From: Sphagnum compactum | Taxonomy: Eukaryota | Assembly: GCA_965153455.1 (NCBI GenBank) | Contig: OZ234493.1 | Span: 26,774,213-26,838,212 of the forward strand | Direction: 5' to 3' | Length of the DNA stretch: 64,000 bases | Part shown: positions 1-64,000 of the stretch, in pieces | How the letters are laid out: every line of letters starts with the position of its first letter | How positions within the stretch are numbered: the stretch's first letter is position 1 | Notes under the pieces: generated by a model | The model's input: the letters and a program-made list of their open reading frames with translations, nothing else | What the model was told of the DNA's origin: nothing | Database searches by the model: none | Position numbers and translations under genes: made by a program

Positions 1-129
1 TCTTCAATGCAAGGTGTTTTGGCCCCTGCAATCGAACTCTGAAATTTTTGGAGTCCCAGAGGACTCCCAAGTCCCCATTTCGGGAGTGTGAGTCTCACCC
101 TCACACTCTCTCAAAGTAGGGTTGCGACA
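1..129 (-). mobile_element. Terminal part of an abundant ~0.8-kb LTR family (family A), cut by the window edge
   Basis: Ends in GGGTTGCGACA, the reverse complement of the TGTCGCAACCC start at 20541; sequence is colinear with ~62110-62237. Confidence 0.8.
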
Positions 130-3100
130 TGGCACTATGAAAATTTTTAGATTTTTTTTTTGAAGTATTGATCTCCATCGCTTATTATGATTGTTAATGA
201 TGGTCCAAAATTATAACACATGGCACAATACAAATATATATTTTAATAGTTAGGTAGGTCTGTACATAACCATAAGTAGGTAGGTTAATAGGTCTTAAAA
301 CTTACATACCTACTCTACATACGTAGGTAGAAAAATAAGACCTACTTATTTACATAGGTAGGCAAGTAAATAGGAAAATACAAGACTAGGTGAATTAAAA
401 AATAATCATGTAAATTTTATATTTTATTTTATGTTTTGCCTTTAGGGTTAAACTTTTTTGAGCTCGTCCCAAAATTACATGTGTATTTTAATGTGAAAAA
501 AAAGAAAAGACACCTTCTTTATATAATTTGTAACATGGGGTTCAAAAACAAAACATATGGGTTAAACCCTATAGTTGTTTTTTAGTTGCAAATTGAGTTG
601 CAACTATAGAAAGATTTTCCCACACACTTTGTGTTTATTCTTTACTATGTAAATCATAAAATTAAATTGGTAATTATACAAGTTACACTTATTTATTCAA
701 ATTAACAATGAATTATTTAATATAGTTAATAGTTTCAGAATAATTAAATGTATTAAACATGGTTAATATTTAATAGTCAAATTATTGAAACAATAAGTTT
801 TATAAAATATTACATATGAATTTGTATATTTATTAAGTTATAGGTTGTTGCAAATAGTCGTAACATAGTTGAACACTAGTAGTTCAATAATGGCGCATTA
901 ATGGCCCTACCAATTGTATCAATGGGAATCATAGTACAAAATTAGTTACAAATGTATCCCATAATGGGCAATGGAAATGTGGACATGTGGCATGATCACA
1001 TGTATGTACATCATACACTAGTTGCAACATAGTCATTGTGTTAAAAACACATTTACAATAGTTCTAAAATAGTTGCCACATGTAACTACAATTCGACTTT
1101 AAAAAAAATCAAATATGGTTGACTACATATGTATGTAAAATGCGTACAAATCACCATACATAATACCCATTTTCAACTCACTTGCAACTATAATATAATT
1201 ACCTAATTTTTTGGTGTGGCAATATTTATTAATTCCCCATATTTCCAAGGGGATAGTTACATAGTAGTTGTAATACTAAAGGGATAGTTACACAATACTT
1301 GTATACGGATTACTTCTTAGATTCTAATTGTAAGGTAATGTGGTTTTGGTGGACATAATTTCTCATAGTGATCAACAAATTTGGAATGGGATTTCATGTT
1401 TTCAAATTCATTTAATCAATCCACCCATGATAAAACACATATAACACCAATTTGTGCATCCCACTTATGGAAAATATGAATGACATACCACATATTCAAT
1501 GCCATTGTTTGTGTGTCATTGTATATTATTTTTTTGGGTGGTGAATTTTTGAACTTCAACAATGTCATTATCAACAAGGATTTTCAAAATGTTTTTGACT
1601 ATGATGATATCCCACTATAGAAAAAAGTCAATTGTTGAAGGAACTACACTTTTTGATTTCGTATTATGTGAGAGTTAAAGTTATTTGCTCAAACAAATAC
1701 CTATAATATTATACTAATAAAAACATAAATATATTCCAAAAGAACTAAAATGATTTAATACATTTTATGAAAATTGAAGATCTATTGAACCATGTGATCC
1801 CATGAAGTTTGAACCATGTGAAGAATTTGAAAATTTTCATATTCAAAAAAGGGTTTTTTCAAGAGAGACAATAAGTGTGGTAAATTTAAATTTTGACAAA
1901 CAATGACATCACATGGAAGGTGAGAAGCATGGAAGACATTAAACACCCCTTCACAAGCATTGTCTAGTGCAAAAAATGGTTGACAATGCTCAATTACTTG
2001 GTTTTTACTATTGCAAGATTTGGCATGTTTTGACCTTACACATATGTTAAATAAAAAAAAAGATTATTCCTTTCTAGTGTTCAAAGGTATGCTATTGGTT
2101 GGTATTTTTTTCTTTCATGAGAAAGGTGTTGCTTTCAAATTAGGCCTAGTACACCATAACATGCAAAACAAATCAAATAATAATCTTTGTTCAAAACATG
2201 CAAAACGTGAAAATTGCCTAGTGTGGTTTGGTGCAAAACCACACAAGGTGCAAAAGGACAAGCCTAAAAATGCATCAAACAAAGTTCATTAGGGGGAATT
2301 TAGTGTTTTGTGACAAGCATATTAGGGTGGCTTTGTTTTAAAATCCATTACAAATGTTTATTTTGATTATTAATGAAAGCTTGATGTTAGTGTAATTTGA
2401 AATGAGAAACTAGCCTTGTTATACCTATGCATACCATAAATATACCCATGGATCTTTGAATTTGTATTTATTTTAATTTTTTTATAACATTAGTTTTGTA
2501 ACAATCAAAATTATAAGGCCAATTACAAAATTTGATACTAACAATTAAATGCATTTCATTTTTGGAGCAATTATATTATACGTATTATACTTTAGACCCA
2601 AATGTGGCCAAAGGGGTCCCATGTAGTGTGCTATCATCCTCAAATATGTGACCCAACCCATATTCAAATGATTAATTGTGTTTAGGAAATTGTTGAAGTC
2701 ATTGATATTATATTTTTCCATCTAGGGCCCACAACATTTTATAAAAATACCTTCACACACATGATATTAACAATGAAATCATATATGAAGATGTATCAAT
2801 TTTTAACAACCTTTGATGAACTTTGCACAAATTCAAGCAAGGGTGCAATGCAAGTAAGACATAAGAAGGTTTCAATTTACAACGTGCCCTTGCTAGTAGC
2901 ATTGGCCACCTACTCAATCAAACATAAAAATCATTTTTGGCTCTAATATTCAAATAAGATCTCTTCAAATGGGGCAAGTATGATCGGGTGGTATCACAAT
3001 GAACTTCTTTGTAAGGTTGAACTTTTCTTTTTCTTTTTAAAATTGCCTTGCACCATGTGGGTCTTGTCTTCCCCACCAATGTACACCCTTATGAAGATAT

Positions 3101-3501
3101 AAACACTTAGACAACTATACTATATGTATTGGTAACTTTTTAAAAAATTTGTTTTTTGACCCCATTCCTAAATTTTAATCTTTAAGGGTCAAGTTGCACA
3201 TACACAAAGGTTTTTTTCATGTTTATCCACTACAAACCAAAGGGTATGGCCCCAACTGATCATTATAAAATAAAATAAAATGTGACAATAATACAATTGT
3301 ATTCCTCACATTTGTAGCCCTCAAGAATCTTGTTCGAAACATTTCAAAATTGGTAATTAGATTGTGACTACCCCAATCAAATACCTACTGAAGAATTAAA
3401 ATAGATAAACATTTGAAATATTATTAATTCAATTAAAATCCAAGAAAAAAATCCAAAAATTACATTCCTTTTGTGTTCACAAGCAAAAGAACTTTTTGTG
3501 T

Positions 3502-4390
3502 TGTTGCAACCTTAACATGGGTGCATGACCAACTTTTAGGAAGGACAAAAAAATGTCCTCCTCATGGTGAAGGAAATTGCATGCTTTTAATTAAGTGGAC
3601 ATGAGCTATGACCAAAAGCTAAATGCTCATGACAATGGAAGCATGCTAAAAACAAACTAAAGCAAGAAAAAACACCTAAACATATTGTGTGAGTCCAAGG
3701 GTCTTTTGGGACTCTTGATATAAAGTCCCACTTTTGGAGTCAAGAGTCTTAAAGCATTTTGAATTTTTGGGACAAAAATGAAGGTGGTAAAACATGTTCA
3801 AAATTTGTATCATTGAAAATCTCTTTAAGTGTAGATATCAAAAGTGAGATATCAAAAGAATTGCATTCTTCATTTGGAACTATGAGTTAGGAGTTATGGC
3901 AAAAAGTAAGGTCGAAAAAAGTGAAAAATCGGGTTCAAATGACCTGTAATTGAAATGTGCAATGCAACATTGGAAAGGTCTTAATGAGAGCTACAATATA
4001 ATGAGTGTAGGATGCTAATTTTTTAAAAAAATAATTATGAAGCTTCAAAGTTTTGAGATGTTACTTGTCCTAATTTTGGGAGTCCATTTTGGGACTTTTG
4101 AGAATTTTGGCCATTTCAATGTAGCCTTTCCGATTAATTATAGAGTATATTATAAAGGAGGAAGTGGTAGTTCCTCCCAAGTTTGAGCCATGTGATTCTA
4201 TGTGAGTTTGTAACCAAACTTGGTTCCAAATGCACAAACTACCCTTTTTTTTTTGTTAGTGCATTTTCACATGTCCATGAATTGAATTGAAAGCTTGTAC
4301 TAATCCTACCCCAAAGCTTTCACATGGCCCTTTAACCTCCAAGTGCAAAAAGCTAAAAAGCATGCCCAAGGTTTTCAAGTCTCATGTAGC
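3502..4390 (+). mobile_element. Highly degenerate copy of LTR family A
   Basis: TGTTGCAACC start plus recognisable blocks (gagttatggcaaaaagtaaggtcg, ggaagtggtagttcctcccaagtttgagccatg) in the same order as in 20541-21361; boundaries approximate. Confidence 0.5.
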
Positions 4391-7300
4391 ACATTATATT
4401 GGAAAGTTTACCATGATACCTTGTGGCAAGCCTTTAAGGGACATCACATATGACATTTTTAGAATGCTTTCCTTATGCATTCATTGTCCACATTAAAATT
4501 CAAATATTTTATATTTAATTAAAACTTAAAACACTAAAATACTTGAGGAACATATTCATAAAAAAAATTGAATGAAAAGTTTTTTTTAAGTGTGTCTTTT
4601 ATTGTCTTAAATTTTGATGAGTCCACCAAATTGAAGATCTAACATTCTTGTTATACCACCTAGTCATACTTGCCCCTTAGAAGGCATGTGAACATCAAAA
4701 CTCATCTAGTTTTAACATTGTGTATAAACTTGTCAATTAGATGCTAAAAGAATCTCATAATTTAAATATATCCAAGTTTGATGTTTTGAATTAAATGGGA
4801 ATAATAAGAAATTACATATTGAAGCATGGACTTAATCTTAGAAACCAATGATAGTTTGAACAAGGTTTGGAATTAAAGATTCACATGGGCATCATAATTG
4901 ATCAAAGAACTTAGAAAGTAAAATAAATTATACAAATTATGAATATGCATTTGATTCATAATTGTGTATTTGTTAAGTGTACACCAATAATTTTATAAAA
5001 GTTGCTTTAAAGTCCTTGTTTGACAATGGTATACCATTTTTCATTGATTTAAAAACTCCACTTTAATTTTGTAGAATGATAAAACAACATTTGACCCAAC
5101 TATGTGGATCTTCAATGGAAGAGCATTTTATAACCTAAAAATATCATAATTCAACATATCGTAACATAATGTACTTAAAAATATGTTACTATCATTTGAC
5201 ATGAACTTTGTGACTTCAAGACAAATAAAAACATATAATGGAAAAAAAAAAATGTTTTTTAGGATTGTTTTTTTATAAAAACAAATCTTTATGGAAAAAA
5301 ATCCATTAAAATTAGTATTTTATAATCTTGTTTTACAATTGCAATGTTGCGACAAAATTATCGCAAACCAAAAATGTTCTTCAACTGAGTTCCCCCATGT
5401 TGTTCCTTTGTAGTTACATTTATTGTAAGTGTAAGTGATGGCATCGTGGTCATCTTGCAATTCCTAACATTGCTACAAGCTTCATTAGAGACATGTTTCA
5501 AGTGTTCTTCACCCCTTTGCCCTATTGCATTGTCTTGTTTTATTGTTAATAAAACCAGAATCATCAATGATAGTAGAAACATAATATCCTCATTTTTTTT
5601 GCAAACCATAATTTTCCATGGCAGTGGGAAGTGCAATACCCACATTTGGTATAACTTTTAATTGTTTGTTGAAAATAGATCACAATACCCTTTGCATATG
5701 CATATTCCATTTTCACTTTGTGTGCTATCTATTCAAATAATGTGCAATAGTTTGATTCTAGTTTACAAGCGATGTATTTTATAACAATGAACATGAAAGC
5801 AAAATTTCATGAGTCATGTCTTGGTTTTATATGTAGGCCTATGGCATTTGAGCTAGGGTATTCAAATTTGGAGGGTCTAAGCCCATTGCTAAATGAAGAG
5901 GACAACCTCTATTCCTCAAATGAAAAAACTCTTTCCTATCCTCTTGTCTCCAAATAGTCTAACCTTTAAAGGCATCCAAGCCTTCTCATCCACAAGTGTT
6001 GGTATAGACAATGAGACCTTTCGCACTTAAGAATCTCAATTGGTAGAAGCTTTATCGACTTTGCGAAGCCAAGACTGAATAAACCATGTAAAACATATGT
6101 GTTTTACACAAAATGAAATGGCCATACAAAATTTTACACTTCCACTTACATATCCAAAGTGTAAACTCAAACTTTAGAAGACACTGTCTTCTAACCTTTG
6201 TCATGTTCCAGAATCATGGTAGATTCACCAAACAATAAACAAAAAACAATGTGGGCATCTTGTTGAACACTCTCCAAGCTCAGTGCATGTGGCCTGCAAA
6301 TGGCATACAGATGGACGAGGCTGGAGCACACAAAGAGTTTTATAATAACTTGAAGAACTAATGATTTTATCACACCCAATTCTAAGCCCAAATACTCCAG
6401 ACATTCCAGAGAATATGCTATAAACTGGCATATCACCCACCCACCTTGTTGAATGTGCATCCAGAAGCTCAACCTTATTTCTCTTGTCGTTTTTCATGCT
6501 CATCTTCATCTTTTCATTGCTATTTGTAACAGTTAGCTATATTTCTGACAAGGTATTAACAGAGGCAACCAGTGTTGAAAAGCCCAAACCTTAGAAACAT
6601 CATCTAGCCTACTTCATGGAACCCACAAGTTCCAGATCATCTAGAATCAATGCAATCCCAGACTCCATGAGACATATTTCTTCATTTTGTTTTTTTCTGC
6701 CTCCGCTCAGTGATGATATGATAGAGTCTATAGATACATGATCTGAGGCCCCCAGGTCTACCTTCTTGCACAATCTTCGTGTTGATTTCTCCTGTGCCCT
6801 CTATCTCAAAATTATTTATTAGGCTCATGCACAATTGATGCAAAAGCAAACATGTGGCTGGCTGGCTCATTGAGTAATGTCTCTAGTCTCTCACTTATGG
6901 CAAGTTCAAACCAGCAATAGTTAAAATAGGAAATGTTCCATGAAAGTTTGCCAAAAATTAACTCACAATTCACATTCCTCACAATTTGAACCCTAATACT
7001 TGAATACTTTCCCTAACTACTTGGGTATTAGGGACCAAATGAACTTGCCCTCAACTTTTGAACCCTAATCTCCAAATCTTCAATCAGTATTTAGAGGGCC
7101 ATTATGCCATGAACAGCTTGTTCCACCATCCTGGGAAGGATTTTCAAGAACAAACTCAAGTACTTTACCCTAGGGTCAGTTTCACAAATTTTCATGAAAA
7201 TATGAAGCTAAGGCATCAAAAACCATCAAAATTATTGCAACCTACGATCTGAATAATTTCACTCCTCGTATGAGGATGAGGATATCATAGTAGATCATGA

Positions 7301-8872
7301 AATACATATATATATATATACGAATTACTTTCTGAAAAGAATAATTATTCATTTTGACCATGTGGCAACTGACCCTAGGCTATGGTAGTCTTAAGTTTCC
7401 AAAGAGGACATCAAAAGTGCAAATAAACCTCAAACAGCAGACCCTTCAAGCTTTTACAATACCTTCCAAGTTCCTCCAGGCTACGGAGGGCAGCAACAGC
7501 AGCATGTGCAAACTGAATAGCCAGTTTGTACAGTTGTGGCCAAGCGATTATGAAGCTGTCCCTAAAGGTGTTGGTTGTTGAGGGCAGTTATGGAGCCATC
7601 TGTCTACTTTGGAGATTAGGGCAAAAGTTTTATGGATTGTACTGTCGGTATAATCTGTTATTACAAACTGTTTTTTCTTGTCCAGCCCACATGTCCATAA
7701 CATTTGTTCCATATTTGGAAAATCCCTTTATAATCCTTTTCCAAAAAAAGGCTTTTAACATTTGTAGTATTGTCTAATCCCCATGCTAGCTTTCATCAAT
7801 TAATTTACAACGTGTTGAATCAACACTGCTGATAAGATGTTTAGCTGAGACGAAGGTATGTATACTTGGCTGATGCCCTCAAGTGGTGATCTCTATTTTC
7901 TCCTCTGAAAGAAGACATGCTTTACAGACTTCATTTGCTACTGCAGCACAGGAAAATTCTTTAGAGATTGATGGAACCCAACGACCACATATACCTGCTG
8001 TTTCTGAGCTGTAAGGCTTCACAGGTGGACCATTATTTCCAAACCCTAAATTCCAAGATGATGAACCATGATGGATCACAGTAATCAGGACAAACCTTAA
8101 GTGACAAAATAGCAGTCACCCATATGCAAAAAGCAATGCACCAGTAAACTTAAATATAATCCCAAAACTAAGACAAACTGCAAACTTCAAATAACTTAGT
8201 AAGCAAGTTAACTCTTGAAGAAACCTTGCAAAGTGATCTTCAGGAAAACAGCTGCAGAGTGACAATGAATTCTCAAACTTGGAAGTCCACGAGCAGACTT
8301 GAAAAGGATGTCCTCTGGTTAATCATCAACCTTCAGCAAATCAAACTGTGTACAGGGAAAAGAAACAACTGTCTTCAAATGATGAATGAGCTACAAAAGA
8401 TCAATCTTAAAAGAAGTGCTTGACATGTTGGACAGATACAGCAAACAATCTGTCTTATAAACCTATAATAATGCTGAAGACAGGAGGAACATTTAAAAGG
8501 CAAGCATGTTATTAGCATCATTTGATGACGATAACTGATACCCACCACTTTTAGGGCAAGCAAACATAAATCTATGAGAAATTGCAGAGGGAAAAAACTC
8601 CACAACACCTTTTGTAAGTAACACAGACAATGAATGAGGGTCATATAAACCTTATGAGTGTGTCAAGCTCGCCTTGTGTTGCTTTTTTAAGGCAAGCAAA
8701 ACAAGTTCAATCCAAACCCTAAAACCTACAGAAAAGGGACCTTGAAACAAAAAATCATCATCGATGGAGGAGAGAGAAAGTAAGTATGCTAACGAGGAAT
8801 TCAGGGATCCTTTTTTGAAGTTGGAAAGATAGAAAGACAATATGGGATGATTTTTCTGTTGAAGCTTGTCAG

Positions 8873-10387
8873 TCAGTTGACATGAGCCTTGTTCAATTCC
8901 ACTCCAAATTTGTCCATAGCTGAGGAAGTGGGAAGTCCCAGGATCACAGTGGCACTTTTCCTGTCTTTCCCAGACGAGATGAAGAGAACCACTCCCTGAT
9001 CAGGTAAGCTGGCTGGGCTCATGGCTACAGCTGGTCCCCACCCAAAATCAGCTTCGTGGAATGGGAGTCTTAACCAGCTGGTAATAACAAAAGAAGCCAC
9101 AAGAGCTGGCCTTGCACGAGTTGCTTCAAAGTGGTCAATTGCAGATCTCACATACTTGTCAGTGACAAAGGCAATGGCATCCTGTACCAGTTTCACTGCG
9201 AATGACAAGGGCTTCTCACAGAGCTCCCCAACTGTGGTGGTGGCAAAAGTGAGCACAATACCATTGCCCATGAAGTGCTCAGGAAGAGGAGGAGACAACT
9301 TCTTGCGTACATCCACACTGAAGAAAACCCTTGTTTTCTGTGCAGGGGTTAGGTTTAGAGAGTTCATGCGCACTCGCCATGTGAATGCAGTGAGAGCCTC
9401 AAAAGTAGTAACCTTGCTCACCCCCTCGCCCTCATCCAAGATGCTCTTCTTCAAAGCATCCATGTCTCTGGGGTTCACCTCGAAGGAACCATGTACTGGG
9501 TTGATGCTGAAGAAAGAGTCATTCGTCGTGGACAGATCCTCCAGATCGTAAAACTCCTCATGAGAGAATTCTGGCTGGAGTGGCGATCGAGGCTTCAACA
9601 TAGATCGATCAATGCTGAACGAGTGCGTCATCTCCAGCCCCCGTGCAAGTTTCCCCCATGAGCAAATGAATTCATGTGCGGCTAGCCCGTCCAGTGTACA
9701 GTGGTTATTGTTCAAACCCAATGCAAACCCACCGCACTTGAACTTGGTCACCTGCATGGAACCCAACAAGAACTCATGACATCCTCGTCAAGAAACGAAC
9801 GTTGCTGCATCTGTCCTGCAGCAGACAAACAGAAAGACACAAATTTGGGACATTCTTCACCCTCCTCTCTTCACTCTCCTCACGAAGTCGTCAGCTGCTG
9901 CATGGAGGGGTGGGTACCGTACCTGAACAAACGTAGGCGGACTCCCCAGAATGTTTTCAGAAGGAGGAGGTTCATACACTAGCTGCTTCATGAACGGAGC
10001 CGGTCTAGAAACATCTCCAAATTCCGCGATGCAATGCTTCTCCGCAACGGCCTCAACGAACACAAGTCCTTGATCTTCAAACTCTATCTGTAGTCTATAA
10101 TCTGGGCTCAACCCAATCCGACCTGCCAAGAAGAACATATGTACCAGCAGCTTCCGCAATGCCTCCTTTAGCACGGCGGCAGGGTCTTGGTCCTTCTTAT
10201 CTTCTTGCCCATTGAAGAACCATACCGTCTTCATGGGTACTGCTATGTTCTGATCCAGATTTGATAAGTAGTATACCTGATGCTCCACTGGCTCAGCCGG
10301 ATGCACTAGCTCCGGCTCTTGTACCCTGATCTCCAGCTTCTCGATGGGTAAGTTGTTACCATTGGATGTCATATCTCCCCCTGCCAT
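8873..10387 (-). CDS. HHT1: BAHD acyltransferase, omega-hydroxypalmitate O-feruloyl transferase (HHT1/ASFT)-like, ~447 aa; exons 10387-9923 and 9751-8873, phase-0 GT-AG intron 9922-9752
   Basis: YYLSNLDQNIAV N-terminal motif, the typical BAHD intron at Q|VTKFKCGG, catalytic HxxxDG (NHCTLDG), RSAIDHFEATRARP and DFGWG; donor CAG|GTACGG, acceptor CATGCAG|GTG; no internal stops. The start could be 10387 or 10372, and orthology is untested. Confidence 0.92.
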
Positions 10388-10678
10388 TCCTGCTGATAGA
10401 TACCACCACCACCAGACCCGATCGCACACTGCTCAGGATGATGATGATGAGGAGGAGGAGGAACTATTGTTGCGGTGCCGACAGAGGAACCACACATGAC
10501 CAAGGTTCCCAGTAACAAGAAAGCAAAGCAACAGCAAACGAGAATCGAGCCACACACAAACTTGGATGCAAAATGCAAAACACTAAGCCAAAAATCACGA
10601 AACAAAACAACCTGTGTAGTAGATACTCGAAATAGGACAGCTAAGAAACCAGAAGCTCAGCACAGTAGTAGTGCAATG

Positions 10679-10715
10679 AGAGAGAGAGGGAGAGCGAGAG
10701 AGAGAGAGAGAGAGA
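10679..10715. repeat. (GA)n/(TC)n microsatellite in the BAHD 5' leader or promoter
   Basis: agagagagggagagcgagagagagagagagagag about 300 bp upstream of the ATG. Confidence 0.8.
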
Positions 10716-11799
10716 GTCGTGTGGAGAGTGTAGGCAGGTGCTGTTGCAGAAGAGAGGGGATTGGTGGCAACGATGAAGAGTACGAACCGGGTGGGGCGGG
10801 GGGCAGCGGGAGATTTAATGCGAAAAAGTGTTGTAGTAATTAGGCCAGCAGCAGCTGTCATGAATGATACTTACCTACGCCGCCCTGCCCTGCTGTTTTT
10901 GTTACCGCTACTACTACGCACTCCGCAGCCAGCTTCCCCCCGCCTCCCCTCACTCGTCCCCCTGCCTCTTGCGTGACCTATGTTCCCCCCCTCGCTCTCT
11001 CTCTCTCTCCTCTGCCCTGCCTGCACGCCAACGATGCCATGCCATGCGCACCCCCATTATCGACCATCCATCATAAACGCCGCCCGCCCGACTCAACTCA
11101 ACTACTGCATGATAGTTTTTGGGGAGGGGGGGTGTAAATCTAGCCAGTTGGCAAAAAATTTCCCAAAATGATTGTATGTGTGTGTGTTTTTGCTGCTTCT
11201 TTAGTTGTCATTTTTTTGGAAGAAAAATTGTCAAGTATTTTTTATTGGGTTTTAGCATGTTGCCAAAAATGTGAAGGATGCTTTAACTTTTTCCCTTTCA
11301 TATAAGCAAATTTGGCTATATATATTTTTGGATGATTGTGGTAGGCACAGATTTTATCTAAAATTGCTCTTTACTTACTAACAAAATAATACAATCATAT
11401 TTTCAAAAGTATTTAAAAGGTTCACAATATGTGGTTTTTTGTTTTCGATTTTTCTATAGATTGTTCTTACATAATTTTCTCATGTTCTTTCAAAAGTATA
11501 TATTTATATTTTTTTTCCCTCCAAATTCTCTATTATCATTAATAATAAAAATTTGTGGTTAGGTCTCACAATTTAATTAGAAAAATGCAATATTTCCTCA
11601 TCAATATCCTTTTTTTTACTCATAATTAAATATATATAATTTTGTAATATTAAGTGCAAAAATCCAAAATGGAAAACATGAAATATTTGTGGTTTGAAAC
11701 CCAACAAAACTCTAGACTATTCACTATCTCTATTTTAATTTGTAGCAACTATTTCAGTTTCTTTTAGTGTAAAAAAAAAAAATCTCCTAAAATTTCTCA

Positions 11800-14230
11800 A
11801 CCTTTAAAACTACATCTTGAGTCCTTTCCTTCTTAAAGTAATTTGAATTTTCAACTAATGAAATCTTTTCATCCAACCAATTCACTAGCCATCATCATTA
11901 TATTTTGTTTAATCACTACCATACACATGATTATATTCTACCTTGTTTAGTCATTGCCATACATTAGGTAACATTACTTTTCTTCAACTCTGGATTCCAG
12001 CCTTTAAATCTTTCCTATGGTAAAAAAATGATCTGTTGTTTAATTGATTGTGTCAGCCATCTATGGTTTGCCTTCCTCATCCTAAATTGTTAATAGTATC
12101 ATCTGCACCTCAATTAGTGTTCATGTGGCATCTTCAATTGCTACATTTACTTGAAACATTGAATCTACAAGCAATATATTTATTGTACCTTGTATTATTT
12201 GCTCCACGACCTATTTTGTGTTTCCAATTAATTCCATTTGGTCACCAATATCATTAGTTGTGTTTTGTGTTCCTAGTACAAGAATTGTCTGTGCATGTTC
12301 CTCCTTCTCTTCATTCTAAGAATCTTGTCCTCCTCCTCGAAGGTCCTGTGGTATCTCCACTTGCCACTCTTATGTTACTCCATTACCTTTAGATTTGTCT
12401 ACTTCATTCACTAGATTAAACGACTCTAAGCTATCAAAACTCTTATATAAAAAGTTTGGAAATGCCTTTTTAAAAGCAGATAAATGTCATTTGTACATGT
12501 CTTCATCCTTCTTATGTGTAGTCAAATTTTTAATCATTGCTTCCTTAAATTGAACCTCTACCAACTCCCACCATTCATTTAGTTCAACATTTGAGTCTTC
12601 CATCTAATGTTTAGAACATAATATAATGTAATATTGCACCAAATCATCATATTCCTCCAACTTGTCGTTCACATATAGAAGATCCATATCCTTGTATTTT
12701 TCCAACAGATCATCGAATTTTCTCTTGGTCTTCAACATTTCCTTATGTATTGCTTGTACCTCCAAGATTGCCTTCTCCTTCTTTTTTCCTCACCTTCCAT
12801 CCACAAAATTCTTCTACCACAATCATAAATTTCATGTGCAAAATTTGTATAAACATTTTTTCAATTACATTAGCCTTGGTTTCTTACTCCTGCAGCTAAA
12901 ATCCTTTTTCCTTATATAAGCCTCCCTTCTTATGTTTATACTCTATGATTATTTTTTGATATGAATGTTTCGTCTCATACCAACCCTCCTTATTTCAATT
13001 CCTTGCATTCCTTCTATAGAGTTATCCACTCAACCATCCTCTTTTTTAGCTCCTTATTTTCTATGGTCAATGTTAGTATTTTGGTATTTACTCATTCCTC
13101 CATTTCCATTTTTTGCTTCTTCCAACCCCCCATCCTCTTTCTATAGTTAAATGTTATGCTCCACGACCTTAGTTACCATATCCTTTGCAAATTTAGGTGT
13201 CAAGTTTTATGGGGTCTCCTCCTTTGAAACTTATTCAAATGACATCCATGTCCTTCATATGTAAGAGTTATCCCTTTTACTGACCTTAGTCTACTCTATG
13301 GTACTAATATTATAGCTGGTCTAAACTTAGTAAATGATGGTTTGTTAAGACCATTTGTGGTACTCAGGATTGTTGTGGTTGTTTTAGCTAGACATCCATT
13401 AAAACATCCACATGCACCTCCATATGTGCATGATAATCATACAACTTGTCAACTACATCATGTTCTGACTATTGTGTTTGTTTGTACAGTGTTGTTATTA
13501 ATTGAGGTGATTGATTTCACTCTAGCTTCATCTGTTGCATCCACTTTTTCCTCTACTGTTCTTGCATTAAATCCTTCTCCTTTTGTGGTTTGGAAGGAAT
13601 GTGACATGTGACTACTCTTAAAACTGTAATTATAAGATGTCTAGCATTTCTTCTCATGAATTTAGATGGGGTTGACATCCTTCTTTAACTTCCATCTCTG
13701 CTTTGATCTTCCCCCAATTCCACTTCTATTCTTATTTTTGCCCAAGGTCCTTGGAAATCCTCTTGATGTTCCTATTTTATTATCCAAAACTTGTTGCATT
13801 TCCACTTTTGGTTTTTTTTGTCTTCTTCTGAGTTTTTTTGTTTTCATTTTTGCAACTTCATAATATTTTTGAAACATATATTTGAACAACCTCTCCAACA
13901 CTAATGCCAAATAACATGTTTCTTTTTTATCCTCCTGTTTATCATCTACTTCCATCTTGGATTACATCTAAGTCCAAATATCCAACTCATTGCACATATT
14001 ATTGAACATGATATGTGCCCAATCCACCTCAAGACCTTCCTCCACCTTCATGAATGTCAATGCATTTCTATTGTTCATAACCTTTTCTCTCTGGTATACC
14101 ATAGATATTACAATTGGGTATCTAATGTTAATCGGCATTTTACATTGAATTTTAATGTTATAGGGTGTAAGCAAGGTAAAGTAGATAACTCGATGCTCCT
14201 TGTTAAAAAAAATACATGTAGCCATGAATT
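11800..14230 (-). mobile_element. Decayed retrotransposon accessory-ORF region (plant-transposon-protein-like segment plus coiled-coil segment)
   Basis: Fragment YQREKV..NNRNALTFMKVEEGLEVDWAHIMFNNMCNELDIW resembles 60252-60581; E/K-rich broken frames follow; boundaries approximate. Confidence 0.45.
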
Positions 14231-15030
14231 TTTTTTAATGTATTAAAAGTATAAATCTTTATTTGTATAACAATTAACATGATGATAATGTTTTATTTTA
14301 TGTTTAAAATGTTGAAAACCCCCATCTTGCAAATGGAATTAAGTATAATTTTAAAAAATATTTCTACTTGCACAAAATGTTCGATCTTACAAAATGGGTT
14401 ACATATAGATGAAATATTGATTTAATTTTTTAAAAACTTAGTGGAGCCCTAGAAGATACTTATGTATAAAAAAATTAAGAATGTTATAATCATAATGTAT
14501 CAAAATTTTAATATGAAGTAGGTTTGAACATCATTTTCACCCAATTAGTTATAAACATACTTTCAACCTACTTTTATGATACCAAAGTTGTTCAAACTTT
14601 GTATCCAACTTCCCCATAAACTACATGTAGGGCCCTACGGTTTTAAATTTATACTGAGTGAAGATCATGAAAGTGAAGATTTATGTTACATGATTTGTGT
14701 ATCTTCATTTGTGTTCGTTGGGTTGTGCATGTTGTTTATTAATATGTCAATATGGTGATCATATGATTTCAAGGGGTAAGGGGATTACGAAGGTGTGTGC
14801 CATTTGGTTATAATTTGGGAATGAACACATCTTCTTAGGTTGACCTATTGGTAGTTTGTGTTTACTATTCAATGTGAAACCCTATGTGAAAGGTTATATG
14901 CCTTCCTTCAAATAGTTTTATCATCACAAAAAACATGGGGGCCATGATTGGTGTGGTTAATAACCAGGCACGAAACAAGTCTACCATTTCATCTTGATCA
15001 CTAAAGGAGTCATGTTTAATGCTTGGTTTG

Positions 15031-16752
15031 TGTGAGCCATGAATTATAAACCACAAATTGTTAAGCCTAAGTTCCATAGTTTTCCTTAGTATTAATGATT
15101 TGAATACTAATAAACCTCCAAGTAATAATTATTAAGAGATGGATTAGCCTTTGGATATTTCAGCATAGAAAACTCTTTTATTTAAATTGATGCAAGGCTT
15201 AGTTAGTTTTAGGACCTAGTAAACCTTTTTAAGTGCATTATCCTTTTATGTTGTAGAGAAGGGAAAGGGGATGTAGAATTAGATGTGATTTATTGATATA
15301 TTGGGAATACAAGCCCATAACTAACAATAACATTTCGCCATGACAATATTAAGTTAGTCTGTAGAATAATCTTCAGGCACGAATGATGTACTGGAAAGAT
15401 TTTTAGGATGCAATCCTAATACATCTTTATTTAGTTTTCACTTCTATCATACGCTTAGATAGAATCAAAATCAAACTTAAATATTAACATTTCCACCTGA
15501 GTGGCCTCAAGTGAATTACAACTTAGTTAACAACTTTAAGGGAATAGATCATAATTGCAAAAACTCCAGAATGCGACAAATGGTGCGAGTTAGGTATTCG
15601 GCTCGATGCTCCATGGAAAGGGGGTTAATTGGGCCTCGCAGCCAACGATAATGGCCATCACCGGGAACCCAAGTTCGACAATGAATATGAACATCGTCGT
15701 CTTCACATTGACATTTTTCAAACCTTTCTCGCACGGTTCCTCGAGCAGGAATGAATTCTAAATAAATTGTTAAGGCATGTGGGTTAGGAAACAATTGACG
15801 ATCCCATGCCAAATGATCGACTCGAATGCGCACCACTCTTCTGGATGGTTATTCTTCGCGCGACCGTTGAAAAATATTCACCTCAAGCGCTACTTCGTCA
15901 AGTGATGTTCTGTCAAGCGGTGCTTCTTAAAGCTTTTCCTTGTCTACTGGTGCAACTGGAGGATTCGAAGGCGTAGCGACATCATCCGCCATGACTAAAT
16001 TGTCACCTGCATCAACAAAAACAGAGGGTAGTAGAAATAATGTGGTACTTGCGTTCAAAAGGGGTCGAGGCTTTTTTAATTAACAAATTAGGGTAGGCAT
16101 AAGGTGGGGGAGTGAGGACGGAACCTCATGAAAATTTGAACATCCTCGATCTAATAGATTCATCAAACCCTAATTTTGACGGTGGATCTAGGAGTATGTG
16201 GGGGTTCTTGTGATGCAAATTTTAATTCCAATTTACTATGTACTACATAGTTAATTAGTGCATGGAAGAAAAAATAAGTAAAGGATATCAAAAGAGTAAA
16301 TGGTACGCGGGGATGTTACTTCAACCATTGAATTGATTTAGTCAAGTAAGGACTCAAGGATGTTTACTTGTTATTACCGATAAATTGTCCTAGTTATTAG
16401 TTACTTGAAATAATTAGGATGAAAAAATAGGGTGTGAGGGTCAACGGACGGAAAGGATAAGGATCAAGCTCAAGAACTTTATCAAGATATCCAAGATAAG
16501 GGGAAGGATGAGTCCTCCAATCCCATTAGTCATGAGGATTGTCATCCTATTTGATTGGAGGATGGAATATTTTTTGGGTCTCATTGGGCCCAAGAATTCT
16601 CAACCTAAAATCAATTGAAGGGCAAATCATTCTCAATTCTCATTGGCTCTTAAAGGATGAAGAGGCCATTGATTGGAGGGAAGGATTTCGAAGCTTCCAT
16701 TGGTCAAGGGGAACAAGCTCAAGGAAGGTCATGGAGGTTTACCAAGGGAGAG
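15031..16752 (+). mobile_element. Truncated copy 1 of the 2.6-kb LTR-like unit (family B)
   Basis: Starts TGTGAGCCATG and is colinear with 28049-~29728; homology stops at ~16752, followed by Gly/Pro-rich gag-like debris. Confidence 0.85.
15549..15992 (-). pseudogene. Family-B internal ORF (~147 codons, two in-frame stops), unknown protein
   Basis: MADDVATPSNPPVAPVDKE...WDRQLFPNPHAL...CQCEDDDVHIHCRTWVPGDGHYRWLRGPINP...LEFLQL; homologous frames in copies 2 and 3; splice-acceptor-like TTTTGTTGATGCAG just upstream. Confidence 0.55.
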
Positions 16753-17534
16753 AGGTCATTAGATCTAGCCAAGTACCAGTTTTGTTGATTGAACTGATTT
16801 TCAGTACCACCCCACCTGCCATCCCAATTAGTTCCCAAATTCCAGTGACTTGCGTTCCTGTAGTACCTGAGCGTAACCCTTCTTTCACAATTGCCCCAAG
16901 TTATCCTGTTACTCAGATGTTGAATGACTAATATTCGACGATGAATTTTATTAAAAATAATATTTTACCGGCCTACCTTAGGAAGTATGGACCGTCCTAT
17001 ATAGGCAACGGCAATATTTCCAACCATGGACAATGATTCCTAACCGTTATTACCTAGGTAACCCCCCATTTACTTTCTCCAACATAACAGACCCTACAGC
17101 ACAGCCTTTCCCAAATATGGTGTCTACTAAGATTGTCACAATTGGAGGAAGTCAAGGTGTCTAAACATTTGTCATGACTTCCCCAATAACTATTCCTACT
17201 AATAGGTTTTTTATAAAAAATTCAATGTCCAATTACCAACTGCCCACACGAAACCCCCCATCAGGATTCGGTAATTCTGGGGGTGGGATACTTACGAGAA
17301 GCGGTGTTAATATTCTTCATGGGAGTGGAGGACCACCAGGAGGGGGAAGCTGACCTTCGGGAGGAGTTGGTGGACCTTCGGGCGGAAGCAAACCACTAGG
17401 TGGAAGTGGACCCCAAGTGGAGGCAGATTTTTAGTTGGAAAAGGTGCAAGTGTGCTTTTCGATGCTCCCTAGCCAGGTTCCCCTTGGAACCCATGGTACT
17501 CACCATGGTATCCATCACCAACACCCACTACCAC

Positions 17535-20500
17535 TGTGGCTATCATGGACACCACAACCACTTATCGCTTACATCATCACTTTCACCAACATAATCGCTT
17601 GCATCACCATTTCAATTATTGCTTACACCAACATAGTTGCATGCATCATTACTTGCACCATTACTTGCACCAACATAGTCACCTACATCATCGCTTGCAT
17701 TGTCATTAACTCTCAATTAATTCCTAGTTCACTATTAGTTAAGTGCACACATGGAAGCCTCTATGAAACCTTCCTTGAGCTAAGTTCCCAATGAGGTATA
17801 ATTTAAGTTAACCTTTATTTAAGTTTTTGTTGACTTTTAGTTCACTATTAATTAAGAATCTTTTCAATAAGCTTCCTTGGTCAATGCATACATGGAAGTT
17901 TCTAAGTTCCTTGAATTAGGTCCTCAATGGGGTATAAATAGGGATAGGACCTCCCATTACTTTGAGTTTGTTCAACACCAGTTTTGGGTACATTTTTTTG
18001 TCATAGCCATTTTCTTCATACGTTATCAAAATAAAATTTTGATTAAATCATTTTCTTACATATATCATGTTCTTGCCTTTTGTTTTTATGTTTTCAAATT
18101 TTTATTAAATTTAGGCCTGCATTTCTTGTGATTTGTTTTCCTTGTTATGTCCTTGGCTTAATTCATGTTCTTGTAGTTTTTCATGCTCATGATAGTTTGA
18201 AGAGACTCCCATCAGGCCTACATCTATTTTTGTCATCACTATAATTGTTTCGTTTTTTGTGGAAATCGAGTGTGGACTACCCTTCTACTTCAAACTTAAG
18301 AGTTCAAGAGGTTGTGGATTACCCACCTTTTGAACATGTTGAAATTGTGGACCATCCACCTCTTGTCAAAGAGTTTTATTTACATATTTCTTTGGCCATG
18401 TCCATTTCAAAAAAATAAATAGTTCCGTCCATGGAAGAGGTTCTTGTTGCCCTTAAGCATATGCAACAGGAAAATTAATTTTTTTGTGAATGCATTACAC
18501 ACTTACAAAGAAACCAAACATCTGCAACGTTTGGAAGCATCTGAAGGAATCATGAATTAGCCTACCAGAGAAGTTTAATGGCACACATTCAAAATTTTGA
18601 GGTTTCGTCAACTAAGTATGTTTCATCATCCAACTTAACTAACATCGCTATCCAGATGATCGGACCCAAGTTGGACTCATTAGCACCTTATTATCAAGTA
18701 TAATTTTAGCATGGTTTGCACCTCTTTTGGAACATCAATCTCCTCTTTTAAACGAGTTTGAAACATTTTTTGAAAAAATTGGTGCTGCCTTTGGCAATTT
18801 AGACAAATAACGTACAATAACAAGCAAGTTGCAAGCTCTTCACCAAAGATCACAACTAGCTTTTGTGTACACTTTTGAATTCACACAATTAACATGTGAC
18901 ATTTCATGGGACGAAGTTGCGCTCATGAGCCAATTTCAATTTCGACTTTGTGGAGACGTAAGGACCTTCTATTGACCATGTTTGATCCCATGACCTTGAG
19001 TCAGGCAATCACGCAAGCTATGCGTTGTGATAATCGACTTTTTGAACGTTGATAAGAGAAGTGTTGGGAATCGTCACCAACATTGAAGCCATTCACACCA
19101 CCCATGTTGCAACCCAAACATATGGTGTCTACGCCCAATGACAACCTCATGCAAATCAACAAGACATGATTCAAACCACTCAAATAATAGGAGAAATAAC
19201 ATTGAAATGTAAACAATTTTTGTTTATACTGTGGAGAACCAAACCACATAGTTGGTGATTGTCCAAAGAAATGTGTTCAACATGCAACACACGCCACAAC
19301 TTCTACCAGTACCCAAAAACCAAAAGAAAAGGGAAACAAAGATGTCCAATCTTAACGAGGACCGTGAGATTGGACTTCGATGCATCATGTGTTCAAAATG
19401 GTCCTACCTTGTTTTCATAACCAGCGCCTTATTTTTTGTTGCCCAACATGATCAAGGGTGGTAAATCCACAACTGTGCAAACCTAAACACTTCTTGACTT
19501 AAGGGCATCTGAATGTTTCATCAACAAGGAGTTGGTACGACAATATAACTTGGTGTTGGTGGAAAAAACAACACCAATGGCAGTCAAAATGATTGATGGT
19601 CGGAACTTTTCTTTAAAACCTGCAATACATGAAACCAAGGCAGTGACAGTAACAATTGGGTCACAAAGTAACAAAGTTGTCTTCAATATCATTTCATCTT
19701 CGACAAACCCTATCATCATTGGGTTATCATGGCTCATTTTGCATAATCCTCAAGTGGATTGGAAAACGAGTAGTTTTCATTTGGAATTAGTAAACGAAAC
19801 TACACCAAAATATGAAACTTTTCCAACAAGCACGTTGGACTCTAAACATGATTCTGCATGTGAAGACATAGTAAAAACTAATCAATGCATGCAGAAACTC
19901 AAACGTCAAGGAAATATTAAGGGTTACCAAGGATCCAAACATTTTGAGCCTTTGTTCATGGGAGCAAAAGCATTCATATAAGCATCAAAAAAAGGAGATA
20001 CATTTTTTTGTGTATGCCATTCTAGCCCTTGATCTTGGGATGCAATAACATGAGATCACTATTCAGTACCAAGACTACAAAATGTTTTTGAAAAAAAAAA
20101 TGCAGACGCATTACCTGAACATTGGCCATATGATTGTGTAATTGATTTGGAAGAAGGAGCACAACCTTCGTTTGGACCCATCTATAATTTGTCATAGGGC
20201 GAATTCTCAACGCTTCGAAAATACATCGACAATTTTTTTGAGAAGGGGTTCATTCGACACTCCAAGTTTCTAGCTAATGCTCTAATCCTATTTGTCAATA
20301 AAAAAGATGGATATCTATGCATGTGTATTGATTACCATGGATTAAATCGACTCACCATTAAGAACTAGTACCTTTTGCCCTTGATCTCAGGATTGTTGAA
20401 CCAACTCAATCATGCCAAAGTGTACACCAAGTTTGACCTATGTGGAGCATACAACTTGATGCACATTTGAAAGTGATGAATGGAAAATGGCATTCAGAAC

Positions 20501-22815
20501 TCATTACGGCCATTTTGAATATGTTGTGATGCCCTTTGGCTGTCGCAACCCCACTTTGTCCAAGTGTGGGGGTGAAGCCCAACACTTGGAAAAGTTGGAG
20601 GTTTGGAGTCCTCCGGGACTCCCAAATGTTCAGAGCTCAACAGCAAGGGGCAAAACACCTCGCATTGGAGTGTTCTTGGTGTCATTGGAAAGGTCTTGAA
20701 ACGTAAATATCGAAAATGGCCTCGCATTGGCCATTTGGACATTTGCAGCCCAAGTTATGGGCAAAAGAAGGGCCGGGAGTCAAACTGGCAGTTTGACTCC
20801 TGACCACTAAAAGTCGGGAATCGACCCTTTCCCGACGTCGCCTTAGGAAGTACGACATGGCGTTGGAAAGATCTCGACAAGGGCTACAACTTTGGTTCAG
20901 ACCTCGTTGCGATCGGACTTTGGAATCGGGAGTTATGACCGTTCAAAGTCCCGGGAGTCTCGCCGGGACAATTTCGGGACTCCATTTCGGGAGTCCCAAC
21001 AAAATGTGCCATTTGGATGTAGCCTCCGTGGTGAGCCGCAGAGATAACTATAAGGGGGAAGGTGGTGGCTTCCCCCAAGTCCGGGCCGTGGTGAGTCAAG
21101 TAGTCCGAAGTGCCCGTGGCTTGTCCCAACACTCAAGGGTGTTCCCGAATGTGAACTAACCCATTTGTGGTTGGTTTTGGATGCAGATTCGTGCTTGATC
21201 TACTAGTCCATCTTCCTAGTCTAATCCCGGGGCTTCCAACTCGACCCTCTACCCCTTTCTAGAGTTGGAAGTCGGGAGCGTGCCCCTTGGGTCCCCACTT
21301 TCCGCAACTTCACATTGGTGAACCCTCAAGTGGGTTCATCCCGGGACCAAGGAGCGCGTCATTGGCCATACCAATGCACATGTTATTTTTCAACATATGA
21401 TGAATGATGTCTTCTGTGAGTATTTGGATGATTTTGTGGTTTGTTACATCGATGACATCCTCATTTTCTCGAAGAACATGGCAGACCATGAGCACCATGT
21501 ATGTATGGTTTTGGAAAAACTCGAAAAAAATGGTTTTTATGCTAAATTAGAAAAGTGTGAATTCCATCAATTTGAAGTGGGATTAGTGGGTTATATTATT
21601 TCTAGAGATGGCGTTTGCGTGGACCCTCATAAGGTTCAAACCATTGTGGATTGGGCTACCATAGTTTCTGTTCGAGATGTTCAATGTTTTTTTGGGTTCG
21701 CCAATTTTTATCGATGATTCATTGCACACTATTCCACGATAGTGACTCCTCTTACTCATTTGATTCGGAAGGATCAACCTTTTTCCTAGGGAGTTGAAGC
21801 TGAAAATACCTTTCAATCTTTGAAAGCTTCCTTCACAACTGCCCCATTTTTGATTTATGCATACGCTTCCAAACCTTTTGTCTTGGAAACGAATGCTTTT
21901 GCATTAGGTGCCATATTCTCACAACCCAAAGAAAATAATCTTTTTCATTTAGTTGGTTTCCGTTTTTGTAAGTTTTTTCCTACCGATATTAATTACGAAA
22001 TTCATGACAAAGAACTCTTGGCCATCATAGATGCCTTTGGGGAGTGGCATCATCTACTTGAAGGAGCTTAACATGAAATCATCATGTATTCTGATCATAA
22101 GAATCTTCAACATTTCATGATGGTTCGTGTGTTGAATTGACATTATCCTTGTCTCAATTTTAGTTTGTGATTACCCGTCGTCCAAGCAACAACAAGGGAA
22201 ACCAGATGTGTTATCCCATCGCTTATACCTCGCACCTAAAGAGGGGGATGCCATTTACGAACAATAATGTGACACCATTCTCAAACCCAAAAACCTTCAA
22301 CTTTAAACATTGTTGGTAACTCCTAAGGATAGGACCTTCCTTCATCACATTCGTGAAGATCTAGTCAATGATTTTCTTGCTACTGGTATAGAAGTCATCA
22401 GAAAAAACCTTCCTAGCGACTTCAACAAATTTGAATTTTGTGATGGTCTATTGTATCATGATGGATTGTTATATGTTCCGGAAGGTGTTGTGCGACTTCA
22501 AGTTCTCCAAGCCTGACATGACACATTGGTTGCTGGCCATTTTGGATTCAACAAGACCATGGAATTAGTGTCTCGTGACTATTGGTGGCCATAATTTTGA
22601 AAGTTTGTGAAGGAATTTGTGGGCTCATGTGATATTTGTGCTCGTGCAAAGAATCCTTGTCATTGCCCTTGTGAACTTCTTTAGCCATTACCGATCCCTG
22701 CTTCACCATGGTCTTTGATCTCCATAGATTTCATCATGGATTTTCCACGATCTAACTCATTTGATTCCATTTTGGTGGTGGTGGATTGTTTCACGAAGAT
22801 GGCTCATTTTATTCC
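17535..22815 (+). mobile_element. Decayed Ty3/gypsy element, Tf2/sushi (chromovirus-like) type: putative LTR, gag, PR, RT, RNase H, truncated integrase
   Basis: Gag LPEKFNGTHSKF (~18560), zinc knuckle CLYCGEPNHIVGDC (19221-19262), protease [34 protein letters not shown] and CYIDDILIFS, RNase H NYEIHDKELLAII, integrase breaks off at [18 protein letters not shown]-like TATAAATA at ~17933; many stops and frameshifts; 5' boundary uncertain. Confidence 0.85.
20541..21361 (+). mobile_element. Solo LTR, family A (821 bp), inserted in the RT of the Tf2-like element
   Basis: TGTCGC...GCGTCA termini, perfect 5-bp TSD TTGGC (20536-20540 and 21362-21366); splits the RT at YVVMPFG|. Confidence 0.93.
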
Positions 22816-22844
22816 CTACAACCCTTTCGGTTTTTCTACATACC

Positions 22845-25415
22845 TCTGAGGAATTTTTTGTACATCTTCAATATACAGATATGCACTCACAAAACCCGCT
22901 TGGAAGTGAAACTACTATGTAATTGTAGTCTAACAAGTACAGTGGTTGAAAGTAATGCAATGAAGCTCCCTAAGAATTTAATGCGTTGTGTCCACTTGGG
23001 AGATACAAAGACATTGTGGGAGAATCATAACTCACCATGATGAAATATGAAGGGCATTATGTTGACGTTCATTCAATGTCACGCTTGATGGTTGAACACT
23101 TTTTGTTCCATTCGTCATAACATCTACATACAACCTCCTATTCTAACATGCATTGGTTTTTGAAAAGGCTAATTTAAAAGGAGCCATGTTACAAAATCTT
23201 TTAAGTTTTTATTTTTTTTATCAAGAGTTAAGCCTTGGGACTAAACATCACTTTGCTGAAATTGAGGAAAAAATAGACAAATTCAACCCCCTCTACTTCC
23301 AGCAAGTGTAGCTCCCTTATAGCATACCCGATGATGCTGAAATTTGGAAAGAACCTTTTACACCTCCTAAACAAGAACTATTTTAAGTTTGACACAAATC
23401 CAACGGTGGATTTGGGAAGAACAACTATTTGAAATAAGACTCCACAGGCTTTGTCATGGAAATCCTTCCATGAACTCCACTACAAACACCCTCTACTTCC
23501 GGCAAGTGTAGTTCCCTCACAGCAAACCTGATGATGCTGAAATTTGAAAAAAACCTTATACACCTTTTAAACAAGAACCGTTTTAAGTTTGACACAAATC
23601 CAACGGTGGATTTGGAGGGAACAACTATTTGAAACAAAACTCTAGAAGTTTTGTCATGGAAATCCTTCCATGCTTATTTCTTGCACACATCCTTTTCATG
23701 AACAACACCTTTCACACATAACAACTAATCTTTTCCTCACACATTCATTCTCTTCCTTTCCCTTTCCACACACACAAGATACTCCTCTTTCCCTTGATAA
23801 GTCTTCATGACCTTCCTTGAGCTTGTTCCCCTTGACCAATGGAAGCTTCGAAATCCTTCCCTCCAATTAATGGCCTCTTCATCCTTTAAGAGCCAATGAG
23901 AATTGAGAATGATTTGCCCTCCAATTGATTTTAGGTTGAGAATTCTTGGGCCCAATGAGACACAAACAATATTCCATCTTCCAATCAAATAGGATGACAA
24001 TCCTCATGATTAATGGGATTGGAGGACTCATCCTTCCCCTTATCTTGGATATTTTGATAAGGTTCTTGAGCTTGATCCTTATCCTTTCCATCCGTTGACC
24101 CTCACATCCTACTTTTTCATCCTAATTATTTCAAGCAACTAATAACTAGGACAATTTATCGGTAATAACAAGTAAACATCCTTGAGTCCTTACTTGACTA
24201 AATCAATTCAATGGTTGAAGTAACATCCCCGCGTACCATTTACTCTTTTGATATCCTTTACTTATTTTTTCTTCCATGCACTAATTAAATATGTAGTACA
24301 TAGTAAATTGGAATTAAAATTTGCATCACAAGAACCCCCACATACTCCTAGATCCATCGTCAAAATTAGGGTTTGATGAATCTATTAGATCGAGGATGTT
24401 CGAATTTTCATGAGGTTCCGTCGTCACTCCCCCACCTTACGCCTACCCTAATTTGTTAAATAAAAAGGCCTCGACCCCTTCTGAACGCAAGTACCACATT
24501 GCTTCTACTACCCTCTATTTTTGTTGATGCAGGTGATAATTTAGTCATGGCGAATGATGTCGCTACGCCTTCGAATCCTCCAGTTGCACCAGTAGACAAG
24601 GAATAACTTGAAGAAGCACCGATTAACGAAGTAGCGCTTGAGGTGAATGTCTCTCAACGGTCGTGCAAAGAAGAACCATCCAGAAATAATTCGTTCCTGC
24701 TCGAGGAACCGCGCCAGAAAGGTTTGAAAAGTGTCAATGTGAAGACGACGATGTTCGTCTTCATTGTCAAACTTGGGTTCCCGGTGATGGCCATTATCGT
24801 TGGCTGCGAGGCCCAATTAACCCCCTTTCCATGGAGCATCGAGCCGAATATCTAACTCGCACCATTCGTCGCATTCTGGAGTTTTTGCAATTGTGATCTA
24901 TTCCCTTAAAGTTGTTAACTAAGTTGTAATTCACTTGAGGCCACTCAGGTGGAAATGTTAATACTTAAGTTTGATTTTGATTCTATCTAAACGTCTGATA
25001 GAAGTGAAGACTAAATAAAAATGTATTAGGATTGCATCCTAAAAATCTTTCCAGTACATCATTCGTGCCTGAAGATTATTCTACAGAGTAACTTAATATT
25101 GTTATGGCGAAATGTTATTGTTAATTATGGGCTTGTATTCCCAATATATCAATAAATCACATCTAATTCTACATCCCCTTTCCCTTCTCTACAACATAAA
25201 AGGATAATGCACTTAAAAAGGTTTACTAGGTCCTAAAACTAACTAAGCCTTGCATTAATTTAAATAAAAGAGTTTTATATGCTGAAATATCCAAAGGCTA
25301 ATCCAACTCTTAATAATTATTACTTGGAGGTTTATCAGGATTTAAATCATTAATACTAAGGAAAACTATGGAACTAAGGCTTAACAATTTGTGATATTAT
25401 AATCCATGGCTCACA
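22845..25415 (-). mobile_element. Family-B solo-LTR-like unit, copy 2 (2571 bp, inverted relative to copies 1 and 3)
   Basis: Termini T(C)TGAG...CTCACA, perfect 5-bp TSD ATACC (22840-22844 and 25416-25420); host frame VCADGY|VEKPKG rejoins. Confidence 0.9.
23285..23670. repeat. Two ~200-bp tandem units inside family-B copy 2 (also at ~29860-30240 in copy 3)
   Basis: ctctacttcc...gatgatgctgaaattt...gacacaaatccaacggtggatttgg at 23291 and 23491. Confidence 0.85.
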
Positions 25416-28048
25416 ATACCCATCCGCACACACTCCAAAGACGTCTACAATCAATTGTTTACTAATTACATACACCTTATCCTTATGCCTAAAGTAGATA
25501 TCTACACCCTTGATTAAGAATGTGTTAAGAAATTCCAACATGACATCATGCATCGGTGCTGACCAATCCATCATAAACAAAGGAATAAGCCTTGTTCTAA
25601 AAGCCAAATCTTCTTCTCCAGTAATATTTTCCCAATTTTCCATCCGCTCAACATGTTTATCATAATTCTATTTTGTCTATGTCCACATGAATCAATCAAG
25701 ACTTGGAATCTTAAAACCTTTTTCTAGAAGTGTAGTTTTGTCCAGGATTGCATGTCTTATCTTCCTTATAGCTTTCGATTCACGCCTTTCCATCTCCATC
25801 ACCGTCTATTGTGCTTTTACCATCGCTTGCACCTCTATGGATGGTTGTACTTTCGTCTCAACACCGCTCTCCTCCCCTATGTCCATCTACGCTATCTATG
25901 TTTCCACAAAGTGTTGTTCCACAGCTTTGTCTTCCTCCAATTCTTCGATGAACACTGGATCTATTGATGTAGCTCCTAGTCTTGTATGTTCTTTTGCGCA
26001 CCAACTTCTTCTACTTCTACACAAAAACTCGGCTATAGATGTTCCAGTTCTATATATATCGTGAATTATCATTTGCGCAAATTGCATCTTTTCACTGTAT
26101 GCTTTTCCTTTTGCACATTCCAAAGATGATGATGAATGTGGCGGCAACCTCACAACTAATGGCTAATATTCAACACGCCTTATCTTTATGTTCTTCTAAA
26201 TTGATCTTCTACTTCTATTCTTCTAAACAATTCTGCTTCTTCCTCCTACCTTTGTCTATGCCCACTCCTCTATGCTTCCTTTTCCTTTGTTATTCTATAT
26301 AATTTTTCAATCGCATTTTCTGCACTCATGTTGTTATGAACTCCAAAGCTTCGAAAATGCACATAACTTCCAACAACAAACGCAAATTGCTTTTGATTGT
26401 TACCCCATTTTTTTCGTCCTTAAACATCTCACCTGTCGCATTCATTTTTTTACATGCCCATCGTCTTTTAATTAACGCATGATCTTTGAAATTAATATGA
26501 CCCATCATTACAAGTTTGTGTCCCTTATACATCCACGTGGAAGCACTTCACGTCATCATTATGAATGAATGCCACAAATTTCATCTCCCGACTACTCCAC
26601 ATCGTTAATCTCCCTTCATTAGTCGTATTGACTCCACCTCATTCGCCTTGTACATCTTCTGCTGACTATGCCCATTTATTTGTTGATTGTGTCAACTCAT
26701 TTGCTGACTATGACAATACATCTGCTAATTGTGCTAACAAATCTAATGATTGTGCGAATACCCTTGATGATTGGGCGAATAATACTATTGATTCAGCCTA
26801 TACTCATGACAAATCATCTTTAGATCTCTAGATCCCAAATCCCTCACTTCTGTAGTTATTGCTCATGGATTTGTTACTCATCTATAGATCGAAAACCAAT
26901 ACTATGTTCATCACAAAATCTTTGATCTATTCTTCATCTTCAACATTTTTCATTTGTGGTTTTTATAATTCATAGTCTTCATTGTCCTTTTCCGTATCAA
27001 AATTCTCCACTTGAACTCCACTTGCATTCTTTTTTAATATACTGGCATATGTTGTTGTTATTTCTGAACTTCAAATTCCATGTACTTATAAGGTTTGAAC
27101 TTATTGAAACTGACTAGCACAAGGTTAACTTCAAACTTCTCAATGGTCACTAATAACACAATGTTATTTGGCAACACATACTATATTTTGTATGGTCCAA
27201 ACCATTTCCTGGTAAACTTCCCTAGGTGTGACTTATTACCCTTTGGAAACCACAACACATAATCACTAAAATTAAACTTTTTTTTAAAATTATTTTGTTG
27301 ATTCCGTAATGGTCTATTCCACTGCTGAATTCATGTAGTTTTTACAACTTGCATTTTAGCTTCCTGCAACTTCTCTAGCTTTTGTAATTTTGCTAGTTAA
27401 AACTTTCACTGGAGTACTATCTCTCTCATTTCCACTAGCAATTGGAACTATGTACTTTGTACTTTGTGGGCATTAATGGATGTAATCCATACGCTAATTG
27501 ATATGGTGTATGCCCTATTGCTACTTTGTATGCAATTTTGTATGCAAATAACACTATAGACAGATGCTCATCCTAATCTATTTTATTTTCACTAACTAAC
27601 TTGGTCAATGGTGTCCCAAGTACCTTGTTAATAGACCCAACCTGCCCATTTCATTTAAGATAATAAGTTGTAGACCTCACATGCTTCAACAAAAATTAAT
27701 TTGTCAAATACTTGATGGCATCATTAATGAAATGAACTCCTTGATCTATGACTATAGTCAAAGGACATCCAAACCTAGTTAATATGCACTCATATATAAA
27801 TTTTGTTGTGACTACTACAATATTAATTTTCAGTGCTCTTACTTCTACCCACTTGGTAACATAATTTATGGCAACAAAAATATATTTGTTCCATGTATAT
27901 CTTCTTATTGGCTTAATTGGCCCCACAAAATCAAGTCCCCATTTCATAAATGGTTCTTCTTGAGAATTTGTGACTAGCTTTACAAGATTTTGAGTTCTTA
28001 GTCCTCCAATTCTTTGACATGCATCGCAAGATCTGTAGTAATCATGCA

Positions 28049-30687
28049 TGTGAGCCATGGATTATAATACCACAAACTGTTAAGCATTAGTTCCATAGTT
28101 TTCCTTAGTATTAATGATTTGAATCATGATAAACCTCCAAGTAATAATTATTAGGAGTGGATTAGCCTTTGGATATTTCAGCATAGAAGACTCTTTTATT
28201 GATGCAAGGCTTAGTTAGTTTAGGATCTAGTAAATTTTTTAAGTGCATTATCCTTTATGTTGTAGAGAAGGGAAAGGGGATGTAAAATTAGATGTGATTT
28301 ATTGATATATTGGGAATATAAGCCCATAACTAACAAATAACATTTCGCCATGACAATATTAAGTTAGTCTGTAGAATAATCTTCAGGCATAAATGATGTA
28401 CTTAAAAAATTTCTAGGATGTAATCCTAATACATCTTTGTTTAGTTTTGACTTCTATCAGACGCTTAGATAGAATCAAAATCAAACTTAAGTATTAACAT
28501 TTCCACCTGAGTGGCCTCAGGTGAATTACAACTTAGTAAATAACTTGAAGGGAATAGGTCACAATTGCAAAAACTCTAGAATGCGACGAATGGTGCGAGC
28601 TAGGTATTCGGCTCGATACTCCATGGAAAGGGGGTTAATTGGGCCTCGTAGCCAATGGTAATGGCCATCACCGGGAACCCACGTTCGACAATGGAGACGG
28701 ACATCATCATCTTCGCATTGACACTTTCCAAACCTTTCTGGCGCGGCTCCACGAACAGGAACGAATTTTAAATAGATTGCTAAAGCATGTGGGTTAGGAG
28801 ACAATTGACGATCCCATGCCGAACGATCGACTCAAGTGCACACCACTCGTCTGGACGGTTCTTCTTCGCGCAGCCGTTGAGAAACATTCACGTCGAGCGA
28901 TGCTTCTTCAAGCTCTTCCTGTTCTACTGGTGCAACTAGAGGATTCAAAGGCGTAGCGACATCGTCCGCCATGACTTGTTCTCACCTGCATCAACAAAAA
29001 ACCAAGAAGGTAGCAGAAATAATGTGGTACTTGTATTCAGAAGGGGTCGAAGCTTTTTATTTAACAAATTAGGGTAGGCGAAGGTGTGGGAGTGACGGTA
29101 GAACCTTATGAAGATTCAAACATCCTAGATCTAATGGATTCATCAAACCCTAATTTCGACGGTGGATCTAGAAGTATGTGGGGGTTTTTTGTGATGCAAA
29201 TTTTAATTCCAATTTACTATGTACTACATAGTTAATTAGTGCATGGTAAAATAAATAGGTAGGGGATATCAAAAGAGTAAATGGTACACGGGGATGTTAG
29301 TTCAACCATTGAATTAGTCAAGTAAGAATTCAAGGACGTTTACTTGTTATTATTGATAAATTATCCTAGTAGTTAGGTACTTGAAGTAATTAGGATGAAG
29401 AAGTAAGATGTGAAGGTCAACGGACGGAAAGGATAAGGATCAAGCTCAAGAACCTCATCAAGATATCTAAGATAAGGGGAAGGATGAATCCTCCAATCCC
29501 ATTAATCATGAGGATTGCCATCCTTTCTGATTGGAGGATGGAATATTTTTGTGTCTCATTGGGCCCAAGAATTCTCATCCTAAATTCAATTAGATGGCAA
29601 TTCATTCTCAATTCTCATTGGCTCTTGAAGGATGAGGAGGCCATTGATTGGAGCAAGGGATCTCGAAGCTTTCATTGGACAAAAGGAATAAGCTCAAGGA
29701 AGGTCATGGAGGCTTACCAAAGGAGAGGATCTTGTGTGTATGGGAGGAAGAAAAAAAAAAAAAGGATGAAGTGTGAAGAAGGATTTAGTTCTTATGTGTG
29801 GAGAGGTGTTCATGAAAAAGGTGTGTGCAAGAATCAAACATGGAAGGAAGTTGTGTGTAGCAAGTACTTGTAGCAAAGCCTCTGGATTTTTGGTTCAATT
29901 AGTTATTCTTCCCAAATCCACCGTTGGATTTGTGTCAAATTTAAATCAGTTTTAGTTTGGAAGGTGTAAAAGATTCGCCCAAAATTTCAGCATCATTGGG
30001 CTTGCTGTAAGGGAGCTACATTGGTTGGAAGTAGAGGGTGTTGTAGTGGAGTTCATGGAAGGATTTCCATGACAAAGCCGCTGGATTTTTGTTTCAATTA
30101 GTTGTTCCTCCCAAATCCACCGTTGGATTTGTGTCAAATTTAAATCAGTCTTAGTTTGAGAGGTGTAAAAGGTTCTCTTCAAATTTCAGCATCATCGGGG
30201 TTGCTGTAAGGGAGCTACACTTGTTGGAAGTAGAGGGGGTTGAATTGACTTTTTTCCCCTCAATCTAAGCAAAGTGGTTCCTAGTTCCGAGGCTCAACTC
30301 TTGATCAAAAAAATAAAATAAAAACTTATGAGATTTTGTAACATGGCTCCTTTTACATTAAGCTTTTCAAAAATTCAATGCATGTTAGATTAGGAGGTTG
30401 TATGTAGATGTTATGACAAATGGAACGGAAGGGTTCCAACCATCAAGCGTGACATTGAATTAAACATTAACATACGGCTCCTTCATATTCTATCATGGTG
30501 AGTTACGATTCTCTCACGATGTCTTTGTATCTTCAAATTGGACGCAACGCATAAGATCCTTAGTGAATTTCATTACTTACCTTGAACCACCTTATTTGTT
30601 AGACTACAACTACATAGTAGTTCCACTTCCAACCGAGTTTTTGTGAGTGCATATCTTAAAGGTGAAGGTGTGCAAAAATCCCTCACA
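28049..30687 (+). mobile_element. Family-B solo-LTR-like unit, copy 3 (2639 bp), inserted in the host integrase zinc finger
   Basis: TGTGAG...CTCACA inverted termini, perfect 5-bp TSD ATGCA (28044-28048 and 30688-30692). Confidence 0.93.
28559..28972 (-). pseudogene. Family-B internal ORF (~137 codons, one CGA>TGA-type stop), unknown protein
   Basis: MADDVATPLNPLVAPVEQEELEE...PNPHALAIYLKF...CQCEDDDVRLHCRTWVPGDGHYHWLRGPINP...LEFLQL; differs from copy 1 by an in-frame 30-nt indel. Confidence 0.6.
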
Positions 30688-33017
30688 ATGCACATCTCTA
30701 TACATAGTTGGCCACTAATATCTAGCATCCAATATTTTTTTTTGTTATTTCAATTGCAAAATACCCTCTTAATGGTCCTTCATGCAATTCTCTCATCACC
30801 ATCTGTGCTTTTGTAGTTATCAAACATTGTCACAGTCTATTATCTTGGCTCATTATGTACAATTCACCATTCTTTAGTGTGAAAGGTTATGTTCTCCTAA
30901 CCAACCTCTACTTCTGTTGTATCGATAACATGCCTTTAATTTATCTTATTTTCAAAAATTCTTTCACATCCTTTAGCCATTCAAGCTTACTATAAGACAA
31001 ACTTACATTTGTGGCTTAACCAGGCACACTTGTGGGTTTTGTAATATCTAATAATCTTGACAATGCATCTGTAACTACATGAATTTTAGTTGGCTTATAC
31101 ACTACTGTGAAGTTATATTCTAGGAACAACAACCATCTAGCTATTCTTTCTGAAACCTATGGTTTGTTGATCAAATAGACCAATGCCATAGGATATACAT
31201 AAAAGAAAAACTTATTGCCCAACAAATAGTGTTTGAACTTGTGCAAAGCAAAAATTGTTACTAAAGCCTCTATTTTTGTTGTGTTCTAATTTTGTTCTAC
31301 TATGCCATCCCATTGAATACTTGAATCTATTGTGGATTCTTGGGTGGTGGCATGTTTACTATTGCTTGTATCTTTTGTGGATCTAGTAATTTCCCTTCTT
31401 TGGAAACAATAAAACCCAAAATCATCCCTAAAAATACCATAGATACACGCTTGTTTGGATTCAAACTAATCCCATATTCTTTGCACTTTTGAAAACATAA
31501 TATGAGCTTTTGCAGATGATTGTCTATCTCATTATACACTATAAAATCATCCAAAAATATTTTCAAAAAATTGTCCAAACACTATTAGGAGATGTGGCCA
31601 AGTTCACTTTGTATTTCACTAAGATTTGAGTGAACTAGGACATATTCACTATAGGAAATCATGGTAAAACATGTTAAGCCCCTAGTGAACGAGGACCAGT
31701 TGCTACGGACAGGTCAATTAAGCTAGTGAAACAAGATGGTAATAAGTGATGCCCAAATTCAGGTGGAATTTACACCTATTAGTTAAATCAACCTACAACA
31801 CTAGTCAATTAAGAGGGTTTTTTCACCCGATGTGATTTATGAATTTAAATTGTTTTTCATATTGTGTTTAGTTAATTTAGGAGAGTTTTTTCACAAATTA
31901 TGGTTGGTTGATTTAGGGAGATTTTTCCATCTGTTAACCATAAAATATGGGTAATTAACTCCATAATATTTTCATCTTGTAATTTCCATGTGTCCATCTA
32001 AGAATTCAAGATGACAAGTATAGAAACATGCATAGAAACTTGTAAGGTTTGATGATCCTTGTTTGAACTTTCAGTGTGCTTGCAATTTATACAAATGAAA
32101 AGTCACCACTACCCTTGGATGACATTTTGTTGCCCTAGACTGCCTAGACACACCACATCAATAAATTTATGACAATGGACAATTTGAGTGAGACAAATTT
32201 GGTGAAACAAAAAAATTGAGAGAAGATAGGTGGATAAGAGGGCAGCTAATAAAAATAGAAATTATAGTCTCCAACAAGCCAAATTCCATACAATTATATT
32301 GTTTCAACATCCAAGTGGCTTATTCCAAAGTGGGTCTTAATGTGCCAATGGGTCTTCTAAATCAAATTTTGTTCAACACTGATGGTAAACTAATGTTTGG
32401 AATTTATATAGTATCACAATCATGCCTTCATTTGATGCTTGGAGACCACCAACCACCATGAGCTGCAAGCATTCAATCGAAGAAAATCAATGCCATAACA
32501 TGTTTATAACTGACTAGATAAAAAACATGAAATTACCAATGAAGTGTATTGAATGCATTTGTAAAAACTAAAAAATAATCTAAACAAACAATTGAGCATC
32601 ACCATGATTATAATTAGTGAACATGGTTTTTTCAAATTTGTACTGGCAGGTTCTTAACAGGGTTGTGTAGAGTTAGGCAGTCAATTTTCTTAATAACAAT
32701 TAGCATGCTGAACACAATATCAATCTACACTACTAGGCAAATATCTTCTGCATAATTCCTAGGACTTGGTTTAAGAGAACTCTCACAAGGTGATTTTGTT
32801 GGCAAATAGATCTTTTGTCCACTACCCATAAATTGCCTTCCATCTTGTTGGCTCGATTTTCCTGCTGAAACTCTATCTTGTTGTCTTGTAAGTATGTTGT
32901 TGTCTCTGTTAATGGTCTCACCATCTACCAGAACATTAGTAGCATGTAAACTCACATCAATAGGCTGCCTCATGTGCTTTCTAGTGCCAAAGTGTGTGCA
33001 GTATATGTAGAAAGATC

Positions 33018-34170
33018 CTAGGACCCATTGAAAAACAAATTGTAGAGTGTGAGTGTGATCCCAAACTAAGGGCTCGTTCGTATGACCAGCACAAGGCTAC
33101 CCTTGAAGAGAGCTTTAGGTCCTTCCCTTTTTATGAGCAACTGCAAACACTGCAGCCAATCCCTGTATGGTTCTTCTCCTGGAGTTGGTTCTTTCTGCTC
33201 CAACAACAGTTCTCATCAATCAACTTGAACACCATTGATGCTCCTCACTACTACACAGTTGTACAATCTATAGCGCATGATATATAAACATTCATGTTGA
33301 TAATCTGCACAAACGATGAATACAACACAAAATATTGAGAAGGAAAGAGTGGTACCAAAATGAGATCACACCTGCAAGCGAGTCTTGATAATGTCCATCG
33401 GTGTGACTAAGACAGCGGCTGGAATGGTAGCTAGACATTCGGCCATGAGGTTTTGATCAGGATAAAGTTGCTGTTAAAGTGTATAGCAAGCGAAAAAAAT
33501 AGCTGAACTTGGGACATCTTGGGCCATAGTGATGCCTGCTCCTCTGTAAAGACCCAGGACCCCAAGTTCTCTTACAACATCAAACATAGTTTTGGGTACC
33601 CCACCCTTCGCTTGTGTCTGAAGGCGAACTTTGACTATCTCCATTGGATTGGTGAAGACAACCTATGCACAAGACAAAAATCCAATTCAAAAACATTTCT
33701 GCAAAACAAGAGCTATAAGATGGATATGGCAAACCAGATCTTACAAATGAGTGCACACCTGTGAGAATCTTCCCCCTCCACCTGCTATGAACTCAAGCAA
33801 CCAAATCCGAGCTCTTAGCATCATAGTCTCCAGCACCCCTAACAGCATCTCATTTACTGTCAGCTTCATTACCTGATATATCAAAAACAAACATCAGTGC
33901 AGGTAAGAGAAATGAAAAGGTTGTTTGTCACAAATCATGAAAATCAACAAATAAAAGAAAAATTAAATATTAACATCTCCAGATGAAATTGTGGTGCTTG
34001 GTACAACCCAAAAAATCATCTGCAATGACACACCTTCTCTGGAGCAATGCCAAGCAACTGCGGTACCAAGCCACTATAGACTGATGCTGGCCCTTCTTTG
34101 ACAACTAGCTGCTTTAAATAGTCAATCTCATCTTTGTACTGAGGTTCCTGCCCCTCCAGCAAACCATCAC
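33018..34170 (-). pseudogene. Captured mitochondrial carrier (SLC25, aspartate/glutamate-carrier-like) fragment; exons ~34170-34034, 33872-33759, 33662-33372, 33194-33018
   Basis: YSGLVPQLLGIAPEK|VMKLTVNE..|VVFTNPMEIVKVRLQ..LVTPMDIIKTRLQ|..REGPKALFKG..RTSP*FGITL; PX[DE]XX[KR] signatures, GT-AG introns, stops and frameshifts. Confidence 0.88.
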
Positions 34171-34697
34171 CCAACAGATGGGTTTCATCACCCAAGTCAT
34201 TATCTTCCAAACCCCCTTTAACTACAAGCTCAAATCTGACAAGCTCCATAACCTGGTCACAAAAGATACCTCTTGGGAAACGGAAGAAGCAACAGAGAAT
34301 CAATACAACAAAGAAGAGATATCTATGAGATTGCAAAGAAATACTCCCAACAACACTGTAATGGCAACATGACAAGAATGAGTGTAGTCATAACCTTATG
34401 AGTGTCACTCACAAAGTGCCAGACCATCATCACGATGGTCTGACCAAACTCCCCACCAACAGGAAACCATCTAACCCCATTTGTCTGGGGATGTGTTTGC
34501 TTCATTGCTTCTTCCATTCTCAGCTGGAAAAAGGCCCCTAAAATATCCATCGTACAACATATCAATGTCTGCAGCCTGGCTATCACCATTGATTCCACTA
34601 GATGCACTATGGTTAATGTAGGACTGTGAGGACGTTGTGCCCAATGGGGCTGCTTCATCTAGTGCAGTCCTTGTACTTTGAGGGTGTGGTCGTCGCT

Positions 34698-34744
34698 GGG
34701 TTTAGGGTTTAAGGTTTAGGGTTTGAACCCTAAACCCTAAACCC
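34698..34744. repeat. Short interstitial telomere-type inverted repeat (TTTAGGG)n-(CCCTAAA)n
   Basis: gggtttagggtttaaggtttagggtttg aaccctaaaccctaaaccc. Confidence 0.8.
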
Positions 34745-35059
34745 TTTTCCCTAGTCGCATTTTTGGATTGGTATTGTTGTTAAAATCTGCAATACAAATT
34801 GTCCATGAGACTTGGTGGGGTAATCTATCTGCTCATGGAGTCAATCCAAATTACTTGTTTGATAGCATTTCCACAGTTAGCTTTTCAAACTGGGAATGAG
34901 GATCTAGAGTAAGATCCTAAATGTCATAAGGCTGTTATTGAATGGCAAAGTTTTTGCATGAATTTGGTACTAGAAGTTCTTTGTTTTGTATCTGTGAGAG
35001 AAGCTTTGGAATTGTGTTCCACATTACATCAAACCCTTGGTGATAATAAGACAATTGAA

Positions 35060-37285
35060 TGTCAGCTACCAGCTTCCATGATTTGAAACTCCTATGCACA
35101 CTAAGTGGCCCCATGATTCCTGCACTGGATGGAGCTATTGTGCATTCATTCCCTCATGGGTGGTCTTACCTGAAGCCAAAGCTGCAGATGGTTCCTTTGT
35201 CAATCCCATTGTGGTACAACACTGTTGCTCTCCTGCTGCCATTCATTCTGTCCTTTGTACTGAGAAATCTATCATTTCTTAGCTAGTCAGGTGTTGAAAA
35301 TTGGTTCATGCAAAAGCAAGCAAGCTTCTGTCTCTCTCCTCTTTGATTTTGGGAGTTATGTTTGGGATGGCAGGTTTTCAGGGTGCAAGTGGGTATTCAG
35401 TCCCTTGATGGCATTAGTGCATTGAGGGGAATACTTCAAAGATTTAGTGATTTCTTGAAGCTTTTTACTGCAGTGAGTATTTGCTACACCTTAAGCTTTT
35501 CAAATGATTTTTTGTTTTGTTTTCACTGTTTCCAGTGTATTGGAGAGAGATTCACTCACAAAAATCTTTAGTTCATCCATTTTTGTATCATGCATAGGAG
35601 GTTTAGGCTGCAAGATCCTGGAATAGAAGTGGTTCTCTGTGTCCTGCAGTTAAAGCAGTATTTTCCAAAGAAGAAATTGCCAGCAGCCCTGGCTAAACAT
35701 TCACTGATGCGTATGAACTCAAGCACCTTACTTCTTGAGGTATGATAATAATACATTCACACTGGAATGCTATAGCAGAAGTTTCTAGAAGAATTTCCAC
35801 ACTGTCAGATGTAATCAGTGATGCATTATCCATGCAAAAGTGCAGACTACACAATTGTTTCTTACCACAATTTATTGTTCATCTTTTCATATTGAATGTG
35901 AAGGGGGTTTGGATAGACCTGATTGTCAAGGGCAATGGGCAAGATGTATCTGAGATATATAGGATTCAATTAAGGTGACTGCCTTTGCTCTTGCTAGTGG
36001 GAGCATTCTATCAAGACTTGTAGTGTTGTTAATGAACTTTTAAGGTCAAAACCTGTTTTGTCCCTCATTCTATTCATGGGTGTTGATACACTGAGCACCT
36101 ATAGTTGGACAGGCAAGAGATTGTCAAAGTTCTGTATTTTAGAACATTCAGTTTGCTTTGAGCAGTTGCCATTTACACAGTGTGTATGTGCATCAAAATG
36201 TTGTGACTTTTAGAGGACAATTGATTCCTCCCAGTACTGAGTCTGGGTTTTGTTGTATGCAGAGAAGGTATGCATTGGAGGATTGGCTTGGAAGGTTGCT
36301 TGCTAACATAGTCATATCTCGTAGTGCCCCCATGGCATCCTTCCTTGAGCTTGAGGCTGCAGCCTGATTTGGTAAGCAAACTGCACAGATGCTTTGTATA
36401 CTTTGGAATAGATGGGTGAAAAGGGTTTGTGGTCAAGCAATTCTTTTGTGCACATATGCCCATGACCTAATGGAAATTTTTGTCTTGCAATGCACTTGTC
36501 TTGAGCAGTGGAGTTTTGTATTTGCACTGTAAGAGACAACAGTCCATGGAAGTATAGTAATAGGTTCTTTGTTATGAGTGGCAGCGGTGCAATCTATAGG
36601 AGATGGCCAAGCACAGGCAAGTTGCCCCTATAGTAGCAGGTTTCCCCCCAACCAACAATGCTTCATTGCATCTCTCACCAAGCCCCACCTCAAGACTATC
36701 ATGGACAGGTGGAGGAGGTTTGTCAGTTGCTTTAGGAGGCTTGTCAAACCTTGAATATGGAAGTGATGGGACTTATGAAAATTCTGGAGTTGGCACTTTG
36801 CGGAAGGGGAGTGATAATGGCTTGGAGATTGAGATGAAAGCACTTGCCATTGAGGAAGAATCAGCTATTATTGCTGCAGTGTCAAATCGTGGTGAAAACC
36901 TCCTCCAGGATCAGAGAACCTTATTAACATTCACAAGGAATGGTGGTGGAGAGGAAGCTGGGATGGATTTGCATATGCAATCTTCAACTCAGGAAGAAGA
37001 GCTTCTGCAAAGTTTTGAAGGCAGAAAACCATCATCATCAGCCTTGGTAATCTGTTGTACATATTATCTAGAGTTTCTTTGTTGCTTTTTCCCTTCTCTG
37101 TTCAACAAATATATGGTGGTGGTCATCCAAGACTGTGTACTGATGTGTGGTTTTGTCATATCCAGGTTACATTGCATACAGAGTATGAAAGTGACTCCCA
37201 TTCACAATTTCCAACAACCGAAAGAGGGAACCATGCCGATTTGGCAAGGATAAGCGCTGGTGTTTCAACTTCGAAAAGCTTCTAG
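35060..37285 (+). pseudogene. Captured EREX/EREL-like PX-domain gene fragment; exons ~35060-35213, 35374-35472, 35650-35739, 36263-36371, 36585-37046, possibly 37166-37285
   Basis: [75 protein letters not shown] and YGSDGTYENS match the plant EREX PX family as I recall it; GT-AG introns; premature TGA at 36365; no coiled-coil C-terminus. Confidence 0.85.
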
Positions 37286-37367
37286 TTGAACTCTAGCTTG
37301 GGCAATACTTATTTCTATTCCTGGTGTGTTGGTTAAAATTAATTAAGTTTAGCTGCATATTTCCAAG

Positions 37368-38050
37368 GAAAACAAGAACTTAACAGGAATCGCCCGCTAT
37401 GCCAGCATCAATACATATCTTGGGATTGGTTAGTTGGAACCATGTTGAACTTGTTCCAAATGTTCTTTTTTTCTGGCTGAATAATAGTCTTCTTTGAGGA
37501 ACTTGTTGTATGATTGAAAATGATGTTCTTTGTGATCTGACAAGTTTCATCTCAATTTATCCATAATGGATGCTTGTATGTTTTTCAGAACAGAGCAGAA
37601 AGGATGACTTGGAGTCTCTCGGCTATGTGCTCATGTACCTCTTGCGGGGCATGTTAGTGTGTTCCAAGTTTTTTTCTTCTAATTTTAATCTAAGATGTTG
37701 ATTTTATTGCAACGATAGATGTTTTCTCTGAAACATTTTTACTGTTGTTGGTTGTGCCAGTCTATCCTGGCAAGGGTTAAAAAGGCAGGGACTGAAAAGC
37801 AGAAATATGAGAAAATCAGTGAGAAGAAAATGCCAACTCCAATTGAGGCACTGAAGTGGTTGGATATATATTTGTCAATTCTGCCAGTCTCATTATGTTG
37901 TTTTCTGTTTCCTGGAGTTCTTTTGGGGCCTTTATTTCAGTGGGCATAACTTATAGCTTGTTGGAAAGATTCCATGCCCCTCTTACAGGAGAATCTAAGC
38001 ATTAATGGGTTTACCAATCATGCAAGTGCTTTGCAAAGCATACCCATTCC
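37368..38050 (+). pseudogene. Captured casein kinase 1 internal fragment; exons 37368-37428, 37589-~37652, 37761-37847, ~38026-38050
   Basis: [76 protein letters not shown]; contains a frameshift and lacks the kinase N-lobe. Confidence 0.92.
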
Positions 38051-38225
38051 ATAGTAAGTATGGGCTGGCTCTATGAAGCTTGGTTCCATAGTATGTAAGC
38101 ATCAGCCCTATGAAGCTCGGCCCTCTGAAGCTTGTTCCATAGTACATAAGGGTTAGCCCAACCAGTCCCATTCCATAGTACATAAGGGCTAGGCCTACCA
38201 AGCCCATTCTACATGTATGTAAGGG
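38045..38225. repeat. Degenerate ~36-50-bp tandem repeat inside the Pack-CACTA
   Basis: Recurring ttccatagta(c/t)(a/g)taag..agccc units right where CK1 homology stops. Confidence 0.6.
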
Positions 38226-40291
38226 TTGCTGGCCTGAGGAGGCCTGTTGTGTTTCGCCTGTCCACAAATGATGGCCAGCATCTAGACTCTCAACAATGCC
38301 TCAATTGAATACCCATGTTGAACCTATTGTTTATGCAGGAAAAACAAACATGCAATGATTTTGGCTATGGCCTTAGCTAGTCCACATCACACATGTATTT
38401 GGAGCATCATCAAAAGTTCAATATGGACCTAGCATATGTTGAACATCTCACAACTTAAGGATTTAAAAGCTTCATATTTTTTTGTCCCACATGGGAATGA
38501 GTGGTTTTTGTCTTCTGCATGCTACCTCAATATCGTGCACAAGAAAGTCAAGCCATTATTTTTCCACCACATCCATAATTTTTCCCTCCCCCAAAAACAA
38601 GAGTAAAAATGTAGGTGAAAATAATCATCAAACGCATGATCAATGCTTGAAATGAGAATATATAGATAAAATATGTCACATTTAACTAATTAATTTACTA
38701 ATGCCCTGAACCCAATTAACTAGAATTTTTCAATAATTATTTTAATAATGTTAAAGAAACAAACCTAGTAAACAAACTTCACCCTTAGTAATCATGTACA
38801 CCATATAGTGAACCATTTTCACCAATGAAGGTAAGGGCAGTGAAATTATAGTGAACTTAATTCACTTTTATGGTTGCACAGTGAAATAGCCTAGTGAACT
38901 ACACCACACTTTCCTAGTAGTGAAATATTCTCTAAATGATTTGGTCACAATTTTTTGATATGTTGGAGGTCCATTTTTCACTCCAAACGACATTACCTTC
39001 CATAATTAAAGCCCCCCAATCTGTAATAAATGTAGTCTTATATCTATCCTCTAGAGCTATAGAATTTTGATGATATCCTGAATACCCATCTAAAAAGGAA
39101 TATGTTTTATAGCCTGCTACTGTGTTTAGAACTTCATCTTATAAGGTGAATGGTATGGATCTTTCTTTGTGGTTGCATTTAATTTTTTGAAATTTACACA
39201 GATTTTCAATTTACCATTCTTCTTTGGTATTACTACTATAGGTGACAACCATGTAGCCTCCTCTATAAATTGAATGAATCCGGGTGCTAACAATTTATTA
39301 ATATCTTGTTTGACTGCTATAACATATTTTGGATTTAATTTGTACCTGGCGTGATGTGCCAATGGTATAGTAATATCCAACTCAATTATGTGTTGTGTTA
39401 ACTTTGGTGGAATCCTTTTCAAATCTTTGTATGTCCATGCAAAAACATTTTTGAATTTCTTCAACAATTGCTCCAATTTCAACACCTTGTCTGTTTCCAA
39501 TTGTGCATTAATCTTCACCATTTGTGGTTTTGCATCAATTCCCAGATTGAACTTCATCAATTGTTGATCTTTAGTTAGTGTCCATCCATCTATCTATAAT
39601 TCATGTGGTTTGATTTTTGCTAGAGTTTCATCCACGATAACACTCCTAAGTTTATGATTGTAGTACATATCTAGATACACCTTATCTTCCAAAACTACTT
39701 CTGGTTCATATATGTTGCCAACTATCTTCTTCTTTGTGTTCTATACTTCAAATTTCTGCTTTGAAATAGTTGTATTCACATTTGTATCCATGATTTCCAC
39801 ATGTAGTTTTCACATATTGAATTGTTTCAAGTAAACCTATTGTTCCTATTGAGAACAATTCTGGCTCTATGGCAAAGATGATATTTTTTCTTCATTTGTG
39901 ATGCCATTCTAATAATCGTAGCACAGTAACACTTTAGGTCTTCCTATTTCACCTCCCAAACGTTTGGTGAATGTAATTGTTTGGATTGTCCTTTTCCCTT
40001 GTATGGTAACAGTGTTACTCCCCTAATCATGTGCCACTTCAACCATGGTCTCTTTAACAACATGGAATTTTTACTAGAATCTACCACACTATTCTGAAGT
40101 ACAATAAACGTAGTTATGTAAGGAATACCATGAACATATATCTTTAGATCTCTGATCAACCCCACTGGTTTTGTGGTTGTTTGATCTACCACCCTCATAT
40201 TATATGGTGTGGGTTTTGGCTTTGGAAGCCCCAACCTAAATCTCAACTATTCTGGGATAATATTAACTTCAAAACCTCCATCTAGCAACAC

Positions 40292-40806
40292 TGACGCGCT
40301 CCCAAGTTCCTTGTTAGACCCAAGTTGGGTCCAAAGAAGTCAAACAACGGAATTTTTTGGATCTTGGTGCACGCTCCCAACTTCCAGCACTAAAAGGGGT
40401 AGAGGGGCGTGCTGAAGCTTCGGGGTTAGACTAGGGCGAGGGACAAGCTTTACTTAGTTACTCAAACCTACATCAAACCAACCAACAAGTTGGTTAGTTC
40501 ACATTTCAGTGCTAGAACAAGCCATGAGCGACCCTGGACTCACATGACTCACCACAGCCCGGACTTGGGGGAAGCCACCACCTTCCCTCATATAGTATTC
40601 TCTGCGTTACTCCACGACACCTACATCCAAATGGCTCTTTTTCCCGGGACTCCCAAGGAGGAGTCTTGAAACTGTCCCGATTTGGACTCCCAAGACTTTG
40701 GGAGTTCATAACTCCTTGCACAGACCTCCAATTAAGATGAGGTTTAAAGGAAACTTGTAGATCTCCTCAAGAGCTTTCCAACGGTATGTCGCACTCCACC
40801 TGTACA
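40292..40806 (-). mobile_element. Truncated family-A LTR abutting the host gypsy protease region
   Basis: Begins TGACGCGCTCCCAAG and is colinear with 61427-~61940; the other terminus and TSD are missing. Confidence 0.85.
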
Positions 40807-41199
40807 TTGTCCCTTCTAAACCCAATTTGTTGTAATTTGTTTGAATTTTCAACAACAAAATTGATTCAAAATTCAATATCTTCGACACCCTAAATATGAA
40901 AATTATGAAATAAATTTCATTAAATCTAACTTGGCGATTACTTTCCAACAACACAAAGTACACCTTTAGATTCAAGTAAAATTTCTACTTATGATTTTAT
41001 TAATGTTTATTAAAAAAAATGTTTCAATAATCAATAACCTTTGCATTGTAGCTCCAAAAAATTTCAACCCAAGTCAATGCACCCTTACTCATTGTTAGGT
41101 TTTCAAAGATATCAATAGCATTATATGAAGTAATTTGGTTTGGGAAATTTCAACATGATAAAATAAAACAAAAAAAATTATCTACCTTCATTAATAGAT

Positions 41200-42220
41200 T
41201 AAATTACGTGTAAATTATCTTTGTATAAAATGAATGGTTATGTATGATGCAAATTTTTTTGTGCACACAAATAATAAAATTTGATTGAAGGAAATTGAAA
41301 GAAATTTTGAAATATAAATTTGTAATAATGTGCATGTTCAATACACCTAATTATTATTTATATGTAAATTGGATTTTAGTTTACAACATATCAAGTAATG
41401 ATACATAATTAATATTTTTTGTGGAACTCTAATGCTTATTAATTTTCATAGACATGATATCTTAATATTTTCTTTAAATTGCAATTCATTAAACTACATG
41501 TAAATTCTATTTGTGCAAATGAATGCTTATGTATGATGCAAATATTTTTTGTGCATCTAAATATTGAAATTTAATTTCAGAATAAAATTTAAGGAAATTT
41601 TGAAATATGAGTTTGTAATAATGTAAATTCAATATATGTAATTTATTTTTTTTTGTAAATCAAATGTTAATTTACAAAAAATCAAGTAATGATACATAAT
41701 TCATAATTTTGTGGAAGTTTAATGTTTATATTTTTATACGTATGATGTCTTAATAAAAATATTATATATGTTAATATTTTATTACAATAAAAATTCATTA
41801 ATTATTAAGGTACATGTAAATGTTTTTTGTACACATGAATGATAACATGTATGATGAATTTTTTTGTGCATATAAATATTACACTTTAATTTGAAAATAA
41901 AATTTAAATAAATTCTGAAATATAAGTCAACTTAATAATGTGTATGTTCAATACATGCATAATTTATAATTTCTATGTAAATTCAATTTTAGTTTACAAA
42001 ATATCAAGTAAGGATATGTAAGTAATATTTTCTTGGAATATATTCAATACACATGTAATTTATTATTTCCATGTAGATTCAATTTCAATTTACAACATAT
42101 CAAGTAGGATATTTAAGTAATATTTTTTTGGAATATGTTCAATACACGTGCAATTTATTATTTCCATGTAGATTCAATTTTAGTTTACAACATATCATGT
42201 AATGATACATAATTAATATT
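41200..42220. repeat. AT-rich tandem array of three ~290-310-bp units plus ~95-bp subunit duplications
   Basis: gaatg..tgtatgatg.aa.ttttttgtgca at ~41231, 41521 and 41837; ttcaatacac..atttattatttccatgtagattcaattt repeated at ~42042 and 42138. Confidence 0.75.
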
Positions 42221-42899
42221 TTTAAAGATTTAATTTTTATTCTAATTTTCTATTAGTTCCAATAATTTTATCATTTATTAAAATTCCTTATTTATTTATT
42301 TATTTATGATTAGATTATAATATTTTAAAGAATAATTAATAAAAGATACTTAATAAATTATCATATACTTTCAATTTTGTTTTTATGTAACACTACTATA
42401 TTATAAAATATTTTTCTTATTTAATGTTTACTATAATAGGTCATTTAATAGTTCCAACAAGTTAGATAAAAATATGACTAAAAATAGTTAAATAACTAGC
42501 CTAACCCAACTATTAGCTACATTATTATTATTAATGTTGTTGTAATTGTCGTCAATTATTAATTATCACAACATTATAATAATTACTGTAATTAAACTAT
42601 CATTTAAATTTTATTATTGAATATTTATATTTGAGTTAATTATTTGTTTTATGAAATTTTAATATGAATTTCGAATTTTAAAAAATTCAATGATAATTAA
42701 TTATTTAATAAATGAATAGATTTAATTGTTTATTTTTTGAATAACTAATCACCATATTATTTAATAAACGATGATAATATGTTTAATTGTTTAATTATAC
42801 AACTATATAGTTTAAAATAATTGATGAAAATTTACCATAAGTAATTAAGGGAAATAGCTAGACCTAAGCTAGGTAGATTATTAGTTTAGGTCTAGGCCT

Positions 42900-45800
42900 A
42901 ACTAAGCTTATATTAGCTTGTACAACTAGATTACAACTATTTGAGTTGCAATTAGGTTGCAATTGGGTTGTAACTAGGGGTAGACAACAAATGGTACACT
43001 GTCATCAAACACTTTCAAGTTTTCCTTCATTTCAACACCAAATTCAACATTTTTTATGTTATTGGAAGCGCAAAACATAGTGCTACAAATGGGTTTTGAA
43101 CTTCAAAAGCAAAGGAACATAGCAAAGAATGCAAGAAGAGAAAAAATGATATTTTGTCTCTAAACCCCCTTTATTTCCAGCAACTATATCTTGTTCATTT
43201 CTCATTCATTTTGAACAATTTCAAAGGTTACATGTGCGCTATCTCAAAATCTATAAAACTTGTTTAAAGTGAAAAATTAAAAAAACAATAGTTGAAGAGC
43301 TTAAGCTTCAAAATCATATTAAACATTTATGAAAAAATCCAAAGTACAACCCCCTTCACTTTGAAAGGGCATATCTTGCTCATTTCCCATTAGATTGTAA
43401 CGTGTTTTATAGATTTGGATAGGCCAGGTGGAGGACTACAAAATTGTTTTAAGTTTCAAAAGGAACAAACCATGGACAAGAAAGTTATAATGATCCAATA
43501 TCATTAAGTGTTCGATGATAGGTGTGTTTACTTTAGGTCACAACTAAAATCTTTATCCCATATTTTCAATTTCCATTCCATGAATGCAAACTATATAAAG
43601 GAATGCACTAGGATTATTGGAGAACACAATAAACATGAAAATTTAATAGCCATTTGGGATGAGCCAATAAAAAAGGTTCAACTAAATGGAATAGGATTTT
43701 ATTTATTAATTGCCATGTGGTTTAGGTCTAGGCCTAACATAGGTGCCTAGATCTAGCCCTAACTTAAGCCTAATTAAATGGCCTATGTTTAGGTTTAAAC
43801 TAAGTGTTTAGGTTTAGACCTAACCTATGCTTAAGCACCATGTGGCTTAAAATATTGATATGGGTGTGCCACGTGTCAACATTATGAGTGTGCCACATGT
43901 CACCAAACCATTGGCCAAATGTTCGATTTACATAGTTGCAACATAGTCGAAATGTTCAACTTACATAGTTGCAACCTAGTTGAAATTGTAATTATATTTT
44001 TGGCTGATGTCATGCTTAGTTAGCATATGAAGTTCATCCATTAGTGGAATGTAGTTGACAACATCCCTCAACTATATTGGTTTTAAAAATTTCAACTAAA
44101 TTGGCAAGTAGTGGCACGTAATGGCTATTGATGTGGTGTTGACATGTGGCATACATTTTCAACTGTAATTTCACTCTCGACTTGTACTTTTCGACATTAT
44201 TGGTTAACAATTGCAAAAAATATTTCCCAATTGCAAAAAATGAATTACAACTATATGTGCAGTTTTCAACTTTGTTTGTAGTTGAACAATAGTTGAAAAC
44301 GTAGTTGCAAAAGGGGGGGGTTTCTACTAATGGTCACATCATCATGATTAAAAAACCAACAAGAATTTAAAATTTGAAACTAACAAAGTTGTCTAATCAG
44401 TCCCTATCCTAAATGCTTGTTCATTCGAAAACATGTAATCATCCAACCCCTTTAACAATAGAGCTTTTCAATTTATTGTCTAGAAAGATTAGGTAGGCTA
44501 GGTAACCCATCGCTTCTGTTTTCTTTATATTATAAGTAAATTCTCAAGGTTATTCATACAACTTGTTTATTTCATGTTGGTTTTTTCAAACATGAACAAT
44601 TGTGAATGAAACAACAAAAGTTATAAAGTATTTATGAAATAAAAAGCAAGCTTCTTTTAGTATATGGTGCATGTTGATTGCCTTACTTATGACTATAATA
44701 CTTATACTTAATGTTCCCATATTTTAAAATGCATGTAATTTTATGTGAATTTAGTGTTGATACATACAATGTTGGTGGGGGTTTGGGGCCGATAGGCATG
44801 TGCAAGCCAATTGGGAGCATTGATATTAATCTACTTGGATAGAATATTGCTTTCCTTAAAAGTATTCAAGTAAACATGCAATTAAGTTTTTTACATATGC
44901 TCATCTAAGAAAAGATCTTGTGGAACATTTATAATTTCCAAATGATTTATAGTTTACCAGTAAAATGTCTTTATAATGTTTATATGGAATTTCAAGCACA
45001 TGATATTAGGCAAGAACAATCTAGTTGTCTTAATGAATTTGGTAGCTTGGAAAGATTGAATATTGGATCTCCAAGATTTCACATCATAACTGGTTATAAT
45101 GGATAATTGCCTTTTCATTGGCATCACGGTTGTTGGTATTTTCAAAGTTGTGGAAACCATCAAGCTCTTTGTGTGATGGTTGCAGGAGATTATTTATGGA
45201 CATTTATCATCAAGGGTGCACAATGATGTGGCAAAACCTTGTCCCTTGGCCCTATTGGAATATTAGATAATATGCAATTACAAACTTCCATTGGTTTGGT
45301 ATGTGAATTGGTCTGTTTTTAAACTATTAGTTTGAAAGTGAATTAGATTAAGAAATCACATATTTGCAACTGCCTAGCTATGTGGCCTTTAAATGGTATA
45401 TTTTGAGTTTCCTTTAGTTTGACATTTGAATTAAAACAATGTAGAATAGATGTATGTTCATGATATCATTTTACAACTATTTTTGCACTTACACCATTAA
45501 CATCTTTTGAATTCCAATAAAGGTTCAACTCAATTCCAACTACATTATAGTCGATTGGTCAACTCAATGTCAATGGTAGATGGTAGAAATGAGATTAGAC
45601 GTGTTATCTTTTATTCAACTATCCACCAATGTAGTTGTTGAATGGTCGTTATGTTGACTTGATCTCTACTATGGCTCGACTGTCATATGAGAGTGTGAAT
45701 GGACCATGTGTCGCCCTGATATTAGCCCAAACACCAAATCATCTAGTTGTAACATAGTTGACCTTGTAAGTCAATCTCTACTACAACTCGACTAATCCTT

Positions 45801-46315
45801 CAACCATATTCAATCACCACACATTAGTTCACCATTGGCCAAATGTTTTGTTCCTCAAGGTTGTAAAATAATTGACCTTCAAATTAATTCTTTATTGTGG
45901 GTTAACTGATGGTGTAATGTTGTGGGTGTGCCACACGTTAGTTCACCACTGGCCAAAATCTCCAACCAACATAATTCAAACATAGTCAAAATTGCAATTA
46001 AGTGTTAGCTAACATCACATCGAGTCAATGGATGAAGTTCATGCATAAGTCAAATGCAATTGACAACATCCTTTGACTAAATTAATATACCAATTTTCAA
46101 CTAAATTGGCAAGTAGTGACACATACTGGCTATTACTATGGTGTTGACATGTGGCATACACTTTCAACTATAATTTCACTATTGACTTGTACTTGTCAAC
46201 ATTACTAGTCAAAAGTTGCAAAAAACAAGTTGCAATTATATGTGTAATTTTTGACTTGGTTTATAATTGAACACTAGTTGAAAACATAGTTGCAAAGGGG
46301 GGTTTTCTACAAGTG
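42900..46315. mobile_element. Putative decayed CACTA-like right-end region with a duplicated ~330-bp terminus
   Basis: Dense AGTTG/CAACT motifs; 43980-44332 is similar to 45985-46315; both end in GGGGG-TTTCTAC(T/A)A(A/G)TG, the second abutting a gypsy RT fragment; no matching left end found. Confidence 0.4.
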
Positions 46316-46765
46316 AAAGTACCATAAAGTGCATATTTTTGGGTTCAAGCTAATTTTAATACTCCTTGCACTTTTGAAAGCATAATCTGAAATCCTGCAA
46401 GTGAGTATCCATGTCACTATATATTGTGAATCATCCAATAATATCTTCATAAAATTGTCCATATATTCTTTGAATGCTTTGTGATAGCTTTTTGAAATGT
46501 TGGAAATCCATTCTTCATTCTAAAAAACATCACCCTCCAAATAAATGCTTTTGGATCTCTGACAAACATTATCTTATATCTATCTTCTAGAGCTATGGAC
46601 ATATGATGGTACCAATAATATCCATCCAATAATGAATATGCCTCTTATGTTGCCATTGTGTTTAGTACTTCATCTATGAATGGTAATGGGAAAGGATCCT
46701 TCTTTGTTGTTGAATTCAACTTTTTAAAGTCCAAATAAATTCTGAGTTTCCCATTTTTTTAGGTA
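46316..46765 (-). mobile_element. Ty3/gypsy RT fragment of the same Tat-like family as the 22815-40291 host
   Basis: KKDPFPLPFIDEVLN, SLLDGY..YHHMSIALEDRYK, ILDDFTI-like segment; frameshifted. Confidence 0.75.
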
Positions 46766-49657
46766 AAAGCACACTATGTTGGACTTTTTTGGATGTCACA
46801 ATGGTAGTTTTTTCTAGGTGAGTCAAGTATTATTGCATTGTATTTGAATATATTTGAGAAACTTGGCAAAAGTAAGATGAAAAATTAAAACCTCCATTCT
46901 TTCAAACCCCAAAAGGATAAACGTTCAATCCAAGGTGAACTTTACAAAGGATGGTACATCCAACGTCATAGTCCAAACAACCCAAAAAAACTATCATTAA
47001 GGATTTTTTTCTTCTAGTGGAGTTGGAAACTAAGCCTACAACTTTCTACCACCACACATTGAAGTACCATAACACGTAAGATGAAAAAATCAAGGAAAAA
47101 AGTCTATAAAAAATGTAAGATTTAAATGAAAATTTCAAATTTGTAAAGTCCATTTTAATATCTAAATTGATTTTTTCAAGGCTCATATTTTTAGAGGTTT
47201 TTTTTAAAGGTTTAAACTATGGTGGTATGAACTTGGAAATGGAAAAAAATGTGAACTTCAACACCATTTAAATGTTTTTTTTGAGAAATCATTAGATTTG
47301 GACTCCAAAAATGGACTTTGAGCTATTAATTTTAATCTAGTGTAGTGTGCTTTTACTATTATTTGGAACTACCACAATTGGTGATAGCCATGTGGCCCCC
47401 TCCATAGGTTGTATGAAACATGTTGCTAATAGTTTATCAATGTCTTGTTTCATTGTTGCACTGTGTCCAAAACTCTTAATCCACTCTTAAACTTCATCAT
47501 GTTGCACATGACCTTACCATCACCGAGGTACACGTAATTGGGTTTTCAGGGTTGACAACTGTCAAGAGAACTGAAAAAACAAAACTTGGATGCAAGTCAA
47601 AAGTGTTGCGCCCTTTTAGAATTGGCTCTAATAAACATTCCAACAGTCTTTCAGGTTGGTCCCCATCCCATTTGCTCCCCACTTAAATGTTTAATTTCAA
47701 AGTTCACATCCATGTGGGATTGTGTGCATCAAATTTCATTGAGCTGCCACAAGGTAATGTTATAGTGGTCACACTCATTGTTGTAATCTATGTTTTGGTT
47801 TGGCTAGAATTATCTTAACATTTCTTGGGTTGTATTACAGGTTCTTGTTTCTCTCCGCAATCACATTGATATACAATTTTGAGCCACAACCATGATACTG
47901 TCATGTGCAAAACCTCTGGTTTCGCAAATGTGTTGTACTTGTTAGAATGGTGCTGCATAATTTTGGGCAGGTTGTGCTAGCAACATTGTGCTATTATTGC
48001 TTAGAGTAACTCCACTAATGCTTAGTATGTGAACTTGCAAATTAAAATTGGACAAAGATAAATCAAAACATGTCGGTTTGGCCGAGCTTTCTGGCACAGT
48101 TTGCTCAGGCTAGTGCGAGGCACAGCAAAGCCTAACACCTGTTGTTGACCTGCTGTTGATTGGTTAGATAGTTTGATTGGTCCACGTGGGTTGGTATTAG
48201 TAGTCTCTCGCATATTTGCAGTCCTAGTTTTAGATTTATAGGTGGGGTTGGAAAAAAGTAAATAACTAAACTTGGATGTGAAAAATATTTTTGTAGGGTT
48301 ACATACTAAGCACCGATGGAAATGCTCTTAATCACTTTGCAAATATACTAGAGTGGGTTGAGAAAATTTGCATGAGAGCTTTCTTTTATAAATGGTAAAT
48401 GTTAGGTAATCCCCTTTTCTGTAACCTCAAAATTGCAATGGAATAGACCTACCAGCTAAACATGTTATGGTTGTTGGTGTGTTCAGAACACTAAGGTCTG
48501 CATATGGATTCCATAGAATCATGTGTTGGATTGGTTCAAATTTCCTTCTTTGCAGCAATGAATGAGCAACAATTTTGGTTAGCAATAGATTCAATTTAGC
48601 ACTAGGCTCCACTAGAAGCATTTCCATTTGAGGTGTAAACAACAGGTGCCAAGTGGTCGATGGATGTGAAAGATGTGATTGGCCATGCATACCATGATGA
48701 TGTTGATAAACCACCCAAACAAAAAACCCCCTAATTGAAAAGGAGGGTTTAGTTGTCATTTTTTGCATGAGCAATTTAAAAAATTATGGCACAAAATATG
48801 TTCTTAAAACTAATCCTTTTGCCTTTCCAAACATGCAACACTTTTCACGAATTTTCCAACCATTCATTCATTCTAATTGTAACCTTAAGAAAGATTGACA
48901 AAATATTGATCCTAATGATGTCACCCACATGTAGACTTCCTCTCCTATTTTGTCCACAACTTATGGTGAGATCTTTTGGAGCTTCAATCGTAATCTAGCA
49001 TCCATGGTGGTCAATTGATGTAGAAGAGGCCACATTACAAGGTGCTTAAGACCATACAAAGCACCAAATTCATTCAATTTTCTTCCACCATAAAATCAAT
49101 TGAATGGTCACAGTTGGTATGGGAAAATGGTCTTGTGTCTACAAAGAGTCATGTGTTCTATGCATTTGAAAATATCACTACTACCAAAGTGGGGTGTAAT
49201 TCACTAGCTTAAATCAATATGGGACCTTAAAAATGAAATAACTTCATTGCATTTTACTGATTTCACCTAGTGAAAATTATTTCATTATAATATCACTATG
49301 TAGACATCATGTTTCATTTCTAGTTAACAAAATTTACTATTACAATTTACTTTAGCAAATAGGTTTATTTTTATGTTTTTAAAAATATTCTATCTATGTT
49401 ACTTTATGATATACCCTATATTATTTTAAGCTATTTTAGTTATTCTAACCTATATTTTACATTATTATAGGCTATTATAAATTATTGTACCCTAAATTAT
49501 GATATGTTATTTTACCATAAAGTATTTTAACTAGTTTATTATAAGCTTTTAAATTATTTAAAATTAAATTATTCAACTAATTTTAGGCTATACTTTAGGT
49601 TATTTTATTTTAAATTATGTTATTTCAACTTATACTTTAAATTATTCAAGGTCATTC

Positions 49658-50401
49658 TGTAACCAAAAAGGAGGAGACCCAGAAAACAATCGGATCCCTC
49701 TCTCTGCCCTAGCAGGAGCACATCCGATCGAAACCACAAATCGACTGAGATGCACACAAACACAACACAGACTCCAGACACTAAGTCTCTGCCTGCTCAA
49801 CTTCTGATCGAATTGCACCACAACATGAATGCAGGATTCATTCGACTGAACTGTCCACTCACACAAAGCAACAGAGGCATGAAAGAAACAACGCAATTCC
49901 TCATTCACAGTTTGATATTTACAGCTTCCTCGACAGTGCAAGCGCCCACATCCCTCTTACTACCAAAATCTACCAGCTCTGTGGTGCTAGCCGAGCATCA
50001 CTATGACAGAAGCCAGGGTCTGGCCGATTGCAAATCGCAGCGGAAGAGAAAAACAACAATCAGCCTAACCTCCTCACAGAAATTCCGTCCCATCACCTAA
50101 CTGTTTTCCCAACACTCACTATCCTCTCTACTTAGCTGCCTCGCTTGGCCTCATCCCCAAGCTATCTTACTCGCGCCCATCCTCCCTCATGAATGCAGCG
50201 CCGCACTGAAATTCATGAAGCGCCGTCCTCTAGACAGCTCTTGCCATGCAGCCCATGCATACCCTAGCCATCCGAATTCCGAAATCGATCATGATCCGCC
50301 GCCACTCATGAATGAGGCGGCGAGTCTGATCCTCGTCTCAGTTCGCATCCTCTCACCGGCAAGAAGCAAAAAGAAAACCAGTGACCCGTTGTTCGGTCAC
50401 A
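49658..50401 (-). repeat. 3' LTR of the young element (TGTGACC...TGGTTACA on the element strand)
   Basis: Direct repeat of 56745-57488. Confidence 0.95.
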
Positions 50402-50408
50402 TATGTAA

Positions 50409-50421
50409 CCCCTCCCTTTTT
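50409..50421 (-). promoter_or_regulatory. Polypurine tract AAAAAGGGAGGGG
   Basis: Purine run 7 nt upstream of the 3' LTR on the element strand. Confidence 0.85.
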
Positions 50422-50442
50422 GAAAAAGCTGAGTCCCTCAGC

Positions 50443-53400
50443 TCAGTCCGGTTGAACATAATAAATTTGCAGATCGCGTCAGGACCTTTCCCATTGCCGC
50501 CCATCAGCGTCCCGGACGATGCAGATTCGACTGCCTTCTTCGAAGTCGAAATCGCCCTTGCCATCAGCATGCCCAACAAAGTGATAAGGACCTTCCCAGC
50601 TGGCACTGAGTGCTCTCCTCTTGCCTGGTTTCTTCATCTTGACCATCGAAACCCCAGCCACCAGTCCCTCAAACAAGTGTTTACCTGCTTTATGTGCATA
50701 CGTACTCTTCTGTCTTTTCTGTGCCTGTTCAACGTTGAGTAATACATCCTCATGTATGCTCGCAATAAGTTTCACCTTCTCCAGGAACTGCACCGCTGTG
50801 TCTTCCATACTAGAAGAGTCATCAATTACTTCGGTCAGATTGTTCAGGTAGTTGTCTGCCCTAAGTCGCGGCGACCTACCCGTCAGGATCATGTACGGTG
50901 AAAACTTCATGCTCGCCTACACTCCACACCGATACCCAAACAATACCTTCGCCAAGTGCTCATCCCAGCAATTCGTGTTGGCAGGGTTCGCAGCCAGTAC
51001 AGTGATGCCGTGCTTGAGTGTTTTGATCATCCGTTCAGCCATTCTGTTGCAATGCGGCCACTGTGGTGCAGTGCGCTGGTGGTGTATGGCATAATCTCTG
51101 CACATGGTTTCGAATTCTGCACCCCATCCCCCCCATTATCGGTCAGCACAAACCTGGGAACCCCGTACCTGTAGATCAGATCGTCCTCCAAAAATCTGGC
51201 AGTAGTCTGGGCCCCGTGATCAGCAACAGCTTTGGCCTCGCACCACTTCGAGTACTGGTCGATGGCCACCAGGATATACTTATTGCCTGCCCTTGTCTCA
51301 GGCAATGGACCAGCTGTGTCCAGAGCAATTCGATGGAATAAGTCACAAATCGGGATACTCTTCAGACGCTCATCCCCAGAGCGTATGCTTCCCTCACTTC
51401 TTACCAGCTGGCATTGCTGGCACGTTCTGACCATCGTCTTCACACATTCCATTTTATTGTTCCAGAAGTACCTCTGGCAGATTTCTGCCAAGGTCCTCTG
51501 CTCCCCAAAGTGTCCCAAGTCCTCATGCATCTGTGTCACCAGCCTCAGCCTATCTTCAGGTTTGGGTACATACAATTCTTTGAAGTAGAGTTTCCCATCC
51601 TTCCAGCAGTATTGCTTTGCCCTTTTTTTTACTCTCTTACTTTCCTGAACATTAACTTCTTCAGAAATAAACCCGTTCTTCAGCCATTCCATACAGACCG
51701 CATCTTCCCAGATGTCAGTTTGACTTGAATTATCGACACACGCTCCTTCATCCTCTGACCTCGCATTACTGGCCTCGGGTGCATTATCATTCCACAACCC
51801 TTGGGCAGCTAGCACTAGCTCAAGCTGCTGCTTCCTGTCATAGTACATGGTTCCACCTTTCCACATGGTCTGCTTGTCTCTGGAGAATTCCGAGTCTCGG
51901 ATTTCATTTCTAGCAGCTTCGGATCCCTCCTCAGGTGAATCAGCTTCCTCATCCGTCTGCACTTCCAACATGCACAAGTGATGTGGCTCTGACCATCTCC
52001 AGTGGTTGATGCCAAAACAACATCTGACGTGCTGCTTCGTCCCTCCTGATTGTCTCCGCAGACCAAGCCATTCCGACTGCCTGCCAATCTGGGTAGAGAA
52101 CACAATTTCAGTCATGGCAACAGAGTTGCCTTGCCCACTATTAATATCTCGGATCTCTTCACAAAAATCGTCATCATCCTTGGCCTCCCCGACTGGGTTC
52201 CGGCTCAGCGCATCCACATTAGTGTGTTTCATCCCTGGTCGATGCAGAATTTTGAAGCTGAAATCCTGCAGCAGGTCAATCCAGCGTCCCCTCCTTCCAT
52301 TCGCATCAGAGACCGTCGCAAGCCATTCAAGTGGCTTGTGATCGGTCCTCAGAGTGAAATGTGTCCGGTGGAGGTATTGCCTGAAATGCATGATGCCCCA
52401 AATTAGTGCATAACACTCCCCTTCCATGGGATGGAATTTCTTTTGCACAATCGTCAGACCTTTGCTGGCGTATGCGATAACTCTCTCCATCCTGCCTTCT
52501 CTTTGGGATAGAATGGCACCGACATCCTTCGGTGACCAATCTACATCGAGGCAAAATGGCCTCTTGAAGTCTGGTCGAGTGAGCACAGGAGCAGCCACAA
52601 GCGCTCCCTTCAGGGCTTCAAAGGCATTTTGACAACCCAGATCCCACACAAAATCAGCCTCTTTCCTTGTCAATTCAAACAAGGGAACAACCATCCGAGA
52701 GTATCCACGGATATAATTTCTGTAGTATCCAGTCAATCCCAGGAAAGACCTCATGTTCGTGACCGTCTTTGGTACTGGAAAATGAATCACAGCAGCAATT
52801 TTACTTGGGTCTGGTCTAGTCCCTTCACAGCTGACCACATGTCCTAGAAAAGTAATGCTCCTGGCAGCAAAACAGCATTTGCCTGGATTGAGTTTCAGGT
52901 TTACTTCCCTTAGTTTGGAAAGCACAGCATCCAGGTGTCGGAGATGGTCCTCCCAACATTCGCTGTGGACATTAAGGTCGTCCACAAACACCTTCAGAAA
53001 CTTATCCCCCAGATCTTTGAAAACCAGTGACATCGTCCTGGTGAATGTGCTTGTTGCATTCTTAAGACCAAAAGGCATAACAGTCCAGTCATATAGACCG
53101 GTTTTGGTGATCAGCGCCGTCTTCTTCACGTCGTCTGGGGCCATGCGAATCTGCCAAAATCCCGATTACAAGTCTAACGCACTGAACCAATTCGACCTTC
53201 CTAATTGGGATATCACATCCTCAACTAAAGGCATCGGGAATGAATCTCTCCGGGTCTGTAGATTGAGTGGTTTGTAGCCCCCACAGAATCTCATGCTTCC
53301 GTCCTTCTTCACAGGCAGGGTCACTCGACATGCGTATTCTGAGTTACTGGGCCTCATTTTGCCCAGATCCACCAATACGTCAATCTGGCGCTTCACTTCG

Positions 53401-55754
53401 GCTTCTTCCCAATAAGACAGTCGTCCGGGGGTCGCTCTACATGGCACAAATCCCTGCGTGTCGATGGAGTGTTCCTCGACCGTACAGTACCCGAGCTCAC
53501 CCTTGTTCCAAGCAAACACATCCTGATATCCCTCTAACACCTTCCACAACAATGGCCTCTTTAGTTCGTCCAGGCCTGGATCTATCCTGATCTTCTGACA
53601 TATGTCATTCCACTTGGAATTCACACCAGACTCGTCTGCGGTAGTGATTTGGTCTTCTAGCTTCCTGCAAGAAGCAGTATCATTCAATCGGCGAACTTGC
53701 AATAATGCAGGAGCCTCCACATTGGCCGAACCAGAGGGTGCTTGCTTCTTTCGTTCTGCATCAGCTACCCATTTGATCCAGTCGGCATAATCATCCGAAT
53801 CTCCCGCTTCCTCCTTCATGAGGCGGTCTGTTTGTTCCTGCAAAGTCAGCTGTAGTATCTGCTGAGGTCCCTCCCTCATGACCAGCTGTTCAAGTTCCGT
53901 GTCCTCGAATTCTGACTCATCACAGATCGGTTCCTGCAGTTGATGTTCCTCTTCAGAGTTCTCAGACGTATCAGAGTCCGATTCTGACATTCGTATCGCT
54001 GGCCGTTGGTCCCTTACTTCGGTATTGATACGCGGGCGCTCCACGACCAGGTCAGATCTCTCGGTAGCTTGTAGATCCATTGGCTTCAAGCCTTCTGGAC
54101 TCACTGCATGCAACATGTTCACCATGGTCAGAGGTAGTACCTCAACATCCACCCCCGGACCATGCCTCACCTGAATCAATCCACGTTCTACATCAATGAT
54201 TGCTCCTATCTTGATTAGAAAATCAAGTCCTAGCAGCACATCGTAGCTATCAGTATCCACCACCATAAACGTCATAAGACATTGTACGCCTCCAGTCTTG
54301 ATCGATACTTCATCGATCCTTCCCATAGCTCGTGTAACAATGCCAGATGCAGTCTTGTAGGTTTCTGATCCAGGGACCAGATGCATCATACCCATTTCTC
54401 TGACCACTGCAGCGGCCATGACAGACATGGACGCACCAGTGTCCACGAGTCCCTCGATCAGGTAGCCATTTATCTCAACAGATAAATGCAATGTTTTGCT
54501 CCTGTGAGTCTTATTGACACAAATCCTCCTCAGGGTCGGAGGAGCAGACACCATTGACACCTGAGTACTCTCAACTTCCGAATCCTTCCTCCTTCTAGCA
54601 ACTTTCACTAAATTCTCCAGTTGCTCCAATTCGCCTGGTATCATCATCACCGTCTCCATTGGTGTCAGGGAGACCTTCCCCTTTATGAAATGGGAAAGAA
54701 TCTTTGATCTGACGGCATTCTCCCGATTCACCCCACTGTTGTCTTTTGCCACCTCATTCTATGGTGCAACACCAGTTGTTGGCAGTTCAACCAGATGTCT
54801 TCGCCTGGGTATGCAAGTGTGTGAGAATACATTCTCATTTCCACACAATTCATTGAGCTGCTGCAACGTTGCTGCCTCATCATTCAATAATACCTCAAGG
54901 AAATTGGCCGCTCCAGAATGTGATTTTCTGTCTTTAGATTTCTTCCAGCACCTGTCCTCAGAGTGCCCAAGACCTGAACAAAAAGAACATTTTATACCAC
55001 AATTTTTGGTCCTATGCAGCATACCACATTTGGCACATTTTGGCCGTGGCTCATTCAGCCTTGGACACGACGTGGCTATATGGTCCTTCCCCTTGCAGAC
55101 TTGACATTCTTTAAACTGGGCAGAAAAAGAAGATGGTGTAGAGTTCGGCACACCTCCCTTAAAAAAGTTGATCAGTGTATCATTCAAAGTGGCAACCTGA
55201 TGTTCCATAGACATTTCAGCTATTCTTTCTTCCTGTTCCTCTTTGAGAGGCTCGAATGGAGTCTCTTCAAGCTCACCTAGCACTCGCTCCACCTCATTGG
55301 CTGCACCCAACAATTCCTCTATATCAGCAAAAATTCTTACAACGCACAATTTTCGGATCTCAGGCCTCAACTTGGCCAGAAACCTCCTTCTTTGCTCGGC
55401 ATCTGATATTCTGCCTTTCCGGAAAAATTTGTCCAACCGTTCGAAATACCTCTGAACCCATTCTCTGGGTTCCTGCTTGATGGCATCAAGCTTTGCCCGG
55501 ATGTCATCATCGTCAATATTGCCATACTTCTGCAAAATCAAGGTCCGCAACTCAGTCCAATCAGCCGGAGTTGGTTGGAGCCTCCTGAGCCATTCACGGG
55601 CCCGTCCTCTCAAGTTGAGCTTTGCGATTTTAAAAAGCTTGTCCGCATTGAGGTCTCGCACCTCAGCGGCCATGGTGAGCCTTTCAGCCCAATCACTGAC
55701 GGCTTCGTGTTCTCGTCCCCAGAACAATTCGTCCATGCCCTGTGGATTAGTCAT
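50443..55754 (-). pseudogene. gag-pol polyprotein with in-frame stops at 54759, 53166, 50917 and 50479 and a frameshift at ~51127
   Basis: Retrotrans_gag-like region, three Cys/His knuckles, protease LVDTGAS, RT LDL*SGFWQI..VMPFGLKNA..VFVDDL, RNase H LDVDWS..TDHKPL, integrase H-X4-H..CQQC, LDTAGP, TDNG; no chromodomain seen. Confidence 0.93.
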
Positions 55755-56016
55755 TCTGCAGATGTATAATGAAGACAAAGAAAATTGCAAAACCGCCTTC
55801 AGACTACAAAGTCCTGAGATCACAATGTACACACTTCAAAAGTTGCTTGACTCTGACTTTCAACAACAGACGTCAAACTGGACACCAAAAATCTGAATGA
55901 GCTTCCTTACACTCAGCACTTCAAAAACAAAAGAAAACAGATGCAAAAATCAAACCAAAATTTTATCTCTGGTAATTTAGTTCTAGCTTTTGAAACAAAA
56001 ACGACATCCGTCTGAG

Positions 56017-56674
56017 TCACCCATCAAATTCAGCCTGCACTCCTTCATGGATGGGCTTCAGTGGTGGAAAGACAGCTGGAACAGTGGAAAATTTCTGTTC
56101 ATCAGTCGACTCTTGCTGAAACTTCCACTCTCCTTCCTTGGTACGCCAAACTCTCCAGCCAATGAGACGTGATCTGGAGCCGTTGTGCTCCACTCGATTC
56201 ACTCGATCTCCCTCCTGAAACAGGTCCTCTATCCCGGGTATGAATAGTCGCACAAAATGATTCGGTGATATTGCAGACTTTGGCACCCAAATGTCCCCAA
56301 GTCTTGGAATCGCCTCTTGTCTCTCTGAAAACGCAAGAGCGATCCTATGCAAGGTAGGAAGTGTAGTAGCAGTGCTCCTGCAGCTCTGATGTGTGAGCCC
56401 AGGCTCCTGCTCCATTAGTGACCTTCAACCAAACTATGGCTCTTGTGTAGAACCTACTGTGAACTATTTCAACAGCGATGTCCCCTACTCTAGTTGCGTC
56501 GAGATCTATCCCCACTAACCTCATAACACCAAATCCTAAAAATTGTAGAATTGCCGCTCCTCTTTGAGGGCCGTTCTGCACAGTATAGAAATCAAATCTA
56601 CTAACGAGATTCAGCTCACGATACCCCTGTGTCAATGCTTCTATGGGAACTTCCTCACCGCTAGTAGAAGACAT
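56017..56674 (-). pseudogene. Extra ORF (~219 aa after fixing one +1 frameshift at ~56425) between the PBS and gag, unknown function
   Basis: Overlapping ORFs 56345-56674 and 56017-56415 join as ..AIVWLRSLMEQEPGL.. if one A is removed from TTGAAGG; globular-like composition. Confidence 0.6.
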
Positions 56675-56740
56675 GACTTCTAAAGTTCATCCTCTTCAGA
56701 CATCTATCTGTATCACCGATCTCTCAGACAACGCAACCAT

Positions 56741-56752
56741 GCTCTGATACCA
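56741..56752 (-). promoter_or_regulatory. Primer binding site TGGTATCAGAGC (initiator tRNA-Met), overlapping the 5' LTR end
   Basis: gctctgatacca on the + strand. Confidence 0.92.
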
Positions 56753-57488
56753 AAAAGGAGGAGACCCAGAAGACAATCGGATCCCTCTCTCTGCCCTAGC
56801 AGGAGCACATCCGATCGAAACCACAGATCGACTGAGATGCACACAAACACAACACAGACTCCAGACACTGAGTCTCTGCCTGCTCAACTTCTGATCGAAT
56901 CGCACCACAACATGAATGCAGGATTCATTCGACTGAACTGTCCACTCACACAAAGCAACAGAGGCATGAAAGAAACAACGCAATTCCTCATTCACAGTTT
57001 GATATTTACAGCTTCCTCGACAGTGCAAGCGCCCACATCCCTCTTACTACCAAAATCTACCAGCTCTGTGGTGCTAGCCGAGCATCACCATGACAGAAGC
57101 GAGGGTCTGGCCGATTGCAAATCGCAGCGGAAGAGAAAAACAACAATCAGCCTAACCTCCTCACAGAACTTCCGTCCCATCACCTAACTGTCTTCCCAAC
57201 ACTCATTATCCTCTCTACTTAGCTGCGTCGCTTGGTTTCATCCCCAAGCTATCTTACTCGCGCCCATCCTCCCTCATGAATGCAGCGCCGCACTGGAATT
57301 CATGAAGCGCCGTCCTCTAGACAGCTCTTGCCATGCAGCCCATGCATACCCTAGCCATCCGAATTCCGAAATCGATCATGATCCGCCGCCACTCATGAAT
57401 GAAGCGGCGAGTCTGATCCTCGTCTCAGTTCGCATCCTCTCACCGGCAAGAAGCAAAAAGAAAACCAGTGACCGGTTGTTCGGTCATA
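56745..57488 (-). repeat. 5' LTR of the young element (T[A]TGACC...TGGTATCA)
   Basis: Direct repeat of 49658-50401, same length. Confidence 0.95.
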
Positions 57489-57689
57489 ATTCTACTTAAT
57501 GTTATTATAAATTAGTTTATCCTAAGCATAATAATTTTAAAATAATAAAACAAAATATAATGACCTAAGGTATAAATAACTTAGAATAGAAAATAATAAC
57601 CTATGAAAAATAATTTTGAATACCCTATAATATAATAACTACCAATAGCCTACAATATTATAACATATAATAACCAACAATAACTTATA

Positions 57690-58370
57690 ATACAATAACC
57701 ATTAATAAAATAGCCATCAATAACCACCAATAAAATAACAACCAATGGCTTACAACAGAATAATCACTAATAGCCATTAATAAAATAGTCACCAATAGCC
57801 ATTAATAGACTAATCACGAATAACCATAAATAGAATAATCACCAATAGCCATTAATAGATTAATCACGAATAGCCATAAATAGAATAACCATAAATAGCC
57901 ATTAATAGTCATTAATACATTAATCACGAATAGCCATTAATAGAATAGCCACTAATAGAATAGCCACCAATAGCCATTAATAGAATAGCCACTAGTAGCC
58001 ATTAATAAAATAGCCACCAGTAGCCATTAATAAAATAGCCACCAGTAGCCATTAATATAATAGCCACTAGTAGCCATTAATAGAATAGCCACCAGTAGCC
58101 ATTAATAGAATAGCCACCAGTAGCCATTAATATAATAGCCACCAGTAGCCATTAATATAATAGCCACCAATAACCATTCATATAATAGCCACGAATAGTC
58201 ACTAATAAAATAACCACGAATAACCACTAATAGAATAACTACTAATGGCCATTGATAGAATAACCACCAATAACTATTAATAGAATAACCACTAAAAAAC
58301 ATTAATGGCCACAAATAAAATAGGTACCAATAGCCATTAATAACCACCAATAACACTAATAAAAGAACAA
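57690..58370. repeat. Minisatellite of ~25-bp units (aatagccaccagtagccattaatag), grading into an AATAGCC/AAATAA-rich array to ~58800
   Basis: Near-perfect units at 57960-58170 with degenerate flanks. Confidence 0.9.
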
Positions 58371-59484
58371 CCATATATTATTATTGCTTAGGATTGCCAA
58401 AAATAATCTAAAATGAAATAATTTATAATAATAATAAATAACTTAAAGTGAAATAATTTTCAATAGCCAAAAATAACTTATAATAGCTACAAGCAATCTG
58501 AATTCAAATAATTTAAAATAGCCAAAAATAACAAAAAATAAACAAAAAAACTTACAATAATTGAAAATAGCCTAAGGTGAAATAAGTTAAAATAGTCAAA
58601 AGTCATTTATGATAACTGCAAGTAGTCTAAATTGAAATAATTTACAATAGCCAAAAATAACATAAAATAGCCAAAATAACCAAAAGTAGCCTAGGGTGAA
58701 ATAACCAAAAATAACCAAAAATATTTGAGAATAGTTGTAAATAGCCATAAATAATGTAGGGTGAAATAATTTAAATTAATGAAAAATATTCATATAATAA
58801 TTGAAAGTAATTTAACATAGGTAGTATCATTATATTAACAAAAAAAATCCATTTACTAAATTATTTTTTTCAAAAGAATGGTCATTGAAATGTTATTGAA
58901 TAATGATATTCAACCTTTTTTTTGTTCAAATGATTTTAAACTTTCAAAAGGAAATAAATTTAATTATGTACATTATTGAATTTTAAAAAAAAGTAAACTC
59001 GAATCATTTCATTTGAACAAAATCTCAATAAGATATGAATTTTCAAAAATTATGTTTTTTGTAATGTTTAAAATGAAATATTTGATAAATAGAATGTAAT
59101 GTAACATGTTACCACAACAAGTGGGGTGGTTTGATGGTAAAGGTGTTTGCCCCCATTCCAAAGGTCAAGGGATCAAACCTCATGGGTGGTGTTGTGTGTG
59201 GTCAACAATGGTATGTTGACCAAATATTCTTTGATAGTGTTAGGTGCCTAGGTTGACAAGTTGGAAATTTGTAAAAACATTCTATTGGGAACTTAATCAT
59301 GAACATGAGGTTTTGTTTTATAATGAAGTTACAAGGATGTTATTTCCAAGATGAATGATGATAGTAGGGAATTCATATGCAAATGCCTTGGCTGTTCCAT
59401 GAATTCAACATTGCATGCAATTCAAGTGATGAGCAGAATAGTTGTAATCGATATTGGTTATTAGTCCAACAAAAAACAGGCATG

Positions 59485-59567
59485 GCACCAGGGTGATGGC
59501 TCATTGGTATAGCACCATCTGGGACCTTGAGGTCACAAAAAGGTTGTGGGTTCAAACCCAATGGTGC
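59485..59567 (+). other. tRNA-derived (SINE-head-like) sequence
   Basis: A-box TGGCTCATTGG (59497), B-box GGTTCAAACC (59549), GCACCA/TGGTGC complementary ends; no convincing anticodon arm. Confidence 0.35.
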
Positions 59568-61089
59568 GTAGGTGAAACTCATGTCGGGCCTCTACCAATG
59601 ACCTTTTGGGGGTGCCAACACCTTGTCAGGTTGGGTTTGCTATTATGCTTTTAAAATTTAGTATTGCATAATATTATAAAAAATTGGCCTGGCACCAATA
59701 ATTAAATACATCATTGTTCATATTTCTAATAATTAGGCAGTGCAATTAAAGAACATTCCAATTTTACCATCATGTCAAAGTATGATTTTAGGAAGGGTGA
59801 AGAACCATGAAATCCTTTCCCAAATTAGAGGTGTCCAGCATAATTGTGAACAACATGTTTAGCCTACCCAAAGTTATGAGTTGGAACCAAGTGTGGAAGG
59901 TCACTTATCCCAATAATGTTAACTAGTAGTTAAATTGGGATGATTGTTCTCTAGATTTGTCCAGAGTCTATGGCTTGAAGCCGCTTGAAGCTAGTCATCA
60001 CATACTGTAACACCTTGGCAGCTTCGGCATTGATTAAATTATGTATAAAATGTTAAAATTTCCAAAGAACAAAATTTGGTGAAGGCAAATATATATATAT
60101 ATACATTTGATTGTATATGTTTTTGGAATTTGTGCAAAAAAGTATGTAGAAGACTTGAAAGGGCGAGTTAGTAACACAATAGCATTATAGGCATTACAAA
60201 GTTGTAGAATACACCCACAAATTATGCAGGAGATAGTGGAATGCAAAGAGTTTGGGTTTGCCATACTTTGTGAACTACCTTGTAGTCATATTTGTGATTT
60301 ATCAAAGAAAGAAAGTGACATATTTTAGCAATAAGAATGCAATCACATTGATGAAAACAGAAAAAGGGGAAAGGTGGATTGGGCACAAATTAGATGCAAT
60401 AGTTTGTGTAATGAGCTGGATTGGTGGTATAAGTATGTCAAGGAGAATAAAAGGGACAATGACACCTGTCAGTCAGCCAACCCTAATACTTCCAAAGAGT
60501 TTTAAGTATTTATTTGTTCACCAAAAGGAGAACTCACAGAAACCACATGCCAAGGTCAAGAAAACTAGAGAGGAGATGTAGGCAACATTGGAAAATAAAT
60601 AGTAGAATTTCCAAGAAGTGTTTTCAAAAGGAAGAACAAAGCTAAGGAAGGTTGAATTTCAAGATTAGGAGTTAAGAAAGAATAGGAGAACATTGAAGCA
60701 AGGGCTCAGAAGATGATGAGGGGTAGAGTGGCACCATTCGTAGTGCCAACACTAGTATGGGTAAGTATGCACATCACAAATATATAGGCTTCATGGGTTC
60801 GTTCCAAAATTCGTGCAAAATTTGTTATTTCATGGGTGCATATCATTTAAACATGAATGTCATGCATTATTTAAACACGAAAGTCGTGTGCACAACTTTT
60901 GTGTGTAAACAACACGAATAGACATATAACATCTATGTTTAAACAATATGAACAAATATATGACATTTGTGTCGAAACAATGCACACAACATTGATGTTC
61001 AAATAATACAAATAGATGAATGACATCCGTGTCTATTATATACGAACCTATGAAAAACAAATTTTGCATGATTATTATTGCCAAATCAT

Positions 61090-61494
61090 GACTCATGAAG
61101 TTTGACGCGCTCCCAAGTCCCTAGTTAGTCCCAAGTTTGGGCTAACTTGTTCAAGTTGCGGAAAAGGGAGGACTCATGAAGTTTGACGCGCTCCCAAGTC
61201 CCTAGTTAGTCCCAAGTTTGGGCTAACTTGTTCAAGTTGCGGAAAAGGGAGGACTCATGAAGTTTGACGCGCTCCCAAGTCCCTAGTTAGTCCCAAGTTT
61301 GGGCTAACTTGTTCAAGTTGCGGAAAAGGGAGGACTCATGAAGTTTGACGCGCTCCCAAGTCCCTAGTTAGTCCCAAGTTTGGGCTAACTTGTTCAAGTT
61401 GCGGAAAAGGGAGGACTCATGAAGTTTGACGCGCTCCCAAGTCCCTAGTTAGTCCCAAGTTTGGGCTAACTTGTTCAAGTTGCGGAAAAGGGAG
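61090..61494. repeat. Five identical 81-bp tandem units spanning an LTR/flank junction
   Basis: Units start at 61090, 61171, 61252, 61333 and 61414. Confidence 0.95.
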
Positions 61495-62237
61495 GGACTA
61501 GGAGCACGCTCCCAGCCTTCAGCACTAAGAGGGGTAGAGGGTCGTGCTGAAGCCTCGGGATGGACTAAGAAGAGTGACAAGCTTTTCACCTATTCAAATC
61601 TGCATCAAAACCAACCACAAGTTGGTTAGACCACTTTCTGGATCACTTTGGTGCTAGGACAAACCACGGGCAACCTTGGACTCACTTGACTCACCACTGC
61701 CCGGACTTGGGGGAAGCCACCATCTTCCCCCATATAGTATTCTCTGCAGCTCTCGCTACATCCGAATGGCACTTTTTCCCGGGACTCCCAAGGAGGAGTC
61801 CCGAAACTGTCCCGATTTGGACTCCCAGGACTTTGGGAGCTTATATCTCCCGGCTCAGACCTCTGATTGGAGTGAGGTCTAAACCAAAGTTTTAGCTCTC
61901 CTCGAGATCTTTCCAACGGTCTGTTGCATTCCACTTGCACACACCGGGATCAAGTCGATTCCCGACTTTTAGTGGTCGGGAGTCAAACTGCCAGTTTGAC
62001 TTTCGGCCCTTCTTTTGCCCATAACTCGGGCTGCAGATGTCCAAATGGCCCATGCGAGGCCATTTTCAACATCTACACTTCAAGACCTTTTCATTGATAT
62101 AAAGAACACCTCAATGCGAGGTGTTTTGACCCCTGCAATCAAGCTCTGAATTTTTGAGAGTCCCGGTGGACTCCAAGTCCCCAACTTTGGGAATGTGAGT
62201 TGCATCCTCACACTTTGCCCAAAGTGGGGTTGCGACA
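61103..62237 (-). mobile_element. Solo LTR, family A (unit-length copy 61427-62237) with an amplified terminus
   Basis: TGACGC...TGCGACA termini, TSD AAGTT on both sides (61098-61102 and 62238-62242). Confidence 0.92.
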
Positions 62238-64000
62238 AAGTTTGTGATGTAAAATGTAGAGGTACCATAGATGTCATCTCCACAAGGGAGAAAATTAAAG
62301 GAACAAAGGCAAAGGGTCAAGAGAGAACATGATATTAGGATTCTAGAGGTTGAGGAGCAACATCCATCAACAGATGGGGACATTTATGAAGACTAAATGG
62401 ACAACCATGAAAGTCCACAACATTTACGATAGTAATAGCAACAACAATAACAACAGACACAAGAAGGTTTACAAGCTAATGGACTACAAACAGAGAGGAT
62501 GGAACGACAACCTCCTTTTGCAGTGTTTAGACCACTAAAATTATAGGTACTAGCTAGTAGACTAAGATCTACGAAAGGACAAACATTTGAGTTTTGGGTT
62601 GGGGAGTAGATTAGCACAGGAGTTGGGATCTTCTACATAAGGATCCAAAAATCCTACAACACATATAAGTACACTAAAGTCTATGGATGAGGTAGTTGCA
62701 GAAGCAATGCAAGCAAATAAGGTAGTTGAATTGTTTCAGACCATGGCAATTATGAGTCTGAATATAGGGAATTTGAATTTGGAGGTGAGCAATCTAAAAA
62801 ACATATTGGCCATGAAAGATAAGGAGGAGGCAATATTGTAGGTCAAATTAGACAAGGGTAAGGGATTTCCAAAGGGAGTGCAAGCATAACATAGAATTGT
62901 GGAGGAAGAACAAGATAAAAAATGAGCAGAAGATCAAAATGTTCATACAAAAATTGCAAGATGAGAATAAAGAACTCAAGGTTAAGACAGCTCTGATGAA
63001 ATCTGATGAAATCACAAGATGAAGAATTAAAGGAATTGAGGATGACTCTTGAAGCCTTGGAAACTACAAAAAGAAAATGGGCATATACATTGTTCCATTA
63101 CAAACAACAATAGGAGGTTTTGGGTGGTCAACTATAAGCACTAAGGAGAAGGAGAAGGAGAATGTTTTGACATATTTGGAATTGCTGAATTTGAATAGTG
63201 CTTATCTATTTAATTATGAAGAACTTAGAAGAAAGACAATAATGGCCAAAAAAAAAAGTAAGTTGGTGGAGGTAAATAAAGAGTATAAGAGGAATTTGCA
63301 CCAGGTGCAGGCATAGTTGGAGACTACCAATGAGAACATTATGGACCCAATTGGTGTGAAGAAAAGGTTGGAGGATTATGAACAGATGTTGCAGTATTAC
63401 ACTTTAATGAGGACAAAAAACAAGATGAAGGATTATGATGCAAAGTTTAAGGAATGGTGGGAAGTTGGAAAAGGCATACCTTTGCAAAGGAGTTGGAGAA
63501 GAATCTGGCCCAACATAGAGTTGATGAAAGGAACCTCAGGTACAAGTTGGAAATATATTAAAGAATTTTTCCAGAGTTTGTTTATGGAAGTCTAACAATT
63601 ATAGAGACATCGGGCCAAGATGAGGAGACTAAAACAGGGCCCAAGAGGACAGCTCGGGAGGAGGAAGTGCATACTAAGGAACCACATGAACTCAAAGGAG
63701 GGGGCTAAGAAGAAAAAGAACAAGAAACAACTTAAGAAGAAGAACAAGTGGAGACTACTTTAGTAACAAAGGTAAAGTAATCAAAGTTGTAGCCCTTGGA
63801 AGCAGAATCACAAATTGAGTTAGTGGAAGAGGAGGTCAGAACTGTAGATTCAGAGGTAGGTACAGAACCACTAGTTGTTATACAAGTTGGGACTACATAG
63901 ATTGCCATTTATGACTGGTGACAAAGTGACGCAGATGTCCAATTATTACAATGATTAAAAAATGATTACAAGTCATTTAATATGAACATACACAACCCTA

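Follow-up and report, generated by a model that had tools for sequence, protein, structure and literature searches.

Ends of LTR retroelements in described systems

In LTR retroelements, the tRNA primer site and the polypurine tract (PPT) fix both LTR ends, and in retroviral reverse transcription the junction between the daughter's 5' LTR and its primer binding site (PBS) is copied from the parent RNA. The accepted integration substrate of retroviruses is linear DNA, not a circle. Hepadnaviruses and caulimoviruses complete their ends by a template switch between minus-strand ends via a short terminal redundancy, and in the internal complementary region of DIRS1 an internal segment holds the junction of both termini. 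The target duplication of foamy viruses is 4 bp.

In canonical elements, such as those in a table of PMC3852365, the LTR ends with CA and the PBS follows 0-2 nt later. The integrase of foamy virus is described, in the relevant part of PMC1180852, as cutting a palindromic LTR-LTR junction into 3'-processed ends, with only 2 nt lost on integration. HIV-1 integrase is also able to cut an internal palindromic 2-LTR junction (passages of PMC1905944 and PMC4372172), a side reaction in a virus whose linear DNA ends are already complete.

Structure and coding content of the window element

The 64-kb stretch of DNA analysed here (the window) carries at 49658-57488, on the minus strand, a degenerate Ty3/gypsy retrotransposon whose LTRs measure 744 bp. 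It is a dead member of a moss LTR retrotransposon family characterised by a tRNA-Met primer site and target duplications of 4 bp. Its degenerate gag-pol (50479..55835, minus strand), delimited by stop-to-stop frames and Pfam matches, is broken by two in-frame stops and by one frameshift or more. It comprises, all on the minus strand, a gag frame (54759-55835; Retrotrans_gag), a protease frame (53166-54758; gag-asp_proteas), a frame encoding RT, RNase H and the integrase zinc finger and core (51027-53165; RVT_1, RT_RNaseH, Integrase_H2C2 and rve), and a frame for the C-terminal part of the integrase (50479-50916), which stops at 50479, about 57 nt ahead of the PPT. The Integrase_H2C2 match is clear, and the rve score lies slightly below the Pfam cut-off (31.9 vs 32.6 bits). 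The assignment to Ty3/gypsy follows from the Pfam domain order protease - RT - RNase H - integrase on a single strand with gag upstream, from terminal direct repeats with a target duplication, and from a tRNA primer site and a PPT at the LTRs. The element thus resembles canonical plant Ty3/gypsy elements (Metaviridae) in its gag-protease-RT-RNase H-integrase order, its TG..CA termini with short inverted repeats, its PPT and its PBS TGGTATCAGAGC, a 12-mer complementary to tRNA-Met according to the part of PMC3852365 that concerns it. The last frame gave no Pfam match, and hence no chromodomain, which in so degenerate a copy is not a final verdict on chromovirus membership. Elements of Phygy, a moss non-chromovirus lineage, insert preferentially at NCGN target sites (Neumann et al. 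2019, in the section of PMC6317226 on this lineage), a preference that none of the five duplications seen in the present family fits (GAAT, CCTT, CCTT, ATAT, ATGT). A DIRS-like element is contradicted by the Pfam matches to Integrase_H2C2 and rve and by the 4-bp duplications. Reading frames are interrupted in every copy seen, and no active member is known.

The 3' LTR (49658..50401, minus strand; 744 nt by ungapped alignment to the other LTR) starts with TGTGACC and ends with GGTTACA. The 5' LTR-equivalent span (56745..57488, minus strand) starts with TATGACC instead, owing to one G-to-A change at base 2, and takes in the first 8 nt of the PBS (56741..56752, minus strand), the single copy of this 12-mer in the window; a canonical U5 end would lie at 56753, directly before the PBS. 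On the element strand, the left LTR passes directly from ..CCTCCTTTTTGG into the tRNA-Met primer site TATCAGAGC.. (junction CCTCCTTTTTGG|TATCAGAGCATGGTTG), whereas the right LTR terminus reads CCTCCTTTTTGG|TTACA at 49658, followed by GAAT. This terminal TTACA (49658..49662, minus strand) has no template upstream of the PBS. Over 744 nt aligned without gaps, the two spans differ at 18 positions (~97.6-97.7% identity), 16 of them scattered and including 12 transitions; the other two, adjacent at positions 741-742 (AT vs TA), are the sole A/T transversions.

At the opposite boundary of the 3' LTR, the PPT AAAAAGGGAGGGG (50409..50421, minus strand) is separated from the LTR start, unlike in canonical Ty3/gypsy elements, by a 7-nt spacer, TTACATA (50402..50408, minus strand), which repeats the right end and adds TA. 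Downstream of the PPT the element therefore reads TTACA-TA-TGTGACC, with the LTR beginning at TGTGACC, and the spacer with its flanks forms the quasi-palindrome GGTTACATATGTGACC (GGTTACA-TA-TGTGACC; 50395-50410, minus strand). The first-pass annotation had described these asymmetric ends, the PBS inside the LTR-equivalent span and the sequence behind the PPT, and all of these sequence statements hold.

The element is flanked on its own strand by GAAT, with the right copy at 49654..49657 (ATTC on the plus strand) and the left copy at 57489..57492, both on the minus strand. An empty-site joint, 49653 to 57489, occurs in 101 raw reads, and three other runs show it in their contigs; as it lacks TTACA, this pentanucleotide belongs to the incoming element and not to the target. 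At the window duplication a fifth base matches as well ('both = 5' at the empty-site joint), and we set its length at 4 bp on account of four solo LTRs elsewhere (L001, L013, L015 and L020), whose 4-bp duplications surround TGTAGCC...GGTTACA and which confirm the length initially proposed. The length of target duplications is lineage-specific, 4 or 5 bp, with 4 bp in 6.2% of plant elements, as given in the corresponding part of PMC6317226.

The same two end forms in related moss loci

The asymmetry could have been damage private to this copy, through two point mutations at the end of the 3' LTR or through loss of 8 bp between TGGT repeats, which would have taken TTACA out of the 5' junction. 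The copy is old enough for mutations, given the 16 other LTR differences, the in-frame stops and the frameshift, and the TGGT microhomology would favour the deletion. One metagenome scan with an LTR-end 20-mer found 20 loci, of which 17 were related and moss-derived; the pattern required ..CTCCTTTTTGG, and the sample consists of ends of that form, ends with other joints falling outside it. All four LTR/primer-site junctions in these 17 loci lack TTACA, with TGGTATCAGAGC directly after ..TTTTTGG, and continue as TATCAGAGC.. into homologous internal sequence. TTACA is present at each of the 13 free LTR ends, which represent 11 distinct sites, and unrelated flanks follow it; 12 read ..TTTTTGG TTACA and one (L018) reads ..TTTTTGGG TTACA. 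Together with the window copy, TTACA is missing at 5/5 5' junctions and present at 14/14 free ends. Internal regions of the related loci are 82-84% (about 83%) identical to that of the window copy, and their LTRs can be aligned with it over the last ~40-55 nt only. Because these loci are diverged, the end architecture must have been propagated through many transposition events.

The AT/TA swap and the small deletion were the two outcomes that the first-pass annotation had named as fatal to its claim. Both are excluded by the 4/4 junctions without and the 13/13 free ends with TTACA, by the absence of any TTACA-n-TGGTATCAGAGC arrangement in the 17 related loci and by a 501-nt contig (depth 511, from another organism's run) whose alignment across the PBS junction has 0 gaps; none of four runs lists an indel at 56745-56752. 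With the same two end forms in 17/17 related loci from diverged subfamilies, private damage, whose probability we put at practically nil, is refuted, and the end asymmetry is confirmed as a family-wide trait rather than damage to one copy. Since a daughter's 5' junction has the parent RNA as its template, masters of canonical type with TTACA before the PBS would have passed it on to their daughters.

The family's U5 thus adjoins the primer site directly, without a terminal CA, and its integrated right end is U5 + TGG (the first primer-site bases, a copy of the tRNA CCA end) + TTACA. Identical ..CA termini on both LTRs with a U5-encoded right terminus were found neither in the window copy nor in its relatives: the 5' LTR abuts the PBS and the 3' LTR carries five bases that have no template there, whereas both LTRs of canonical elements end alike. 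Such a right end cannot be templated by canonical reverse transcription.

The extra bases open with the four bases TGGT, as does the PBS, and a remnant of the primer might have supplied them if RNase H left about 8 nt of tRNA, the plus strand copied these and integrase used a CA in the copied primer site. In the insect gypsy lineage, PBS and LTR overlap by one base (as described in part of PMC3286476), consistent with RNase H sparing the final tRNA base on the minus strand; both LTRs are alike there, however, whereas here 3-4 nt are shared and the LTR ends then diverge. A copied tRNA end would read TGGTATCA, but the 13 free ends read TGGTTACA or, in L018, GGGTTACA, and TATCA occurs in none of the 13. 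We know of no modified bases in the tRNA acceptor stem able to cause a constant two-base swap. A different primer ending in ..UGUAACCA would convert the PBS of the progeny, yet the PBS is TGGTATCAGAGC in 5/5 cases. A tRNA remnant accounts for TGG or TGGT, is contradicted for TACA, and appears very improbable as the source of the right end.

Candidate origin of the right end

GGTTACA, the 7-mer of the right terminus, lies exactly between the PPT and the LTR start, followed by TA. It occurs nine times on both strands of the 64-kb window, against 8.6 expected, with a chance frequency of about 7 per 100,000 positions; by our arithmetic, its chance of falling exactly in the gap between PPT and LTR start is roughly 3-4 in 10,000, for an identity read at one PPT/3' LTR junction, that of the window copy.

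We give a probability of about 0.5 to the reading in which the 7-base spacer behind the PPT supplies the right end, by copying or ligation, via an end-to-end switch or a circle-type junction, after which integrase would cut after each CA of the palindrome. This proposal builds on what is observed directly, namely that the ends are asymmetric, that diverged copies share this asymmetry without change, that the duplication is 4 bp and that TTACA is part of the insert; the plus-strand start site, the joining step and the cleavage of the junction are steps that we infer from the sequence. Plus-strand DNA would start directly behind the G-run, the left cDNA end would begin with TTACATATGTGACC, and the right cDNA end would finish with ..CCTCCTTTTTGG. 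The two could be joined by a switch of reverse transcriptase from the minus-strand 5' end onto its 3' end, with a GG/CC overlap, or by ligation into a 2-LTR-type circle, either giving ..TTTTTGG-TTACA-TA-TGTGACC... Cutting 3' of each palindrome CA would leave ..GGTTACA-3' and, on the other strand, ..GGTCACA-3', with 2-nt overhangs, and insertion would follow with a 4-bp stagger. The first-pass annotation's claim that joining the cDNA ends and cutting around the central TA yields exactly the observed ends stands for the family, while the window copy, starting with TATGACC, is one base off. The extra G of L018 is what a PPT cut one base earlier in the G-run would produce, a weak piece of evidence; slippage accounts for it equally well.

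As in prototype foamy virus, whose integrase sets a precedent for the proposed cleavage, a palindrome with CA..TG cut sites joins right and left ends, with 2 nt between CA and TG in the window family. Both halves of the foamy virus junction are templated by U5 and U3, and its circle route is optional and debated; here, by contrast, the right half is not U5-encoded and the sequence of the junction is built in behind the PPT, as internal sequence and not as a circle junction. Completion of ends by an end-to-end switch, or an internal segment holding the terminus junction, recalls hepadnaviruses, caulimoviruses and DIRS1, which have no DDE integrase with LTRs and target duplications, whereas the window family has an integrase zinc finger and core and 4-bp duplications.

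Some other non-canonical route might make the right end while the palindrome GGTTACA-TA-TGTGACC does a different job, which could be definition of the plus-strand primer cut, RNA dimerisation via the ACAUAUGU palindrome, or none beyond being the relic of an old LTR-LTR junction. Genomic RNA might, for example, reach the 3' LTR end and the minus strand be primed downstream, so that the terminus is inherited from the 3' LTR. Sireviruses have short intervening bases and a precise inverted repeat at the PPT/3' LTR boundary, for which the passages of PMC2829016 describing them propose no such role; these are, however, Ty1/copia elements whose 5' LTR ends with a universal CA before the PBS and in which a dinucleotide intervenes instead of a copy of the right LTR end. 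The PPT approximates the reverse complement of the U5 end CCTCCTTTTT, and their duplex (-23.0 kcal/mol vs -16.2 +/- 3.2 for shuffles, 14/500 of which reach the observed value) hints at RNA-level 5'-3' contacts that would suit such a route. In the same direction, no LTR-to-LTR 'goes back' joint, as a junction intermediate such as a circle or a tandem junction would give, is among the joints listed for four DNA runs, although none is expected in bulk genomic DNA. This alternative nevertheless leaves the 7-mer identity of spacer and right terminus to chance. The perfectly conserved tRNA-Met PBS (5/5 junctions; 18 nt in L010, TGGTATCAGAGCCAGGTT) argues for normal primer use, and given a normal primer, the minus-strand 5' end templates the right end and has no TTACA. 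A conserved priming site beyond TTACA is impossible, since the flanks differ at every insertion. We regard another route as unlikely, if still a serious contender to derivation from the spacer.

A stronger form of the spacer reading, which we advance tentatively and at somewhat less than even odds, is that the family is unable to integrate from plain linear cDNA, its right attachment end being rebuilt every cycle from the 7-nt cassette via an obligatory joined-ends (circle-junction-like) intermediate that integrase opens. Two points weigh against a circle: linear DNA is the accepted substrate in retroviruses, and a circle would contain two identical 16-bp palindromes, one at the end junction and one internal, with permuted products if the latter were cut.

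LTR-finding software presumes identical LTR termini and a primer site outside the LTR, and in families like this one the boundaries will be misplaced by pipelines that forbid a PBS/LTR overlap or require CA before the PBS. Here an entire family has spread whose right terminus has no template at the textbook position. If the right end is rebuilt from the spacer, the family would be a natural system that reopens the old question of joined LTR ends (circle junctions) as integration precursors, with a simple genetic read-out, since marking the spacer should yield new insertions that carry the mark at their right end. If the junction is moreover obligatory, this would be the first LTR retroelement to require an intermediate that is otherwise a dead-end by-product, and a mechanistic bridge between LTR retrotransposons and circularising pararetroviruses.

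Anatomy of the element and asymmetry of its ends

Read on its own strand (minus), the element runs from 57488 down to 49658 and is bounded by two LTR-equivalent spans of 744 nt each (5', 56745-57488; 3', 49658-50401), which align without gaps and differ at 18 positions. Sixteen of these differences are scattered, 12 of them being transitions; the other two, side by side at positions 741-742, make up an AT/TA swap and are the sole A/T transversions. The four stop-to-stop frames between the LTRs carry Pfam matches to gag, aspartic protease, reverse transcriptase, RNase H, integrase zinc finger and integrase core, an order that identifies the element and its family as Ty3/gypsy LTR retrotransposons. 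In the window copy the final frame ends about 57 nt ahead of the polypurine tract (PPT) and has no Pfam match to a chromodomain; judged on this one tested feature, the element is not a chromovirus. Two in-frame stops and at least one frameshift disrupt the coding region of this copy, the only one within the 64-kb window, and interrupted frames were found in every copy seen. When window positions 49600-57560 were compared with contigs of three sequencing runs, the differences listed were mostly window A to run G (47) and T to C (54-67), with fewer reverse changes (C to T, 20-24; G to A, 12-20). In the window copy, therefore, G/C has decayed to A/T, the outcome expected when methylated cytosines of a silenced element are deaminated.

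The 5' LTR ends ..GGGTCTCCTCCTTTTTGG and runs on into TATCAGAGCATGGTTG, where the primer binding site (PBS) TGGTATCAGAGC (56741-56752), which occurs once in the window, overlaps the LTR-equivalent span. One source prints this 12-mer as the complement of a plant tRNA-Met (PMC3852365); there being no tRNA gene in the window, the identity of the tRNA is taken from that source and from general knowledge. The 3' LTR, by comparison, ends ..GGGTCTCCTCCTTTTTGG TTACA and is followed by GAAT, which also stands just before the 5' LTR. The PPT, AAAAAGGGAGGGG (50409-50421), is followed by the spacer TTACATA (50402-50408) and then by TGTGACC, with which the 3' LTR opens; its tail, the spacer and the LTR start together make up the quasi-palindrome GGTTACATATGTGACC (50395-50410). 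Elsewhere in the element, GGTTACA is present solely directly behind the PPT, ahead of TA and the LTR start, the chance rate of this 7-mer in the window being about 7 per 100,000 positions. The asymmetric LTR ends described in the first-pass annotation are thus real, being confirmed on the element strand and found family-wide. Of the termini it gave, TGTGACC is correct for the start of the 3' LTR, while the 5' LTR of the window copy begins TATGACC, with one G-to-A change.

An older LTR pair in the window, whose members (15031-16752 and 28049-29727) lie about 13 kb from each other and are 88-90% identical, starts TGTGAGCC. It was discarded as an in-genome control, as its ends are too decayed for a PBS, a clear CA terminus or a duplication to be recognised.

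Persistence of the asymmetry across related loci

A metagenome scan with the last 20 bases shared by the two LTR ends ahead of their divergence yielded 20 loci; the pattern fixed ..CTCCTTTTTGG, joints of other kinds lying outside the sample. Three loci (L002, L012 and L016) have nothing else in common with the element and were set aside, leaving 17 of the 20 as relatives. Four of these (L006, L007, L010 and L014) continue TATCAGAGC.. and enter an internal region that matches the window copy at 82-84% identity; the PBS side of L010 reads TGGTATCAGAGCCAGGTT. The remaining 13 continue TTACA and then unrelated sequence, with one additional G ahead of TTACA in L018; two sites were recovered twice (L004/L009 and L005/L011), so that the 13 free ends represent 11 distinct sites. 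TTACA followed by a primer site was seen in none of the 17. The LTRs of these loci can be aligned to that of the window copy over their last 40-55 nt or so only, and start TGTAGCC.. instead of TGTGACC.., which indicates that the two-form pattern has outlasted substantial divergence.

The related loci also bear on the possibility that the window copy simply carries a private AT/TA swap or a small deletion, the two outcomes named beforehand as speaking against a family-wide asymmetry. Both are excluded by the 17 loci together with the sequencing runs: a 501-nt contig from another organism's run (depth 511) is gapless across the PBS junction (56261-56761), and no indel at 56745-56752 is among the differences listed for any of four runs.

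Locus L007 (oriented coordinates 3640-3656) holds a full-length copy whose 5' flank, ..TGTTAC directly before TGTAGCC, resembles part of the TTACATA spacer. This flank could be the target duplication or could mark a left end that escaped processing; the contig stops short of the copy's 3' end.

Of the sequence words of the element, 54-58% are present in runs from two coded organisms, 23-28% in five moss-metagenome runs and 10-18% in four runs from another three coded organisms (runs X1-X19). The family or close relatives of it therefore occur in several related hosts.

Insertion borders and target duplication

The element was compared with one raw-read run and with contigs of three other runs (X2, X6, X7 and X20). 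A joint that bypasses the entire element (49653->57489) is carried by 101 of the raw reads, and each of the three other runs has contigs with it. The element is embedded in a satellite, AT-rich and repeating every 25 bp (49400-49653 and 57493-58395), of which 24 register-shifted copies lie at 57521-58395. An empty allele may be one source of the joint-bearing reads and sister satellite units another; reads of an uninterrupted unit supply an 'empty site', so the insertion is possibly fixed and the joint derived from sister units. The predicted empty site was seen in reads only, and is absent elsewhere in the window. Whichever its origin, the uninterrupted target lacks TGTAA/TTACA, and the five bases of TTACA therefore come in with the element, which rules out TTACA as a preferred target sequence. 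A second tandem array, with an 81-bp period, lies at 61009-61576; four of the six overlapping 163-nt register copies listed for it are mutually 100% identical.

Five bases at the 49653->57489 joint are ambiguous, such that this site alone fits a 4-bp or a 5-bp duplication equally. Four of the metagenome loci contain complete solo LTRs (TGTAGCC...GGTTACA), flanked by the 4-bp duplications CCTT (L001 and L013), ATAT (L015) and ATGT (L020). A fifth matching base occurs only at L001 and in the window copy. This is chance level, and a 5-bp duplication fits just these two of the five sites; we conclude that the family makes 4-bp duplications, bearing out the length proposed from the window copy. CCTT is common to two independent solo LTRs with different flanks (L001, LTR 2105-2949; L013, LTR 8574-9521; oriented coordinates); the agreement may be coincidental or may hint at a preferred target. 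According to a survey of plant elements, duplication length is lineage-specific, with 4 bp in 6.2% and 5 bp in 93.4%, and the moss lineage Phygy prefers NCGN targets (PMC6317226). None of the five duplication sites of the family fits NCGN, and in target choice it is thus unlike Phygy as described there.

Source of the right terminus

In retroviral reverse transcription, as established, the right end of the cDNA lies where the plus strand meets the 5' end of the minus strand. Its last base is the neighbour of the tRNA primer, plus any tRNA bases spared by RNase H, and the 5' LTR/PBS junction of a daughter copy is copied from the parent RNA. By these rules the right end of the element should read ..CCTCCTTTT, or ..TTTTTGG(T) if the tRNA CCA (or ACCA) is retained, and never TACA. 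A pure tRNA remnant does not account for the observed terminus, as a full tRNA copy would give TGGTATCA (TATCA), which was seen at none of the 13 free ends. Hidden canonical masters would leave canonical daughters, but all five junctions are non-canonical. The trivial explanations are refuted, and the family must remake TTACA at each insertion from another source.

The most likely source is the GGTTACA behind the PPT. The first-pass annotation had proposed integration through a 2-LTR circle junction or an end-to-end template switch; we regard this as the best available account, with a probability of roughly one half. Plus-strand synthesis would begin right after the G-run, giving a left cDNA end TTACATATGTGACC.. 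and a right end ..TTTTTGG, that is, a linear cDNA starting TTACATATGT.. and finishing ..TTTTTGG. Joining of these ends would yield ..TTTTTGG-TTACA-TA-TGTGACC.. (..TTTTTGGTTACATATGTGACC..), and a cut 3' of CA on each strand would leave ..GGTTACA and TGTGACC.., exactly the integrated ends of the family, with 2-nt overhangs. One way to join the ends would be for the growing plus strand to switch template to the minus-strand 3' end, with GG (or GGT), common to both, acting as a short terminal redundancy of the kind used in hepadnavirus circularisation. Alternatively, the ends could be ligated into a 2-LTR-type circle. Such a circle would hold two identical palindromes, and a cut at the internal one would give permuted products, with either a ..PPT-GGGGTTACA end without 3' LTR or an LTR-LTR-internal order. 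If the primer were cut one base earlier within the G-run, the extra G of L018 would result; the indication is weak, as slippage is equally able to produce it. The proposed cut has a precedent in print, in that foamy-virus integrase cuts a palindromic LTR-LTR junction into 3'-processed ends, with loss of two nucleotides only upon integration (PMC1180852); HIV-1 integrase is reported likewise to cut such a junction (PMC1905944).

A second PPT/3' LTR junction was sought in several datasets, and none came to light. ACATATGT in a PPT context is absent from all related loci, whose contigs, by their ranges, hold no further upstream sequence. Viral contigs gave no match in two exact scans and no relative in a protein-based scan. 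Seven matches in bacterial and archaeal records among prokaryote genome contigs, against about 17 expected by estimate, were taken as chance matches and not as relatives. Contigs of two runs diverge within the LTR at 50384, yet align across the PPT/LTR junction region, which suggests that a second LTR subfamily has this region at no less than 90% identity. No LTR-to-LTR joint is among the joints listed for four genomic runs.

The end of U5 (56753-56764, CTCCTCCTTTTT) is nearly the reverse complement of the PPT (50409-50421, AAAAAGGGAGGG). Pairing of CUCCUCCUUUUU with the PPT gives a duplex of -23.0 kcal/mol, against -16.2 +/- 3.2 for shuffled sequences, a value reached by 14 of 500 shuffles. 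This modest signal could reflect a 5'-3' RNA contact that brings the primer site beside the PPT/U3 border; contacts of this kind have been described for Ty1 and Ty3. The pairing neither proves nor excludes the joining of cDNA ends.

Partial precedents are a one-base PBS/LTR overlap in the insect gypsy lineage (PMC3286476), a few intervening bases with an inverted repeat where PPT and LTR meet in Sireviruses (PMC2829016), and junction cleavage by foamy-virus integrase (PMC1180852). In none of the three is a CA-less U5 end combined with a right-end copy hard-wired behind the PPT. Searches of open-access articles, in their main text, gave no account of an LTR element with a right terminus that U5 lacks. 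The family departs from the canonical rule that both LTRs of an element end alike.
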